Positions 1 to 64,000 of a stretch of DNA of 64,000 nt are shown here, one piece after another. Below the pieces are notes generated by a model, which saw only the letters and a list, made by a program, of their open reading frames with translations, did no database searches and was not told where the DNA came from. The DNA is taken from positions 32,001 through 96,000 of IMG/VR virus record IMGVR_UViG_3300031746_000003, one strand, 5' to 3'. The stretch's first letter is position 1; each line of letters starts with the position of its first letter. Position numbers and translations under genes: made by a program. Source of the DNA: a virus.

Positions 1-3000
1 ACTGACTATCAGTCCATAGTCTCAGGTGACAAAGCCATCAGTAGGTCTGGAGCTATAGTAGCGCTGGGGGCCATAGGAGCAGACACTGGTGGTGCCGGTA
101 TTAAGAGGTTGCTGCAGCAGATAGACGTTAAGAAGGACTTGAAAAAAGCAGAAGCTGAGTTGGGGTCTATCAGCATACCTAAAGGAACTACGTCATCTGG
201 CATCACGCAGAAGGTCGACAAGCTTGTAAAGAAGGTGAAATACCTTCGTGCTCTTGACGCCTCTGGTGTTCACCCAGCAGACGCTTATGTGCTGCACAAC
301 CTGCCAATACTACCGCCAGCACTGCGTCCAGCATCAGTACTGCCTGACGGTACTATTAGTTGGGCGGATATGAATGGTCTTTACTCTCAGTTTGCTCAGG
401 TGAATGAGCAGCTAAAAGACCCGGTGATCAGCAAGAACCTTTCTGACACTGCTAAGAAGCAGCTACGTGCTGACCTGTACGATGGTATGCGGGCTATCGT
501 GGGGCAAGGGTCTGAGGAGAGTGACCAGAAGGGTGTGCTGTTACAGATACACGGGTCTCAGCCTAAGAAAGGGTTCTTCCAACAGACCCTACTTAGCCGC
601 AAGCAAGACTTGTCTATGCGCTCGGTTATCGTACCAGAGCCATCTCTCAGCATCGACCAGGTGGGTTTACCTAGGTCTAAAGCTACCACCCTGTTCAGGC
701 CATTCGTAGTTAGGAAGTTGGTTGAGATCGGTGCTGCTAGGTCGCCAATACAAGCGCAGGAGTTGATAGCTAAGAAGGACCCTAGTGTAGACCGAGCACT
801 AGACTTAGTGATGGAGGAACGTCCAGTTCTTATGAAGCGTGACCCCGCGCTACACAGGCACAGCGTCATGGCGTTCAATGCCAAAGCAGTGCCCGGTAGA
901 GCTATACAGATTCATCCACTAGTTACTACGGGGTACAACGCGGACTTTGACGGCGATACGATGAGCGTGTACGTCCCTATCTCTAACGAGGCGGTGGCCG
1001 AAGCTCGTAAGATGATGCCGTCTAACCATCTCTTCAATGAGGCCACTGGGCATGTCATGTTCGTACCAACGCTGGAGAGCGCACTAGGTATGTACAAGAT
1101 GAGCTTGGTGAACAAGAAGGTTGGTAACCAGTCTTTCGCTAAGACATCAGATGCACTGAAGGCCGTACAGTCAGGAACGCTGCACATCAATGACTTGGCG
1201 ACTATTGCCGGCACCAAGACTACTGCTGGCAGAGTTTTGCTAGCAGACTCCCTACCCAAGGAGATGCAGAAAAAGATCTTGGAAGACCACTCGCACATAC
1301 TAGACGAGAAGAATAGGTCAGCCCTCTTTACTCATCTAGCCAAGAACCACAGTGGTAACTACGGCGCAGTGGCAGACAAGCTTAAAGACCTAGGCACTGG
1401 TATGTCCATGGGGGTAATTACTCTCCCACACCCGGATGGCTCAGGTCCAGCTGTTATAAAGTCAGCTGAGAACTACAGCAAAGATAGGTTCCACATATCG
1501 GTAGGTGCGCACAGCTTGTCTTTGAAAGATATTGAGACTGACAGAGCTGTGAGAGACCCCATACTCAAGGCAGCACAAAAAGAGGTAGATGCTATCAACA
1601 GCAGCACGTCTATACCGACCGCCGACAAAGAGCGAAGAGCCATACTGGTATGGACTACAGCAGCAGACAAGCTGAAGAAAGACCATCTAGCCTCAGACTT
1701 CCAAAGCAATTTGCTAACTATGCAGCGGGCTGGTGTTAAGCCCGGCTGGACACAATATAAGCAGTTGGTGCTAGCTCCGCTATTAGTAGCAGATGCCTCT
1801 GGGAAGATCGTGCCGGTACCCATTCGAAGGTCTTACTCAGAAGGCGTTGATGTTGGTGAGTATTGGACCCAGATGCAGGGTGCCCGTGCTGGTAACCTCA
1901 AGAAGGTCCAAGAGGTTAGAGAGCCTGGGTTCTTTAGTAAGAAGCTAGTAAACTCTACTATGAGCCTAGTGATAAACGTCGATGACTGTGGCACCCACAA
2001 TGGTATAGCGTTACCAGCTACTAGTAATGATGTGCAAGATCGCACGTTAGTTAAAGACTTCTCAGCTAAAGGAATGACTATACCGGCTGGTACTCTTCTC
2101 AGCCCGGACATGATCAGTCAGATCAGAGCAGCTGACAAGGACGCCCATGTAGTGGTGCGTAGTCCCCTTAAGTGCGAGCAGGAGAAGGGTTTATGTCAGA
2201 AGTGCACAGGCCTATCAGCTACTGGGGTACCTTACCCAATTGGTACAAACATAGGACTGTTGTCTGCCCAGGCTCTTGGTGAGCGGTCTGTTCAGCTTAC
2301 TATGAAGGCGTTCCATACTGGTGGCGTCGTAGCCGGTGGCGCTAAGACACTGTCCGCTTTCGCGAAGGTAGACCAACTCACAAAGCTACCAGATGTCATA
2401 CCGGACTCGGCATCGTTAGCGATGCACTCTGGTAAAATAGATAAGATCGAGAAGGACCAGACAGGTGTTAAGGTTTGGATCGGCGGGCATGCCCACCATG
2501 TTGGTAAGGACCGTACCGGTATGCCGCTACACGAAATCCTAGCGCACTCACAAGAGATGGAAGGTTTTATCCCGTGGAAAGCGCCGAAGGTAGGAGAGCA
2601 TGTAGAGGCAGGGGAGTCGTTATCAGACCCTAACCGCACCACAGTTAATCCTCACCAGCTCTACAAGGCCACAGGGAGTATAGAACGAGTACAGAACTTC
2701 TTAACTAAGGAGTTGCATGGCTCGTACTCTTCTGAAGGTATCCGTAGGCAGCACGTAGAGTTGCTGGTCAAGTCTATGAGTAACTTGACCAAGGTACGTG
2801 ACCCAGGAGATTCCGAAGGGATCATCAAGGGAGAGTTTCACCCCACGTCTGTTATCAAGGCACTCAACGCGAAGCTTGTTAAAGAGGGGAAACAGCCAGT
2901 GGAGCACTCACCAGTACTGATGGGTGTTGACATGATGCCACTTAAGGTACAGGAAGATTGGATGGCCAAGATGTACCACAACCGTCTGAGAGAAACGGTT

Positions 3001-3153
3001 ATGGAGGCTGCCGCTACTGGAGCTCGCTCAGACATCCACGGTATTCACCCGATACCTGGGGCTGCCTACGGAGCGGAGTTTGGCTACACGGAAGCACAGA
3101 AGTTGGAACCTGGGCTACACCATCTGAAGGACGTACCGCGCTACGCGTACTGA
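1..3153 (+). CDS. rpoC: Phage multisubunit DNA-directed RNA polymerase, beta-prime-like subunit (5'-truncated by window edge)
   Basis: Catalytic NADFDGD at 937-957. Collinear RpoC motifs: KKGFFQQTLLSRKQDLSMRSVI, LMKRDPALHRHS, bridge helix QGARAG...PGFFSKKLV, DDCGT, Zn site CEQEKGLCQKC, trigger loop AQALGERSVQLTMKAFHTGG. The frame is open from position 1, so the true start is upstream. Confidence 0.95.
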   Translation, partial: TDYQSIVSGDKAISRSGAIVALGAIGADTGGAGIKRLLQQIDVKKDLKKAEAELGSISIPKGTTSSGITQKVDKLVKKVKYLRALDASGVHPADAYVLHNLPILPPALRPASVLPDGTISWADMNGLYSQFAQVNEQLKDPVISKNLSDTAKKQLRADLYDGMRAIVGQGSEESDQKGVLLQIHGSQPKKGFFQQTLLSRKQDLSMRSVIVPEPSLSIDQVGLPRSKATTLFRPFVVRKLVEIGAARSPIQAQELIAKKDPSVDRALDLVMEERPVLMKRDPALHRHSVMAFNAKAVPGRAIQIHPLVTTGYNADFDGDTMSVYVPISNEAVAEARKMMPSNHLFNEATGHVMFVPTLESALGMYKMSLVNKKVGNQSFAKTSDALKAVQSGTLHINDLATIAGTKTTAGRVLLADSLPKEMQKKILEDHSHILDEKNRSALFTHLAKNHSGNYGAVADKLKDLGTGMSMGVITLPHPDGSGPAVIKSAENYSKDRFHISVGAHSLSLKDIETDRAVRDPILKAAQKEVDAINSSTSIPTADKERRAILVWTTAADKLKKDHLASDFQSNLLTMQRAGVKPGWTQYKQLVLAPLLVADASGKIVPVPIRRSYSEGVDVGEYWTQMQGARAGNLKKVQEVREPGFFSKKLVNSTMSLVINVDDCGTHNGIALPATSNDVQDRTLVKDFSAKGMTIPAGTLLSPDMISQIRAADKDAHVVVRSPLKCEQEKGLCQKCTGLSATGVPYPIGTNIGLLSAQALGERSVQLTMKAFHTGGVVAGGAKTLSAFAKVDQLTKLPDVIPDSASLAMHSGKIDKIEKDQTGVKVWIGGHAHHVGKDRTGMPLHEILAHSQEMEGFIPWKAPKVGEHVEAGESLSDPNRTTVNPHQLYKATGSIERVQNFLTKELHGSYSSEGIRRQHVELLVKSMSNLTKVRDPGDSEGIIKGEFHPTSVIKALNAKLVKEGKQPVEHSPVLMGVDMMPLKVQEDWMAKMYHNRLRETVMEAAATGARSDIHGIHPIPGAAYGAEFGYTEAQKLEPGLHHLKDVPRYAY

Positions 3154-3154
3154 T

Positions 3155-4489
3155 ATGAGCAAAGACATAGCCGAGAAGTACGACCAGAAGGATGGTCTCA
3201 GTCGCCAAGGTGGTCGTACATTCCCGTTCTACCCAGCTGGTGGTGTTGGTGCCTTCGTGCATGAAGGAAAGATCATCAACATAAACATGACGAACTGGAC
3301 TGTGGATTTCGTCACACAGTTTGACTACAAGTTCTACTTAGGTGTGCAGGTAAGCTCACCATACCTACACTCTAATACTGGTGAGGGCTTCAGTGCATTT
3401 CCAGAGGTTGGGGCTAAGTGTCTACTCTGCATTCCCAGTGATGGCCCACCACCATTCATCCTGGCGTACATCATGCCGATGGAGACCATAGGTGATACAT
3501 CTTCCGAAGAGTCACCAGCTGGTACGGCCTCGAATGGTGGTGACATACCGAGCACTACCGCAGCTACGTTCTCTGGTGGTCGCAGTAAAGCGAAGCCAGG
3601 TGACATAACTGTGCGAGGCCGGGATGGTAACTTCGTAACGCTACACCGTGGTGGTGTCCTACAGATAGGCGCTACAGAGTTGGCGCAGCGAATATACATT
3701 CCTCTCGACAACCTGATTACAGACATCTCCGAGAACTACCACCACCATAATACAGCTGGGTCAATCAATTGGGGTATACAGCAGGGGGCTGCTACTTCTG
3801 ACCATGCCACGTACCACAAGCAGACCTACCGGTTGTTCGCAGAGGACCAGAAGGCCACCATACGCGTGCTGTCTAGCGGTAACAACGATGACTATCTAGG
3901 GGAGCCTACGGGAGACGCAGGCCAGACGTCTAATCTGAACCAGCTCAACATCGGCATCCCAAAGGTTAGCCCTATCGTTTACGAAGTGGTTGTCTCACCA
4001 GAGCACTTTGATGCTGAGAGTGGTGACCCAGATGATAAGGCCAAGGAGTCTAGTGTCCTTAGGTTCTTCTTCGACAAGCAGGGTGGAGCATTTCTACGTA
4101 GTGAGTCTAGCGTACTGCTCGCTATAGAGAAGAAGCTGAAGGTGACTGTGAAGGGGGACATTCTGCTAGAGACTAAAGGGAGTTTCTCTCTTACAGCCGC
4201 TGGTAGGATGTCTATCAATGGGTCTACTGGGGTAGCTATAGATTCAAACGGCAAGGTAGTGTTTAAGGGTGGTAAACAGCCCATCGGTAGGGTGGGTGAC
4301 ACTGTTATAGTTCCAATACCTGCTGCTACCTTAATGGTTACTAACCTAGGTCCTATCATGGGTAACCTAAACCCTGACTTGGCGACAATTACAATACTTC
4401 CAGGCGCACTACAGCTGGGGATGACTCAAGTAGTCCCAGTAAACATCAATGCGATTATCTCTACAGGTAATCCGGATATACTGGCCTAA
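3155..4489 (+). CDS. Putative baseplate central spike (gpV/gp5-like)
   Basis: OB-fold-like FPEVGAKCLL motif. C-terminal alternating beta-strand repeats (TVKGDILLETKGSFSLTAAGRMSING) and PIGRVGD. Confidence 0.65.
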   Translation: MSKDIAEKYDQKDGLSRQGGRTFPFYPAGGVGAFVHEGKIININMTNWTVDFVTQFDYKFYLGVQVSSPYLHSNTGEGFSAFPEVGAKCLLCIPSDGPPPFILAYIMPMETIGDTSSEESPAGTASNGGDIPSTTAATFSGGRSKAKPGDITVRGRDGNFVTLHRGGVLQIGATELAQRIYIPLDNLITDISENYHHHNTAGSINWGIQQGAATSDHATYHKQTYRLFAEDQKATIRVLSSGNNDDYLGEPTGDAGQTSNLNQLNIGIPKVSPIVYEVVVSPEHFDAESGDPDDKAKESSVLRFFFDKQGGAFLRSESSVLLAIEKKLKVTVKGDILLETKGSFSLTAAGRMSINGSTGVAIDSNGKVVFKGGKQPIGRVGDTVIVPIPAATLMVTNLGPIMGNLNPDLATITILPGALQLGMTQVVPVNINAIISTGNPDILA

Positions 4490-4491
4490 CG

Positions 4492-5109
4492 ATGGCTACC
4501 GTAACTCCTGTTGTTGGCGGTACCCTGGGTAACATAAATGTTGGCCTAGCCGCTGCAGTTGCGTTCCTTAATCCGTTGGGTGCGCAGATAGACGCGCTTA
4601 TCTCGCTAGGGCTAGGCCCCTTTCAGCTGAACCTCAATGCCCAGCTAAACGCCATGATAGCGTTACAGGTAAACCTACCGCTACCAGCTGTGGCTATCCA
4701 AGGGGCCATTGATGCTGCTGCTAGTTTAGTGGCCTCATTAACTGTCTCACTAGAATTACCCTTCCCCAGCATCGCTCTTTCAGCTGATATAAGCGGTGAC
4801 ATCTCACTTCAAATAGGTGGGCTAGACCTACTGATAGAGGCCGCACTAGCCATAAAGATACCCGCCATTAATGCTGCTGCAGCTCTGTCTGCTGCGTTGT
4901 CTGCGGGGCCAGCAATACTACTTACGTTCGACGGCATCAGTACTGCTACACCTATGTCTGCAGTAGGTGGGTTAATAGCCAGTACATTTGCTGGTCCTAT
5001 AACGGCAGATGCAGTTACTATCCAGCCCTTCCAGCCGGTGTCTGGTATCATCATCGTTACTACAGGGGCTTCTGTTTACACTAGTTTATCAGCGATAATG
5101 GCGTTCTAG
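4492..5109 (+). CDS. Hypothetical Ala/Leu/Ile-rich structural protein
   Basis: 205-aa ORF coupled to the spike gene; very hydrophobic. Confidence 0.6.
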   Translation: MATVTPVVGGTLGNINVGLAAAVAFLNPLGAQIDALISLGLGPFQLNLNAQLNAMIALQVNLPLPAVAIQGAIDAAASLVASLTVSLELPFPSIALSADISGDISLQIGGLDLLIEAALAIKIPAINAAAALSAALSAGPAILLTFDGISTATPMSAVGGLIASTFAGPITADAVTIQPFQPVSGIIIVTTGASVYTSLSAIMAF

Positions 5110-5117
5110 GAGAATCA

Positions 5118-7175
5118 ATGGACCTCTTCCTCAGTTCTGAGCAGGTTTTCGAGAAGGTTGCTGGCGAGACTACTCTTCCAGACGACCCGAATGTTTGGCC
5201 ACGGGAAATCCTGCAGGAGCTGTACAAGCAGGTCCCGTACGTAGCTGACTTCCACCCGCATGTGTCTATGGACAAGGTGGACGCGGAGAAGGGCTACGGC
5301 ATGGGGCACATTGAGGTGGCCAACCAGACTGAGATTCAGTCGGGTGCTGACCCCGTGCAGGTAGCTGCAGCTGGTGTGCGCACTGTGCGCATTCCCATCA
5401 TCGTGAAGAACAAGAAGATGAGCCCGCTGGACATCTTGATCACGGACTCCTCCAAGGTAGTTCCGTTGACAGAGTCTAGGCTACGCCAGGCCATCTTCCG
5501 TCCCCAGGCTTTTGATATCACCAGCAAGACACCGGGTGATCAGAGCATGATTGGACAGCTCTACCCGCCTTTCCGACAGAACATGGGTATGGGCGGTGGT
5601 GGCGGTGGTCTTTCTATGAACGCTGGTATGGGCAAAGAAGGCGCCGAGAAGTGCGCTGAGTGCGGTAAGACGGACTGCTCTTGCCCAGCCATGAAGAAGA
5701 AGGCCTCGGTACTCAACGCCATTCTTCCAACCATCAACACCACAGACTACCTTGCGTTTGTTGACGCGCTCAATGACCCATACACGCGTACAGCCTTTGT
5801 AAAGAACGCAGCTTCGACACAAGCAGCGTTGACTACGTTACTTAACCACGACCCAACTAGTGTTAAGCACGCTAGTGTAGGTAGCTTGGTGCACCCAACA
5901 GTCACTCAGATATCGAGAGATGTAGACGGGTACAAGGTCAAGTCAGCTAGCCACCACTACTGGGCTCCTACAGAGGAGATTGTAGATCGCGGAGAAGTCG
6001 TACGTCGTTATGGTACGAAGGTAGCTCTTGCTGCAGATATGTCTGGTGCTGCCACTCTTACCGAGGGTGCCACGGCTATGTCTGAAGAAGCACCTTCTGA
6101 GGAGCCCCGTCCGATAGAGGCTTCTGGTATGTACAAGGTGCGTGACGAGCAGGGTCGCGAGTTGCTTGGTGCTGTCATTACAAACCTGATTGATACTGAT
6201 GGTACTGAGCTCCCACTAGCGCTATTTACTAATGGTTCTCAGTCAGCTGTGCAGGCTGACATCGTGGGTATACCAGCTGGTGGCACACCAGATCTACCTA
6301 GTGACCTACAGGTACACGGTGATGGTGCGTTCTACTCGGTAGAGGACGGGGTACTTAAGGCTACTATCCCGATGACCTTCGGAAGTGGCTACACCTCTAG
6401 CCCTGATGAGCCAGACGTGCATGTAGGTTCCACCTTTGATGGGCGTGAGGTTGAGGTATCTCAGCAGCCGAACATTCAGATGGTTATGGGCACTGAGGAG
6501 GGCAAGATGCTAGTTCCAGCTCACTGGAAGTGGCTGCCATTGACGTCCTCAGAGTCAGTAAAGCTAACCACTACGGAAGGTGACGAAGAGAAGAGTGCAG
6601 CTGCCCGTGTTACCTACGCCTCTGTGGAGGTTCGTTGTGGTGGGCAGGACAGCTTCTCGGTCTCTGGGCCAGCTGTTGAGAAGCTAGCATCAGAAGACAG
6701 GTCATTCCTCAGCTTGGACGACACCATGTTCCTACTCTCTGGGCTTGGTGTAGACCAGGCTTACGGGGTGAAGAAGCTAGCGCAGTCGATGGGTGCTGGT
6801 GCACCAGTGATGGTGCGTATTGGGCGCAGCATCAAGATGGCTAGCGACCGAGATGAGGATGCTCTGGCGGCAGCTGCTGAGAAGCTGGCGTCTATACCTA
6901 GCCTGAAGTGTTACCTCTTCAAGGAGGCAGCCAGCATCCCAGACCCCACTGCGGTAGACACTATTCTTTCTCTGGGTTTCATTAACCCGGAGAACATGAT
7001 GACCTTCATGGGGTACCTCCCGGTCATAGACGACGCTCAGTCCAAGATCTGTGAGCTCCTGCTGGCTTCTCGTCTAGGACTACAGGACGTGCCTACCTCC
7101 GCTCTGGAGAAGGCTGTCCGGTCCACGGAAGAGATACTAGAGGGCCTTAAGATCTTGGCCTTCCAGGGTAACTAG
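5118..7175 (+). CDS. Putative head/internal virion protein with many K-x-A sites
   Basis: 685 aa, GGAGA SD. Contains EKVA, KKAS, KHAS, EKSA, EKLAS x2, KMAS, KEAAS and a small CxxC-CxC cluster. Confidence 0.6.
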   Translation: MDLFLSSEQVFEKVAGETTLPDDPNVWPREILQELYKQVPYVADFHPHVSMDKVDAEKGYGMGHIEVANQTEIQSGADPVQVAAAGVRTVRIPIIVKNKKMSPLDILITDSSKVVPLTESRLRQAIFRPQAFDITSKTPGDQSMIGQLYPPFRQNMGMGGGGGGLSMNAGMGKEGAEKCAECGKTDCSCPAMKKKASVLNAILPTINTTDYLAFVDALNDPYTRTAFVKNAASTQAALTTLLNHDPTSVKHASVGSLVHPTVTQISRDVDGYKVKSASHHYWAPTEEIVDRGEVVRRYGTKVALAADMSGAATLTEGATAMSEEAPSEEPRPIEASGMYKVRDEQGRELLGAVITNLIDTDGTELPLALFTNGSQSAVQADIVGIPAGGTPDLPSDLQVHGDGAFYSVEDGVLKATIPMTFGSGYTSSPDEPDVHVGSTFDGREVEVSQQPNIQMVMGTEEGKMLVPAHWKWLPLTSSESVKLTTTEGDEEKSAAARVTYASVEVRCGGQDSFSVSGPAVEKLASEDRSFLSLDDTMFLLSGLGVDQAYGVKKLAQSMGAGAPVMVRIGRSIKMASDRDEDALAAAAEKLASIPSLKCYLFKEAASIPDPTAVDTILSLGFINPENMMTFMGYLPVIDDAQSKICELLLASRLGLQDVPTSALEKAVRSTEEILEGLKILAFQGN

Positions 7176-7209
7176 TAGCTAAGAGAGTTTGCAGTCCTCT
7201 CCCCACGTA

Positions 7210-7380
7210 CTACCAGGAGTTGGTAGTACGCCAGCCACGTGGCTTGCCCCGAGGTGCAGGAGGCTCAGGCCTTTCGACCTGGCACCTCACGTCCACTCGG
7301 ACTGCCACGGGGGGCGGGGGGTAGTCATCCGAGAAAGGTTCTCGGGCGACTATCTCCAAGGAGGTGTGTACCGAGTTCAT
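7210..7380 (-). CDS. Small hypothetical protein (MNSVHTSL...)
   Basis: ATG at 7380 with GAGGAG SD, ATGA-overlap with the stop of the upstream minus gene; GC-rich codons. Confidence 0.5.
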   Translation of the reverse strand: MNSVHTSLEIVAREPFSDDYPPPPVAVRVDVRCQVERPEPPAPRGKPRGWRTTNSW

Positions 7381-7820
7381 CGGCACATCTCCTCGGATAC
7401 CCTGAGGTCCTCTTCCGAGAGCAGCCAGCACCCTAGGGCTGCCAGGTCCTCCTGGCGGTCCATCAAGGCAACGTGGTCGTCCTTTCCACCCACGCCCCCG
7501 CCCTCACCCCACAAGGCTTGCCCACCGTAGGGCGCCCCCTCGATGAGCTCGGAGATATCCTTCAGGACTGCATCCGGCAGTCCATGAAGAAGCTCCAAGG
7601 CCTTATCAAAGGCCTCGTCATCGTCGGGGTGGTAGCTACACCCATCCGGACAACCCACAAGGTGATCGGCAGCGAGCTCCACCGCCTGGAGGCGGTGTCC
7701 TTCCGGCTCACCGTAGCCACTAGACGCGAGGAACTCCAACATCGGCCTTGACCTCCAGTAGGCGCAGGACCTGAGCATCGTGACGACAGCCAGGGTCATG
7801 ATAACCCTGACTTTCGTCAT
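7377..7820 (-). CDS. Hypothetical protein (start 7820 or 7742)
   Basis: AAAGGAG SD before ATG 7820, GGAGG before ATG 7742; strong GC3 bias. Confidence 0.6.
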   Translation of the reverse strand: MTKVRVIMTLAVVTMLRSCAYWRSRPMLEFLASSGYGEPEGHRLQAVELAADHLVGCPDGCSYHPDDDEAFDKALELLHGLPDAVLKDISELIEGAPYGGQALWGEGGGVGGKDDHVALMDRQEDLAALGCWLLSEEDLRVSEEMCR

Positions 7821-7918
7821 TATGCTGTGGCTCCTTTCCAGTGCTTCGCACTTGGTTATCGTTACGTTGAGGGGCACAAATCCCTCGCCTTGTGCATTGA
7901 TGTTCGGCATCAATACTA

Positions 7919-7925
7919 TTATCCC
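7919..7925 (-). promoter_or_regulatory. GGGATAA putative phage promoter motif
   Basis: Intergenic TTATCCC upstream of the minus-strand cluster; recurs at equivalent positions elsewhere. Confidence 0.5.
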
Positions 7926-7971
7926 TAAAAAGACTTGAAAATTGCCAGGGTAAGTACCATTCTCCTAGGCC

Positions 7972-8919
7972 ATGGTCAGGAGAAGTACTGCTGAGTATTA
8001 TCTTAAGTTCCTGGTGGTGCACCCAGATGGGTATCCCAATGGGCAGATAAAAGAGATCTGTAAAGACCTCCAGCTGGACTTTATCGGGGAACCTTACCTT
8101 GAGAGATTAAGGGCTTCGTGTATCCCACCTATCCCTTTTTACCCTTCCGATAAGAACCACCGTAAGTCCCAGAGGTTCCTGCAGAAGGAACAACTGCAGA
8201 CTATCTTCCTGCAAGATGAGCATATGCAGGCAGCTAACAAACTGTTAGCTACCCCCAAGGTCAAAGAGATTGTAGAGACCCTGCTGATAACTGGGTCAAG
8301 TAACTCTTGGATCAGTGCGATCATTAGGAAGAAGGGCTTTCGTACTAGCCCTGCGGCTATCCAGGCGTTCAAGCATTATTACTACAACGTGGATTTGGTG
8401 GATTCTCTTGAGCTTAAAGCACTGACTCACCACAGGGCAGAAGGCTCTTCCACATCAGACCCAGATGAGCAGGCCCTCACCATATCGCTGATGAAGGCGA
8501 ACTACACCGACCCGCGCAGGTCTGCAGCCTACTCACCTATCAGTCCTTTGGCAGGCATCAAGACCATGATGCGCATGGGAATTCTACCGTCTAACACAGA
8601 GCTGGCGAGACTAGCCTCTGCTGCACGTGTGGCTGCCACTATAGGCGTTCTAGAGTCGTCACTTAACGGAGACGCTGAGAAGGGCAGAGATTTCTCTATC
8701 ATCGCAGCCAACATGACTACTATGCTTGAGGCTGTAGAGACCCCCGACAAGGACCTCAAGGAAGGCCTTGCGTCCATGACACTACGTACAGACAGCCGGG
8801 CTATTCCGCACATAGACCAACTTGGTCTAGGTGGTCACACAGTAGAGATGGCTCCAGACGAACAGCGTGAACCAGACTTCTCACCCATGCCTGACGATAT
8901 AGAAGGAGAGGACGAATGA
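7972..8919 (+). CDS. Hypothetical protein, candidate terminase small subunit
   Basis: 315 aa, helical, two genes upstream of terL; the functional call rests on position only. Confidence 0.4.
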   Translation: MVRRSTAEYYLKFLVVHPDGYPNGQIKEICKDLQLDFIGEPYLERLRASCIPPIPFYPSDKNHRKSQRFLQKEQLQTIFLQDEHMQAANKLLATPKVKEIVETLLITGSSNSWISAIIRKKGFRTSPAAIQAFKHYYYNVDLVDSLELKALTHHRAEGSSTSDPDEQALTISLMKANYTDPRRSAAYSPISPLAGIKTMMRMGILPSNTELARLASAARVAATIGVLESSLNGDAEKGRDFSIIAANMTTMLEAVETPDKDLKEGLASMTLRTDSRAIPHIDQLGLGGHTVEMAPDEQREPDFSPMPDDIEGEDE

Positions 8920-9341
8920 CCGCCAACGAAAACACAGTGTATCTAGGTGAGGTCCCTGCGCAGGACGCAAAAGATCACTTGGATGCCGAGCTATCCTCTG
9001 TCTTTGTGGGTGTGGAAGATGCAGTCCCGAGGTTCACTCAGGTAGACAACTACACTACGTTTAGGGCTGAGTACACTTTCCTGGGGGAGGATATAGTTGT
9101 TCATTTCTTTGCGACGCCAGAGAACAACAGCGTGGACTACTGGTTAAAAACGTTCCCAGCTCTTCTGGACGTTTGCGCACGAGAGTACTTTCAGGCAGAT
9201 CACCCACGGCTAGTAGCCAAGTACACTGAGGAGGTTAAGTCCTGGTGGTTCAAGGCACATGGGTACGCGCACACTCTTGCCCCAGACAAACTTATGCTTG
9301 GGTTCTTCGAGGCACTTGACCGTGACCTGGAAGGCAAGTGA
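8916..9341 (+). CDS. Hypothetical protein
   Basis: 141 aa, ATGA-coupled to the upstream gene, GGAGAGGA SD. Confidence 0.7.
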   Translation: MTANENTVYLGEVPAQDAKDHLDAELSSVFVGVEDAVPRFTQVDNYTTFRAEYTFLGEDIVVHFFATPENNSVDYWLKTFPALLDVCAREYFQADHPRLVAKYTEEVKSWWFKAHGYAHTLAPDKLMLGFFEALDRDLEGK

Positions 9342-9588
9342 ACACCAGGCGTAACGGTTTCTTCTCTAGGCGTACTCCGCCCACAGTCCAGCCGTTATCC
9401 TTTGCACGTTCTCTGATGTACGCGTGGATGGGCTTCTTAGCCTTAGCCGGGAACTCATAGTTCATATACAAGTTCACCTCCACGCAATCGTCATGCATGG
9501 TAACTTCCCCGTGTGTGAAGTGATCTCCAGCCCTCTGCAACGACCACAGTAACTCTTTCCCCCACTCTTCCAGCTGATTGAACGACAT
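9292..9588 (-). CDS. Hypothetical protein (MSFNQLEEWG...)
   Basis: Fills the 9341-9587 gap with a protein-like sequence; its ATG shares CATG 9586-9589 with terL. Confidence 0.5.
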   Translation of the reverse strand: MSFNQLEEWGKELLWSLQRAGDHFTHGEVTMHDDCVEVNLYMNYEFPAKAKKPIHAYIRERAKDNGWTVGGVRLEKKPLRLVFTCLPGHGQVPRRTQA

Positions 9589-11350
9589 GGCCGCAGAACC
9601 AGCTCTAGACGTATGGGGAGACGACGATGAGTTGTGGGACCCAGAGCCAGCGTTAGAGGAAGATCCGTTAGTCATAGAGCACGCTGTAAAAGCTTTAACA
9701 GATATACCCAGTGCTATGCCATCTCAGTTTACTGAGTTTGCATTCATGATGCCCACTGAGAGGGATAATAGCCTGGGGTTTGATAGGTTCTCTTTTGATA
9801 AGCGGCCACATCTGAGAAGGATGTACGACACGCCAGCTAAGCGTGTCCTTCTATTCTGTGGTCGGCAGGTTGAGAAGAGCACACTGCTTGGTAACATAGC
9901 CCTCTGTTACACCTGCATGGTGCCGTCGTTCAAGACGCTCTATGTCTCTCCGTCTGCATCACAGACAAAGACGTTCTCTAACGACCGTATCAAGGAGCCT
10001 ATCGAGACCAGCCCGATACTAAAGAAGTTCACTACTACCATGCTCTCTCAGAACATCTTGGAGAAGCAGTTCGTGAACCGCTCTAAGATAACTATGCGGT
10101 ATGCCTTCCTTAATGCTGACCGCGTTCGAGGTATTCCTGCCTGGCTGCTAGAGCTCGATGAGTTTCAAGATATTTTATCTGACAGCATCCCCATCATTGA
10201 GCAGTGTCTTTCTCACGCACCTGAGCGATGGAAGCGCTTTATCTACGCTGGTACCCCTAAGAGCCTAGACAACACGCTGGAGGAGTACCGCTCTAAATTC
10301 TCTACTCAGGGAGAGTGGGTAGTACCCTGCGATAGACACGGTGGTGAGGGCGGTCGATACTGGAACGTGCTGGGTGAGAAGAACATAGGTAAACGCAGCT
10401 TGGTGTGTGAGAAGTGCCACAAGCCAATCAATCCACAGCACCCAGATGCACAGTGGGCCAACATGGTGAAGGAGGCGGCCTTTGAAAGTTACCGCATCCC
10501 TCAGCTCATGGTTCCGTGGAAACCATGGGATGAAATCTACCTAGACTATGAGCGCTACCCTAGGGCTCGTTTCTATAACGAGGTCCTTGGTATCTCGTTT
10601 GATTCAGGTGTACGCCCACTAACACTGGGGCAGGTTCGGGATGTCTGTAATCCTGAAGTGCACATGGCTGATGCTGACAAGTACCGTTCTAGGTCGTACG
10701 CTCAGCCGTTCTTTGCCGGTATTGACTGGGGTACTGGTGAGGGCAGTAGCTATACGGTCATCGTTATCGGCACGTACATAGACATGAAGTTCCGGGTCAT
10801 CTACGCCCATCGGTTTACTGGAGAGGACGTAGACCCGACGCCGCAGCTTGAGAAGATCTGCGAACTCATCGACTTCTTCAACATCAAGATCATAGCTTGT
10901 GATTACGGCATGGGCTTCGGTATGACCGACCCATTGATACGCAAGTACGGTATCCAACGCATCCACAAGTTCCAGTACTTAGGTAAGGCTAAGAAGAAAG
11001 TGGAGTGGGACGGGCGTATCCGTAGGTGGAAGGTTCACCGGACTGAGGTGATGAGCGACATCTTCAGTGCCATCAAGCGGAAGCAGCTCGAGTTCCCTCG
11101 CTTTGAGGACTTCGGTAGTCCTTACGCGGAGGACATGATCAACATCTTCAGCGAGTACAGCGATGGTCAAAAGATGATCTTGTACAAGCACGCTACCGAC
11201 AAACCGGATGACACATTCCATGCGATTGTGTTCATGCTGCTTGGCTCAATGATCCTCAGGCCTCGCCCGGATATCATTGCTCCTATGCGTGAGGACCCAC
11301 GTACCGGGAAGATAATAGACACTTACTCAGGCCCCACAAATCAGGGCTAG
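9587..11350 (+). CDS. terL: Terminase large subunit (lambda gpA-like)
   Basis: Walker A-like CGRQVEKST, Walker B LELDEFQD, coupling motif AGTPK, central CxxC, RNase H-type GIDWG and PDDTFHA. Confidence 0.9.
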   Translation: MAAEPALDVWGDDDELWDPEPALEEDPLVIEHAVKALTDIPSAMPSQFTEFAFMMPTERDNSLGFDRFSFDKRPHLRRMYDTPAKRVLLFCGRQVEKSTLLGNIALCYTCMVPSFKTLYVSPSASQTKTFSNDRIKEPIETSPILKKFTTTMLSQNILEKQFVNRSKITMRYAFLNADRVRGIPAWLLELDEFQDILSDSIPIIEQCLSHAPERWKRFIYAGTPKSLDNTLEEYRSKFSTQGEWVVPCDRHGGEGGRYWNVLGEKNIGKRSLVCEKCHKPINPQHPDAQWANMVKEAAFESYRIPQLMVPWKPWDEIYLDYERYPRARFYNEVLGISFDSGVRPLTLGQVRDVCNPEVHMADADKYRSRSYAQPFFAGIDWGTGEGSSYTVIVIGTYIDMKFRVIYAHRFTGEDVDPTPQLEKICELIDFFNIKIIACDYGMGFGMTDPLIRKYGIQRIHKFQYLGKAKKKVEWDGRIRRWKVHRTEVMSDIFSAIKRKQLEFPRFEDFGSPYAEDMINIFSEYSDGQKMILYKHATDKPDDTFHAIVFMLLGSMILRPRPDIIAPMREDPRTGKIIDTYSGPTNQG

Positions 11351-11352
11351 TG

Positions 11353-11610
11353 CTATTTCTTTCCTGGGTTAAAGTCGGTAGATAGTGTGAAGGCCCTCAG
11401 AGCGTCTGTTGACGCTGGGCGAACTGGAGTTTTCTCCTCCTCAAGCGGGTAGAGTAGCTGCTCCAGTCTGGCCTTCATCATGTAGATAATGGGCCGTTCT
11501 TTAGCTAGAGAGTCCAGCAGTACAAGCGTAACGGTTAGCTCTTTTAGTATCTGAGCTAGCTCACTGCGACGGATCTGTACGTAGTCTGCACTAGGTGGGG
11601 CCATCGCCAC
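11353..11610 (-). CDS. Hypothetical protein (ORF track strand label is wrong)
   Basis: The translation MAMAPPSADY matches the reverse complement of 11581-11610. Confidence 0.55.
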   Translation of the reverse strand: MAMAPPSADYVQIRRSELAQILKELTVTLVLLDSLAKERPIIYMMKARLEQLLYPLEEEKTPVRPASTDALRAFTLSTDFNPGKK

Positions 11611-11630
11611 CTAGTTTACTACAGGTAAGT

Positions 11631-11689
11631 GAGCTCGCCCAACCGCGCTACAGGAGAGGGGGGTACTGCTACCTCAGTTGAGCGAGCTC
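11631..11689 (-). other. Intergenic inverted repeat / stem-loop
   Basis: GAGCTCGCCCAAC ... GTTGAGCGAGCTC; a 13-bp stem fully paired (one G-U) on the minus-strand RNA. Confidence 0.6.
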
Positions 11690-11707
11690 GACTACAGGAT
11701 AGACGAG

Positions 11708-12418
11708 TTACCCAGGAAACGCCAAAGCAATGATGTCCTCATGGACGTCACCTTTACTAGCTGGGAACAGGCTCTCAGCTAACTTCTGTCCCTTACTGTG
11801 GCGCACATAGAAGTAAGCTACGTTACGTACATTCCTGTGGGCCATCATAAAATAGCTGTTCACTACAAACATCTCAGTGTCATGTAGCTGAATAGTTTGG
11901 TGATTGATCTTGTTGCCCAGATCTAGGAAGACCTTCCACGGCTCAGTACTTTCTGTGTACTGCTCGACTAGCCCTAGGTACTCTTCTGTGACTACATAAA
12001 ACACCCTGGCCCACTCCAGTATCTTAGAGCTGCTAAGGGGGAGCTCGCTCTCTATAAGCTCTTCAGCTTCAGCGTACAGCTGTAGGATAGCGAGTTCTGT
12101 TAGTACCAAGGGCTTGGTGTCCACGCCTAGTACCGTCAGTAGCTTGGACAGTAACTTCTCTGTATTCTGGCTAGACACGTAGGCTTGCTTGGCCATGGTG
12201 GCTACCGCTGCAAGGCTGGTGTCCTTTGACTTGGCCTCAACCAGCGCAGCTACATCGTCTATTTTGTAGAGCCTAGGAGATCTGGATGAGCGCCCAGGCC
12301 TGACGAATGGTAGAATACCTGAGCGGGTGTACCCCCGTACCATACTGACACCTACCCCTAACATCCTCCCAGCCTCCTTGGCGGTCAGTAGGTCAGCTTC
12401 GCTTTCAGGTATAGCCAT
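11708..12418 (-). CDS. N-terminal MerR/excisionase-type helix-turn-helix DNA-binding protein (ORF track strand label is wrong)
   Basis: LLTAKEAGRMLGVGVSMVRGYTRSGILP...RLYKIDDV; translation matches the reverse complement. Confidence 0.75.
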   Translation of the reverse strand: MAIPESEADLLTAKEAGRMLGVGVSMVRGYTRSGILPFVRPGRSSRSPRLYKIDDVAALVEAKSKDTSLAAVATMAKQAYVSSQNTEKLLSKLLTVLGVDTKPLVLTELAILQLYAEAEELIESELPLSSSKILEWARVFYVVTEEYLGLVEQYTESTEPWKVFLDLGNKINHQTIQLHDTEMFVVNSYFMMAHRNVRNVAYFYVRHSKGQKLAESLFPASKGDVHEDIIALAFPG

Positions 12419-12442
12419 GATACTTTTTTACTGGAGAGTTCA

Positions 12443-13681
12443 ATGAGCGACCTACCTTCTTCTCTACTTTTACAGCAGTCCCACGCTCGAAGTATCTCTG
12501 GCGAGGACCTAGAGACCTTCGGTCGTCAAGCCGCAGAGAAATATGCATCCGGTACCCCACTAACACAAGCTGTAGTGGAGACGGTGAAGAAAGCTGGGCT
12601 TTCTCCCGAGCAGGTACGGAGAGTAACAGAGTTTGCTAACACAGAGACGTTCCTCCGGGAGTTCAAGAAGGAAGGCTCTGAGCACCGCGTTGTGAACTTC
12701 GACGGTGGCCCAGCAGACTACTCTCGGGTTCTTCAAGATCTAAACGATGGTGGTGGGGGAACCGTATTTGACTACGGTAACTCTGACTACTCACATGAGC
12801 CGTCTAAGAAGGCATCTGTGCGTGATGATTTTGAAGTAAAGCTAGCCTCCATGTTTGAGGTGGGGAGCACGGCTCTACCATATGCTGAGCCTCTTCGAGA
12901 TGCGATGGACTTGAAGGACAAGCTAGCAGCTGCCTATGACGAGATAGCTCATGAGCTATCCACTGGAGAGAACGTATTCGGGGACATCTCGGACTACCTC
13001 TACAACCAGGTTAAGCAGGCAGCTCTTAATGGGGTTAGTCTAGGAGATGTGGTCCAGGTTTGGAGTTTACTATCTCCAGATCCCATCTTCATCAAGACCG
13101 CCTTCCAGATGGTAACCCCACGGCTAGTGAGCGATGGGGTCATGTCTAGGGCTGACCTGAACGACTCTATTGCTAAGACAGCCCACAACGTTACGCCTAA
13201 CCCAGAGCACCCACTGGTAGATGGTTTTCAAGCGTACTGTGAGTCGCTGAATAAACTAGCGGCTCTACGACAGGTACAGGGGGAATTAGAGGCTGGCTTG
13301 GACAGTATCTCTACGTTCCTAAAGGCTGCCGCTGAGGAAGTGGTAGTCAAGGATAACAAGCCTATATCTGAGGTCATTAAGAAGGTTTGGCACGGCTCAA
13401 AAGAGTTATCTGAAAAAGCTGCGCCACATACCGCTGACTTAGCTAGGGCCGCAGTCGGCGGGGTACTAGGTCATGGCGCTGGTGAGACGGCTAGCAAGGT
13501 AGTGGGTGGGATCACTAAGAAAGCGCCGCATATTGCGGCTGCCCTAGCGGCAGAAGCTGCGTACCAAAGAGCTAAGTACAGCCCTACAGTGCAGGGAACT
13601 AAGAACTTCGTCCTATCTAGAGTTCCGTATACGAATCAGAATATGATTCGGCAGTACAACCTACAAAATTCGAATCCCTAA
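12443..13681 (+). CDS. Putative head assembly/internal protein with K-x-A sites
   Basis: First gene of the head operon, GGAGAG SD; KKAS, KLAS, KLAA, KQAA, KTAF, KTAH. Confidence 0.6.
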   Translation: MSDLPSSLLLQQSHARSISGEDLETFGRQAAEKYASGTPLTQAVVETVKKAGLSPEQVRRVTEFANTETFLREFKKEGSEHRVVNFDGGPADYSRVLQDLNDGGGGTVFDYGNSDYSHEPSKKASVRDDFEVKLASMFEVGSTALPYAEPLRDAMDLKDKLAAAYDEIAHELSTGENVFGDISDYLYNQVKQAALNGVSLGDVVQVWSLLSPDPIFIKTAFQMVTPRLVSDGVMSRADLNDSIAKTAHNVTPNPEHPLVDGFQAYCESLNKLAALRQVQGELEAGLDSISTFLKAAAEEVVVKDNKPISEVIKKVWHGSKELSEKAAPHTADLARAAVGGVLGHGAGETASKVVGGITKKAPHIAAALAAEAAYQRAKYSPTVQGTKNFVLSRVPYTNQNMIRQYNLQNSNP

Positions 13682-13682
13682 A

Positions 13683-14156
13683 ATGACTAACAAGCTAGAC
13701 AGCTATATAGACAAGCGAGCGTCCTACAAGGTGACTCCTATGAGTCAGATCCTTAGGCAGGCTGCGCCACACATAGGTGCTCAAGTTGCTGTCGGTGTTG
13801 CAATGATGGGTGTAGGTGCGGCTGCTAGAGCATCCTATCAAGCAATAACGAAGCGCCGTGACTTCCGTACTATGCTGCAGTCGAACCCAGACTTGCAGGA
13901 TCACATGAGCGCAAACCCAGCGCAGTTCAATAGACACTACAACTCTCTTAGGTCTATGAACCCTGACTTTGCTACTGACCCCATAGTGGCAGGTAGCTAC
14001 ATGCGCCAAATGAGCCTTAACCCGCGCACTGCGGGTAACGTCATAGTTGAATCACTGCAGGCCGCTAAGGGGCAGCGTGGTCCTTCACACGTCTCCATGG
14101 GCTGGACTGAGGGTGAGAAGCCGTCTGGGAAGCTCGAAGGTAAGTTCGGCTTCTAA
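13683..14156 (+). CDS. Hypothetical virion protein
   Basis: 157 aa, N-terminal DKRAS then a hydrophobic Gly/Ala helix. Confidence 0.6.
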   Translation: MTNKLDSYIDKRASYKVTPMSQILRQAAPHIGAQVAVGVAMMGVGAAARASYQAITKRRDFRTMLQSNPDLQDHMSANPAQFNRHYNSLRSMNPDFATDPIVAGSYMRQMSLNPRTAGNVIVESLQAAKGQRGPSHVSMGWTEGEKPSGKLEGKFGF

Positions 14157-15892
14157 TGATCAAGCTCAGCCACTTCAGAGGAGAATCTGAAGCTGGGCCT
14201 ACGGTAATACCGCTCTTTGGTCCCGCTGATTCTACGTTTGAGAAGGTTGCTTCTTACACCCTTCTACCAGACGTAGTCCGTTACATTGGGGACCTAAGAC
14301 CCTCGCACAACTCTCAGTACGTTCTAGTGAACGCCATGGGAGCTACGGAGTGGTGGGGGTCTAACGTGAACGGGGATAGCTTCAAAGAAGCCTCCTTGAT
14401 TCATCGCCCTGAGAACTGGACTGGTAACCCCCTACTAGACAAGGTGGTAGCCAGGGACTGGGCCTATGGTTTCCCCACGTTCTACAACGCCCACGCCTTC
14501 GCTCACCATAAGAACAAGGATGCTGGCAGGGCTTACGGTAATGTAGAGCTAGCTGCCTGGAACCCGCACATGAAGCGGGTAGAGCTGGTCATCAGGGTAG
14601 ACAAGGACAAGTGTGAGCAGTTCGGTGGTACTGCTGTCTGGGATAGGCTTCGAGCAGGGCAGTACCCGGATGTCAGCATGGGATGTCGGGTCAAGTTTGA
14701 TACCTGTAGTATCTGTCTAGACCGCGAGCTCTACAACAAGGCCATTGCTAGCTTCAACCCGAAGACACAGAAGGCCCCTGACGACGCGGTTATAGCTATG
14801 CATGAGCGGCTGAAGGCTCATGACGGCGTCGGTATTCGTGGGGTATCGAAGACACGCGTTGACTACTGTCAGCACGCGTTAAAGCAGATGAACAAGATCT
14901 TGCCCGATGGGCGCAAGGTCTGGGTAGACAATGACTACCCCAGGTTCTTCGACATCAGCTTTGTATTCATCGGGGCAGACAAGACTGCCAAGGTGATGAT
15001 GTTCATCCATGGTGGGAAGATGAAGACATCTTCTCAGCTAGCTGATGAGCTAGGTTACATAGAGCTTGTCGGCGGTACTGAGAAGGTAGCTTCAGTAGAC
15101 GATGAGATCTTGAAGATGGCTCTGCTTGGTAAGAGCGCCAAGAGCAAAAAAGGAGAGATGAAGAAGGACATCGTACCTAGCCAGTTCGCTGGTAAGGCGG
15201 TGCCTATCATCTCCGGTAAAGAGAAGGACCTTCCTGACGAGGTTCTAGAAGCTATGGCTAAGGTGCCACTAGAGAGGTCCCTAGCTACAGCTTCTGGGTT
15301 AGGCATGGTTCTGAAGCCGAGAGAGTTTCAGAGGATCACTCTTATCAGTATTTCTCAGCGCCCCATGGCAGACCAGTTAGACAAGGACAACAAGGTCTTT
15401 AGCCACTGCGATGAAGAGCACCCAATAGGGATGTCCCCTAAGGACTTCATGCCAGCATTGGCTCGTTTACTGCTGCCATTGATGGCTTCTAGGTCTGCAC
15501 TTGGGGAACATGTAGAGAAGCGGGCGATGGAGGCTTTTAGTTCTCCAGCAGAAATTAAAGATCCCCCTTCTTCCCATAGTGCGGAGATACTACGTAAGAT
15601 TAGTTCTGCCTATAACGGTTACCGTAGAGAACTAATGGACTTGGCCGCACATTCTCAGGAGCTCATACCTAAAGCAGCAATGGTTGCTGAGGTAGAGTTG
15701 CACAAGCTGGCTAATGCTACGGTAGAAGATACCTTTACCCCACTGTCTATTGAGTATCTACAACAAGCCTTCTTGAATGAGAGGGGTGTTGGACATACAA
15801 CAGCAGAAGTGGTAAAACAATCAACAATCAGGCTAACGCCGGCGTGTAGAGAGGTTCCCCTCTCAGTGAGCACGTGGAACCATCGTACGTAA
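14156..15892 (+). CDS. Putative prohead (capsid maturation) serine protease
   Basis: His in FAHHKNKD, nucleophile-type DVSMGC followed by CSIC, and FFDISFVFIGADKTA (assemblin/HK97-protease-like pattern); lies upstream of scaffold and capsid genes. Confidence 0.7.
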   Translation: MIKLSHFRGESEAGPTVIPLFGPADSTFEKVASYTLLPDVVRYIGDLRPSHNSQYVLVNAMGATEWWGSNVNGDSFKEASLIHRPENWTGNPLLDKVVARDWAYGFPTFYNAHAFAHHKNKDAGRAYGNVELAAWNPHMKRVELVIRVDKDKCEQFGGTAVWDRLRAGQYPDVSMGCRVKFDTCSICLDRELYNKAIASFNPKTQKAPDDAVIAMHERLKAHDGVGIRGVSKTRVDYCQHALKQMNKILPDGRKVWVDNDYPRFFDISFVFIGADKTAKVMMFIHGGKMKTSSQLADELGYIELVGGTEKVASVDDEILKMALLGKSAKSKKGEMKKDIVPSQFAGKAVPIISGKEKDLPDEVLEAMAKVPLERSLATASGLGMVLKPREFQRITLISISQRPMADQLDKDNKVFSHCDEEHPIGMSPKDFMPALARLLLPLMASRSALGEHVEKRAMEAFSSPAEIKDPPSSHSAEILRKISSAYNGYRRELMDLAAHSQELIPKAAMVAEVELHKLANATVEDTFTPLSIEYLQQAFLNERGVGHTTAEVVKQSTIRLTPACREVPLSVSTWNHRT

Positions 15893-15914
15893 CATCCCCG
15901 GAGGATTAAATTCC

Positions 15915-16559
15915 ATGAGCACATTGCACGGTAACGAAGATATGGAGAAGGCGGCGGCAGCTGAGCTATTTGTTAAGCTCGCCCAGGAGAACGGCATCAA
16001 TCTTAACCAGATGACTGATGCGGATATCAGCAGTCTCTGGCAGGAGACGTTCGGTGAGAAGACCGCTGAGGCAGCAGTAGCAGTAGAGCCCACGGTTGAC
16101 CCGACGATTGAGGCTGCCGAGCAGGAGCACGCTGAGAAGCAGGCTTCGCTAGCTAAGTTTGCTGAGGCGGAAGAGCTTGGTCGTCACATGGCCCGTAGCT
16201 ATGTGGATGAGCTCCAGAAGATAGGCTCTGCGGCTAAGACAGCCGGAGACGACGAGAAGAAGGATGAAGCCAAGGACGAGGACAAGAAGGACGACAAGGA
16301 CGCCGACGACAAGGGTGGCTTCCCCTTCAAGAAGGCTTCCGCCATCGACCAGCTCTCGGCATACAAGGCTGTAGAGAAGGCTGCGTCTATTGGGTACAGC
16401 AGTGAGGAAGCGGCAGACCGGATCAGTGCAGTGCTGACTCTTGGTCTGGCGAACAACGACGGTGTCAAGGTCGCGTCTGCCCCCAACGTAGAAACGGCCA
16501 CTGAGATTCGCTCGCTAGAGCTTCTTGAGGCGGCTGGTTACCCGGTCACTTGGAACTAA
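15915..16559 (+). CDS. Putative scaffold protein
   Basis: Acidic and helical, GGAGG SD, about 9 K-x-A/G sites (EKAA, KLAQ, EKTA, EKQAS, KIGS, KTAG, KKAS, EKAAS, KVAS). Confidence 0.55.
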   Translation: MSTLHGNEDMEKAAAAELFVKLAQENGINLNQMTDADISSLWQETFGEKTAEAAVAVEPTVDPTIEAAEQEHAEKQASLAKFAEAEELGRHMARSYVDELQKIGSAAKTAGDDEKKDEAKDEDKKDDKDADDKGGFPFKKASAIDQLSAYKAVEKAASIGYSSEEAADRISAVLTLGLANNDGVKVASAPNVETATEIRSLELLEAAGYPVTWN

Positions 16560-16579
16560 GTGGATGCTAAGAGGTACTG

Positions 16580-18076
16580 ATGTTCAAGCTATCGGACTCC
16601 AACTCGATAGCCCTCCCCGACCCAACTGCTGGGTCGGCGGAGGATGCACCAATAGCTCTTACGCACGTAGCAAACAAGCCAGCTCCAGGACTCAAGGGAC
16701 CAGCAGGTCTTTCCCCCCGAACTTCCTACTCCAGAGTGAACACAGGATCTCCGCCTATCCCCGACGCAGGGGCATCAGGGCAGAAGAGCATGTCACCAGG
16801 AGGCTTGGAGTTCTTACCCAAGACAGCCAGTGAGGATTTCATGCACACTATGATCGAGCGTCCTACTCTCCAAGACATGCTGAAGGCAGCCATGGAGGGC
16901 ACCATCAACAAGGTGGACATCACCAATGAGGCTGCCCGTCAGCTGTACAACCAGGGTGATGACGAAGCCCCAGTAGCTGAGAAGATGGCTTCCACTACGC
17001 ACTTTTCTACTGACTACATCGAGAAGCTTTCCGATGCTATCGGCTACATTGCTGAGAAGCTAGCAGAGGACAGCAAGAAGGAAGCTGCTACTGGCCATCA
17101 GCAGAAGCCAGGTGAAGGTCCGGGTGCTCTACATGTCATGCAGGCTACGTCCAGCATGAGGAACGTGGATGCTGGTGAGCAGGGTCAAGCTAAGACTCAG
17201 CTGCCGGTTAACCCCGGTACAAAGAAGCTACCTGGGCAGAAGCAAGATCCAGGTACAGCGATGGAGACCAACGTGCACATGCAACATGGCGAGCAGCCTG
17301 TTGACCCGTGGCACAATGAGAAGGCCAAGCTATCAGAAGCTGCTGACCAATCGCTGGTAGAGCGTCTGAAGAAGCTTGCTGCTGGACTGCCTGGCGCTCC
17401 TACATTTGCTGGACGTGCCGGTGGTGTGAGCTCGGCTCTAGTTAAGCCCACAGGAGCTCAGTGGGCTCCAGGTCATAGCGCAGCTGGCAGAGATCCCTTC
17501 CATGGAATGGCTCTACCGAAGTCGCCGATACCTGCCCCACCAGCACATGTTTACCAGGCTGCTGGTATGGCTCAGCCAAAGGTGGCGGCAGCTCCTGTCG
17601 CTCTTCTTCGCAAGCTAGCTGGTGAGGATGAAGCTCCGGCTACCATCAGTGCTGGTCCAGCAGTACCTCCTGACGCCAGCTCTGCTGAGCAGGGTGTCCC
17701 TGTGCAGCCTTCTGACGTCAATCGTCAGACCAATATGGTTGACTCTAATATGTCGGCCATTAACTACACCAAGGGGCAGGCCAAGGCAGATCCCAAGACT
17801 GACGTGAACAAGGTCCTCGTCGAGAAGGCTCTTTCGTCGGCTACTGACAAGACACTTGAACGTGCCTTCGCCCATACGGGACAGGCTGGTGTGAAGATCT
17901 CTGCCGCTGATACTTCTGATGCGTCTATTAAGGTAGCTGCAGCTCGTGCACTACTCTCTAAGATCGCATCGGAAGTAGACGACAAGCGTAAGAACAATAA
18001 AGAGAAGGACTCCGCCTTTGGAGGTCCTACACCACAGGCAGCTACTGGTGTTAATGCTGCCTCTATGGGTTCCTAG
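16580..18076 (+). CDS. Putative scaffold/internal head protein, low complexity
   Basis: Pro/Ala/Gln-rich 498 aa with more than 10 K-x-A/S sites. Confidence 0.55.
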   Translation: MFKLSDSNSIALPDPTAGSAEDAPIALTHVANKPAPGLKGPAGLSPRTSYSRVNTGSPPIPDAGASGQKSMSPGGLEFLPKTASEDFMHTMIERPTLQDMLKAAMEGTINKVDITNEAARQLYNQGDDEAPVAEKMASTTHFSTDYIEKLSDAIGYIAEKLAEDSKKEAATGHQQKPGEGPGALHVMQATSSMRNVDAGEQGQAKTQLPVNPGTKKLPGQKQDPGTAMETNVHMQHGEQPVDPWHNEKAKLSEAADQSLVERLKKLAAGLPGAPTFAGRAGGVSSALVKPTGAQWAPGHSAAGRDPFHGMALPKSPIPAPPAHVYQAAGMAQPKVAAAPVALLRKLAGEDEAPATISAGPAVPPDASSAEQGVPVQPSDVNRQTNMVDSNMSAINYTKGQAKADPKTDVNKVLVEKALSSATDKTLERAFAHTGQAGVKISAADTSDASIKVAAARALLSKIASEVDDKRKNNKEKDSAFGGPTPQAATGVNAASMGS

Positions 18077-18109
18077 GCATCCTGAGTGTAGAATACTAAG
18101 GACTACTTC

Positions 18110-18475
18110 ATGGAAAAGCTAAGTAACGAAAAGATCTCTCAGGTTCTACAGGACACTCAAGTTGTTCTGATGAGCGTCGCGGCCGAGCGTGACTCTGCTG
18201 TTGAGAAGCTTGCTCATCTAGAGCGGCGTCTTGATGCCGAGAAGCTTGCTGCCATGATGCACCACAAGGGTCTGGAGACAGACACAGATTTTGCTTCGCT
18301 AGCTGACCATCTTGAGAAAGAGGCAGAGCGGGGCAAATTCGAAGTAATCAAACAAGCGGTTGAGATGGTCGGTCCCAACATGGGATTTAAGACCGCAAGT
18401 GTTCACCACGACTCGGTGACCCAAGGAGCCGGACATACCGACTTCGAAAGGTTCCTAGTCGGGGACGTAGGCTGA
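18110..18475 (+). CDS. Putative scaffold-associated coiled-coil protein
   Basis: 121 aa; EKLS, EKLA x2, KTAS; upstream of the capsid genes. Confidence 0.55.
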   Translation: MEKLSNEKISQVLQDTQVVLMSVAAERDSAVEKLAHLERRLDAEKLAAMMHHKGLETDTDFASLADHLEKEAERGKFEVIKQAVEMVGPNMGFKTASVHHDSVTQGAGHTDFERFLVGDVG

Positions 18476-18497
18476 CCAAGGATTCAGGAGGATATTC

Positions 18498-19022
18498 ATG
18501 AGCACCGTGCAGCGAATCAATTTTGAACCGGTCAGTGACATACTACCGGTTCAGCGTAGGGACTTCCCACTTAACGATCCGACCCTAGCTGACCCACTGA
18601 ACTCAGTGGCGCTAGTGGATGGTGAGTGGGCAACCATCAACAGCGCCTATAAGCTAGTGCGTGGCAGCGATGTCACGGCCACTGGTGACCCGGCGCTCAT
18701 CAAGACCTTCCCGGTTTTCATGGAGCGTGGTCGTTACGATGTGCAGGCGATGTCACAGCGTAAGACGATGATCCTCTGGCGTGGAGATTACGAGTTCGAT
18801 ACTCGTATCTTTGATGCCTCGGTGACAATTGGCGGAGGAGCTCCTATTACTACGGTTATGCAGCCACTCAAGGTTGCGACCATTGTGATTGGCGCCCGTA
18901 AGTTCACCGGGCTAGTTGGCCATGGTGGAGCTGCGGATACTAACCCCGTTGTAGGCTTCGTTTCTCGGCTACCCGCCAGCAACGGTGGCAAGCTTCGGTT
19001 CATCAACGGTAGCCGGGTCTAA
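18498..19022 (+). CDS. Putative head decoration/cement protein
   Basis: 174 aa, beta-rich, strong AGGAGG SD, immediately before the major capsid gene. Confidence 0.55.
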   Translation: MSTVQRINFEPVSDILPVQRRDFPLNDPTLADPLNSVALVDGEWATINSAYKLVRGSDVTATGDPALIKTFPVFMERGRYDVQAMSQRKTMILWRGDYEFDTRIFDASVTIGGGAPITTVMQPLKVATIVIGARKFTGLVGHGGAADTNPVVGFVSRLPASNGGKLRFINGSRV

Positions 19023-19056
19023 TCCCGAGCTCTGACAAGGATTAGGAGAAGAACAA

Positions 19057-20181
19057 ATGAGCGTCCCGGCACGTATGCTGAATGAGCTCTTTACCCAGAA
19101 GCTTTCATCGGCTGAGGGTAAGGAAAAGATCGCGGAGTATGGTGGCTCGTACATTCGAGACCGTCTTCGTGAGGTTAGCTTTGCGCGGAAGATCCTTCCG
19201 CCTGAGCAGGTCACACGGGCGGATTGCCAGCGGTCGGTTAATCACGACACGCTAGTGAAGATCGTCGATGTTGAGCCGAAGAGCCGAGCGATGTCGATCA
19301 CGTTCCGTGGACAGCCCACGGCACGGTTCATTCGCGGGGCGAAGGCCGAGATCGCGTTCTACACGATCAGCTCTGAGATCTTCCAGAAGACAGAGCAGGA
19401 GCTTCTCGCCTACGAGATGCCCATCACCAAGATTATCGAGGAGAACTCGGTAAAGGATATCCAGGAGATTGAGGACCGTGAGTTCCTCATCCACATTGAG
19501 GCGGCCTGCCAGGCGCTACAGACAGAGGCCAACGGTGGCGTGTCTACGGCGCTCAACTGGACGAACATCAATGCGGCTTCCGTGGTCGAGTTCTCGATCA
19601 TCAAGGGTGAGCTAGCTCGTACGGCTGGCGTCGATGACGCCACTGTCCGTCCGATCCAGCGCCCGGATGTGGTCAACCTGTTCAAGCTTCTTGACGGGAA
19701 CCGTCTCCGTGCCGAGCGCATCCTCATGACGGAGGTCGACTGGGACGACATCCTTCAGTGGACCCTTGAGGACTTCGGTGATCGCATGCAGTCCGAGACT
19801 GCAGTTGACGGCTACAAGTACAACACGCTGCTCGGTCGTCCGTACATCCGTACGATCAAGACGGACATCCTCCGTCGCGGCAACGTGTACGTGTTCACGC
19901 GTCCGGAGTTCTTCGGTAAGTTCTACGTGCTTAACAACACGAAGTTCTACATCGACAAGATCGCGAACACGATCACCTTCCAGGCCTGGGAAGACATTGG
20001 TATGGGCATCATCAACATCGCGTCTGTTCGTAAGCTAGAGCTCTACTCTGGTGACGCGAACCCGACGACGAATGCTGACTCGCTGCTCGCCAACTTCATC
20101 CCAACGGATGAGGACCAGCTCGGCGCGGTGAACAACCGTGTTGACCAGGGCCTCAAGTTCCCGCAGGTCAGCCAGTTCTGA
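19057..20181 (+). CDS. Major capsid protein (HK97 fold, inferred)
   Basis: 374 aa; RDRLREVSFARKILPP and KDIQEIEDREF spine-helix-like segments; strongest codon bias in the window; AGGAG SD; followed by a hairpin. Confidence 0.8.
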   Translation: MSVPARMLNELFTQKLSSAEGKEKIAEYGGSYIRDRLREVSFARKILPPEQVTRADCQRSVNHDTLVKIVDVEPKSRAMSITFRGQPTARFIRGAKAEIAFYTISSEIFQKTEQELLAYEMPITKIIEENSVKDIQEIEDREFLIHIEAACQALQTEANGGVSTALNWTNINAASVVEFSIIKGELARTAGVDDATVRPIQRPDVVNLFKLLDGNRLRAERILMTEVDWDDILQWTLEDFGDRMQSETAVDGYKYNTLLGRPYIRTIKTDILRRGNVYVFTRPEFFGKFYVLNNTKFYIDKIANTITFQAWEDIGMGIINIASVRKLELYSGDANPTTNADSLLANFIPTDEDQLGAVNNRVDQGLKFPQVSQF

Positions 20182-20224
20182 TCTGAGAGAACAAGAACAC
20201 TGTACTCTGTACAGTGGACTGCTC

Positions 20225-20259
20225 GAAGGGCGTCGGAGCCGGATGGCCCGGCGCCCTTC
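20225..20259 (+). terminator. Strong hairpin after the capsid gene (terminator/stabiliser)
   Basis: GAAGGGCGTCGG-AGCC-GGAT-GGC-CCGGCGCCCTTC; weak U-tract. Confidence 0.55.
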
Positions 20260-20305
20260 AAGTTTAAAGTGACCAAGATTTCCTTCCACTCGGAGAAAAA
20301 AACAA

Positions 20306-20977
20306 ATGACTACTGGATCTGGATTGTTTAGCACGCAGCAAGCCCGCCTAGCCCATCTCGTGAGGGGCGCTGGTGGTTTACCTGGTGAGATAGCGGACGT
20401 TCGTAATGACGTACTGGTCACCTTGGCTCCTTTGGCTGCCATAGGGGTTGAGGAGTTCACCAACGCGGCAGCGGCTGGTGCTGCTGACCTTGCGGCTGCG
20501 GCTGCTACAACCGTGGCACCTCAGACGGTCTCGACGTTCCTGGCACCTGGTATCGCCAAGTTGGCGGCGTTCCCCCGCAACATCACCCTGACGACGGCTG
20601 GGGTAACCCCTGCTGATGCACCGGCCACCGCCGTGGTGACTGGTACCTACCGTGGTAAGGCCCAGACCGAGACCATCACGGTGGCTCAGACCGCTACTAT
20701 CGCGACTGGCGTCAAGCCGTTCTCGACGATCGCGCGTGTGGTCTATGCCGCTGCCGATGGTACTGCCGCGACGATCTCCATCGGTGTTGGAGCTGGTCTT
20801 GGTGTATCAGAGGTTCCTAAGAGCAGGGCTGGCTTGGTTGCTCCTATCCGTGAGATTGCTGTCGGTGTGGTTGTGACCACCGGTACCCTAACCACTGCTG
20901 GTCTTTACACCCCGGCGGCTGCGCCAGATGGTGTCAAGGACTACGCGGTGTACTACGAGTACGACGGGGCCCTCTGA
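20306..20977 (+). CDS. Putative capsid decoration/accessory structural protein
   Basis: Ala/Thr/Val-rich beta protein with high-expression codon usage. Confidence 0.55.
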   Translation: MTTGSGLFSTQQARLAHLVRGAGGLPGEIADVRNDVLVTLAPLAAIGVEEFTNAAAAGAADLAAAAATTVAPQTVSTFLAPGIAKLAAFPRNITLTTAGVTPADAPATAVVTGTYRGKAQTETITVAQTATIATGVKPFSTIARVVYAAADGTAATISIGVGAGLGVSEVPKSRAGLVAPIREIAVGVVVTTGTLTTAGLYTPAAAPDGVKDYAVYYEYDGAL

Positions 20978-21006
20978 GTTTACCTAGCTAATACAGGAGA
21001 GAAGTG

Positions 21007-21522
21007 ATGGCAGAATACCTATTGGTCAGTATGACCAAGTCCAGGCACACCAGACTACAGCGTATGAAGGCTGCACAGCACCACTCTGCTGTACAGAAGA
21101 TGGCTGGTGGCAAGTTCCTCGTAAAGCCCAGTAGGACTCTGCAGATCACAGAGGCCAACCTGTTGCTACACCTGGCGGAGTTCAAGCAGGCTGTCGCTGA
21201 CGGCCGCCTCCAGGTGTTGACGGTTGTTGGTAGGCGGGTCGTAGATCTAACTAATCTACAGCCCGCCCCACTCACCCCCACTCTACCCCTCCCCAACCCA
21301 CCTCTCGATACAGCGGCTACTGATACGCCGTCTGGTGAGAAGATGCGGCCATACCTGACTGGTAAGGCCCTGGATGAGGCCTCGGTGATCCCTTCTGTCA
21401 TTGCTGCTCTAGCTAAGGAAGAAGCAGACGAGAAGGATGACGACGAAGAGACCGAAGAGACAGACGAGCCTGACGATGTGCCGTTAGACCCGGCTACCCT
21501 TCGGCGTAATACAAGGAAGTAA
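21007..21522 (+). CDS. Hypothetical protein, acidic C-terminus
   Basis: AGGAGA SD; lies between the capsid and neck genes. Confidence 0.6.
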   Translation: MAEYLLVSMTKSRHTRLQRMKAAQHHSAVQKMAGGKFLVKPSRTLQITEANLLLHLAEFKQAVADGRLQVLTVVGRRVVDLTNLQPAPLTPTLPLPNPPLDTAATDTPSGEKMRPYLTGKALDEASVIPSVIAALAKEEADEKDDDEETEETDEPDDVPLDPATLRRNTRK

Positions 21523-21527
21523 CACTC

Positions 21528-22028
21528 GTGGCCCTTCAGGGTATTACAGGTATGAGCGCCACCATGCAGGACTTTGTCCAGATGGTGCGCTTGTACATAC
21601 GGGACTTTCCTGAACTGAATCGAATCATCGCTGGTGAAGAGTCCAGCGATCGTATGATTGCTTGGGCTGTCCTGGATGCCATGTCGGACTTCAACGGTAC
21701 GCCCCCACTGGGGAGTATCAGCCTAGAAGATCTACTCCAGCGGCAGCAACATCACCTGCTCCTACGCATGACGGTGGAATCACTGATAGAATCAGTGGGT
21801 CTACTGCAGACGCGTAACCACATCAACTACTCCAACGGTGGCATCAACGTAGGCGTTAATGACAAGACTCCATTACTCATGAACTGGCTGCAGTACTTCA
21901 AGTCGACTACTGAACAGCAGAAGCAGAGAGTAAAAGTTGCCATGAACATAGAGCAGATCTTGGGTCCCAATAACCCAGGTGTGCACAGTGAGCTCTGGGC
22001 AGTTAACGCAACCTACCTCAGTTACTAA
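21528..22028 (+). CDS. Putative head-tail adaptor (neck) protein
   Basis: 166 aa helical; VRLYIRDFPELN...NYSNGGINV pattern and position are typical of adaptors. Confidence 0.55.
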   Translation: MALQGITGMSATMQDFVQMVRLYIRDFPELNRIIAGEESSDRMIAWAVLDAMSDFNGTPPLGSISLEDLLQRQQHHLLLRMTVESLIESVGLLQTRNHINYSNGGINVGVNDKTPLLMNWLQYFKSTTEQQKQRVKVAMNIEQILGPNNPGVHSELWAVNATYLSY

Positions 22029-22036
22029 AGGTCTAT

Positions 22037-22504
22037 ATGCCCAAGATAGTTATCCGTAAGGCCTCTAAGAACATTCGTGACGTAGAGCTACTGCTTCAGG
22101 GCGGAGTTACCGGTGGTGCTGGGTTACCTGCCCTAGGTATCTATGGGTTGGATGGGCTGACACTGAAGTTTCTGAGCCCGTCAGTGACTACGGTTACCCT
22201 AGATACGAATCCTGAGGGTGCCCAGCAACTGCTGTCCCCAAAGGAGATCAAGACTCAGATAGAAGCAGCGGTGGCCACTGTCCGCGTGAGCTTCATAGCC
22301 GATGGTAATACTAACCGTATGTCTATAGTTGAGGTAACACCCACATCAGGTGTCTCACTAGACAAGACAGGTACGGCCAACGCAGCGCTGGGGTTCACCA
22401 CAGCTGTGAACACCGTGGGTGTTAAGTATGGTCTTGCTGCAGCCCCTAGGTTGGTACAGATGCTGCCCACCGATGATGGTTTTCTAGTTATCACGGAGGA
22501 GTGA
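22037..22504 (+). CDS. Hypothetical structural protein
   Basis: GTANAALGF segment resembles insertion domains in the sheath (GTANAILGL). Confidence 0.55.
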   Translation: MPKIVIRKASKNIRDVELLLQGGVTGGAGLPALGIYGLDGLTLKFLSPSVTTVTLDTNPEGAQQLLSPKEIKTQIEAAVATVRVSFIADGNTNRMSIVEVTPTSGVSLDKTGTANAALGFTTAVNTVGVKYGLAAAPRLVQMLPTDDGFLVITEE

Positions 22505-22505
22505 T

Positions 22506-24956
22506 ATGAACGCTTTTGACCGGCTCAGTTACTCTATCCCACTGGCTGATGCTTCTTCTTTTTTCATCAAGTTGAAGACAGCAGCAGTTACAGACCCGCC
22601 TGACGAGACTGGTATGCTTGAGGGCGAGTTCGAAGCCCCAGTAGAAGAAGTCATAGGGGTCATGAAAGAGCTCGTTGAGAACGAGTTCAAGACCATGGTG
22701 GCTTACCACGTCTATGCTAATAGCCTTCGTGATTTGGCTCACAGCAGTATTGCTGAAGAGTTTGAGGAGCACGCTGAGAAGGAACTAGAGCATGCGAATT
22801 ATCTTCTTCGCCGCATGTCTGTACTTGGTGGGCCGATTCAGATCGGGGAGATAGAGCCACCTCCTGCCTCCTCTGAGGCTACTGACATCATCCAGACAAT
22901 GATTCGGTACGAGCAAGAGGGTATTGCCAAGTGGAAGATTCTCCACTCCATGATGGGGGAGAACCCATCTAAGTACGACATCGAGCAGTTCCTCACCAAT
23001 GAGCTTCATCATCTTGATGAGCTCTGGCAGCTACTGCCGCAAGAGGCTCACCAGCCGGTACTACATGGTAAGGCCCTCCCAGGTATGCCAGGTGACCCAA
23101 TGGCTCAGCCACTGGCAGCACCAGTTGAGCCAGCTAGCACTGAAAGTATTCCTGCGCCTACTGATCAGGCGGGTAAGACAGCTGCTAGTATAGATTGGGC
23201 AGATAAGAAGTTAGTAGCTGCTGCTGACAAGGTGTTTAAGCGTACTGGTAAGAAACCCTATACGTTAAACATGGCGGAAGACGCCTCCAAATTAACAGGC
23301 TCGTTGAAAGCGCAGCATACTCAGGCGGGTAAGACTCATCGTACGTCATCTCCACATAATCGTTCGGCTATTCGTGCACAAGTAAAAGAGATACGTGAGA
23401 AGAGCGCAGCTGCTGTCAAGATGCGCTTTAGTTTAGCGCTCCATAAGCTGGCTGATGGTGAGATTGGTGGAGCAGCTACTGAGGGTGCGCAGATGTCTGC
23501 GCCCACACCGGCTAAGACGATGCCCACAAACTACCTGGCAGCAGAGCAGATAGCTCAGCAGGCCCAGAATATGAACGAGTCTACGTTCTACCGCCAGCAA
23601 CTAGAGACGCAGAAGCTGCAGGCTCAGGCAGCTCAGCAGCAGGCAGAGCAGCAAGCTCAGCAGCTATCTGAGATGCAGAATCAGGTAGCTATCAGTGGTA
23701 CTGAGGCTCAGGCGGCATCACAGCAGGCGTTGCAGTCTCAGCAGGAGGCTACTCAGTCAGCTCAGATGTCAGCCAACATGCGGCTAGGGCTAGAGCGTAT
23801 GAGGACCCAGCTTATGGATCTGGCTGCTCAAGATCCGGCTACTCCTCAGACCCCAGTACAGGGACAATCCATGCAGCAACAGCAGGTTGACCAGGCTGCT
23901 GCAGCTGGTGACCCTAATGCTGTCGCTCAGCAACAGGCTAACCAGGGCATGGCTCTAGACCCAGGCACAGCTCAGTCCGGTGTTGATAGCGGCATCGGTG
24001 GTGAGAGCTCTGGTGGTACTGGTGGTTCGCAAGGACCAGCTGTAGCTGCTGAAGGCGCACAAGGAGCTCCAGGTGCAGCTCCACCAGCTGGTGCAGCTCC
24101 ACAGAATGCCAACGCTACCGGCACTCCGCCTACGGCAGCTACGACAACGCCAGCTACTAACCTCAGCGTCAAAGTAGGCTCTGCTCTTACAGAAGCAGCC
24201 AGAGACAAGATCAAGACTAAGAACTTTGCGCTCTCTGCAAAGCAGTCAGATACCGGTGCACCTAAGTACCCGATTGAAGATCGCCGTCACGCAGCCAATG
24301 CCCTTAGCCGTGTAGGTCAATTCGGTTCTCCTAAGGAGAAGGCTGAGGTTTACAAGGACGTGGCCAGGAAGTACCCAGACCTTGCTCGGCACAGTGATAT
24401 ACCAGCAGTGAAGGCAAAGGCTAAGCACGCTAGTAAGTACCACGCTGGTTACCCCAAGTTTCTTAAGAGGTATAGTGAGGGGCTAACCGGTGAGAAGGTA
24501 CGCGATCTAAAGGGTACACGGGACACGGTTAAGAACAAGCTAGAGAAATCCCACGTACTAAAGACTAGAGGTGGTACTGCAGCAGCTGTAGTTGCGCCTA
24601 TTGTTGGGAAGAAGCTACACGATAAGCGTAAGGCGAATAACGACAAGCTCGCTGGTGTAGCGGGTGCTATCGGTGGAGCAGCTCTTGGTGGTATGGGTGG
24701 CTTACTAGAAGCCCACACGGCTAACCCAGAAGCCATGAACCAACGCGTTCACGAGCTAGAGGCCAGGGACAGAGGCACCTTTGGTGATGCTCTCTCTATC
24801 GCTAAGGCGAAGATGAGAGCTTCCATGGGTGAGCTTTCTCACGCGCATCCAGGGGCAGCTATGCTTACAGGTGCAGCTATCGGTGGGGTAACTGGGCATC
24901 ACATAGAGTCTCAGCTACCTGGGATTATGCAGAACATAAAAGAACTGAGGAGCTGA
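22506..24956 (+). CDS. Multidomain virion protein: bacterioferritin-like di-iron domain, Gln-rich coiled coil, DUF6582-like domain, glycine zippers
   Basis: E60, Y67, E93xxH96, E136, E166xxH169 match ferroxidase-centre spacing. LTEAARDKI...NFAL...KYPIEDRRHAANALSRV resembles DUF6582. Modules are separated by K-x-A/G sites. Confidence 0.75.
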   Translation: MNAFDRLSYSIPLADASSFFIKLKTAAVTDPPDETGMLEGEFEAPVEEVIGVMKELVENEFKTMVAYHVYANSLRDLAHSSIAEEFEEHAEKELEHANYLLRRMSVLGGPIQIGEIEPPPASSEATDIIQTMIRYEQEGIAKWKILHSMMGENPSKYDIEQFLTNELHHLDELWQLLPQEAHQPVLHGKALPGMPGDPMAQPLAAPVEPASTESIPAPTDQAGKTAASIDWADKKLVAAADKVFKRTGKKPYTLNMAEDASKLTGSLKAQHTQAGKTHRTSSPHNRSAIRAQVKEIREKSAAAVKMRFSLALHKLADGEIGGAATEGAQMSAPTPAKTMPTNYLAAEQIAQQAQNMNESTFYRQQLETQKLQAQAAQQQAEQQAQQLSEMQNQVAISGTEAQAASQQALQSQQEATQSAQMSANMRLGLERMRTQLMDLAAQDPATPQTPVQGQSMQQQQVDQAAAAGDPNAVAQQQANQGMALDPGTAQSGVDSGIGGESSGGTGGSQGPAVAAEGAQGAPGAAPPAGAAPQNANATGTPPTAATTTPATNLSVKVGSALTEAARDKIKTKNFALSAKQSDTGAPKYPIEDRRHAANALSRVGQFGSPKEKAEVYKDVARKYPDLARHSDIPAVKAKAKHASKYHAGYPKFLKRYSEGLTGEKVRDLKGTRDTVKNKLEKSHVLKTRGGTAAAVVAPIVGKKLHDKRKANNDKLAGVAGAIGGAALGGMGGLLEAHTANPEAMNQRVHELEARDRGTFGDALSIAKAKMRASMGELSHAHPGAAMLTGAAIGGVTGHHIESQLPGIMQNIKELRS

Positions 24957-24958
24957 TC

Positions 24959-26632
24959 ATGCTCGATACATTTTTGAAGGTTGCCTACGACCACGAGAAG
25001 ACCGCTGCTGGTAAGGAGTACACGGTTGACCTTCTAAAGCAGCTCCCTAATGACTACCTACAGGCGCTTGCGTCTGGCGAGGTAAAGCTAGCGCATCTTA
25101 GCTGCGGTTCTGGTGGGGACTACGAGTGGCTAGAGAAGTTCAAGGGTTCTCCTCTATTCGACCAGGCGCTGCAGCTAGAGCAGAAGACCTTGGAAATGGA
25201 CCTACAGAAGCAGCAGACGAACAACGAGCGTCGTCAGATGTGGGACCAGCAGGACCAGGAGATGGACCAGCTGCGCATCCAGAAGAAGCTGCTAGATCTA
25301 CAGCTCGTTCAACAAGAGGGTCAGACTGCCGCCGGTGGTATGCCCGCAGCTGAGGGTGCACCTCCTGAACTCCCAGTAGAAGCTGCTCCACCCGAGGCAG
25401 CTCCTCCTGGTCCACCAGCAGCTGCCGCTAACCCTGTTTCTGTGAAGGTGGGCTCCATAAGTAAGACAGCTCTAACTGCTGCTGATGTGTATCGTCGGGT
25501 GAATAATGCAGCCATTAACGCGAGTCCAAAGCGTCTTAATAACTTCGGCAAGAGGATGGATATCGCACACGATATGGCTGTAGGAGATAACGTAGCTAAA
25601 GGGCTAGCGCACCCATCGTCAGCAGGCTCTGCTTCTAAGTATTGGGATGCTGGGACCGCTGCTAACTATGCGGAAAGAGCAAAGAGGCAGGGTTTACCGG
25701 TAAAACGGATGGAGAAGGGTGGTGCCGCTAGTTCTAAGGACAAAGTTACGGCGAAAGACCGTATGCACGCTGGCGCTCGGGGGGCAGCAGTTGGCGGTAC
25801 TCTTGGGGCTGTTGCACATGAGGTTAACCGACGTATTACGGGGACTAAATCTCATAAGGGGTTAGTCCCAAACGTTGCTGAAAAAGCCATTGTCATTGGG
25901 GGTTTAGCTGCTGCCCTAGCTAAGTCACGTAAGGAAAAGACCTCCGCTGAGCACGAGAAGCACCGCGCAACTAAGCAGGTAGCTTCTTTAGCTGCTCTCC
26001 CTGCCCTAGGAGCAGCGACTGGCGCAGGTGGCAGGGCACTTCTTTCCTTAGGAGTCAAGGATACCGAGCCGTTAACTGCCAAGGCGGTCAAAGCACTTGG
26101 TGAGGCTGTGCCTTCTGCTAAGGAGCAGCTCAAGAACCTTCTGAAGAACCAGAAGGCGAAACCAGGAGACCTGGCGCACAAGGTCATTCGTGGGGCTGGT
26201 GTTGGTGGTGCTATTGGTCTAGGCGCTGCTGGGGCTATAGGTGCTACGCAGCTGATCCACCATGGAGACACCGAGGGGCATATCACAGGTGCTATGAAGC
26301 GCCGCCGAGAAGCAGCTGAGAGTTTTGCTAAATCTCATAGTGTTAAGGAGGGCAGCAAGGTTGCTAGTAGCCCCATGCTAAACGCCATGCGGAGTCTAAG
26401 AAGTGCGTGGGGTATCGAGAAGGACAGTGCAGCAGCCCCAGCTGTAGACCCGCACCTTGGTATGAAGCTAAAGGACGCACCACAAGCCGCTTTAAATGCA
26501 GTGCAGTACGGCACACATGCGGCTGGTGACTGGGTAGGTAAGAATCCAAAGGCTGCTCTTGGTGGTGCAGCTCTACTTGCTGGTGGCGCGTTGCTGGGAA
26601 GAGCTAGTAAAGACGACCGTCCAAGGTACTGA
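24959..26632 (+). CDS. K-x-A-tagged virion protein with coiled coil and glycine zippers
   Basis: KVAY, EKTA, KLAH, KVGS, KTAL, EKTS, KVAS; GxxxG repeats. Confidence 0.6.
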   Translation: MLDTFLKVAYDHEKTAAGKEYTVDLLKQLPNDYLQALASGEVKLAHLSCGSGGDYEWLEKFKGSPLFDQALQLEQKTLEMDLQKQQTNNERRQMWDQQDQEMDQLRIQKKLLDLQLVQQEGQTAAGGMPAAEGAPPELPVEAAPPEAAPPGPPAAAANPVSVKVGSISKTALTAADVYRRVNNAAINASPKRLNNFGKRMDIAHDMAVGDNVAKGLAHPSSAGSASKYWDAGTAANYAERAKRQGLPVKRMEKGGAASSKDKVTAKDRMHAGARGAAVGGTLGAVAHEVNRRITGTKSHKGLVPNVAEKAIVIGGLAAALAKSRKEKTSAEHEKHRATKQVASLAALPALGAATGAGGRALLSLGVKDTEPLTAKAVKALGEAVPSAKEQLKNLLKNQKAKPGDLAHKVIRGAGVGGAIGLGAAGAIGATQLIHHGDTEGHITGAMKRRREAAESFAKSHSVKEGSKVASSPMLNAMRSLRSAWGIEKDSAAAPAVDPHLGMKLKDAPQAALNAVQYGTHAAGDWVGKNPKAALGGAALLAGGALLGRASKDDRPRY

Positions 26633-27537
26633 TGCCCGTCCCGCTGGTAGTTAAAGAGTTAAAGATCCGCTCGTTAGACGCAGACTTCAACGAAATATCG
26701 TGGAAGCTGGAGTCTACGAGTGAGGACGTGCTCGACTACACCTTTCAGGTTACTCGTTCAGAGGGTGCCGAGGGGCCCTACGACGCAATATCTCCGTTGA
26801 TGGACGACACTTATATCTTCATCGACAATATGGTGAAGATCGGGCATCGCTACCGACATAACTTCTACAAGCTGGTCATCACCCAGAAGTCTTCTGGAGA
26901 CACTTCTGAGTTTGGTCCTGAGGAGAAAGAGGCGGAGCCAGATCTAATAGCTCTAGAACTGCGGAAGCATATGAACCTGCTTTTCCGTGAGTTCGCTGGG
27001 CGTAGGTGCTGGGTGCTGCCTGTTAGAACCTTTGGTCAACGCTGCGGGTGTTGGAATGCCACACTGCAAAAGCGTACGCGTTCCGGTTGCCGTACTTGTT
27101 ACGACACAGGTTTTATTCGTGGGTACATGCACCCAATAGAGACCTGGTTACAGATAGATCCTAGTCCCGCCAACGAGACGACTACTAATGTAGGCCCTAT
27201 CCATCAGAACAACACTACTGCTCGGCTAGGCTACTACCCTTCGTTAAAGCCTCGTGATCTTATCATTGAGCCAGAGAACCGCAGGTGGCGAGTTACTCAG
27301 GTAGGTGCTACTGAGCAGTTACGTTCTCCGGTACACCAAGAGATACAGATTCACGAGGTACCCCAGACCGACATAGAGTTTTTGATACCTCTGCAGTTAG
27401 ATCAGGCTCTACGGGATGTGTTCTTCTCTCCTGCTAGGAACTTCACGAATCCGTACACGTTAGAGAACTTCGAGAACGAAGAGATCCCTAAGATCTACAA
27501 TCTGTACTACTCTAGCTACCCACCAGTGAAGTCATGA
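26632..27537 (+). CDS. Putative neck/head-closure protein with FN3-like N-terminus and Zn site
   Basis: ISWK...YTFQVTRSE...FID...FYKL (FN3-like); RCGC...CRTCYDTGFIRGY. Confidence 0.55.
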   Translation: MPVPLVVKELKIRSLDADFNEISWKLESTSEDVLDYTFQVTRSEGAEGPYDAISPLMDDTYIFIDNMVKIGHRYRHNFYKLVITQKSSGDTSEFGPEEKEAEPDLIALELRKHMNLLFREFAGRRCWVLPVRTFGQRCGCWNATLQKRTRSGCRTCYDTGFIRGYMHPIETWLQIDPSPANETTTNVGPIHQNNTTARLGYYPSLKPRDLIIEPENRRWRVTQVGATEQLRSPVHQEIQIHEVPQTDIEFLIPLQLDQALRDVFFSPARNFTNPYTLENFENEEIPKIYNLYYSSYPPVKS

Positions 27538-27869
27538 TATCCGTACGTCACTACCTACCAGAGTACGCTGACAGCTTTGCCAAGTTAGCTGGGGTATTGC
27601 CAGCTACCGTAGCTAAGAAGCCTGACAGCCAGCTTAAGCGAACGCTTCAGACAGCGGCTAAGGGAGCTCTTGGTATTGGGCTAGGTACTGCCGCAGGTTT
27701 TGGTATTGGGGCAGCTACTGATGCTATAGCTCGCGGGCTTAGTGGCAAGCCTTCTGGCATACCTGAGTTCAAGTATATCGTTCCTGTGTTAACTGCCGGG
27801 ATGCTGGTGTCTAAGGCTTTGTGGCAAGCTAAGGAACAGGAGGCTCTACGTGGCAGGAAAGATCGTTGA
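27534..27869 (+). CDS. Small membrane/glycine-zipper virion protein
   Basis: FAKLAG followed by GALGIGLGTAAGFGIG and a second hydrophobic helix. Confidence 0.55.
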   Translation: MISVRHYLPEYADSFAKLAGVLPATVAKKPDSQLKRTLQTAAKGALGIGLGTAAGFGIGAATDAIARGLSGKPSGIPEFKYIVPVLTAGMLVSKALWQAKEQEALRGRKDR

Positions 27870-28755
27870 GACCAACCCGAACAGGGGTTTCCCTGATTCG
27901 AGCTTCAGGTATACACCCCTGCAGCATTTGCGTGTCTTGATGACTGCTTTTGCCCAGGGCATCTTTGCGGAGGCTCCTCCTGGTTTTTACCACTGGACTC
28001 CGGACATGAGCTCTACAGAGATCGTCATCACAGACGAGTCTCCCATCCATGTAGAGAAGGTAGGGCAGCGCCCGGCTATCACGTTCACGCGTGGCCCGGT
28101 GCAGTTCTACTCGCTTGGCATGGACGACATGTATAAGTACGACTTCGACACGGACCGTAAGACAAAGGTTGTCTTGGTCCCTGGCACGATGATCGTTAAC
28201 TGTTGCTCTCGTGTAGATATCGAGAGTGAGAACATTGCCTGGACATTCACGGAGCACATCTGGCTGCTACGTGACCGGCTAATGAAAGAGGGCTTCTTCG
28301 AGATAGGCAGGCAGCCTGGGATAGGCGCCCCTTCTCCAGCTGGTTCTATTGTGGCCGGTGACGGTGGTGACGAGTGGTTTGTTACTGCGGTAACAATCCC
28401 ATTCCAGTTCGGAAGGAAGTCCGCGTTTACCCCACTAGGTCAGCGGATCGTAAAGAACATAGAGCAGAAGCTGGATGTGGTGCACAACAGGGTAGCATCC
28501 CAGGGGTACCCGGATGCCCTCATAGACCTACCGATAAATATTCATACGTGTCCACCACCCCCATTTTCTCCAGCATCTGACGCACATGGGCGATCACCGG
28601 ACCCAGCTGGCGTAGCTGTAGCTGGCCCACAAGCTCAACCAGATCCATTAAACCCCGCTACTAGGCGGGTTATACGCAGTGTTCATCCTAATAGGCCATT
28701 TAGGTCTGCCTCCATGAGAGGTGTGCCTATTCCTATAAAAGACCCATGCGTGTAA
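27850..28755 (+). CDS. Putative tail completion/terminator protein
   Basis: RPAITFTRG motif; immediately upstream of the sheath. Confidence 0.55.
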   Translation: MAGKIVETNPNRGFPDSSFRYTPLQHLRVLMTAFAQGIFAEAPPGFYHWTPDMSSTEIVITDESPIHVEKVGQRPAITFTRGPVQFYSLGMDDMYKYDFDTDRKTKVVLVPGTMIVNCCSRVDIESENIAWTFTEHIWLLRDRLMKEGFFEIGRQPGIGAPSPAGSIVAGDGGDEWFVTAVTIPFQFGRKSAFTPLGQRIVKNIEQKLDVVHNRVASQGYPDALIDLPINIHTCPPPPFSPASDAHGRSPDPAGVAVAGPQAQPDPLNPATRRVIRSVHPNRPFRSASMRGVPIPIKDPCV

Positions 28756-28817
28756 GAATCTTGTTGTGATTCACCACACTCCGAGCATAGCGAAGTTTTT
28801 CGTGAAAGGAGCCGCCA

Positions 28818-31800
28818 ATGGCTGCTGAACTCCCCCGCCCAGGGGTCGAAGTAATCCAGGTTTTCCGGACCACCTCCCCAACGGTGATCACCCCCACGCT
28901 CACGCCTTGCGTGGTCGGCGTAGCCAAGCAGATTGTTGATGTTCTGGTGCCAACGGGCTCTGGTAGCAACACGCTGAACACGGCGGCGTTGATTAACATG
29001 CCTGGCTTCTTCATCTCGAAGGATGCCGTTGGTGACCCGCCTATCTACAGCATTCTTGACGGCGATGCGTTTAGCATTTCCGTAAATGGTGGTGCAGATA
29101 TCACACTAGAGTTCTCTGACCTAGCGGCAGCTGGTCTTTCCCCAGCAGATATCGTTGCTCAGGTAAACGAGCAGCTGCTGGCGCAGAACGTCTCTAGCAT
29201 TCGCGCTACCCAGGTTGGAGATCTAACTTGGCGCCTAGCCACAGTTGGTCTTGGGGAGTTCCAGTACATCACCATACTAGACGCTGACGCTTCGGTGCTC
29301 AGCGCCTTTGGTATCGGCATAGGCAAGACCTACGCCGGTCTGGACAACTACAACCAGCTCATTGCTGAGATTCCTCAGGCAAACTTTCCAGACCCACGTA
29401 GCAATCTTTCGCAGTTGGCTATCGAGAACGATTCTATCCGAGTCTTTCTAGCGACCGGTAACGGAGCCAACCTACTAGAGACCAGCCGCACGTCAGCGTT
29501 CTGCCGTAATGGAGCTACCAGCAAGGTAGTTGTTACAGGTATTACGGACATTGCACTATTAGCCTTGTACGGCGGTGCGGGTACATTGGACACCACCGTA
29601 CTCAACATGTCCATAAATGGTGCGACGTCACCAACAGCACTGACCTTTGTAGGCCTTACAAACGCCTTAAATGAAGCAGCTATGTTGGCGGCTATCACGG
29701 CTACTTTCCCTGGTGTAGTAGCCAGCTTTGTAGCCGTGGGCCCAGTGCACAACCTTGTACTCACCACGACCATCAGTGGAGCACCTGCTCAGATTCGCAT
29801 CTTTGCTGGTACTGCCAACGCGATTCTGGGTCTCTCAGTGTCTGACACAGTGGGTGGAACTATCTCTGCTGTCGATGACGGCAATGGAGACACAGTTACT
29901 CCATTGATAGAGTTCGGTGGGTACACCCCACAGGCCTTTACGGTTACGCCTACCCAAGCGGTACTAACTGCGTCTTCTGCACTCACACTACCACCAGCAG
30001 CGGGCTCGACACTTATACTGAATGGTGGAGACCAGACACAGACGATCACCTTTGATGGTACTGAGGTACTAGCTGCTGCGGTACATGCGGCTATCAATGC
30101 CGTAGTTGGACCTGCCGCTGGTGGTCACATCACTGCAAGTGGGGCTACTCTAGTTCTTACCCACGACCGTTTTGGGACGGACAGTGTGATCAACATTGTC
30201 GGTGGTACAGCGCTAGCGACTAGCCTAGACCCCGGTGTAACACCGACTATTGTAGCTGGGGCTACGAAGCGCGGAATTGTGTCTAAGCCGGAGGCGGGTG
30301 ACTCGCTCTACTTAGATGGTTCGTTCTACGCGACCATTCTTCAGGTAGCACCTGGCCTTGTTACCAGCCGCGTGAAGATCGACCGACAGGTGCCAATTAA
30401 GGCTGACCTAGCGCAGACCTTCTACATCGTTGCCAACAACCTGCCTGGTATAGCAAGCAGGCCGCTACCGGAGCTAACCATCACCCTAAATGGGGACGTG
30501 GTTATCAAGCAGGAGCTCCTCAGGGAGATCACGGGCACCTCTGTAGGTACTCTACGAGCTCCTATCTACCTGGCGTACAAGGCCGTTCGTAAGGACGTTA
30601 CCTCGGCAGCTACCTCCCCTGGTCTCCTACGGTACGACAACACGACCACGCTTACTCAGGACCTCAGCCCGATTAACGTGTCCAACCCACTTGCCCTTGG
30701 GTTGTTCTTCGCTCTTCTCAATGCCCCAGGTGCTCAGGTTACTGGCATCGGTGTTGACGAGGTTAGCGCAGACTCCCCGTACGGCACAGTCGAAGGGTTC
30801 ACGCGAGCGGCTGAGTACCTTGAGAACTTCGAGGTCTACGCAATCGCTCCGCTGACCCACGACGATACGGTTGGCCAGGTGTACAACACCCACATCACGG
30901 TGATGAGCTCCCCCGCTAACAAGGGTGAGCGCATTGCTATCTGGAACCCGGCTACGCCAACCAAGAAGCTAGACACACTAGTTGCGTCTGGCTCTGATGG
31001 TAATAGCTCAGGTCCCAGCGGTACTCTGTTCGATACTGGTGTAGCTAACCTGTCTGCCCTTCTGCTGAACGCAGGGGTAAACCCGGTTGGTACGATACCG
31101 GTATCGAAGGGTGTGTTCCTGGACATCGCCAGTGACAGCAAGCACTACTCGGTGCAGTCTATCTCGGGCGCTACCGTCACCATCAGGACAGTGTTTGGTC
31201 CTGGTGAGAACACGGATGCTTTCTACTCCACTACTGACCTGAACACTCCCCCTCTGCCAGCCTCGCTTATAGAGGAAGCGTTTAGTGTTAAGGTCCGTGG
31301 AGCAGCACTCGCTACGGTATCAGGTATGCCTGACCGTAACGGTATTGCGGCCACCGTAACCGGCATTGGCCAGTCCTTCCTGAACCGCAGGTTCTGGATG
31401 ACCTTCCCTGACAAAGCGGGTGCTGTCATAGAGGGCACTGACCAGATCGTGGAGGGCTTCTACATGAACGCGGCTATCGCGGGCATGATTGGCCAGCAGC
31501 CTCCTCAGCAGTCCTTCACGAACTTCCCGATGACTGGGTTCACCCGAGTCATTGGATCGAGTGAAGTCTACTCGGAGCGTCAGCTGAACCAGATGGCTGC
31601 AGGTGGCGCGTACATCATCGTGCAGGACTTCATCGGAGCTCCGCTCATCGCCCGGATGGCTCTCACCACGGACCTCACGTCTGTGGAGACCCGTACGGAC
31701 TCCATCACGAAGGTTGTCGACTTCACCGCGAAGTTCCTGCGCAAGTCGCTCAAGAACTTCATTGGTAGGTTCAACATCACCCAGGGTCTACTGGACAGCC

Positions 31801-31973
31801 TTGGTACTGTTATCCAGGGTTCTCTAGGGTTCCTCATCGAGCACGGCATCCTCATCGGTGGGCAGCTGAACAACATTGTTCAGGACGAGACTGCTCCTGA
31901 CACGGTGCTTATCGATATCACCCTGGATGTTCCATATCCCTGCAACTACATCCGTCTGACCCTATTCATCTGA
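28818..31973 (+). CDS. Contractile tail sheath protein
   Basis: N-terminal RPGVEVIQ...PCVVG; C-terminal SITKVVDF...IDITLDVPYPCNYIRLTL; 1051 aa with insertion domains. Confidence 0.9.
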   Translation: MAAELPRPGVEVIQVFRTTSPTVITPTLTPCVVGVAKQIVDVLVPTGSGSNTLNTAALINMPGFFISKDAVGDPPIYSILDGDAFSISVNGGADITLEFSDLAAAGLSPADIVAQVNEQLLAQNVSSIRATQVGDLTWRLATVGLGEFQYITILDADASVLSAFGIGIGKTYAGLDNYNQLIAEIPQANFPDPRSNLSQLAIENDSIRVFLATGNGANLLETSRTSAFCRNGATSKVVVTGITDIALLALYGGAGTLDTTVLNMSINGATSPTALTFVGLTNALNEAAMLAAITATFPGVVASFVAVGPVHNLVLTTTISGAPAQIRIFAGTANAILGLSVSDTVGGTISAVDDGNGDTVTPLIEFGGYTPQAFTVTPTQAVLTASSALTLPPAAGSTLILNGGDQTQTITFDGTEVLAAAVHAAINAVVGPAAGGHITASGATLVLTHDRFGTDSVINIVGGTALATSLDPGVTPTIVAGATKRGIVSKPEAGDSLYLDGSFYATILQVAPGLVTSRVKIDRQVPIKADLAQTFYIVANNLPGIASRPLPELTITLNGDVVIKQELLREITGTSVGTLRAPIYLAYKAVRKDVTSAATSPGLLRYDNTTTLTQDLSPINVSNPLALGLFFALLNAPGAQVTGIGVDEVSADSPYGTVEGFTRAAEYLENFEVYAIAPLTHDDTVGQVYNTHITVMSSPANKGERIAIWNPATPTKKLDTLVASGSDGNSSGPSGTLFDTGVANLSALLLNAGVNPVGTIPVSKGVFLDIASDSKHYSVQSISGATVTIRTVFGPGENTDAFYSTTDLNTPPLPASLIEEAFSVKVRGAALATVSGMPDRNGIAATVTGIGQSFLNRRFWMTFPDKAGAVIEGTDQIVEGFYMNAAIAGMIGQQPPQQSFTNFPMTGFTRVIGSSEVYSERQLNQMAAGGAYIIVQDFIGAPLIARMALTTDLTSVETRTDSITKVVDFTAKFLRKSLKNFIGRFNITQGLLDSLGTVIQGSLGFLIEHGILIGGQLNNIVQDETAPDTVLIDITLDVPYPCNYIRLTLFI

Positions 31974-31980
31974 GAGCCCA

Positions 31981-32202
31981 ATGGACATTGAGCACATCAG
32001 AAAACTGGCCTCACTAGCTAACGGCAAGGAGCTTCTTGAGAAGCTCTCTGCCCCAGTTATACCGAGTCCTTTGACTGCGACTCTTCTGCATAAGGCAGCT
32101 GAGTGTGACGTGCGCTTTCTCAAGATCGCAGCCTGGATGAACACAGGTGATACACTAGAGGCCTACGAGGCACTAACTGGCCGTAACGTAGAGCAGGAAT
32201 AA
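31981..32202 (+). CDS. Small K-x-A-rich protein
   Basis: 73 aa with KLAS, EKLS, KAAE, KIAA. Confidence 0.6.
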   Translation: MDIEHIRKLASLANGKELLEKLSAPVIPSPLTATLLHKAAECDVRFLKIAAWMNTGDTLEAYEALTGRNVEQE

Positions 32203-32213
32203 AAGGAGTTATC

Positions 32214-33026
32214 ATGGCCGGCACATTTTCCGAGTGGTCACCATACACAAACTACGTTCAGGCCGGTATGGTCGACGGGGCGTACGCCAACGCTGGCTAC
32301 ACCATGTTGGCAGCTGGTCCTCCGCGACTAGCTAACATCGGTGGAGCAGCAGCACTAGCTTCTCAGGTTAGTGGAGCTGTCATCAGCTCTAACGGTGGCG
32401 CCCAGCCTCCTGTATCAGCTGGCGCTAACCAGATCGTGTTCCCGATTGGTATCGTGCAGAACTTCAACCTGTCTCACACCAGGCAGTTCTCCAGGATCTT
32501 CGAAATTGGGTCAGAGCGAAGCTACTTCATTGCTGGTAGGACGGTAGGCCAGATCGGTCTAGCTCGCATCTACTACCACGGTGCTTCGCTGCTACGCACG
32601 ATGTACGCGTACTACAGCGACATCATCCCGCCCACAGTAGTGCAGCCAATGTTCGGCAACATCGGTTCGCAGACGATGTCCAACCCGCACGATGTGATCA
32701 TCCCTCCTGGGTATGAGAACATCTACATCAACCTGGCTTCCGACTTGTTCGCGCAGCCTGTAGGCCTACTGATGTACATCCGTGACATCAACCAGGACGC
32801 TCTTGGTGCGATGTACTTCGAAGCGTGCTACATGCCGAACCACAGTTGGGCAACAGACTCTCAGGGTGTGCTCATCCAGGAGTCGGTAGCGGTGCAGTTC
32901 GAGCGTGGAGTACCAGTTGAGATCGCGGCACTGAGCCTAGTTGGTGGCCAGAACGCTGGTGGTGCCGATGTCTTCTCTCCGCCTGGGCAGGGTTCAGGTA
33001 CCATCCTAGGTATCCCTGGTTCGTGA
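32214..33026 (+). CDS. Tail tube protein
   Basis: IGIVQNFNL...RIFEIGS...YFEACY...LIQESVAVQFER; AAGGAG SD; follows the sheath. Confidence 0.8.
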   Translation: MAGTFSEWSPYTNYVQAGMVDGAYANAGYTMLAAGPPRLANIGGAAALASQVSGAVISSNGGAQPPVSAGANQIVFPIGIVQNFNLSHTRQFSRIFEIGSERSYFIAGRTVGQIGLARIYYHGASLLRTMYAYYSDIIPPTVVQPMFGNIGSQTMSNPHDVIIPPGYENIYINLASDLFAQPVGLLMYIRDINQDALGAMYFEACYMPNHSWATDSQGVLIQESVAVQFERGVPVEIAALSLVGGQNAGGADVFSPPGQGSGTILGIPGS

Positions 33027-33040
33027 TAGGACGCTACTAG

Positions 33041-33424
33041 ATGTCCACACCGTTTACGCTGTCAGGTACGTTACAGCTACCCCCTGACCTGGGGGTGCCT
33101 AACACTAACATTCCTTTCAGCACATCGTCTGGGTTCGATTCCAGGAGCGAAGCTGAGTACAACTTTGTGGGTGCAGGCACTAAGGTCGTAGACTTTGGCA
33201 CCATTACTTCTCCTGGGGCCAAGGCTATCCTCATAGAGGTAGACCCGAACGCTACTGCAACCCCCGTATTGGTTCAGTTCAACGGTGGTGGAGCTCCTGG
33301 CCAGGTAGAGATTGCTCCTGGTGGTTTCATTGCCTACGCTAACCCCGTGCCGTTGACCGGCATAACCTCCGTATCTATCGTGTACTCTACAAATGTCAGG
33401 GTACGTATACGTTTGCTAGGATAA
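33041..33424 (+). CDS. Hypothetical beta-rich structural protein
   Basis: 127-aa ORF after the tube gene. Confidence 0.6.
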   Translation: MSTPFTLSGTLQLPPDLGVPNTNIPFSTSSGFDSRSEAEYNFVGAGTKVVDFGTITSPGAKAILIEVDPNATATPVLVQFNGGGAPGQVEIAPGGFIAYANPVPLTGITSVSIVYSTNVRVRIRLLG

Positions 33425-33434
33425 TAGACTTCAT

Positions 33435-33806
33435 ATGTTGGCCTTCGCTAGCGAAGAAGTAGTGGGGGTAGGAGTCAAGGCAGGCCTCTCGATACTGGAA
33501 TCCAGTATCTTAGGGGCCATTGCTATTTTGGCCATCGCCATAACTGGCTGGGCTATCTTTAAGCTCAGCCACGTCCAGGACCTGCGCGTTGCCGATCAGA
33601 AAGCCATCAACGATAAGATGGAGAAGCTGATCGAGAAGATGACTACTGCGTTCAGCGAGATCAATAATACGCTGGGCAACTTGGTCACCTCTGACAAGGA
33701 TAGCCAAGGGGTATTGCTGGGGTTGAAAGGGTCACTTGACGGGGTGATCATGGAAGCTATCAGGAGGAGTGGTGGGGGCACCTACCCCCCAGGGAGAACA
33801 CGTTGA
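33435..33806 (+). CDS. Putative holin-like membrane protein
   Basis: N-terminal TM (ILGAIAILAIAITGWAIF) plus coiled coil. Confidence 0.45.
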   Translation: MLAFASEEVVGVGVKAGLSILESSILGAIAILAIAITGWAIFKLSHVQDLRVADQKAINDKMEKLIEKMTTAFSEINNTLGNLVTSDKDSQGVLLGLKGSLDGVIMEAIRRSGGGTYPPGRTR

Positions 33807-34072
33807 TGTTCGCATTCCTTCATAAGCTGGTCGGCTCTACGAGCGTACACAAGAGTGAAGAGGCTAGGTTTAAGAAGAACTTAGACAACATGGACTCTAA
33901 GGAGTCTGAATTAGACGCTCTTCGTGATACGCTACGTAAGATTCAAGGCAGCATGGGCCAGAAGCAAGAGCTCATGCGGACCATAAGTAGCTCATCACTT
34001 AAGGCGGTACGTCCAGATGGCGGAGAACAACTCACCGGAGCTCAGCTCCTCAGACCTCACCAGAAAGCCTAA
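33803..34072 (+). CDS. Hypothetical coiled-coil protein
   Basis: Overlap-coupled within the membrane-protein cluster. Confidence 0.55.
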   Translation: MMFAFLHKLVGSTSVHKSEEARFKKNLDNMDSKESELDALRDTLRKIQGSMGQKQELMRTISSSSLKAVRPDGGEQLTGAQLLRPHQKA

Positions 34073-34640
34073 CCAGACCCTTCTAGATCTGGGTGAGAAG
34101 TTTTCTGCGCTGATTCAACCGCTACAGGCTATTCTCGATCACTTGATTGAGAACAACAAGATAGCCGCACGGGGAGCTCGGCTAACTACCTTTGTGTTGT
34201 GGGGCTTGCTGACCTGCTTTGTGTTAGCCGCTGTTGTGTTGATACGCGTGGAGAACGCTACTAGCCGGCTGATCAAGGCGCAGGAGAGCGAGGAGAGGCT
34301 TGCCCGCAGGATCGAAGACAGTATCCGCATCACCAACGTGGTCGCGCAGACCACCAAGGATACTCAGAAGACTGTTGTTGCCGTGCAGGATGAGGCTGCT
34401 AGCCAACCCTCTGTTGTTGTACTTCCTGGTGTGGCTAAGGATGAACTAAAGGTGGTTATACAGCCACGTAGAAAGGTCCACGTACCAGAGCTCGTAGCTA
34501 TGCAGTCTGACTCTGTAACTGTCTCTGCATCTGACTCCGCACCTGTCTCTGCACCAATGGCCATAGAAGAGAAAGCTGTAGAGATACCAGTTAAGGCAGA
34601 CTCCGAGTTGGGTCGTCAGCTAAGTGGTCTCAAGCGATGA
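34017..34640 (+). CDS. Single-TM coiled-coil protein (inner-spanin-like topology)
   Basis: TM FVLWGLLTCFVLAAVVLI followed by a coiled coil. Confidence 0.45.
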   Translation: MAENNSPELSSSDLTRKPNQTLLDLGEKFSALIQPLQAILDHLIENNKIAARGARLTTFVLWGLLTCFVLAAVVLIRVENATSRLIKAQESEERLARRIEDSIRITNVVAQTTKDTQKTVVAVQDEAASQPSVVVLPGVAKDELKVVIQPRRKVHVPELVAMQSDSVTVSASDSAPVSAPMAIEEKAVEIPVKADSELGRQLSGLKR

Positions 34641-36274
34641 CTATTAGAAGGTCAGACTTGGGGCACATAAAGGCTGCTGAAGGTGTGCCTACTGCTTTAC
34701 GTATTGCTGCTGCGATACTGGCACCTGCTCTCATGTACTCACTGTACAGGGGTAGCGAAGACTCCGATAAGAAAGTACGTAATGAGCAGCAGGCTACTCG
34801 CGCTGCTGAGGCGAACAGGATGGAACCTGGCATTGCGCCATTACGTAAGCACGGTCCAGCACAGAGGCAGCATATGGAGATATCCGCCGATGATATGGGT
34901 GGTATGGACCCACTTGCCATGGACGCATTGTTCAAGGGCAGCTCTGCTTCTTACGCAGCAGCTGAGCAGACCGGCAGAGCTATGGCCAGGATGGCTAGCT
35001 CAGACCAGGTGAAACTTGCTGAGCAGGTAAAGCTCTCTGACGGGACACTGGGAGGTATTTTTGGGGCAGGTCTAAAGTCTGTCCCGAAGGTTCATGTGCC
35101 TATAGCTCCTGCTGTTCAGCGAGCTCGTAACGCCGCTACAGTAGTGGCATCTGGGAGCATCCCTGCTCCACCAGCAGCGATAAGAGCTGCCGGGGCTAAG
35201 GCACAGTTGAGCGCTCCTCCTGTAGCCGCACCAGTAGCGGCTGCACCAGCAGTTGCCCAGGTAGCTAAAGCTACCCCTCCTCCAGTACCTAAGAGGACTG
35301 CGCCTATAGGGCAGGTTAACTTACCAGGAGGTTCACCAGAGTTTGCAGCTAACGATAACCTACACACCCCAATATCCCCTGGGCTGCAGCATCTAGTTGA
35401 CCATGGCATTGCTGACCGTCAGTTTGCTCAGTCAGCGGCTCCTCCAGCTACGCGTGTGCGTAGTGGTGTGCTGATGCCGCCTGGAGCAAAACCCTCAGCT
35501 ACTAGCACAAGTCAAGCTAACCAGATGAGGTCTATACAGGCCAACACACAGCGTAAAGCGCAGAGTGTTCGTGCCCTGGCAGAGCCATCCTCTATTCAGG
35601 AGCTAAGTGCTGGTCGTCTTGCACCACCATCTGCGCCTCTGGGTCCGTTACCAGGGGCTATACCCACACAAGTACCTTCTATGGGTAACTACCGTGGCCC
35701 TCAAAGTAAAAATCTTCAGGCAGCAACCGCAGCTGCTATTGGCGCCCACAGAGTTATAACTGAGCCTGTCCAAACGGTTAAGAATCTAGCTGAGGGGGCA
35801 GCCGAGAAACTTAGGGCGGGTGTTCGTAAGGTAGCGCCTAACTCACCTCTAGGACAGAAGTCACCCGAGCGTATCAGCCAAGAGCTGAATAAAGCTCAAG
35901 CTGGGGCGCAAGGTATAGCTGAGACCGCAGCAGCATCCGGTGTTACGCACAATACTACGGGCACTCTAGCCCCACCGAATGTACTAGCCCCAGAGAGTGG
36001 TGCTGGTAACATGGCTCCACCTAGTACCCCTGGTGCAGTAGATTCTCCGCGTGGTGTACCTGCTTCTCCGGGGCAAGTTGCTTCTCCGGCAGAAGCTAAA
36101 GGTAAGGGGTGGGGCACCGCTGGGCTACTAGCTGGTGGGGCTCTTGCTCTTGGTGGTTACGGGGCTTATCGAGCAACAAAGGGAGTTGCCGATTACATGA
36201 GTCAGCCTTCAGGGCAGTACTCTTACGGGCACGGTTATGCCCCGCAAGCCGGGCTCTCTCCGTACGGGTATTAG
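34637..36274 (+). CDS. Pro/Ala-rich K-x-A-tagged virion protein with glycine zipper
   Basis: KAAE, VKLAE, VKLSD; C-terminal GLLAGGALALGGYG. Confidence 0.55.
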   Translation: MTIRRSDLGHIKAAEGVPTALRIAAAILAPALMYSLYRGSEDSDKKVRNEQQATRAAEANRMEPGIAPLRKHGPAQRQHMEISADDMGGMDPLAMDALFKGSSASYAAAEQTGRAMARMASSDQVKLAEQVKLSDGTLGGIFGAGLKSVPKVHVPIAPAVQRARNAATVVASGSIPAPPAAIRAAGAKAQLSAPPVAAPVAAAPAVAQVAKATPPPVPKRTAPIGQVNLPGGSPEFAANDNLHTPISPGLQHLVDHGIADRQFAQSAAPPATRVRSGVLMPPGAKPSATSTSQANQMRSIQANTQRKAQSVRALAEPSSIQELSAGRLAPPSAPLGPLPGAIPTQVPSMGNYRGPQSKNLQAATAAAIGAHRVITEPVQTVKNLAEGAAEKLRAGVRKVAPNSPLGQKSPERISQELNKAQAGAQGIAETAAASGVTHNTTGTLAPPNVLAPESGAGNMAPPSTPGAVDSPRGVPASPGQVASPAEAKGKGWGTAGLLAGGALALGGYGAYRATKGVADYMSQPSGQYSYGHGYAPQAGLSPYGY

Positions 36275-36576
36275 AGCCACCAGAAAGCAGGGACACCATC
36301 TACCATAGGAGGTGGAGTTTCCTTCTCCGCCTTTGGTAGTACTGGTCTGGTGTCCTGCTTAGGTATGGTTGACGTAGGACGGGGTGTTGTAGCTCTGTTG
36401 TAGTCAACCACGGCTCTATCTAGTAGTCGTAGTTCCGCCTCATCCAGATCTGGTAGGTTCTTCTTGCCTGCGATCATCAGTTGTATGAGCTCAGCGGCAG
36501 CAGGCTCATACTTGTCTGGGTTATCTAGCAGGTCATAGAAGAGAACCTTTGGGTCTCCTACCAGGCTTTCGAACAT
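36271..36576 (-). CDS. Hypothetical protein (start likely 36576 or 36624, not 36771)
   Basis: Protein-like MFESLVGDPKVLFYDLL; the longer start would overlap the upstream gene by about 240 nt. Confidence 0.55.
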   Translation of the reverse strand: MFESLVGDPKVLFYDLLDNPDKYEPAAAELIQLMIAGKKNLPDLDEAELRLLDRAVVDYNRATTPRPTSTIPKQDTRPVLPKAEKETPPPMVDGVPAFWWL

Positions 36577-36973
36577 CCCCTTGTCTCGCGTCTTTGGCCT
36601 TGGTGCTTCTTCTTGGCTCGCCAATTCGTAGAAGCTCGGGAAGCGTGGATAGGTCTGTATCGCTAGCGGCTGCAATTGCGTCGATCTGTGCAGGGCTAAA
36701 AAATCTGGGTAGCCGACTTTTGAGGTTGGCGAGCTGGGTTCTCCCGAACTCTTCTTCAATTTCTCGTTCATGGGCTAAAACGAAGTATGCCAGGATAGCC
36801 CCAGTCAGTCTATAAAGACTGAGCTGAGGCCACCCCTTCTGTACTAGTCTCCCGTTAATTACCACTAGGTACTTGGCCAGAAGAACCCACACCCTTGGGG
36901 TGGCATTGATGGGCATAGCCTTCATCTGAAGGATCTTCTCAACACCATCTTTCTCTAGTGGATGAAGCTTCAT
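36533..36973 (-). CDS. Hypothetical protein
   Basis: 146 aa in the minus-strand operon. Confidence 0.6.
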   Translation of the reverse strand: MKLHPLEKDGVEKILQMKAMPINATPRVWVLLAKYLVVINGRLVQKGWPQLSLYRLTGAILAYFVLAHEREIEEEFGRTQLANLKSRLPRFFSPAQIDAIAAASDTDLSTLPELLRIGEPRRSTKAKDARQGDVRKPGRRPKGSLL

Positions 36974-36988
36974 ACGTCTGTTGCGAGT

Positions 36989-37159
36989 CTACTCCTCGCC
37001 CTCTAGCGCTTCTCTCAAACGTTCCATTGCCCCGTGGACATCTGGCGGAAGAATGTGGTCGTACCCTCGTAGAACCTCCAGAAGATTAGCAGCCGCATCT
37101 TCTAGCTCACTGTAGAGGGACGCTAAGGCCTTTATTTTGTCAGTACTACTGTCAGTCAT
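36989..37159 (-). CDS. Small hypothetical protein (MTDSSTDK...)
   Basis: ATGA-overlap with the upstream gene's stop; helical. Confidence 0.55.
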   Translation of the reverse strand: MTDSSTDKIKALASLYSELEDAAANLLEVLRGYDHILPPDVHGAMERLREALEGEE

Positions 37160-37371
37160 TTCTTGTCCGCAGGCAGTCCTAGTCGTTCTGCCAAGCACTC
37201 CCGGCATAGAACCGTTTCAGGGTTATCCTCTGTCTTGTCAATAAGTATTTTCTGGTCTACCCCAGTTACCCCAGTTAGTATTTGACCCCTGACGATAAAG
37301 CCATCTTCGGGGTGTAGTAGAACCGCCCCGCAGGCAGGGCCGTCACAGATGTACATCTCTTTCTTAGCCAT
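37156..37371 (-). CDS. Small Zn-finger protein
   Basis: CDGPAC ... CREC; AGAGG SD. Confidence 0.65.
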   Translation of the reverse strand: MAKKEMYICDGPACGAVLLHPEDGFIVRGQILTGVTGVDQKILIDKTEDNPETVLCRECLAERLGLPADKK

Positions 37372-37389
37372 GTTGTAGCCTCTTTGCCC

Positions 37390-37396
37390 TTATCCC
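37390..37396 (-). promoter_or_regulatory. GGGATAA putative phage promoter motif
   Basis: About 18 nt upstream of ATG 37371. Confidence 0.5.
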
Positions 37397-37505
37397 AGGT
37401 ACTCACTACAATTTGTTCAGGTAATGTGGAAAAAGTAATATGGGGGTTGATCTATCTACAACAAGGATATATATCACTAGTCCCTACAGGGGAGAACAAA
37501 AACAT

Positions 37506-38243
37506 ATGACAAAGTCTAGCTACCAGCCACTGAATTATGACCGCTTCATTGAGCGGTTGAAGGCCGACGAGTACGGCAGCATTGCCGGAGCACGCAGAGG
37601 CATTGGCAAGTCTGCCATGAGCACCAAGGAGAAGGAGAAGGCCGGAGAGATTGCTACAAAGCACTTCGGTGCGGATGCAGCGCCAGCCAAGGCAGTTACT
37701 GCCAAGGCCGCTCCTGCTACACGCAAGGGGCTGAAGAAGCTCGTGCGTAAGCCTGGTCGTAAGGCCAAGGTAGTTGAGGTTGTGGCAGAAGCCGCACCGT
37801 CTGAGCCCAAGGTTCGTAAGCAGCGCGCTAAGAAGCAAGCTGCCACTGGTGTAGCAACACCGCGCGTACCGGTTCTAGCGGACCATAACAAGGACCTGCT
37901 CAGCCAGGTTCACATCCTCGGGATGAAGGTTGGCACCTATGCTCAGGCCGTTACGGCGCTTGAGAAGGCGAAGCAGAACAACCCAAAACTCGACGTCTCT
38001 GATGGCATGAGGGCTGCCAAAGAGGGCCTAACAGCTAGTATCCTAGAAATGCAGGCTCTAGGTGTGGCTGCTGCTGTCAGCGACAAAGAGCAGGAAGCCG
38101 TCGTAGCGCCAGAACTAGTTAGCGGTAACGGATCTGGCTCGGCAGATGTGCTGAGCAAGTTCCGTGAGGCTAGCAATAACGCTAGTGCTCGGGCCAAGCA
38201 GGCACTGGAAGCTGCTGGCTACGTGGCCCCTACTGCAGAGTAA
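37506..38243 (+). CDS. Lys/Ala-rich, histone H1-like putative DNA-binding protein
   Basis: KAVTAKAAPATRKGLKKLVRKPGRKAK; GGGGAGA SD before ATG 37506. Confidence 0.55.
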   Translation: MTKSSYQPLNYDRFIERLKADEYGSIAGARRGIGKSAMSTKEKEKAGEIATKHFGADAAPAKAVTAKAAPATRKGLKKLVRKPGRKAKVVEVVAEAAPSEPKVRKQRAKKQAATGVATPRVPVLADHNKDLLSQVHILGMKVGTYAQAVTALEKAKQNNPKLDVSDGMRAAKEGLTASILEMQALGVAAAVSDKEQEAVVAPELVSGNGSGSADVLSKFREASNNASARAKQALEAAGYVAPTAE

Positions 38244-38669
38244 CTAAGCCTCGGCCATATTAGGCTGCCAGAGAAAGCCGATACTATCAGTATCTATTTT
38301 TCTGGCAGCCTTGCCGAGCACATTGATGTCACCGTGACGTTCGATGGGTATAACCCAGGACGTGGAGCCTTCTGGAGTTTCCAGAATTAGCTTCACGTCT
38401 TTTTCGTTTTGCTCAAGTAGTAACATAGCTTTTGGGCTAGTGAGTACTATGGCTTCTACTAGAAGCCCCTTCCACTGTGCCTTATCTTTAGGCAGAGTGA
38501 GCTGGCATGCGCCTGTGATCCAAGACCCATTACTGGTCTGCACTGGCTCTGACGGCCACGTAAGTAGGAACGGCTCTAACTTACCTTGCGTGGTCTTCCA
38601 GCGTTTGTATATCAAGTCTAGGTTGGCTTCCGCCTGTAGAGACAACTGCTCATGGTACTCTTGGTGCAT
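38244..38669 (-). CDS. Hypothetical protein (MHQEYHEQ...)
   Basis: Protein-like from ATG 38669; convergent with the upstream + gene. Confidence 0.6.
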   Translation of the reverse strand: MHQEYHEQLSLQAEANLDLIYKRWKTTQGKLEPFLLTWPSEPVQTSNGSWITGACQLTLPKDKAQWKGLLVEAIVLTSPKAMLLLEQNEKDVKLILETPEGSTSWVIPIERHGDINVLGKAARKIDTDSIGFLWQPNMAEA

Positions 38670-38949
38670 GTTGTATGCTAACTCTCGTCTGCTAGATGTA
38701 CGTCGTAAACTACCGAGATGGCTACCATACATCAAAAAGTTTTCATACGCCGATGATATACGAATACTACCAGGGGCATCAGGTGAGTTTACGGTACTAG
38801 CCACTTGGAACACTCCAAAGCCAGGTAGCTATAGTAGGAAGTTTGATCTGTCCTACATAGTTAAGCCTGGTGGTAAAGGGATGAGCAAGAAGGCTTGTAG
38901 GTTTGCTGACGATATCATAATGGATATCCTCTTGGAGAGGCGTAAGTAG
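38668..38949 (+). CDS. Hypothetical basic protein (MLYANSRL...)
   Basis: The 3' part of ORF 38344-38949 fills the gap; ATG shares CATG 38667-38670. Confidence 0.5.
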   Translation: MLYANSRLLDVRRKLPRWLPYIKKFSYADDIRILPGASGEFTVLATWNTPKPGSYSRKFDLSYIVKPGGKGMSKKACRFADDIIMDILLERRK

Positions 38950-38961
38950 TATACTCACGAC

Positions 38962-39360
38962 ATGCCGGCACCTATTACATTCACGTTAACGATAGAAGAG
39001 TACGAAGCTCTTATAGCGTTGGCTCGCGAAGGCACGAAGGACAAGGAAGGACATCCTACGGACAAAGCTAGGAACCTAGACGAGTTTCTTCAGAAGATAG
39101 AGAAAGAGAACGGTGTGAAACGGGACGCCATCTGGGTGCAGTGGCAGGAGCTAGATGCCCCGCTCCCACCTCAGACTGATTTTCCGTACAAGTGGCCGCC
39201 GTCCATGCGCTGGTACATAGAACTTATCACGCGTAAGGTTGCCAAGGTAGACGTAGAGCAGGTGCTAGCTGCTAGGGCTAAAAATCCTACCAGCGTACTA
39301 GTAACTCGTGACCCGGCTGGTGTAGTCGGGTGGACACAAGTAGATCAATTCTTTCGTTAG
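38962..39360 (+). CDS. Hypothetical protein
   Basis: 132 aa; TATACT 6 nt before ATG (possibly leaderless). Confidence 0.65.
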   Translation: MPAPITFTLTIEEYEALIALAREGTKDKEGHPTDKARNLDEFLQKIEKENGVKRDAIWVQWQELDAPLPPQTDFPYKWPPSMRWYIELITRKVAKVDVEQVLAARAKNPTSVLVTRDPAGVVGWTQVDQFFR

Positions 39361-39370
39361 GAACAAATCT

Positions 39371-39991
39371 ATGGACTCAATTCAACTCGTTCATGCTCTC
39401 CCGTACACCTTCGGTGGTGTGCTCGTACTGCTACTCCTCGTGGGTCTAGTGACTCGTGTCCTTAAGCATTTTAGCCCAGCTAACATCGAGGTTAGGGTTT
39501 CTCCCACGGAAGCTGACTACAACGCGCTAGAACTACAGCGTCAAAATGAAGTAGAGGACAACGTCCAACGTTGTGTCTGTGGGGAGCTCGCTACTAACCC
39601 ATCGCCTCAGCTGATACGGCAACGTACCAGCATCCTTCAGACGTTCTTTGCTATGGCCCCGAAGTACCGTCGTGAGGTTCCTCGGACATCTTGGTTCTTT
39701 GGGCTAGCCCCCATAGATCTACCAAGAGAACAGTACGTCTACTGCCTTACGCACGCACACGTGGCAGACGCCATGCTAGATAAGTTCATCTACCATGACA
39801 TCCGTGCAATGCAGGCGAAGAACAACGAAGACATTGCTATCCGAGCAGCCGGCTTTGAGCAGGAGGCTCTAGTGGAGCAGATCAAGAACAGCTTAACGGA
39901 CACACAGAAGAAGGCTCAGCGCAGAGGTCAGACGCAAGTACGTCTACTACAAAAGACTGGAACAGACTCCGCTGGCAGTCCGAATGAGTGA
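39371..39991 (+). CDS. Membrane-anchored Zn-binding protein
   Basis: N-terminal TM; CVCG ... YCLTH. Confidence 0.6.
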   Translation: MDSIQLVHALPYTFGGVLVLLLLVGLVTRVLKHFSPANIEVRVSPTEADYNALELQRQNEVEDNVQRCVCGELATNPSPQLIRQRTSILQTFFAMAPKYRREVPRTSWFFGLAPIDLPREQYVYCLTHAHVADAMLDKFIYHDIRAMQAKNNEDIAIRAAGFEQEALVEQIKNSLTDTQKKAQRRGQTQVRLLQKTGTDSAGSPNE

Positions 39992-40277
39992 AGACAAGAA
40001 ACGTAGATTCGTAACGGTGGGCATCGAGACTTCTCTCGGTGCCCACTACCTGTTCCCAGATATGGACATGGCAGTACTGTCTCAGCTATTGCCTAAGTTT
40101 TCTGATCGTAGACCACCTAACGAGTCTTTTACGTTGGTCAACGCGAGTACCGCCGTTCTAATTCTACCCGTACGTGTTATCAAGAAGGTAACAGTCAGTA
40201 CGATGTACGAGAGCGGCTCTAAAATAACGGAGGACTGGTGGCATGCTCCCTTGCATGAATTGCAAAACACCCATTGA
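39984..40277 (+). CDS. Hypothetical protein
   Basis: Coupled ORF in the + operon. Confidence 0.6.
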   Translation: MSEDKKRRFVTVGIETSLGAHYLFPDMDMAVLSQLLPKFSDRRPPNESFTLVNASTAVLILPVRVIKKVTVSTMYESGSKITEDWWHAPLHELQNTH

Positions 40278-40500
40278 CGATGGCAAGTTCTTTGCGGAAG
40301 TCTGGGTATGCTCAGATTGCCACGGGATGGCCACAAGGTTTTACGATAAGGCACAGGCCGACATGCGTAAAATCATGGTCATGATGAAGGAGACCATACG
40401 CATTGGTCTTATAGAGGGTAAGTTGCAGTTCGCTGGAGATATAGAAAACAAGTCACCACAAGAAACCTTAAAACTACTACAGGGTATCCATGAACAGTGA
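40243..40500 (+). CDS. Small Zn-finger protein
   Basis: CMNC ... CSDC. Confidence 0.65.
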   Translation: MLPCMNCKTPIDDGKFFAEVWVCSDCHGMATRFYDKAQADMRKIMVMMKETIRIGLIEGKLQFAGDIENKSPQETLKLLQGIHEQ

Positions 40501-40801
40501 CGATGATCTTGACATGTGTAGTCCAGATGACGAAGCCGCTATAGAAGATATAGTATCTAAAGCTGGAGCGCCGGATGCTGGCCCACAGGAGTTCCTTAAC
40601 TTCATGTCTTGGGTAGCTGACGACTTCTCTGCACGTGGCGTGGTCTCGTATGAGAAGGTTACTGAGTTAATGTTGGCTATAGCTATCTCTAGGTACAAGT
40701 CTATCGGTAGGGCTGACGCTAGTGTTGTGCAGGCAGTTAAAGCAATCTGCGAGCAGGTAAAGTTCGTAGGGTCTACGTACAATGGTAAAGAACCCAACTA
40801 G
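40490..40801 (+). CDS. Hypothetical protein
   Basis: Coupled ORF. Confidence 0.6.
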   Translation: MNSDDDLDMCSPDDEAAIEDIVSKAGAPDAGPQEFLNFMSWVADDFSARGVVSYEKVTELMLAIAISRYKSIGRADASVVQAVKAICEQVKFVGSTYNGKEPN

Positions 40802-41045
40802 TACGTGGTGTGTCTACCTACTGCAATGCTCTGATGGTTCTCTGTACACTGGCATAACCAACGACTTAGACAAGCGGCTAAAGACACATGCAGCTGGCCG
40901 TGGATCTAAGTACGTCCGTAGCAGACTACCCTTTGTGCTATGGTACGTAGTGCACGTAGCTACCCGTAGTGAAGCTTCTAAGATGGAAGCACGGCTAAAA
41001 AGAGAGCCTAGGGCTACTAAGCTACAACTTGGTCAACCTCAATGA
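40782..41045 (+). CDS. Stand-alone GIY-YIG nuclease (UPF0213/YhbQ-like)
   Basis: WCVYLLQCSDGSLYTGITNDLDKRLKTH...RSEASKMEARLK. Confidence 0.85.
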   Translation: MVKNPTSTWCVYLLQCSDGSLYTGITNDLDKRLKTHAAGRGSKYVRSRLPFVLWYVVHVATRSEASKMEARLKREPRATKLQLGQPQ

Positions 41046-41299
41046 ACATTCAACAGCGACCTGACGATGCCCTTTATGGTGAGTACAAGGCAGTTTGTAA
41101 CCACTGTGGGTGGTCGATGAAGTTCACCCAGTCTCTATCCTGCGGTTTGACCCCAGGTGATATAGTGTTTAAGGACCCAGAGAGCCCAGCATTAGGACAC
41201 TGTGTACGATGCAAGAGAAACATGATGAAGGTGACGGAGGTACCTCAACTACCGCCGATACCGAGCCCCAAGGGCTTCTGGAAAGTCCCCACGGAGTAG
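41042..41299 (+). CDS. Small Zn-ribbon protein
   Basis: CNHCG ... CVRC. Confidence 0.65.
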   Translation: MNIQQRPDDALYGEYKAVCNHCGWSMKFTQSLSCGLTPGDIVFKDPESPALGHCVRCKRNMMKVTEVPQLPPIPSPKGFWKVPTE

Positions 41300-41634
41300 A
41301 GAGTACGTCTGTCGGCACAGCTATCTGCACACTCAGAGGCGTGGTCACAACGACTAAGAGAACTGCAGAGCTTCCTGGTGGTGCCGTAGAGTGGGACGAG
41401 ATACAGATAGAGAACTTGTGCTGGTCTAAGAGATCGGCAGAAGTGCTACTACAGGGGGGCTCTGTGCGGTCTCTTATAGGGCCGGTGTTCCTACTCAAAG
41501 GTGGGAGTCATAGGCCCCTGTACTGCACATCCCCCGGCATGGATAACGCCGTCCTAGTTAGGATAACGGCTCATCCAGCGAACTTAAGACTACAAGAAGT
41601 GCTCGGGGCAATCCTGCTCTGAGCGCTTCTTTTT
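41296..41634 (+). ncRNA. Candidate structured non-coding RNA of unknown family
   Basis: Many nested helices with + strand G-U pairs across about 300 nt, ending in an intrinsic terminator (see findings). Confidence 0.5.
41594..41634 (+). terminator. Rho-independent terminator
   Basis: GAAGTGCTCGGGGCA-ATCC-TGCTCTGAGCGCTTC-TTTTT. Confidence 0.85.
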
Positions 41635-41691
41635 GGTGGGCACTTTACAACTACGCCCATACGGGTGTACAACGTCAGCACAGGAGAAGAT

Positions 41692-42918
41692 ATGGCTAAG
41701 AGAGACCAGCAGGGGCCTACGCCCCCCGTGTTTATCGACCCAAAGCTAGGAGCTGAGGCAGCCTATAGAGCTGGTATCCAGGCTCGTAGGGCGGCAGCGG
41801 GGCCAGCCAAGTACACAACTCCTGTAGCTGGAGGACCGACCCCCGCTATTCCTAGGTTAGACCAGCAGCCTTACGCGGGCGTTACCATGGCTCAGCAGGC
41901 TGAGATGTCTCGGCAGGGGGAGCTACAGAAGGCTGCCTCCGATAGGGTCTTTGACCAAGCTCGTAGCCAGCAACGACAGGGGATAGTGGAACGCCCGCAG
42001 GGTGCCCCTGTTAGCCCCCAGAGCAACATGGGGATCTTACCCGGTGACACACTCCCGGAGCAGGCGCGTTCAGATCCAGCCTTCATCGAGGGGCATGGCT
42101 CTATGTTCGCTGCAGCTCAACCGAACCTGGCGTCTAAGTACGGTGTGGTACGCAGGGGGCAGTTGATACCGCCACAAGCTCTGCGACAAGGGCAGGCATC
42201 GCAACTTCGTCCTGAGACGCTTAAGGACTTGGAGACACTACGAGAGCTACAGCAGCATTCCAAGGTAGGAGCATTGCTGGATAACGATGCTGAGGCGGAG
42301 AAAGCGGTAGATGACTCAGCTGCTTCTGCTGCAGGTCGTGCAGGTAATGTGGTCGGGGACAATAGTACTAGCCCCGTAACGGATGAAGACAAAGAGCGAG
42401 TGTCTAAGACACTAGCTAGTATGGATGAGTTCGACTTCGATACATTTAGGCAAATGATGATGAAGGACATCATCAACAATCCTAAACAGAAGGGCGTTAT
42501 TGAGGCGAAGCTTACTCCGCTCAGTATAGACGACCTTATCATGCACAACAGGGCAGTACAGAAGGTGCCTATTGTGCCTGGGTTTACCCCGGAGTTTCAG
42601 TCTCTAACTGCAGAGGAAGATCTGGCTCTTAAGCGTTTAGTTATGCAGGAGTCTAAGACAGTAGAGGTTACTGACAGGTATCTCTTAGACAAGCTTGCCA
42701 TCATGTCTATCGCCGTTGGGCTGAAGAACATCAATGGAAAGCCGCTAGGGGACCACTTAGACACCGAGGGTAACTTTGATGATACAAAGTTCTGGGTGAA
42801 GTTTAACCGCATCATGAAGCTGCCACTTCAGATGATCGCGTCTATCGGCGTTAACATCTTTTGGTTTGAACAGCGCGTACGTAAGCTCTTCGTAGCTGAG
42901 AAAGTGGGAAATGGCTGA
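41692..42918 (+). CDS. Putative tail assembly chaperone (gpG-like) with long disordered N-terminus
   Basis: AGGAG SD before ATG 41692; FQSLTAEEDL motif; ends at slippery G GGA AAT. Confidence 0.55.
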   Translation: MAKRDQQGPTPPVFIDPKLGAEAAYRAGIQARRAAAGPAKYTTPVAGGPTPAIPRLDQQPYAGVTMAQQAEMSRQGELQKAASDRVFDQARSQQRQGIVERPQGAPVSPQSNMGILPGDTLPEQARSDPAFIEGHGSMFAAAQPNLASKYGVVRRGQLIPPQALRQGQASQLRPETLKDLETLRELQQHSKVGALLDNDAEAEKAVDDSAASAAGRAGNVVGDNSTSPVTDEDKERVSKTLASMDEFDFDTFRQMMMKDIINNPKQKGVIEAKLTPLSIDDLIMHNRAVQKVPIVPGFTPEFQSLTAEEDLALKRLVMQESKTVEVTDRYLLDKLAIMSIAVGLKNINGKPLGDHLDTEGNFDDTKFWVKFNRIMKLPLQMIASIGVNIFWFEQRVRKLFVAEKVGNG

Positions 42919-43337
42919 GGACTCCCGAGGGCTGGGCGAGAGCAAACTTACTGCTTAAAACCCTAAAAGCGCCACCCCCTAAGGGGTCCCTCCAGGAGTC
43001 CGTACTCATCTTGCTGCTGATGCGTTTAGAGACGATAGAGCACGCAAGATTTAGGGCGTTAGCTCAGATATACGTTGATAAAGAAAAGGGTATCGAAGCT
43101 TTCGAAGAGTACGTCAAGATCGCCTTCCCATACATGACGGCTGTAAAGGACAGAAGTAAAGAAGCAGCCCACAACGCGCTAAAGAGCTGGGTAGGTAGCG
43201 GACAGATAATGGTTAGAGCCATGCCAGAGTCTAAGGGTAAGAGCAAGATGCGCGCCAAGCTCACAAAAACTACTACACAAACACGCGAACAAGCTGAGTC
43301 TCTCTATAAGAAAATGGGCAACGTAGTACCTACATGA
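42906..43337 (+). CDS. -1 frameshift extension (gpGT-like) of the chaperone
   Basis: The -1 frame is open from GGG AAA TGG at 42906 through 35 codons into ORF 43011-43337, which has no good start of its own. Confidence 0.65.
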   Translation, partial: GKWLRTPEGWARANLLLKTLKAPPPKGSLQESVLILLLMRLETIEHARFRALAQIYVDKEKGIEAFEEYVKIAFPYMTAVKDRSKEAAHNALKSWVGSGQIMVRAMPESKGKSKMRAKLTKTTTQTREQAESLYKKMGNVVPT

Positions 43338-43732
43338 CTCCTCTAAACAAACCAGACTATGCCTACTTCTGTGGTCATTGCGGCAGTGCCTCACTAGACA
43401 TCAGTGAACTAGTAGGTACTGCCACATGCAAGGCATGTAACTGGAGTGGCAGCACTAGCGATTTGGCTGCCATGCCTATCGAGCACGAGTTCGGTAGCTC
43501 AGAGAAGGTGGTACAGGCCTTGATGGGGGACATGCGCTTGATGCTAGCTAAACACTTAGCTGCACCCTTGTTACAGTTCCTTATGAAGTGGGGATTTCTG
43601 AGCAACCACATCACAGAGTATACGAAGCACGCAGTAGGTAGATACCTAGCAGCTACAGCTAACGCTATGCTTACTGCTGTTATTGAAGAGAGGCAGAAAA
43701 TGGAGAAGGAAAAGCACAATGGAACAGGGTGA
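43334..43732 (+). CDS. Zn-ribbon protein
   Basis: CGHCG ... CKAC. Confidence 0.65.
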   Translation: MTPLNKPDYAYFCGHCGSASLDISELVGTATCKACNWSGSTSDLAAMPIEHEFGSSEKVVQALMGDMRLMLAKHLAAPLLQFLMKWGFLSNHITEYTKHAVGRYLAATANAMLTAVIEERQKMEKEKHNGTG

Positions 43733-44033
43733 TACACCGTTTATCCATCGACCAGATGAGGTAGACGACGACCCCGTACGCAATGGGCTAACTTGTTTTA
43801 TGGACCAGCTACGACCCTGCGGCGCTGACTGCATGGCCTACACTACCTACTCAGATGGCTCCCTAATGGGGCAAGCTGGTAATTGCATATTGTTGGTGAA
43901 CGCTGAGCGCTCAGGTAAGCACCTAGTGATTCTAGCCAAGCTGACTAACGACATGATTAACGGCGCTAAGAGAGCAGCCGCAGACCAACGAAGAGAAGCT
44001 CAAGTTTCTCCCTCACCTCCAAAGGTAGTGTGA
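43719..44033 (+). CDS. Hypothetical Cys-containing protein
   Basis: ATG 43719 with AAGGA SD; CF...CGADC...C. Confidence 0.6.
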   Translation: MEQGDTPFIHRPDEVDDDPVRNGLTCFMDQLRPCGADCMAYTTYSDGSLMGQAGNCILLVNAERSGKHLVILAKLTNDMINGAKRAAADQRREAQVSPSPPKVV

Positions 44034-44605
44034 TGCAAGTCAACATACTTCGAGTAGACCAGAGCTATTCCCTTGTGGATAAGTCGGTCACTAACAACCT
44101 GGTAATAGCGTTACCTAGTGGTGACGAGCTACGTATCTCGGTGCCTGAGGACGTTGTTCGCTACCTACTGGGTACTGCAGCAGCAGAAGCGGAGGTACAA
44201 GAGGAACTCGCCCAGACAATAACGGACGATGAACCTGTCGTGTTCAATGGGGTGCCCTCTAATGTTGGCTACGTTCGGTGGCAAGAGCTATCTGATACTG
44301 ATATGCCACCTGCCATAAAGAAGATCTTCACAGATGCCGGGATGCCAGATGAGATATCCCCGGCTGTCTTTGAGAACTTGTACTCCATGGCGTTGGAGAG
44401 GCTGATGACTGTAACAGCACCAATGCAGCCAGCTGTGCCAGGTATACGCAGAGTGGGCTCACCCGTGATCATGCAGCGGCAGAGTCGTAGGTCTGTACCA
44501 GCTGATGACTATGGTAACCCAATAGTTCAGTCCGCAGGTGTTGACGCAGGTACGGTAGTGAGTGGTGGTCCTGACTCTGATGAGGATGGTGTTGGACAGC
44601 TATGA
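44030..44605 (+). CDS. Hypothetical protein
   Basis: Coupled ORF, 191 aa. Confidence 0.65.
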   Translation: MMQVNILRVDQSYSLVDKSVTNNLVIALPSGDELRISVPEDVVRYLLGTAAAEAEVQEELAQTITDDEPVVFNGVPSNVGYVRWQELSDTDMPPAIKKIFTDAGMPDEISPAVFENLYSMALERLMTVTAPMQPAVPGIRRVGSPVIMQRQSRRSVPADDYGNPIVQSAGVDAGTVVSGGPDSDEDGVGQL

Positions 44606-45063
44606 TTCTTATCGCCTGCCTAACCTGTAAGACTGGTATCCACATCTCCCCAGACTCTGACGGAGCTGAGGGTAACCTCGTGGGTGAAGGCTGTGAGTGG
44701 TGGCCTGACAAGTACCCATGTCCTGTGTGCGATCGTAAAGCTATGTACGTACCAGCTGCTGATCAGCAGGCTAGGAATGAGCTAACAATGCATGAGCTCA
44801 CCCCTGTAGAAGCCTATGCAGCCTTCAATGGTATGGGCTTACCAGAAGACCAAGAGTGTGGAGCTCTAGCTGTGGCTCAGCAGTTTGCTAAGAAGGTAAA
44901 GCAGGTGCACTGTCGTAACATTCCTAACACACAGCGCTCAGTAATTAGTTGGATAGAGTTTGATGATGGGTACAAACTCTATTTAGCTGCCGGGGTTCAA
45001 GGGGCAGTTGTCTACAGAATACGTGGTCCGTATTCGGTAATGGAGAGAATCAGTGAAAGCTGA
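44602..45063 (+). CDS. Zn-finger protein
   Basis: CLTC ... CPVC. Confidence 0.65.
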   Translation: MILIACLTCKTGIHISPDSDGAEGNLVGEGCEWWPDKYPCPVCDRKAMYVPAADQQARNELTMHELTPVEAYAAFNGMGLPEDQECGALAVAQQFAKKVKQVHCRNIPNTQRSVISWIEFDDGYKLYLAAGVQGAVVYRIRGPYSVMERISES

Positions 45064-45700
45064 GTTAGTTCTAGAGTACTGGCGTGTCGGACATAGATAC
45101 GACGGTAAAATCAAACTCATAGATATCGAGGGCACTGCCCAGCTAGTAACACTGGTTGGAGCTACCTTCGGTGAGATGATGCGTAGTTATGTACGCGAGT
45201 TATCCACGCGCCTAGAAGTCACAGCGGTTGTAGTTCAACGTGGTACCGATGGAGTAGACCACGCCTACGTGTTGACTGAGGAGGCAACTGCAGCTATGCG
45301 GCGTGACCCTGCTACTGCGATAGCTAGCATGCTTTATGAGCCTGAGGAGCCTGTCAGTGTACCACCTGTTAAGAAGTTGGCACACGTTAGAACAGGTGAA
45401 GATACCTTGGCTGACGCTTTTGGGGAGAGCATGTACTGTGCGTATAAGTCGGGTAAGTTCGAGTCGCCCTTTAGTGGCCGTTGGGAAGACCTTGATACGT
45501 TAGATTCTCGTATGGGAGCTGTTAGCTTTGTGTTGTCGGGCCACTGGTTGATACTTAGAACTTCGCAGCTGCTAGGTACTGCACAATCTAGGTACTGGTC
45601 GCCAAGAGAATGGAATCCGGAAGGGTGGATAAGCCACGCCGACCTACAAAAGAAGTACGATGAGTACACGAAGGAAGTAGCTAATGTTTACACCAAATAA
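45053..45700 (+). CDS. Hypothetical protein
   Basis: Coupled ORF, 215 aa. Confidence 0.65.
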   Translation: MKAELVLEYWRVGHRYDGKIKLIDIEGTAQLVTLVGATFGEMMRSYVRELSTRLEVTAVVVQRGTDGVDHAYVLTEEATAAMRRDPATAIASMLYEPEEPVSVPPVKKLAHVRTGEDTLADAFGESMYCAYKSGKFESPFSGRWEDLDTLDSRMGAVSFVLSGHWLILRTSQLLGTAQSRYWSPREWNPEGWISHADLQKKYDEYTKEVANVYTK

Positions 45701-46031
45701 CGGTCAACGAGCTGGCGTTCGAGTTGCTGACAGCCAGCTAGCTCCACAGAGCACACAGCCTGACGGCACAGTAGTTTACGCGGTAGCTTGTGAGATGGTT
45801 GCTACTCAATACGTAGATGGTGGCCGCACACATGAAGCTGTGTTGCTCAAGGTTGGCGGCAAGATCTATTACCCACCGAATGCCGAGCAGTGGGCAGCAG
45901 CACTCAAGGAAGTGTCCCCTTGGATGTTCAAGGGAATACAGGACAAGCTCAACCTTGGCAGCAACGCGAATGTCCCCAAGTCTGACGTTGTGGACGTAGC
46001 TGCCAGCGCCATATCCAAGGAACTAAAGTGA
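45684..46031 (+). CDS. Hypothetical protein
   Basis: Coupled ORF, 115 aa. Confidence 0.65.
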   Translation: MFTPNNGQRAGVRVADSQLAPQSTQPDGTVVYAVACEMVATQYVDGGRTHEAVLLKVGGKIYYPPNAEQWAAALKEVSPWMFKGIQDKLNLGSNANVPKSDVVDVAASAISKELK

Positions 46032-46351
46032 AGATCCGCCCCGTATCTGATTGGCTGCTAGTTGAGTTAGAACCAGAGGAGCACATGAGCCGGGGCGGTA
46101 TCATAGAAGTAGGTGACCAGCCCGTACGCAACGCTAAGGTTCTACGGGTAGGGCCAGGTAGGCAGTATAAGAAGAACTTCGTACCCACCGTTACCATGGC
46201 AGGGGACCGAATATGCTTCTTCGTTGCTGCACTACACACCAAGCAGGGGAAGGCCATAGTGCATAACCTTGATGACAACCAGGGGCTCATCCGAGAGACG
46301 GACGTCTTACTGGTATTTACTGATGCCTCGGACATACGGGTAAGCGCATGA
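46028..46351 (+). CDS. groES: Co-chaperonin GroES-like protein
   Basis: KIRPVSDWLLVE...SRGGII...KVLRVGPG...GDRICF...IRETDVL. Confidence 0.85.
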   Translation: MKIRPVSDWLLVELEPEEHMSRGGIIEVGDQPVRNAKVLRVGPGRQYKKNFVPTVTMAGDRICFFVAALHTKQGKAIVHNLDDNQGLIRETDVLLVFTDASDIRVSA

Positions 46352-46599
46352 GAACCGTGACAGTCCAAGAAGACGGTGTACTAGAGCTGAACTGGATGTG
46401 GCTACCTACGTGGGTTGGTATGAACACCAGTCTAAAGACGGAGATGGAGGCCTCTCTACGCAGTAAGATCGAAGGAAAAGAACTAACGGACAAGGTACTT
46501 GACGAGGTCAATGACCTGGTCATTGAGTTCCTATGTGCCAAGTGCCCATTGGCTGGGCTACGCGACTACCTAGATGGGTTAAAGTTCGTACGCGGATGA
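46348..46599 (+). CDS. Hypothetical protein
   Basis: Coupled ORF, 83 aa. Confidence 0.65.
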   Translation: MRTVTVQEDGVLELNWMWLPTWVGMNTSLKTEMEASLRSKIEGKELTDKVLDEVNDLVIEFLCAKCPLAGLRDYLDGLKFVRG

Positions 46600-46760
46600 A
46601 GAAAGATGGACGCTTCCAGATTCGTATTCCTGACAAGCTCAAAGAGCAGATCCAGGGGTATGCTGACAGACACCATACAACGGTGTCTGCCATGGTGACT
46701 CGTTTCTTCTTGAAGCTCTTGGCCGAGGAACAAAAGTCTGAGGACGCAGAACAGTTGTAA
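46596..46760 (+). CDS. Ribbon-helix-helix DNA-binding protein
   Basis: RFQIRIPDKLKEQIQGYADRHHTTVSAMV; ATGA overlap at 46596. Confidence 0.7.
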   Translation: MKKDGRFQIRIPDKLKEQIQGYADRHHTTVSAMVTRFFLKLLAEEQKSEDAEQL

Positions 46761-47326
46761 TGCCTGACTACAGAGAACATTCTGGCAAGATAGAAGTACC
46801 TCGTAACACAGGTATCGATGGTCTCTTATTTGCTGTACGTGAGCTGCTAAAGCGCCCACGTATACAGGCTATCAATATAGATGCCAAAGGGCAGATCTCC
46901 TACAAGCGTTACGTGCGTGAGGATGAAGCAGATGTGAACATAGGTATAGACTTTGATACCTACACGCCAGCCAGCATAATCAGGAACTCTGAGGTATCAG
47001 AGCTTCAAGCAGTAGGTAACGCAGCAGTCGTGCTAGGCAGTCTGTTCAGCGCCGCCTCTGTAGACCAGCTGCACCCAATAGCTCTGGTGAGTGGGGCAGC
47101 TACTAAGTTATGGGAGTGGTACCGGAGTACAACGAACAGCAGTCTACCAAGAACTGCAGAAGTGTTTGGTCTACCGTTCTTGTTAGATAGGGGTATACCG
47201 GACACAGCGCTGCTCTTATGCACGGCCTATGGTAAAGACTCCGCCGTTGTAGACACAGTCAAGGTCTACAAGGTGGAGATGGAAGTACACCTCACTCTCC
47301 CAACCACTCACGTGGAGATCATATAA
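46760..47326 (+). CDS. Hypothetical protein
   Basis: TAATG-coupled ORF. Confidence 0.65.
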   Translation: MPDYREHSGKIEVPRNTGIDGLLFAVRELLKRPRIQAINIDAKGQISYKRYVREDEADVNIGIDFDTYTPASIIRNSEVSELQAVGNAAVVLGSLFSAASVDQLHPIALVSGAATKLWEWYRSTTNSSLPRTAEVFGLPFLLDRGIPDTALLLCTAYGKDSAVVDTVKVYKVEMEVHLTLPTTHVEII

Positions 47327-47805
47327 TGAAGCCGCTAACTGTTGCTATAGTGAAGTCTGGGTTAGTTCCGCCTGACGTGTTAGGTGAATTGAAGCGCTGG
47401 GGTTTACCCGTAGAGGTAGAGGGCAACCTAGAGTTGTTGTCTACAGCTGAGGACGTGGTGGCCTACATACAGGACGCCCTTGAGGGTGAAGATCTAGTGC
47501 AGCTTCGTGACACTGACCTAGACATCATCCACAAGTACATTACGGGGCAGCAGGCTGGTAAGCTCCATGTGGAAACTGATGGCACCAAGTCCAACATTGC
47601 TGTGAGCTACTGTCGTACAGACATGGGTCACTACGTGATACCTTGGCGCAGTGAGAGCATCAAAGAACTGATTACAGACCCTAATACCTACCTCAAGACA
47701 GCTGAGGGCAAGGTCTACTTCAGGGATGCTAGAGAACTGTTTTTTGGAGGGCACAAGACCTTCATGGTCTGTGAGCCAAGTCAGGAGACCCACAATGGAA
47801 CCTAA
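47326..47805 (+). CDS. Hypothetical protein
   Basis: TAATG-coupled ORF. Confidence 0.65.
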   Translation: MKPLTVAIVKSGLVPPDVLGELKRWGLPVEVEGNLELLSTAEDVVAYIQDALEGEDLVQLRDTDLDIIHKYITGQQAGKLHVETDGTKSNIAVSYCRTDMGHYVIPWRSESIKELITDPNTYLKTAEGKVYFRDARELFFGGHKTFMVCEPSQETHNGT

Positions 47806-48238
47806 AGACCTTTATGTTGCCTTGTACAACAAGGCTAAGTTCGAGATGGTCACAGAGACGGTGAGTGACACGCAGTTGCGCATCATTGGTAGACTGCCTC
47901 AGCAGGCTATGTCTAACTGGCTATTGATCATGGATCGATTGCTGGAGAATATGGAGAACGCCACATGGAAGGTGGACATCTCTAAGCAGTATTTTCGCCG
48001 GGCAGATAAGGTACTGTTTGGGTGGCGCTTAATCTTTGTTGGCGACAGTATTTTAAGCCAGCTACCTGAGGTCATAGCCACCATCACCAACACGCCTAAG
48101 GCTAAAACTTTAGTAGAAGAAGCACAGCTGTTCGGTTCTCGTGGTCGCAATGAGTTGAGCAACGGCAGGGGAGCTCAGTCTTCTCTCTCTGCTTCAGTAG
48201 GGCCCATGGCTATAGCTAGAATGAAAGCAGGTGGGTAG
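47795..48238 (+). CDS. Hypothetical protein
   Basis: AGGAG SD before ATG 47795. Confidence 0.65.
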   Translation: MEPKDLYVALYNKAKFEMVTETVSDTQLRIIGRLPQQAMSNWLLIMDRLLENMENATWKVDISKQYFRRADKVLFGWRLIFVGDSILSQLPEVIATITNTPKAKTLVEEAQLFGSRGRNELSNGRGAQSSLSASVGPMAIARMKAGG

Positions 48239-48546
48239 TGGACCAGCTAACAGAGCATCTACTAGAGAACGGTGAGCTTAGGTCTGTAGTCGTAGATCTA
48301 TCTCAGGAACTGCATGACCGGCTTGACTCTATGTCTGCCAAGACAGGTCAACCTAAGGGCATCCTAATGAAGCGAGCTGTCATACTGATGCTTGAGCAGA
48401 TGTGGGGTAGGTCAGAGGAGTTAGTGCGAGAGCCCGCCCTTGAACTGCCAGTATGTGCTAACCCACTTACTGAGATAGCTATTCAGCGGGCAGTAAAGGT
48501 AATGCCTACTAGGGACTTTCCACTACCTGAATCTGAAGAAAAGTAA
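48238..48546 (+). CDS. Ribbon-helix-helix (CopG-like) protein
   Basis: VVVDLSQELHDRLDSMSAKTGQPKGILMKRAV. Confidence 0.65.
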   Translation: MDQLTEHLLENGELRSVVVDLSQELHDRLDSMSAKTGQPKGILMKRAVILMLEQMWGRSEELVREPALELPVCANPLTEIAIQRAVKVMPTRDFPLPESEEK

Positions 48547-49217
48547 TGCCTGTACTTACCCAAGAGATTAAGTATGGAGAAGATAACTCCATAGATGCTG
48601 TTCCTACCCTAACGGATGAAGAAAAGAACATCCTAGAGGAAAAGAAGAAAACTCTAGACAAGCTTTTCTCTGACGGTGGGAGAAAAGCGAAGTACAAGCT
48701 AGAGGTACTCTTTGGGAAGAAGTACTCCCTCAATACACCTTCCCATGGTGCCGTCACCTTCTGGGAGAGTGGACGTAAGTTCCACGGCGGTGGTGACACC
48801 AAGCTCTACATCTGCCCTGGAAAGAAACTCAACAGGAGTGAGTGTGACGCCTTCATACCAGAGTCAGCGCAAGGCTATGGCCACCTGGTCTGCCCTAAGT
48901 GCGGTCAGGTGTGGAAGGGCGACGAGGTAATAGGCGAGCTCATGTTTAGGCTCACCTCCCAAGGCTGGTGTACTGTACTCCTAAAGTACTTCCTCAAGAT
49001 GGAACTTGATGCGGACATCAAGATAAAGTATCCACCTGAAGATATACGCAGTATGGCTATAGCCGAGCAGGAAAAGCAGCGTGGGGGAGAGCTCCTAGAT
49101 ACTGCGCGGGGTAAGCGGATGCATGGGGCTAAGATCTACCCCATGATGAACATCATAAAGGACACCTCTAGTGGATCTTCACTAGAGAGTCGTATAATGG
49201 CCTTCATAAGGTCATGA
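48546..49217 (+). CDS. Zn-binding hypothetical protein
   Basis: YICPG...EC...CPKCG. Confidence 0.65.
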   Translation: MPVLTQEIKYGEDNSIDAVPTLTDEEKNILEEKKKTLDKLFSDGGRKAKYKLEVLFGKKYSLNTPSHGAVTFWESGRKFHGGGDTKLYICPGKKLNRSECDAFIPESAQGYGHLVCPKCGQVWKGDEVIGELMFRLTSQGWCTVLLKYFLKMELDADIKIKYPPEDIRSMAIAEQEKQRGGELLDTARGKRMHGAKIYPMMNIIKDTSSGSSLESRIMAFIRS

Positions 49218-49621
49218 CCAAAACAATCCGTACAAACCCAGCCTACGCACATCTGGCCTATCGTAAGGCTATCCTACAGCACACCATCAACTACTTGATG
49301 GATGACTACGTAGGCAGAGATGGTGAGTCCCCCAAGGGGACCATCTTCTGTGATGAGGTGTTCAAGGAAGACTCGGAGATCCCATCTGAGGATATCTACG
49401 AGATCGTGGAAGACCTACGGATTGAAGTAGCTAACGTTGAACTAGAACTCAGTAAGTTCGAGTTCACTAGGAGAGGTGATGACAAGCTCTTTAGCAAGAA
49501 ACCAGAAAAGAATAAGCAAGAAGACCAGCACAAAGCTTCAGGCAGTGCCGGACCCAAGCCTGGCAAACCGCCTGGTAATGAAGGTGGCCGCTCTGGAGGA
49601 GGGCCTTCAAAGAGTAACTGA
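49214..49621 (+). CDS. Hypothetical protein
   Basis: Coupled ORF; low-complexity tail overlaps the next gene. Confidence 0.6.
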   Translation: MTKTIRTNPAYAHLAYRKAILQHTINYLMDDYVGRDGESPKGTIFCDEVFKEDSEIPSEDIYEIVEDLRIEVANVELELSKFEFTRRGDDKLFSKKPEKNKQEDQHKASGSAGPKPGKPPGNEGGRSGGGPSKSN

Positions 49622-49916
49622 AGCGTACGCGCACAACCTCTCGCAAATCAGACGTGCTTTCGCACTCACTGACTCACATATCTGGTGTCTGCAGTGCATC
49701 TCTAACCACATATCACGTGGTGAGCTCCAGACCCTTGAGCTGTCCAACGGCCTGCACATCAACCTGCCATGGTACCATAACCAGTACAACCAGGTAATGC
49801 AGTTCACCATGCTCATAGACTGGCTCTACCCCGATAAGATGGTAGTAGAGCCTGAGGAGCCTGAGGAGCAGGACAACACAGTAGTGTTTGGAGGCAACGA
49901 TGGAACGAGTACGTAA
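49476..49916 (+). CDS. Hypothetical protein
   Basis: GGAGAGG SD; overlaps the previous gene by about 145 nt. Confidence 0.55.
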   Translation: MMTSSLARNQKRISKKTSTKLQAVPDPSLANRLVMKVAALEEGLQRVTEAYAHNLSQIRRAFALTDSHIWCLQCISNHISRGELQTLELSNGLHINLPWYHNQYNQVMQFTMLIDWLYPDKMVVEPEEPEEQDNTVVFGGNDGTST

Positions 49917-50094
49917 AGGAAAGCAGCTCGCTAACGGAGTCGTAGTTCTACGTTCTGGAACAGGTGCGGCTGACCTGCGCAGGATGCGCTGTACGTCATG
50001 TCATGGGAACATGGTCACAGGTAAGAACGCTAGTGGGAAAGAGACCTCTCGCTGTACTAACTGTGGCAGCACAGCTACTAGCCGCCCGATGTAG
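49900..50094 (+). CDS. Small Zn-ribbon protein
   Basis: GGAGG SD; CTSC ... CTNC. Confidence 0.6.
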   Translation: MERVRKGKQLANGVVVLRSGTGAADLRRMRCTSCHGNMVTGKNASGKETSRCTNCGSTATSRPM

Positions 50095-50497
50095 ATCTGA
50101 GCACTAGGTTACCGCTCTGCAGCTGTCCTACCACCTTGAAGCCTTTACTACAGTAGAGATTCATGGCTGCTTCGTTACTCCTGTCCACAGTGAGTATGCA
50201 GTCACCAGGGGTGCGTAGGGCAGCGTTTAGCAGAGCTCGACCTATACCGTTTCGTCGGTACTTGCTAACAACACAGAGCTTCAGGACATCTAAGAGGTTG
50301 TTCTCGCGCTTTGCCAGTAAGAAGCCTTGTACCTCTTCAGATATCAAGTCATGCGCTACGTAGCTGTTGTTCTCCAGTATCAGATGCTCAATAGTCTTTT
50401 CGTTGAACGCGGTTTCAGGGAAAACCTCTAGATCTAACTGAGCTAGAGCGACACTGTCTTCCACTTTAGCTGCCCGAATAACTGCGGAGTGCCTCAT
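50078..50497 (-). CDS. GNAT (RimI-like) acetyltransferase
   Basis: LCVVSKYRRNGIGRALL (acetyl-CoA motif A) and LTVDRSNEAAMNLYCSKGF (motif B). Confidence 0.85.
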   Translation of the reverse strand: MRHSAVIRAAKVEDSVALAQLDLEVFPETAFNEKTIEHLILENNSYVAHDLISEEVQGFLLAKRENNLLDVLKLCVVSKYRRNGIGRALLNAALRTPGDCILTVDRSNEAAMNLYCSKGFKVVGQLQSGNLVLRSTSGG

Positions 50498-50732
50498 GTC
50501 TAAGATTCTAGTTCAAATCAGCTCAGATGCATCGCACATGCTAAGCGATGTTGTCGATACGGACATCCGAGAGTTTGAGCAGTGGTTCAAGAGCATTGGT
50601 AACGACCCGCTGATGGGGCTTGAGGCCGCCATCATTAAGACATACATTGGTTGGAAGCTGGGAGTACACGCAGGTGGCGTTATCAAGACCCCTATTCAAC
50701 CGGTCTCCTATTGCGAGGAAGAAAATGGCTAA
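50496..50732 (+). CDS. Hypothetical protein
   Basis: GGAG SD; ATG shares CATG 50495-50498 with the GNAT gene. Confidence 0.6.
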   Translation: MSKILVQISSDASHMLSDVVDTDIREFEQWFKSIGNDPLMGLEAAIIKTYIGWKLGVHAGGVIKTPIQPVSYCEEENG

Positions 50733-51060
50733 GCTACATGTGACTGAGTTACGTTGTGATCGCTGCAAGAGGGTGGAGTACGTAGAGGCTACTGACGCTC
50801 ATGCGCAGGATGCTTCTGTCCAAGTACCAGCGCTACATCTGATAATGGGTGATGAACACTTGGAGGACACAGAGGTGCTGTTCCATGACCTCTGTTCCCC
50901 TTGTAAGAAGACTGTCAGCAGGTATGTAGAGCAGATCTCTAAACCCATGGCTGAGCGCAAGTCCCCAGCTAGAGTCAAAGGTAGGGCTAAGAAGAAGGGG
51001 GACAGCCCCCCTTCTCCCGTAGCTACCTCCGGAACCGTTGTGGCTTCTCGGGCGTCCTGA
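50725..51060 (+). CDS. Zn-finger protein
   Basis: GAGGA SD; CDRC ... DLCSPC. Confidence 0.65.
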   Translation: MAKLHVTELRCDRCKRVEYVEATDAHAQDASVQVPALHLIMGDEHLEDTEVLFHDLCSPCKKTVSRYVEQISKPMAERKSPARVKGRAKKKGDSPPSPVATSGTVVASRAS

Positions 51061-51601
51061 CATTCAGCGTACCCCCTGGTCCCTCCCAGTAGCAGATGAG
51101 GGACCTGGGGGCGTCCTCCAGGTGCTTTCCGTTCCGCCATAGCCGGAACCCTGCTCCAGGCCAGAGCTTGAGCAGGGTGGTGGCCTCCCCCGTCTTGTGG
51201 TGCCCGAAGGCCATCAGCTCCACCCCCGTCGACCTGTCCCCCTGCAGGGGCGGGTAGCGCTTCTCAGACCCCATCAGAGCCACCTTGGTGTCCGTGTACT
51301 CCAACCTGCCACCCTCTCCAGCCATGGTAGCCACGAGGACCAGAGCGTAGGGGTCCGGAGACTTTCTCCCAGTGGTGACCACATAGTCATCACCCGAGTA
51401 GTCTATCCGGATGTTGTGAAGCTTGGGAGCGACAGATAGTCGCTCCTGTTCCATGTAGCTCTGCAGCTGCTGTCGGAACGAGCTCCGCAGCGGGAGCTTC
51501 ATGCAGGTACCCTCGTCCCCCACGACGACGTAGTACCCGTCGTCTAGTTGCCTCAAGGCTATCCCCTCAGTACATCCCTCGGTCACTGTGAAACACTGCA
51601 T
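51023..51601 (-). CDS. Hypothetical protein, GC-rich codons
   Basis: AAGGAG SD; 192 aa. Confidence 0.7.
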   Translation of the reverse strand: MQCFTVTEGCTEGIALRQLDDGYYVVVGDEGTCMKLPLRSSFRQQLQSYMEQERLSVAPKLHNIRIDYSGDDYVVTTGRKSPDPYALVLVATMAGEGGRLEYTDTKVALMGSEKRYPPLQGDRSTGVELMAFGHHKTGEATTLLKLWPGAGFRLWRNGKHLEDAPRSLICYWEGPGGTLNVRTPEKPQRFRR

Positions 51602-51643
51602 TTAGGTATCTCCTTAAAAGGACGGAAAGTCCATCCATAGCTG

Positions 51644-51650
51644 TTATTCC
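51644..51650 (-). promoter_or_regulatory. GGAATAA variant of the putative phage promoter motif
   Basis: Intergenic, about 43 nt upstream of ATG 51601. Confidence 0.4.
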
Positions 51651-51680
51651 AGCTATTCGGAGAATATTTCAGAGCAGCGT

Positions 51681-51941
51681 TTAGCTAGCTAGACGAAGAG
51701 AATGTACAGGAGCTAGGGCAGCCAGGGCATACCTGACAGCAGCATCCGTCTCCGCATTTCCTTTTGGTAGCGTCGTTAAGATGGTGTACGCAAGCATAGC
51801 CGCGCTTGGGCTCGTTGCTTCAACACCACGTAGTGACAGGGCCTGGGACTTAAATCCTTCCCGTTCGAACGCTTCTTGACATGCTTCAAGCATGACAGCC
51901 GCGTTCTCAAAGGAAAAGTTACCTTCAAGTAGAGTTGCCAT
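51681..51941 (-). CDS. Hypothetical protein
   Basis: 86 aa helical ORF. Confidence 0.6.
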   Translation of the reverse strand: MATLLEGNFSFENAAVMLEACQEAFEREGFKSQALSLRGVEATSPSAAMLAYTILTTLPKGNAETDAAVRYALAALAPVHSLRLAS

Positions 51942-51991
51942 ACATGTAGTATTTAGTCTTTTAGTTATACATGCAAGGGAAAAAGATAACT

Positions 51992-52029
51992 AAAAGAACA
52001 GTATCCGGGGGGTTACCCCGGACTGTTCT
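51992..52029 (-). terminator. Rho-independent terminator for minus-strand genes
   Basis: AGAACAGT-CCGGGG-TAACC-CCCCGG-AT-ACTGTTCT-TTT on the minus strand. Confidence 0.7.
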
Positions 52030-52065
52030 CTCTCCAACCCTCAGGGATTGGACGTCGACGTCAGG

Positions 52066-52383
52066 TCAGAGAGGGGTGGGGGCCATCGCCTGAACGATGG
52101 CGACCGTACCCACCACGACCCCACCCACCACGACGGCCACGATGGCGGTCTTGGCGGCGACGCTCAGGAGCTCCTCACTGAAGCTGGGGACCTCTACGCT
52201 GGCCTCGTACGCGTCGAGCGCCCCATTGATCTTCTGCATCAGGGCCAGTCCCTGAAGCGCGGCTGGGGCGACCAACTGATCGATGCTCGGGGGCTTCTGC
52301 TGCTGTTGCATGAACGCTTGGAAAGCGGCCATCTGGTTCAGCTGCGACTGTTGTGCCTGTTGTGCCTGTTGCTCTGCGGTCAT
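52066..52383 (-). CDS. Gln-rich protein with C-terminal TM helix
   Basis: Start MTAEQQAQQAQQ at 52383; TM AIVAVVVGGVVVGTVAIV; very GC3-rich. Confidence 0.65.
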   Translation of the reverse strand: MTAEQQAQQAQQSQLNQMAAFQAFMQQQQKPPSIDQLVAPAALQGLALMQKINGALDAYEASVEVPSFSEELLSVAAKTAIVAVVVGGVVVGTVAIVQAMAPTPL

Positions 52384-52456
52384 GTTGCTGGTCTCTTTCT
52401 CAGTGTCAGAGTTGCGGTCAGAGAAGTGAGTTGGGACGGATTCCCTCTCACTACTC

Positions 52457-52463
52457 TTATCCC
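52457..52463 (-). promoter_or_regulatory. GGGATAA putative phage promoter motif
   Basis: About 74 nt upstream of ATG 52383. Confidence 0.5.
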
Positions 52464-52568
52464 TCGTTTTTTCCGCTTTTTGCAGCGGTGTAGGCAATGT
52501 GATGGTCGCCAGTAGTTCTGGTGACGTACCATTGCCTGTCCTCTTCAGGCTGTCTCTCAGTGTTGTCT

Positions 52569-52832
52569 TCACTTGATCCCCCCCGATTCCTTGAGAGCCG
52601 AGTGCCTCCCACTACCAGTCTTGAGAACTCCCTCGGACTTGCTCATCAAGTCCTTGACCTCCTCCTTCGTCAGGATGAGGTTCAGGTCTACCGGGTGGAA
52701 CTTCTCACCCTTCTTGGTTCGGTCTCTCATGCTCTTGACCCTCTTCCTCACGACCATCTTGTGCGTGGTCGTCGACATGACGCTCGTGAGGATACGAGCA
52801 CCAATACAAAAGCCGATTACTACAGGAATCAT
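52569..52832 (-). CDS. Small basic protein with hydrophobic N-terminus
   Basis: GGGAG SD before ATG 52832. Confidence 0.6.
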   Translation of the reverse strand: MIPVVIGFCIGARILTSVMSTTTHKMVVRKRVKSMRDRTKKGEKFHPVDLNLILTKEEVKDLMSKSEGVLKTGSGRHSALKESGGIK

Positions 52833-52873
52833 GAAACTCCCTATCTGTGTGGGGTAATTCCCACTCATCTTTC

Positions 52874-52880
52874 TTATCCC
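52874..52880 (-). promoter_or_regulatory. GGGATAA putative phage promoter motif
   Basis: About 42 nt upstream of ATG 52832. Confidence 0.5.
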
Positions 52881-52981
52881 CTAAATGCCCTATAAATTGA
52901 CGGTTTATTAGGTCATTTTTTGCGTAGTTAGCCGGTAGTCAGCTATCCTCAGAGCTCACGTGGTAAAGTACAGGTAAGTCA

Positions 52982-55900
52982 ATGCCTCTATCTTCTATGG
53001 ACATCGCCCAGATGAATGGCGCCTTCCAGAACGGGGCCATGCAAAACATGGCTCAGTCTGGAATGATCGGGCAACCCTACGGGCACATGCCCTTAGGGGA
53101 AAACCTGGCTGGTAGAGCCATTAACATGGGTACTGGTGTAGCTCAGCCACTGACCATGGGAATGGCCACCCTCGCTGGGACTGACCCCATCTCTATGGGT
53201 ATGCGCATGGGTACGTTTGCCTCCAGAGGATTAGGGACTGCTGGGGGTGTCGGCGTTGGTATGGCCGGTGGTCTTGGGATGATGGCTATCGGTGCCGGAG
53301 TACAGTACGCCGGGCATCAAGCGGTAGTCGGTGCTCAACAGCAGCAACAGTTCAACTCCTCTATGCGGAGTAACTTCAACTTTATTAACCCCGCTGCACA
53401 CGGGGGTCGTGGCTTCTCGTCAGTAGACACAGCCACGATCTCTAGCAATCTTCGATCTATGGCTGGTGCTCCTCAGGGGCCCATGGGGGAGATGGTGGGC
53501 TTTGAAGAGCTCGGACGACTTGCTTCCAACATGGGACGTATGGGGATGGCACAGGGAGTACGCAGTGCCAAAGAGTTTTCTGGCAAGTTTAAAGAGATGG
53601 TCGGCGCGCTAAAAGAAATAGCTACGTCGTTCAACACCAACTTAGAAGAAGCTCAGCAGATGATGGGAGCCATGCGTGGCTCTGGTGTGTTTGGTGCTGG
53701 TAAGGCCGCTGCCTTCGCTAAGAGCATGAAGATGAGTAGCGCTGCGTCTGGGCTCACCACTACGGAGCAGACATCAGCAATGAATATTGGTTCTCAGATA
53801 TCTAGGTCCATAGGTGGGCTAGGTAGAGCTGGTGCAGCTGGTGGGCTTAAGACCATTACAGACATCGGCACGGCTAAGCAGATGGGCATCATGAGTGAGG
53901 AGGATATTTATAACTCCACAGGGCTTGCTGGTGCTGAAGGTGTGCAGGCTATGGCTACGCAGCAGATGCAGTCAGCTGCTAGCTTTTTGAAGGGTGGGTT
54001 AGGCCGTAGGTTTCTAGCGTCCATGGCCGGTAAAGACGGTACGTTAAATCAGGGGTCTGTAAGTGCCTGGACAGCTGGTGGCATTGGTACTGGTGAGACC
54101 ATGCGGATGGCTCATGAGAACTTGGGTGGGGTTGGCCGTGCTAATTTTATACGTAATGAAGGGCGTCTTCGTGGTGAAGCTCTAGCCCAGTTCGGTGGGG
54201 CACTACCCGCGATGGTCATGAAGAGCTGGCTTGACCAGAGAGGCATGTCGCTAGGGGAGAACAACGATAGATCTATGATTTTCATGCAGCGCCGCCTTGG
54301 TATGGGGCGTGACGAAGCTGACATGATGATCCGGCAGATAGAGCATCTTCCAGAAATCATACAGCAGCAGAAGTTAGCTCAAGCAGACGTGGGTCAGAGT
54401 GAGCGCATGGGTAGGCAGAAAGCCAACCGTGGTCTAGAGGGCCTTAAGCGCAGCTTTGATAGAGCCAGAGAGACTGTTAACAACAAGCTACAAAAAGCTG
54501 GTGCAGATCTCTACGAGCATGCGTCCGACCAAATAGAAGCGTGGGCTAACAAGATGGTTGGTGGCTACGTCGAGGTGTATAGCCAAGCTGCAGCTAAGGC
54601 AGTCTCTTCTCTCAATATGGCTGGAGATGAGGGAGACCGGGCTAGAGCCATGGTTGGTATGAATGGAGGCAAGTTTAAACAGATGGGCTCACTGGGTAGT
54701 AGTGATACCCTGCGTAAAAGTATGTTCGGGGATGTTACTACTGGGGCGGGGAGTAATAACAGTAACTGGATACAGAAGAACCTTGGTATAGGAGATGTCT
54801 TGGCAGAGGAGCGTGGGGGTGCTGGCTGGTCTAAGTTCGGTACTCAAGGCGAGATGATGCGCGAGATGGGCGGCTCTCTACTCGGTACTGGTGGGGCTGA
54901 TGCTCAGGCTAACAAGTCCATGCTTTCTATGGGTGCTGGAGGTGCTGCTGGTGCTATTGCCGGTGGTTGGACGGGGGCTACCGCCGGTGCAGTAGTAGGC
55001 GGGTTTGTAGGTGGTGCTGTAGGTCTTATGGCCGGTGGTGTTGGAGTTCTCGGTGGCATAGCCGCTGGGCAGGCTGTAGGTGGTTGGATAGGTGGTATAG
55101 GAGGAGCTGCAGCTGGTGGGTATCAAGGAGCTCAAGCTGGTGGACTGCTCAGCTCAGGTGGAGCTGCTAGTTCTCAGGCGTTGGGTGCTGCAATGTCTAG
55201 TGAGGAGTCTGTACGCCTTCGCCAAGGTGCTTTCTCGTCAGATGAGGAAACAAGAAGCAAGACCATCTTGATGATGGACGGCGATGTCAAAAAGATAGAA
55301 GACAAGAAGAAGAAAGGGTTAACACTAACTGACACAGAAGAAGCACAGCTAACTAACCTGAAGAGCATCAAGACTGCCTCCTCTGCAGGTGCTTACGCTG
55401 ATAAGGCGGGCAAGAGCGTTACCAGCCTGTCTAAAGATGAGTGGGAGAAGATTGGTAAAGCTAATGGCCAGAGTGGCACAGAAGCTAGAGCAGCTGCGTA
55501 CGCTCAAGCAGGTACGGCAGCTAAGGATCAACTTGAAGCGGTTATAACCACCGCAGATGTTATGCAGAAGCAGGGGGAAGATATTGTTAGTGGATTAGGC
55601 ACTAAAGGTGAGGGTGAGGGTGGGCAGCTAGTGCGTGGGGCTGGCGGTAAGTTAGAGTTGGGTGAAGAGGCTTATGGAGAGATCCATAACCAGTTTAAGA
55701 AGAACGAGCAGGCGTTAGGCGACTCAGCTTTCGAATACGCTCAAGGTATGGCTAAGGCAGCTGCATTTGCAGCTGACTACAAACCTGGCGAGTTCAAGTT
55801 TGAAGGTGTGTCTCAAGGGCGAGCAGGGTCACAAGCGTATGCGAAGGCTAAAGCAGCTTTTGGACCTGCGGAGGATGCTCGCCGTACTGCCCACATAAAG

Positions 55901-56521
55901 AAGTGGAAGGAGATGCAGGGTGAAGCTAGCGCCAAGCTCGGAGGACTTAGCGCTGCAGACCGCAGACGAGCTATGCTTGCTGCGGGCAGTGGTGGGCGTG
56001 GCGCATTGGTGGACGCCCGTGATGAGTATCAAGCAGCTGTGGAGGATTCGCTAGATAAGGCTAAGAAGAGCCCAATCATAGGTGAGGGTCTTCGAGTTGC
56101 CGCGGGGTTCTTAGGAGTTAGAGTATCCGCTAAAGATCTGGCAGCTGCTGACAAGAATGGTGGTGTTGACTCTCAAATTAGGTTACTCGCTGAAGCATCA
56201 GGTATTGACTTCAAGGACCCTAAAAACTCGCAGTACATGAAAGACTTTGAGGCTTTGGCGAAGGCCAAAACACCAGCTGAACGTACAGATGTAGTTACGC
56301 GACTGCAAGGCAGCGATGTGCAAAAAGCGATAACTAAGGTACAGGGTGATAAGAAGGAAGCTAGTGACCGCAAGGACAATCCAATACAGGCTCTGATGGA
56401 AGGTCACTTGAAGAACATAGCTTCGGCGTTTGGTGGTGCAGGACAAGAACTTGCTAGTAAGATAGGGGTTGCCGTCTCTAGTAAAGATAACACTCCGCCA
56501 AGTGCCGAGAAACCAAAATGA
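52982..56521 (+). CDS. Tape measure protein
   Basis: 1179 aa, Gly/Ala/Met-rich, helical with a long glycine-zipper segment; precedes baseplate genes. Confidence 0.75.
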   Translation: MPLSSMDIAQMNGAFQNGAMQNMAQSGMIGQPYGHMPLGENLAGRAINMGTGVAQPLTMGMATLAGTDPISMGMRMGTFASRGLGTAGGVGVGMAGGLGMMAIGAGVQYAGHQAVVGAQQQQQFNSSMRSNFNFINPAAHGGRGFSSVDTATISSNLRSMAGAPQGPMGEMVGFEELGRLASNMGRMGMAQGVRSAKEFSGKFKEMVGALKEIATSFNTNLEEAQQMMGAMRGSGVFGAGKAAAFAKSMKMSSAASGLTTTEQTSAMNIGSQISRSIGGLGRAGAAGGLKTITDIGTAKQMGIMSEEDIYNSTGLAGAEGVQAMATQQMQSAASFLKGGLGRRFLASMAGKDGTLNQGSVSAWTAGGIGTGETMRMAHENLGGVGRANFIRNEGRLRGEALAQFGGALPAMVMKSWLDQRGMSLGENNDRSMIFMQRRLGMGRDEADMMIRQIEHLPEIIQQQKLAQADVGQSERMGRQKANRGLEGLKRSFDRARETVNNKLQKAGADLYEHASDQIEAWANKMVGGYVEVYSQAAAKAVSSLNMAGDEGDRARAMVGMNGGKFKQMGSLGSSDTLRKSMFGDVTTGAGSNNSNWIQKNLGIGDVLAEERGGAGWSKFGTQGEMMREMGGSLLGTGGADAQANKSMLSMGAGGAAGAIAGGWTGATAGAVVGGFVGGAVGLMAGGVGVLGGIAAGQAVGGWIGGIGGAAAGGYQGAQAGGLLSSGGAASSQALGAAMSSEESVRLRQGAFSSDEETRSKTILMMDGDVKKIEDKKKKGLTLTDTEEAQLTNLKSIKTASSAGAYADKAGKSVTSLSKDEWEKIGKANGQSGTEARAAAYAQAGTAAKDQLEAVITTADVMQKQGEDIVSGLGTKGEGEGGQLVRGAGGKLELGEEAYGEIHNQFKKNEQALGDSAFEYAQGMAKAAAFAADYKPGEFKFEGVSQGRAGSQAYAKAKAAFGPAEDARRTAHIKKWKEMQGEASAKLGGLSAADRRRAMLAAGSGGRGALVDARDEYQAAVEDSLDKAKKSPIIGEGLRVAAGFLGVRVSAKDLAAADKNGGVDSQIRLLAEASGIDFKDPKNSQYMKDFEALAKAKTPAERTDVVTRLQGSDVQKAITKVQGDKKEASDRKDNPIQALMEGHLKNIASAFGGAGQELASKIGVAVSSKDNTPPSAEKPK

Positions 56522-56787
56522 AGTCATTACTGTTCCAAGGTGTTACTCCCTTTGTAGAGCCACCTGACTGTGCTGGTATTCCTTGTCGTGTAGAGGTACC
56601 TATCACAATCAATAAGCAGGGTAGACTCTATACGTTTATGCTGCGTGATAAGATCGCTCCCGAAGACCCTTACCTGGTGATGGTAAAAGCAGCAGCCTTC
56701 TCCATCCAACATAACGAGCCCTACAACGGGACGCCAATACCGCGTTCCGTCAAAGACTTTCTAATCAAGACCAACTTGGTGACCTAA
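56518..56787 (+). CDS. Hypothetical protein
   Basis: Coupled between the tape measure and baseplate genes. Confidence 0.65.
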   Translation: MKSLLFQGVTPFVEPPDCAGIPCRVEVPITINKQGRLYTFMLRDKIAPEDPYLVMVKAAAFSIQHNEPYNGTPIPRSVKDFLIKTNLVT

Positions 56788-58922
56788 TGCCTGTATTCAT
56801 CGAGCTCATTACTGAGGCATTCGAAGAAACCAATGCGCGCATTCAGAAAGATGCGGGCAGTGGTAGCGGCTCTGCTCGTGCCGGTAAGTCTAACGTGCGT
56901 AGGCCTGTGCGTGGGTTAGAGATCAAGGAAGATACCTTTGCGTTCTTGAAGGTAGTACGTGCAGACAACACAGAAATACCAATCATAGACTCTAGCTCAC
57001 CTACTGGTAAGTCAGAGGGTGGTTACTCTAACTTCATACTGCAGAGCGTGCAGGAAGCACGTATGGAGAAGAACCAGATAGTAGAGACCTTCGGGGACTC
57101 CTACATATTCTTCTTTGGTGAGTCCCCACGCTTCTTAGACGTCAGTGCGGTGTTACTCAATAGCAACGACTTTAACTGGGAAGCAGAGTGGTGGGAGAAC
57201 TATAACAAGTACCTACGTGGTACTAAGCTCGTAGAGATGGGGGCACGTTGCTACCTTTTCTACGATGACAATATCGTAGAGGGGTACATCCTTGGGGCTC
57301 AAGCTGCGAAGACAGCTGATACGCCGCTGTCAGTACAGCTCACCTTCAAGTTCTTTGTAACTAACCAATCCAATGTGTCTTTCATAGGAGACACGAACTT
57401 CCCAACTAGGAAGGTTCTGACGACTATAGACATTGACGAAGCTGCTCCTATTGACTCCGTTAATACTGATTCGCAGCAGATCGCTAGTAATGCTGTAAGC
57501 ACTCGCTCTGCAGCAGATCAGGCAGCTGTAGACGCACTGCTATCTCTTAACGAGCAGTTGTTGGGCGCCATTGGTCCTCCTACAGATCTAAAGCCGGATG
57601 AGATAGAGGCTGCTAACGCGGCGATAGCTAAGAACCTAGCTGCTATACAGAACTTCCCACCAGGGCAGTTTGGTTCTGATCGTGCGCTTAGTGATGCTGT
57701 GCGTAACGCTCCTCCTGGTGGTTTGACTGATCCGGCTGTTACCAGCGCTATTCAGTCAACCAAGAACTCTGGTCCTGGGCATAGAGGTAAGATCTATGAC
57801 AATTTCGACGAGTACATAGACAGCTCAGACGGCGCAGGTACCTCAACTGGCCTGAGTTACAGGCTACAGGATGACCGCCCTCCGTTGTTCTTGTTACAGG
57901 GGATCGTAGACTCGATAACTAATGCTGACGATGACCTACAGACAGAAGCCGCTAACCAGATGGCTAACTATGTAGAACCTGCGCCACCTACTCCTGAGCC
58001 ACCACCAGAGGAAGAATCTTTTGGTAAGAAGCTACAACACTTTTTAGCTAGAGATACGCCGACTAACTCAAGAGACGTGCTGGGTTCTCCTAAGGTTATG
58101 AACGGCCTTGGTGTTGGCCCCATCTTCACTGCCGGGGCAGGTGCCGGAGCTGTAGCTGGGTTTGGGCCTAGGTTCGGCGGTGCAGCCCAAGGATTCGGTG
58201 GAGGTATAGGTGGCTCAGCTGGCGCTTTTGCTGTAGCTAGCTCAAGTGGTAGGGCTTTTGCTGGAGCTTTTGCTGGAGCAGCCGCAGGAGTTGGTGTCGT
58301 GACTACCGCTGATGGTACCTCCTTAGTCAGCACCAAGAGCTCCTTTGCAGGTATCTTTGGTCCTACCGCTGCAGCAAAGAATGTGTTTAGCTCAGACAGA
58401 TTCCGCTACGTAGAAGGTGTTAACGACCCACGCTATGGGTACAGGAGCCCCCATGCTGCAGGGCCAGGCTTTGGGGTAGTAGGGTTTGCTGACTATGGAG
58501 GACCTGGTTTCGGTGGCTGCTCTAGCACTGGTGACCCAGGCTTCAGAGACCCAAGACTCTTTGCCTTTGCTGGGGTAGGGGCTAGCGCAAGAGCTGGTAT
58601 CGCGTACACCAGCTTCAACAGGCCTAACCAAGATATCACTGCACTAGGCGGCTCAGCGGGTGTCTTTGCTGTGGCAGGTGTATCTACTGGGTCAGGAGCT
58701 TTTGCCAGTAGCGGGACTTACACAAGAACAGGACTAGGTGGAGGAACGTCTGGCCAAATGGGCGGCGCTTACACAACTGTCACAGGCAGACCGTCCGCCT
58801 TCGCCATGGTCTCTGTTCCAGGGAAGTTAGACCCAACTGGTCAAGCCTCCTCTGGCTCTTTCTCTGGCGTTGATGGTTCTGGGGCTTACGCTGGAGCTTG
58901 GGCTCAGGCAAGCTTCCCATAA
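56787..58922 (+). CDS. Putative baseplate/tube-initiator protein with Gly/Ala/Phe-rich C-terminal tail
   Basis: N-terminal tube-like beta domain (NFILQSVQEARMEKNQIVETFG...); post-tape-measure position. Confidence 0.5.
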   Translation: MPVFIELITEAFEETNARIQKDAGSGSGSARAGKSNVRRPVRGLEIKEDTFAFLKVVRADNTEIPIIDSSSPTGKSEGGYSNFILQSVQEARMEKNQIVETFGDSYIFFFGESPRFLDVSAVLLNSNDFNWEAEWWENYNKYLRGTKLVEMGARCYLFYDDNIVEGYILGAQAAKTADTPLSVQLTFKFFVTNQSNVSFIGDTNFPTRKVLTTIDIDEAAPIDSVNTDSQQIASNAVSTRSAADQAAVDALLSLNEQLLGAIGPPTDLKPDEIEAANAAIAKNLAAIQNFPPGQFGSDRALSDAVRNAPPGGLTDPAVTSAIQSTKNSGPGHRGKIYDNFDEYIDSSDGAGTSTGLSYRLQDDRPPLFLLQGIVDSITNADDDLQTEAANQMANYVEPAPPTPEPPPEEESFGKKLQHFLARDTPTNSRDVLGSPKVMNGLGVGPIFTAGAGAGAVAGFGPRFGGAAQGFGGGIGGSAGAFAVASSSGRAFAGAFAGAAAGVGVVTTADGTSLVSTKSSFAGIFGPTAAAKNVFSSDRFRYVEGVNDPRYGYRSPHAAGPGFGVVGFADYGGPGFGGCSSTGDPGFRDPRLFAFAGVGASARAGIAYTSFNRPNQDITALGGSAGVFAVAGVSTGSGAFASSGTYTRTGLGGGTSGQMGGAYTTVTGRPSAFAMVSVPGKLDPTGQASSGSFSGVDGSGAYAGAWAQASFP

Positions 58923-61900
58923 TGTCACACGCACATGGGCAACGTCTCAAACTGCGACTCTTCCTAGAAGGAGTCGAAGTACCAGTAATTTCTGCCAACG
59001 TGCAGACAGCTCCTAACAGCCCAGCGGTGTGTTCTATACAGATCCCACCGCTAGCTGAAGGCACACGTTTGCTACCACGCACGCTGGTGCATCTCTTCTT
59101 CTTAGACTTCTATGCTATGGCGAGCCCCAACATATACAACCGGGGCCCCCTAGTTACGCCAGGGTCTTCTAAGTCCCCAACAGCCTATCAACTGTCACGC
59201 CAGTCATATGATGAAAAGGCGGAAGACGGTCAAACTGACGATGGTTCGATTAAGAACGTACTGTCTGACATAGGTAATGAGCAGTACAAGCTTATGTTCG
59301 CTGGAGAAGTCATAGGCTTCCAGTGGTCTAAGAACCAAGCTCAACGTTCGCTAGTGCTGCAGTGTGAGGACTTCTCTAACTACTGGGACTACGCCTACCA
59401 GTTCAACAACACAGATATCTTCGGTCCAGGTATCAAAGCTGTGTTCTCTGGTGGTGCCACAAATCTGTTCACTGACTTTCTCTCCACAGAGGGGAGCGTT
59501 CTAACAGCCATCGTTAGCAGCGGTAGGTGCAACACGTTCCCTAAGATGGAGGGCATGGCAGCCGGCCTTATACGCTTGATAGAGGCCATTGGGGGTAACT
59601 ACTACTCACGGCCAGGCCAAGACTTTAAGCTTGCCAAGACCCATGCAGGGCAGAACATTTTCTTCTCTTTAGCTGAACTACGTCTGCACATCACGCAGAT
59701 GATCACAGCTATAGAAGATGATCCTACGTCAAAGCAACTGCTTAGCAGACACGGCTATTCAGGGTACTTTGATAGGCTGCTGGGTGGGCAAGGTGGGCAG
59801 GTATCTATACGTCAAGCAATGAACGCCCTTAGTGGTGTCATGTTCTACGAGACGTACGCGCAACCTTGCCCAATGTACAAGCCCGGTCTTGCAGGTACTA
59901 TTGGTGGTCAGGGTAGAGCTCTGTTATCAGAAGATACCCGACTAGGATTTATAGCTATAGCAGCTAAAGATGCAGCATTTGGGATTAACACAGTTAAAGC
60001 TACGTTAGAGAACTTCTCCAGTAACCCTACAGCAAACACTAGTAGAGTAGCCGCTGTTAAAGCCGTAGCTATCCAACTTACAGGAGTGCGTAAGACATTG
60101 AACGGCGTACAGGCTCAAGCTGGTAGAGCTCCCGCTGAAGTAAAAGGTCTGCTTAGCAAAGCCAGTAGAGCTGTAGCCGCAGCTGCCATTGCAATGTCTG
60201 GGTGGGGTCCTCAAGCACCAGAGACCGCCCGTAAAAAGGTGACTGACAAGTTAGACGAGGCGCACAGATACCTGATCAGTGTGGCTCAGGCTACTATAAC
60301 TACTACTAAAGCTAAGGATACAGCACCTGCGGTACTTCAGCAGCAAATACTACGGCCTGACATCTGGTTTACTTCCCCACCACGTTGCAACGTATTGTTC
60401 CCAGAGAGTTACCACCAGCTGGACTATGCTCGTTCGTTTCTCAAAGAACCTACAAGATTTCTGCTCAAGACCAACGACGAGTTCTTCGGCGAAGACTTCC
60501 TGTTTGACAAGTTCTACTTCGCGCCAGCCGCAGGTAGTCTGTCAAAGGATAAGTCAAGTCTGCAGAGCATCCTAAAGAACGACCTATTAGACCATGAGCT
60601 CTTCACCGGCATACTCCCAGTGTTTGAGAAGATGGGGGAGTTCAACGTATTCGCTGCAGCTGCTGGAGTACAGTCCATCGTTAAGAAGAAGAAAGGCCCT
60701 GTCGCTCTAAACCCAACTACCCCCGCTAACTCCACTGAGTGGGTAGCTAGAGCTGCAGCGCAGAAAGGCGGTCAAATAGACAAAATAGGTTATGCGCAGC
60801 GGTCTACTAACTTCATGTATTTTAAGCACCGCTTCAACGCACGACAAATGACGGTAACTGGTAAGTTCAACCCTTACATAGCCTGTGGGTTCCCCGGTCT
60901 TATCTTAGACAAGTATGTAGATGAGGCAGCCTTAAAGACGTACAACGAGTTAAGGGCCACCAAAGGATTTCCTCAGACATTGGCTGGGCAAGCTCTGGGT
61001 ACTAACTTCTTGGGTAACTTTACACAAGTATCTCACCAGGTATCTCAGTCAGAAACTGCAGGGGTCACATCTATCACGTGTAGCTACCCACGTCAGCCAG
61101 AGGAGTCTACAGAGTTTCTTGGAGCAGTAGAGAAAACGCAGACAATACGTAAACGGTTTGGTACAGATGCTGTACGGTCTACGGACGTAGCTGCAGCTAG
61201 CGCACCAAAGCTGTTCTCTCTTGGCCCTAACTTTGGGCGCATTACGGACGTTGTGGACGTGACTGCACAGTACTTGGGTGGTGGAGCCGACTCTCTAGAA
61301 CCTACTGGCCGTAGCTTGCCTCTGTTCGCTGGAGAATCTCGTAGGAAGGGGTACGAGGCTGGTAAGTCTCAAAAGATACTCGTGCCTATTGGTGTGCCAG
61401 TAAGTGGTAATAGCCTGGGCTCGCACATAGTAGGTAGTATCATTGGTGACCCCAACATAAAGGTTGCCTTCAAGGCCTACAAGGTGACTGAGGAGATACC
61501 AAAGTATCGATCCCAGATTATAGATGTACCAGCTGAGAAGTTTATTAGCCCAGGTTGGTATGGAGATATTTGGTCGGCTGCTAAAGTAGGACAAGCCTAC
61601 GGTCATTTTTTTGGTACTGGGTCTATCAATGACCCACAACAGGTAGCTGACCCAGGGGGCTCTTCTACTGGTGCGATTAACCAAGAAGCAGAAGACGCAT
61701 TAGCTACACGTCTCAAGTCTGATGGTAGCTACGATGCACGTGAGGAGGCTCCAGCAATTTTGGCATTGGATACCAACACCAGTATCCAACAAGCTGTAGA
61801 GTTCCTAGTGTCGGTGTACAGCTACGTCAAAGGTAGCTCAATGGACACAGAAGAGTTTATAAGGTCGTATACATGGAGACCAGTTGCTTCCATGATAGAT

Positions 61901-62152
61901 ATGCTTGGTACTAGCGATCTAAAGTTCAGTGACGACGGGCACAACGTACTGACTGGCTTTGAGGGCTTTCACTCAAAGGCCTTTGGTCCCTATGAAGATC
62001 TCTTCGGACTAGTGGGACCCGAGATAGAAAATATCCTAGGTATCAAAAAAGGTAGCCCCATCGCTCAGAAGGCTGACACTAGGAAGCGCAAGCAAGACGC
62101 CGTTAAGCAGCTAGTTGCTGCGCTGCTCTTCTCTCGGGCTATCCTAGGTTGA
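58922..62152 (+). CDS. Putative baseplate hub protein
   Basis: RLFLEGVEVPVISANV...MFAGEVIG...LVLQCED (gpD/gp27-like beta pattern); TAATG-coupled start at 58922. Confidence 0.6.
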   Translation: MSHAHGQRLKLRLFLEGVEVPVISANVQTAPNSPAVCSIQIPPLAEGTRLLPRTLVHLFFLDFYAMASPNIYNRGPLVTPGSSKSPTAYQLSRQSYDEKAEDGQTDDGSIKNVLSDIGNEQYKLMFAGEVIGFQWSKNQAQRSLVLQCEDFSNYWDYAYQFNNTDIFGPGIKAVFSGGATNLFTDFLSTEGSVLTAIVSSGRCNTFPKMEGMAAGLIRLIEAIGGNYYSRPGQDFKLAKTHAGQNIFFSLAELRLHITQMITAIEDDPTSKQLLSRHGYSGYFDRLLGGQGGQVSIRQAMNALSGVMFYETYAQPCPMYKPGLAGTIGGQGRALLSEDTRLGFIAIAAKDAAFGINTVKATLENFSSNPTANTSRVAAVKAVAIQLTGVRKTLNGVQAQAGRAPAEVKGLLSKASRAVAAAAIAMSGWGPQAPETARKKVTDKLDEAHRYLISVAQATITTTKAKDTAPAVLQQQILRPDIWFTSPPRCNVLFPESYHQLDYARSFLKEPTRFLLKTNDEFFGEDFLFDKFYFAPAAGSLSKDKSSLQSILKNDLLDHELFTGILPVFEKMGEFNVFAAAAGVQSIVKKKKGPVALNPTTPANSTEWVARAAAQKGGQIDKIGYAQRSTNFMYFKHRFNARQMTVTGKFNPYIACGFPGLILDKYVDEAALKTYNELRATKGFPQTLAGQALGTNFLGNFTQVSHQVSQSETAGVTSITCSYPRQPEESTEFLGAVEKTQTIRKRFGTDAVRSTDVAAASAPKLFSLGPNFGRITDVVDVTAQYLGGGADSLEPTGRSLPLFAGESRRKGYEAGKSQKILVPIGVPVSGNSLGSHIVGSIIGDPNIKVAFKAYKVTEEIPKYRSQIIDVPAEKFISPGWYGDIWSAAKVGQAYGHFFGTGSINDPQQVADPGGSSTGAINQEAEDALATRLKSDGSYDAREEAPAILALDTNTSIQQAVEFLVSVYSYVKGSSMDTEEFIRSYTWRPVASMIDMLGTSDLKFSDDGHNVLTGFEGFHSKAFGPYEDLFGLVGPEIENILGIKKGSPIAQKADTRKRKQDAVKQLVAALLFSRAILG

Positions 62153-62194
62153 TTCCCTAGTTTTGAGCTAGATGGTATAACTTATAGGCCATTC

Positions 62195-62575
62195 ATGACC
62201 TATGACGAAGCCATTAAAGCTGCGTTTTTCAACGAGCTCAAGAAGATAGCCGCGTCTAACCAGATGCTGGCTGCTTCCTCCAAGCTACGGAGTGGTCGTC
62301 GGCCCATGAGTGCCGAGACCATGTTGGCTAAGGACAAGGCCGGTGAGCTCTACAAGAGTGCCTTCGGTTCTGACCAGAGCTCTCTCTTCTACTCTGATAG
62401 TGACCCCAAGACTGGTGCACCAGCAAGGGCCAAGGGTAAGCGTGGTGACGTACCCTCTCGTGAAGATACTATTAGTCCGGCCAAGACAGTAGACCGACAG
62501 ACAGTAACGACAACTACAGCTCCAGGTCTTTTAGATACAGACTCGAACAATAGGCCATCAGAGCGAGCTTACTGA
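62195..62575 (+). CDS. Small K-x-A-tagged virion protein
   Basis: AFFNELKKIAA N-terminal helix; RGDVPSRE. Confidence 0.6.
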   Translation: MTYDEAIKAAFFNELKKIAASNQMLAASSKLRSGRRPMSAETMLAKDKAGELYKSAFGSDQSSLFYSDSDPKTGAPARAKGKRGDVPSREDTISPAKTVDRQTVTTTTAPGLLDTDSNNRPSERAY

Positions 62576-62835
62576 TGTCCCCTGTTGTCTTCCACAGCTT
62601 TGCTTGTGAGCTAGTGAAGATAGCTACGCCTATTGATGGTGGTGACTCTGGTGCACCTAGGAGGGGTGACGTACCCACCCGAGATGGGCAGTATCAGCGC
62701 GGCAGTAAACAGCGTGCTGGGCAAGGCGGTCTTGTAGAATCACTAGCGCCAGAGCAAGCTGTACGTATTAGCGGGCCATACGCTATTCAAACCAATGGTG
62801 GCAACACCGTTGATAGTGGGAAAGTCGAAGGTTAG
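62575..62835 (+). CDS. Small K-x-A-tagged virion protein, paralog-like to the previous gene
   Basis: SFACELVKIAT; RGDVPTRD. Confidence 0.6.
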   Translation: MSPVVFHSFACELVKIATPIDGGDSGAPRRGDVPTRDGQYQRGSKQRAGQGGLVESLAPEQAVRISGPYAIQTNGGNTVDSGKVEG

Positions 62836-62837
62836 TG

Positions 62838-63899
62838 ATGAGCAAACTTAGTAGAGCTCTTGTGGACGTGACCAAGCTGGCCTCTCCAGTGACTGTAGCC
62901 AGTCTCTTCAGTCCTGAAGCTGCCAAACAGAATGCCATTGCTGAGCAGAAGGCACCTGTGGATTTCACACCCATCTCGAACCTGTCTGACCCTAAGACAG
63001 CAGCAGCAGCTCCACATGAACTTGCTGGCGGTGTACTTGGCGGGGCTATGGGGTACAACAAAGCTCGCGACCAAGGAGCTACTACGTTGCAAGCTCTTAA
63101 GCCTGCGGCCATGGGTGCTCTACTAGGTGTTGGGGCTGGTCGGGTTGGTGGGTTAGTCCTAGAGGGTCATGCCGCTAAGAAAGCTTTGGAGGCTGGCAAG
63201 GAACTGACAAAGAAAGCATACGTACAGCACATTGCATTGATTGATGAGCTCAGCAAACTCAATGCTGTAGCTGACTACCAGCTAACAGCTATGCTAGCTA
63301 AGCAGGCTAGTAGTAGCCCTAAGATAGAGCTATCTGGTTTGGGTCTGCTAGCTGCTCCGTCTATCGATCAGCTGCAAGCACATGCGAGGGCTGGGATAGC
63401 TGGTGACAAAGACCCAGATGCAGTAACAAAACGGCAGTTCTTACCAGACGTCGCTCACCCCATAGCTGAAGTATCAGGGTTAGGTTTATTGGCGGCGCCA
63501 GATCTAAAGAAACTGATAGCCAAGCATGCCGGTGAGTCGCACAATAGTATAAGCGAAGAAGATGTTCTGTCGGCTGTTGATCGTCTAGAACACCTAGACA
63601 AGGTAAAGCCCACTCTTGGTACAGTGGGGCGTTTTGCTGGCCTTGGTGCTGTAACTGCCCCAGGTATTGCTATGTCGAGAGATCTAGTAGCTGGTAACAA
63701 GCAATTTCATGGGTGGAACCGCAAAGCACATGGGTTGTCTTTGGCAAAGGGCAGTAAGTTACGTAATGCAGCTGGGGTAGCTACTGGTGGGGCGCTAGCT
63801 GGTGGTGTTTTGCCTCTAGTGCAGAACGAGCTATCTAGAAGAAGCGAAAAAGGTAAGATACGAAAGTTTCTAGCGCAGAGTGTAGTGGACGATAAGTAA
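62838..63899 (+). CDS. K-x-A-tagged glycine-zipper virion protein
   Basis: KLAS, KQAS, KHAG; GxxxG helices; internal repeat SGLGLLAAP x2. Confidence 0.6.
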   Translation: MSKLSRALVDVTKLASPVTVASLFSPEAAKQNAIAEQKAPVDFTPISNLSDPKTAAAAPHELAGGVLGGAMGYNKARDQGATTLQALKPAAMGALLGVGAGRVGGLVLEGHAAKKALEAGKELTKKAYVQHIALIDELSKLNAVADYQLTAMLAKQASSSPKIELSGLGLLAAPSIDQLQAHARAGIAGDKDPDAVTKRQFLPDVAHPIAEVSGLGLLAAPDLKKLIAKHAGESHNSISEEDVLSAVDRLEHLDKVKPTLGTVGRFAGLGAVTAPGIAMSRDLVAGNKQFHGWNRKAHGLSLAKGSKLRNAAGVATGGALAGGVLPLVQNELSRRSEKGKIRKFLAQSVVDDK

Positions 63900-63900
63900 C

Positions 63901-64000
63901 ATGCCGTTCAAGTCGCAAGCACAGAGAAGATTTATGTACGCTAAACATCCAGGTATTGCTGATCGGTGGCAAGAACATACCCCAGAAGGGGCACATCTTC
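63901..64000 (+). CDS. 5' fragment of a phage protein (MPFKSQAQRRFMYAKHP...), truncated by window edge
   Basis: ATG 2 nt after the previous stop; frame open to the window end. Confidence 0.6.
   Translation, partial: MPFKSQAQRRFMYAKHPGIADRWQEHTPEGAHL

Follow-up and report, generated by a model that had tools for sequence, protein, structure and literature searches.

Why should a gene lying between the capsid and sheath genes of a virus begin with a domain built like an iron-oxidizing ferritin? The question is raised by an 816 aa ORF at 22506..24956 on the plus strand of a 64,000 nt stretch of viral DNA (the window). The ORF is present as described in an earlier note on this DNA, which read it as a tagged virion polyprotein carrying a bacterioferritin-like di-iron domain. 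That note named a ferritin profile search as a check on the reading and a structure prediction, set beforehand, as the test able to refute it.

Fold and metal site of the N-terminal domain

The profile search matches PF00210 over aa 54–171 (E 3.9e-13; 50 bits against a cut-off of 24.5), and the predicted fold is ferritin-like, a four-helix bundle at aa 45–190 (22638..23075, plus strand). The AF2 model of the ferritin part has a pLDDT of 88.7 and a pTM of 0.74, with pLDDT values of 94–99 across aa 45–190. VIA-align places it best on the Bacillus di-iron protein 2qqy_A (Z 19.2, rmsd 1.7 Å, 134 residues aligned) and then on the mini-bacterioferritin 9qq4_A (Z 19.0, rmsd 1.7 Å, 134 residues aligned), 8w1d_A (Z 17.8) and 2vzb_A (Z 17.4). 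Foldseek against the PDB returned 248 matches at E≤0.001; the matches listed are ferritin-like entries, with 2qqy, the DPSL structures 2vzb/8w1e and the mini-bacterioferritin 9qq4 in the lead. With the full-length model, VIA-align matches are to the ferritin domain only.

All seven ferroxidase-type residues previously pointed out (E60, Y67, E93xxH96, E136 and E166xxH169) are found in the sequence. Their bacterioferritin-like spacing is borne out by phmmer, which aligns them with E18, Y25, E51, H54, E94, E127 and H130 of 4am2, the closest PDB entry by sequence (E 2.5e-5; structure-based identity ~20 %). The replacement of the haem-ligand Met by Leu is likewise apparent, L94 falling on Met52 of 4am2; over 117 family rows this column holds Leu in 55, Thr in 25 and Arg in 11. 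There are no Cys residues in aa 45–190. An NCBIfam scan at E≤0.1 returned no bacterioferritin model, only two archaeal DPS models far under their cut-offs. The residue set suggests a ferroxidase-type di-iron centre inside the subunit, without a haem site, which may bind metal and be active. A homodimer prediction for aa 1–190 gave a median of 0.38 against a mark of 0.42, which speaks neither for nor against oligomerization.

Coiled coil and C-terminal parts

The Gln-rich coiled coil noted earlier downstream of the ferritin domain is modelled as two long helices, aa 341–396 and 402–441, within aa 341–441 (23526..23828, plus strand), and is a probable coiled coil. AF2 pLDDT values are about 80–87 for aa 341–390 and 62–74 for aa 391–440. 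The corresponding block, YLxxEQ followed by a Q-rich stretch, is conserved in the family consensus, with E347 at ≥90 %. Further on lies a small helical domain at aa 561–645 (24186..24440, plus strand; AF2 helices 563–645), with pLDDT values of 80–89 for aa 591–620. Its first part, aa 561–610, matches phrog_16160 (E 2.7e-5), a family of unknown function; this is the sole match for this part. The DUF6582-like domain that had been suggested was not recovered, Pfam listing none at E≤5 for aa 516–816.

The C-terminal helical domain, aa 702–816 (24609..24953, plus strand; AF2 helices 702–815), contains two Gly/Ala-rich helices. These had been described as glycine zippers: the sequence does show helices rich in G/A, while the Pfam glycine-zipper models score E 0.07 and 0.39, under their cut-offs. 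The pLDDT of this domain is 67–92 from aa 711 and 53 at aa 701–710. Its family consensus retains G724, A766, P782 and G797 at ≥90 %. A protein atlas search with aa 557–816 gave no usable match.

Family and conservation

The protein belongs to a family of which 118 homologues of 448–1428 aa were collected, 114 of them with a precomputed PF00210 match. Among 1.84 billion sequences, representatives number 442, 256 and 156 at E≤1e-3, 1e-10 and 1e-30, respectively, and at least 156 clusters (50 % identity) have the N-terminal domain in common. Nearly all of the top 150 matches are long and carry the domain at their N-terminal end. A Pfam scan of 60 members found PF00210 in 59; it found no recurrent second domain, only single matches to DUF5661, LPP and Gly-zipper_Omp, and no catalytic domain in the C-terminal part. 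In essentially all members the ferritin domain is fused to a stretch of ~630 residues that is partly coiled coil and partly Gly-rich.

The complete E-Y-E-H-E-E-H set, including the ferroxidase-type Tyr, is kept across deep branches (93 of 117 rows). E136 is present in all 117 rows and H169 in 115; together with E93 and Y67 they are among the most conserved columns. One co-varying change, E60K with H96A/G/D/S and E166D, occurs in 20 rows, which form one side of a single branch in a quick tree (SH-aLRT 96). Within this subclade, comprising these 20 plus 4 further members, ligands of one metal position have been lost; thus, the family can do without full di-iron chemistry.

Searches of the cultured phages in INPHARED gave no match with the whole protein or with 12 kb of DNA, and none with aa 1–215 at E≤1. 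The related contigs reach about 196 kb. The carriers are best explained as a clade of large, contractile-tailed, uncultured phages.

Genomic context

The genes considered here all lie on the plus strand, in a phage locus that also contains a terminase gene. A 578 aa candidate prohead protease with a C-terminal extension (14156..15892) is followed by a 498 aa scaffold-like protein (16580..18076), upstream of the capsid gene and without a family match in Pfam or PHROG. The major capsid protein (19057..20181; phrog_2522, E 5.8e-10) precedes the ferritin gene, and a 557 aa downstream partner (24959..26632) and the tail sheath (28818..31973; phrog_279, E 2.5e-5) come after it. The earlier placement of the ferritin gene in the middle of the neck genes holds as far as the position between capsid and sheath is concerned; the neck identity is by position alone, the small flanking ORFs having no family match.

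The protease identity of the 578 aa protein is weak, resting on phrog_18299 'head maturation protease' at E 0.0015, and this weakness counts against the main reading given below. Two of its 10 homologues match the same family, the protein has conserved His and Ser residues, and neither the 578 aa protein (as a single sequence or a 10-row profile) nor a 412 aa protein has a significant match in the PDB.

The slot after the major capsid gene is occupied by the ferritin gene in 21 of 21 loci (19 from IMG/VR and 2 from MAGs). The bins of the two MAG loci are titled Deltaproteobacteria and Myxococcales, a weak pointer to the host. The order is capsid ... p166-(p155)-ferritin gene, with the 557 aa gene, the 301 aa genes and the sheath next wherever the contig continues. 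The 557 aa gene is syntenic in 12 of the 19 IMG/VR loci and in L023. Its product was considered as a paralogue of the 816 aa protein, which comparison ruled out. The nearest cultured relatives of the capsid protein are in Salmonella phage Arash (31.6 % identity) and three Vibrio phages (26 %); as annotated, the Arash region has its genes in another order and lacks a ferritin gene.

The leader and the K-[TVI]-[AG]-[AS] motif

The 816 aa protein starts with a leader, aa 1–27 (22506..22586, plus strand), which ends in the K24-T-A-A (aa 24–27) already remarked upon ahead of the ferritin domain. Over 117 rows its conserved columns are F4, I11-P12-L13, E15-A16, F19-F20 and L23-K24. The leader is modelled as a helix at aa 13–25 with a pLDDT of about 80–87, and so could be integral to the fold and not a removable tag. 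It is similar to the leader of the 578 aa candidate protease: in a six-frame search of the window, a leader-like pattern of I/V-P-L ... F ... K-T/V-A-A/S was found in two open frames only, those of the 578 aa and ferritin proteins.

The K-x-A/G sites described earlier are real, and the strict form, K-[TVI]-[AG]-[AS], occurs at K24, K224 and K556. K224-T-A-A (23175..23186, plus strand) is a putative processing site in the disordered linker past the ferritin domain, and K556-V-G-S (24171..24182, plus strand), which closes a 120-residue disordered stretch, is a putative processing or capsid-anchoring site. Six head-module proteins together contain the strict motif 15 times where 1.5 would be expected, a count attained in 0 of 2000 shuffles, under a definition made partly after inspecting these same proteins. 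In three proteins outside the motif definition there are 5 occurrences where 0.38 would be expected (again 0 of 2000 shuffles). The other 46 ORFs show no enrichment, with 6 occurrences against 4.8 expected (182 of 500 shuffles), and there are none in the capsid protein, the sheath or both 301 aa proteins. Four sites are in the scaffold-like protein, and the 557 aa partner has a short leader ending in K14-T-A-A, two further sites and several Gly/Ala-rich segments. In the 578 aa protein K30 is invariant and K310 is kept at ≥90 % (10 rows), the two sites bracketing the protease-like domain.

The strict motif is found again in homologues of the 578, 214 and 498 aa proteins in four relatives. The ferritin protein of relatives, however, often lacks it (0–1 strict matches in L002, L004 and L006), and only a looser K-x-[AGS]-x is conserved there. 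In the 816 aa protein the sites fall where the leader ends and within linkers of low pLDDT, with the lysines conserved amid variable sequence. The K224 column holds K in 56 of 92 rows in an otherwise variable linker (pLDDT <50 for aa 208–232); the K556 column holds K in 84 of 92 rows and at ≥90 % in the 60 full-length rows (pLDDT <50 for aa 444–565). In many members the best-conserved site has the form [V/I]-S-[V/I]-K-[V/T/K]-G-S, and the string V-S-V-K-V-G-S is present in the neighbouring 557 aa protein as well. Residues flanking the motif core are not conserved.

A possible role in the phage head, and its alternatives

Synteny, leader likeness and motif enrichment lend indirect, sequence-based support to an association of the ferritin protein with the head. 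The main reading, to which about half of the confidence is given, is that the 816 aa product is a protease-processed, head-internal polyprotein whose di-iron N-terminal domain has a Dps-like role. The leader would probably draw the precursor into the assembling prohead, where a maturation protease would probably cut at K-[TVI]-[AG]-[AS]-type sites: past the leader, at K224, and at K556 before the C-terminal region. Cleavage would free a ~22 kDa bacterioferritin/DPSL-like bundle with a di-iron centre and no haem. Two more fragments would come with it: the Gln-rich coiled coil and a C-terminal part whose Gly/Ala-rich helices may be membrane-active. Most likely the di-iron domain is Dps-like, oxidizing Fe(II) with O2 or H2O2. 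Such oxidation may limit Fenton damage to the packed genome or, should the protein be ejected, to the DNA entering the host. Several observations weigh against this reading: no cultured relative in INPHARED carries the gene, the motif was defined in part on these proteins, the capsid protein has no strict site and the ferritin protein of relatives often has none, one subclade has lost ligands, the leader is modelled with fairly high confidence, and published phage ferritin-like genes are usually given other roles. A bolder version of the main reading, a tentative and somewhat doubtful proposal, is that the whole clade routinely loads a working ferroxidase into an HK97-fold capsid via a cleavable N-terminal leader, where it guards the genome against damage by iron and peroxide or from which it is injected; this may be the kind of arrangement that gave rise to ferritin-loaded encapsulins.

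The ferritin fold might alternatively be a mere helical building block, an oligomerization or plug domain in an ejection or inner-core complex, in a packaged or ejected protein in which any bound metal is structural and the coiled coil and C-terminal helices act on the host envelope. The coiled coil and C-terminal block are indeed conserved family-wide (E347, G724, A766, P782 and G797), no catalytic domain was detected in the C-terminal part of the 60 members scanned, and the 20-member subclade swapped three ligands together and kept the protein. This is nonetheless judged unlikely: the ligands and the ferroxidase-type Tyr retained in most rows and across deep branches are hard to square with a purely structural bundle, as is the standing of E136, E93, H169 and Y67 among the most conserved columns. 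The protein could also act outside the virion, as an infection-phase ferritin- or Dps-like helper in iron handling or oxidative stress that is encoded in a late operon. Phage ferritin-like genes are usually read in this way in the accessible portions of the published accounts (PMC8008677; 10.64898/2026.09.14.751636; 10.64898/2026.05.02.722434), the first two of which take them for metabolic or DNA-protection genes and not for head cargo. A helper of that kind sits poorly with a structural-module slot held in every one of the 21 loci, with the fusion to ~630 residues and with a leader and motif common only to head-assembly proteins. The distance of the domain from its best PDB match also argues against a recent host origin, and the infection-phase role appears quite improbable.

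Two further possibilities keep the protein in the particle and change its place or its fate. The K-x-G/A-S motifs may be capsid-interior anchors, comparable with encapsulin targeting peptides, that fasten an uncut protein to the inside of the HK97-fold shell. The best-conserved site bears a loose likeness to LTVGSL and LGIGSL, two encapsulin targeting motifs given in the accessible part of 10.1101/2025.09.13.676036, and its occurrence in the 557 aa neighbour fits the same idea. The likeness is short, however, and the residues flanking the core are not conserved; moreover, several motifs occur per protein, and the K30/K310 bracketing of the protease-like domain is typical of maturation cleavage. 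Tethering is accordingly given a slender chance. The slimmest is left for a fibre on the outside of the neck or collar, with the coiled coil projecting from the head–tail junction and displaying an iron-binding domain outside. The gene position between capsid and sheath and the 100-residue coiled coil would suit a fibre, and there are proposals of tail proteins that carry iron in other phages, among them Vi01-like gp217 in the accessible text of PMC10892097. Against this, the leader and motif are those of the protease- and scaffold-like proteins and are missing from the sheath and 301 aa proteins; nor does a chain with long disordered linkers and C-terminal helices rich in Gly/Ala resemble known fibres.

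Should the processed, head-internal polyprotein be packaged and active, it would represent a new route by which virions guard their DNA or deliver an iron enzyme to the host, and would connect phage capsids with iron-storing encapsulins in concrete functional terms. Clade-wide loading, if true, would be a viral counterpart to iron-handling encapsulin compartments. The motif K-[TVI]-[AG]-[AS] also predicts, in a form that can be tested, the specificity of the maturation protease in these uncultured phages. Neither ferritin-like proteins nor protease-processed head proteins are new in themselves; a search of the main texts of the open-access literature turned up no account of a head-module polyprotein that has a conserved ferritin-type di-iron domain as its first module.

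Comparison with known systems

Bacterioferritin, a shell of 24 subunits, has the four-helix bundle and the intra-subunit di-iron centre that are predicted for the phage domain, whose ligands correspond one-to-one with those of 4am2. It differs in binding haem between two subunits through Met52, replaced by Leu in the phage protein, where the domain forms the N-terminus of an 816 aa chain. DPS-like proteins (DPSL or thioferritin; 2vzb, 2clb, 8w1d/e, 7stw) are structurally close, with a Bfr-type site inside the subunit. DPSL proteins form 12-mers and have a conserved cysteine pair near the site; this pair is missing from the phage domain, which is joined to a long C-terminal region. The mini-bacterioferritin 9qq4 resembles the phage domain as a streamlined four-helix bundle with a di-iron ferroxidase centre. 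Mini-bacterioferritins are defined, as far as the available text of PMC13168243 goes, by assembly into a 12-mer shell and by a haem-binding Met that is strictly conserved; the phage domain lacks the haem Met and has ~21 % sequence identity.

Other phages also encode ferritin folds, including phage G gp346, Vi01-like gp217 and the Dps-like proteins of Lactobacillus phages and 'Gratiaviridae', and the accessible texts of PMC12484599 and PMC10892097 place two such proteins in particle proteomes. Unlike the 816 aa protein, these are mostly small and stand-alone, with another architecture and gene position. None gives a sequence match to aa 1–215 in INPHARED at E≤1, and in BFVD they are only distant structural matches (E 1e-4 to 1e-2, TM about 0.5). 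BFVD does contain long proteins from uncultured phages, listed as 'Dps' and 'Prohead protease', that include a ferritin-like part. The 'MV-2 ferritin' of a myxophage preprint, from a 62 kb temperate phage, was judged unrelated to the clade.

The processed head proteins of T4 and phiKZ/SPN3US are alike in being encoded in the head module, in having a propeptide-like leader and in sharing a motif with the scaffold or protease that is absent from the tail. The cleavage motifs of T4 and phiKZ are Glu-based, in contrast to the putative K-[TVI]-[AG]-[AS] sites of the present clade. To our knowledge, no T4 internal protein and no phiKZ/SPN3US inner-body or ejection protein has a ferritin domain.

Encapsulin cargo carries a C-terminal targeting peptide, and its gene is adjacent to that of the shell, without phage packaging or tail genes. 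The phage locus differs in having a terminase, capsid, sheath and candidate protease, and its putative tag is N-terminal and probably removed. As an analogy only, the ferritin-like cargo proteins of encapsulins (Flp, EncFtn and double-ferritin-fold ferroxidases) and the phage polyprotein may share one concept, that of a short peptide directing a ferritin-like domain into an HK97-fold shell.

Ferritin domain and predicted fold

The ORF at 22506..24956 (+) in the window's ORF list encodes 816 aa, of which residues 54–171 match Pfam Ferritin (PF00210; E 3.9e-13, 50 bits against a cut-off of 24.5). The Rubrerythrin Pfam score falls slightly under its own cut-off, and the NCBIfam matches consist of two DPS models, both far under cut-off. 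Searched with phmmer against PDB sequences, the protein matched 43 ferritin-family chains at E≤0.01, headed by Blastochloris viridis bacterioferritin 4am2 (E 2.5e-5). The di-iron ligands named in an earlier sequence-only note (E60, Y67, E93, H96, E136, E166 and H169) are present at those positions, and in the phmmer alignment they correspond to 4am2 chain positions 18, 25, 51, 54, 94, 127 and 130. The haem ligand Met52 of 4am2 aligns with Leu94. In mini-bacterioferritins, by contrast, the haem-binding Met is described as strictly conserved (PMC13168243). The missing haem Met excludes the protein from the bacterioferritins and mini-bacterioferritins, strictly defined.

An AlphaFold2 model of aa 1–215, built from 92 aligned sequences, has a mean pLDDT of 88.7 and a pTM of 0.74, with ferritin-domain helices at 46–71, 76–108, 125–148 and 155–176 and a short helix at 179–187. 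Foldseek returned 248 PDB matches at E≤0.001, the matches listed being ferritin-like entries. VIA-align, run against 48,161 chains, ranked highest 2qqy_A, a Bacillus anthracis di-iron-carboxylate protein (Z 19.2, rmsd 1.7 Å, 134 aligned), the mini-bacterioferritin 9qq4_A (Z 19.0, rmsd 1.7 Å, 134 aligned) and the DPS-like protein 8w1d_A (Z 17.8, rmsd 2.2 Å, 138 aligned), followed by Dps, Bfr and ferritins. Since the model and its structural matches are ferritin-like, the fold that the note had anticipated is borne out by prediction.

Family and ligand conservation

The protein has a genuine ferritin domain, and the domain is conserved. A word-indexed search found 118 homologous proteins of 448–1428 aa on contigs of up to about 199 kb; 114 carry a precomputed PF00210 match, in 117 the region matching the query is at the very N-terminal end, and in most the identity is limited to about 20–30 % of the query length. 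An exhaustive search of 1.84 billion representatives yielded 442, 256 and 156 proteins at E≤1e-3, 1e-10 and 1e-30, respectively, and nearly all of the best 150 are long proteins with the domain N-terminal.

Ligand columns were counted in 117 rows, comprising the query and 116 homologues (P0001, the cluster representative of the window itself, and the weak match P0118 were left out). E136 is present in 117/117, H169 in 115, Y67 in 114 and E93 in 113; position 60 is E in 93 and K in 21, position 96 is H in 93, A in 12 and G in 7, and position 166 is E in 93 and D in 20. As whole patterns, E-Y-E-H-E-E-H occurs in 93/117 rows and K-Y-E-[A/G/D/S]-E-D-H in 20/117, with 4/117 irregular. In a quick maximum-likelihood tree the 20 variant rows form one side of a single branch (SH-aLRT 96), and the full site is kept across the tree outside it; the variant pattern therefore looks like one event that later diversified. 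Three ligands are altered jointly in these 20 members (E60K, H96A/G/D/S and E166D), and a lysine may there substitute for one metal ion, so that the site would be mononuclear. Variant members include homologues P0030, P0041, P0048, P0051–P0056, P0064, P0069, P0075–P0085 and P0093. Other invariant or near-invariant residues (P32-D33, G36, E39-G40, F42, R103, G109, P119, N153-P154, D171 and W174-Q175) set the family apart, on sequence grounds, as a distinct subfamily.

Remainder of the 816-aa protein

The full-length model (mean pLDDT 65.7) places a leader helix at aa 13–25 before the ferritin bundle, and after it a disordered linker (aa 194–232), helices of modest confidence (aa 231–317) and two long Gln-rich helices (aa 341–441; pLDDT 80–87 for aa 341–390, 62–74 for aa 391–440). 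A disordered stretch of ~120 residues (aa 444–565) leads to a small helical domain (pLDDT 80–89 for aa 591–620), and another disordered stretch to a C-terminal helical domain with two Gly/Ala-rich helices (aa 702–815; pLDDT 67–92 from aa 711). The family consensus has three conserved blocks, of which one is the ferritin domain, one is Gln-rich and one is C-terminal. Two labels previously proposed here did not hold: Pfam gives no DUF6582 match for aa 516–816 at E≤5, and its glycine-zipper models reach E 0.07 and 0.39. The sole match of aa 516–816 is phrog_16160, of unknown function.

Genomic setting

The ferritin gene belongs to the core of the structural module in an uncultured phage clade. 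The source record is 120 kb, judged 64 % complete, and several related contigs span 177–196 kb. Gene order runs from the large terminase (phrog_675, E 2.6e-57) through the 578-aa protein, scaffold-like proteins, the major capsid protein (phrog_2522) and four small ORFs to the ferritin gene, then through the 557-aa protein and 301-, 111- and 301-aa proteins to the tail sheath (phrog_279). Among related IMG/VR loci, the capsid and 166-aa genes lie upstream of the ferritin gene in 19/19; the sheath is seen downstream in 9/19, the remaining loci stopping at contig edges. Two more contigs, from MAGs, share this order. The bins that contain the two contigs of this phage type L022 and L023 are MAGs with the titles Deltaproteobacteria and Myxococcales, a weak hint of host. 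Among GenBank phages in INPHARED neither the whole protein nor the domain found a match, the domain even at E≤1, and the closest cultured capsid proteins are 26–32 % identical to that of the window.

Just 5′ of the packaging and head genes, positions 109–3153 (+) encode a protein resembling the beta-prime subunit of multisubunit RNA polymerases, with Rpb1 domains 1, 2 and 5 matched at E values as low as 4e-32. In Arash, a distant cultured relative, an RNA polymerase subunit is likewise encoded 5′ of the head genes, ~9 kb ahead of the capsid gene. Elsewhere, a 1179-aa ORF (52982–56521, +) is Gly-rich (16 %) and Ala-rich, matches nothing in Pfam and lies in a region of unusually high GC skew (0.28 for 54001–56000).

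Shared lysine motif and leader

Six proteins totalling 2784 aa contain between them 15 copies of the strict motif K-[TVI]-[AG]-[AS]; they are the ferritin and 557-aa proteins and, encoded 5′ of the capsid gene, the 578-, 214-, 498- and 121-aa proteins. Residue shuffling of these proteins gave an expectation of 1.5, and 15 was reached in 0/2000 shuffles; three proteins not used to define the motif hold 5 sites against 0.38 expected (0/2000). The remaining 46 window ORFs hold 6 sites against 4.8 expected (182/500 shuffles), and none lies in the capsid, the sheath or either 301-aa protein. The polymerase-like protein likewise lacks a site. In four relatives, each homologue of the 578-, 214- and 498-aa proteins has 1–5 sites.

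Three sites fall in the ferritin protein: K24, at the leader end, and K224 and K556, in low-confidence linkers. Lys is kept at these columns in 69, 56 and 84 of 92 rows, respectively, amid variable surroundings, and K556 is at least 90 % conserved in 60 full-length rows; in relatives the motif is often loosened to K-x-[A/G/S]-x. A leader-like pattern ([I/V/L]-P-[L/I/F], an aromatic, then K/R-x-A/G-x), searched in six frames of the whole window, matched only two open frames, at the start of the 578-aa and ferritin proteins, and it matches the same two proteins in relatives.

The 578-aa protein (14156–15892, +), which may contain a zinc-ribbon insert, is a prohead-protease candidate; its only supporting match is a weak one to the head-maturation-protease family phrog_18299 (E 0.0015), which 2/10 homologues also match. 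In a 10-row alignment K30 is invariant and K310 at least 90 % conserved, the pair flanking a conserved N-terminal domain. Invariant positions of that domain comprise a His, S-M-G and D-x-C-S-I-C/C/H, and it also has an F-F-D-I-S-x-V...G-A-D-K-T-A-K strand. One homologue (L011:1492–3654) carries an inserted domain of ~130 residues exactly at the K310-type site, with strong PHROG matches to minor head protein, DarB-like antirestriction and virion structural protein (E 1e-17 to 7e-27). Gly/Ala-rich hydrophobic helices also occur in the 557-aa (24959–26632, +), 111-aa (27534–27869, +) and 157-aa (13683–14156, +) proteins; the 557- and 157-aa proteins have short leaders ending in K-x-A-A/S inside the first 15 residues. 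The ferritin protein and these three may constitute a set of ejection proteins.

Interpretation

Phage ferritin-like proteins are already on record. Phage G gp346 was found by particle proteomics (PMC12484599), gp217 in Vi01-like virion data is 'ferritin' by Phyre2 assignment (PMC10892097), and Dps-like genes are described in Lactobacillus phages and 'Gratiaviridae' (PMC8008677). Ferritin genes of a myxophage and a Nitrosospira phage were taken as metabolic helpers (10.64898/2026.09.14.751636; 10.64898/2026.05.02.722434). BFVD includes long uncultured-phage proteins labelled 'Dps' or 'Prohead protease' in which one portion is ferritin-like. In the open-access literature, supplements aside, searches turned up neither this fused family nor any processed head cargo with a ferritin domain.

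The motif and leader are as expected for a maturation-protease recognition site. There are rival readings: the motifs could be anchoring peptides rather than cleavage sites, the ferritin fold could have a structural, non-catalytic use, and the protein itself could be an external fibre or a cytoplasmic helper acting outside the virion. The reading preferred here is cargo of the head, plausible and testable and as yet unproven.

The motif and leader also fit the N-terminal propeptide of proteins entering the prohead, and because of both fits the 816-aa product is read as a putative head-internal polyprotein. The first piece released would be a Bfr/DPSL-like di-iron domain, whose simplest function would be Dps-like protection of packed or incoming DNA. 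Its Gly/Ala-rich C-terminal helices, and those of the 557- and 111-aa neighbours, which are similar, point to a putative set of membrane-active ejection proteins. In T4 and phiKZ-like phages, internal and ejection proteins enter the prohead bearing an N-terminal propeptide, and the 816-aa product would resemble them.
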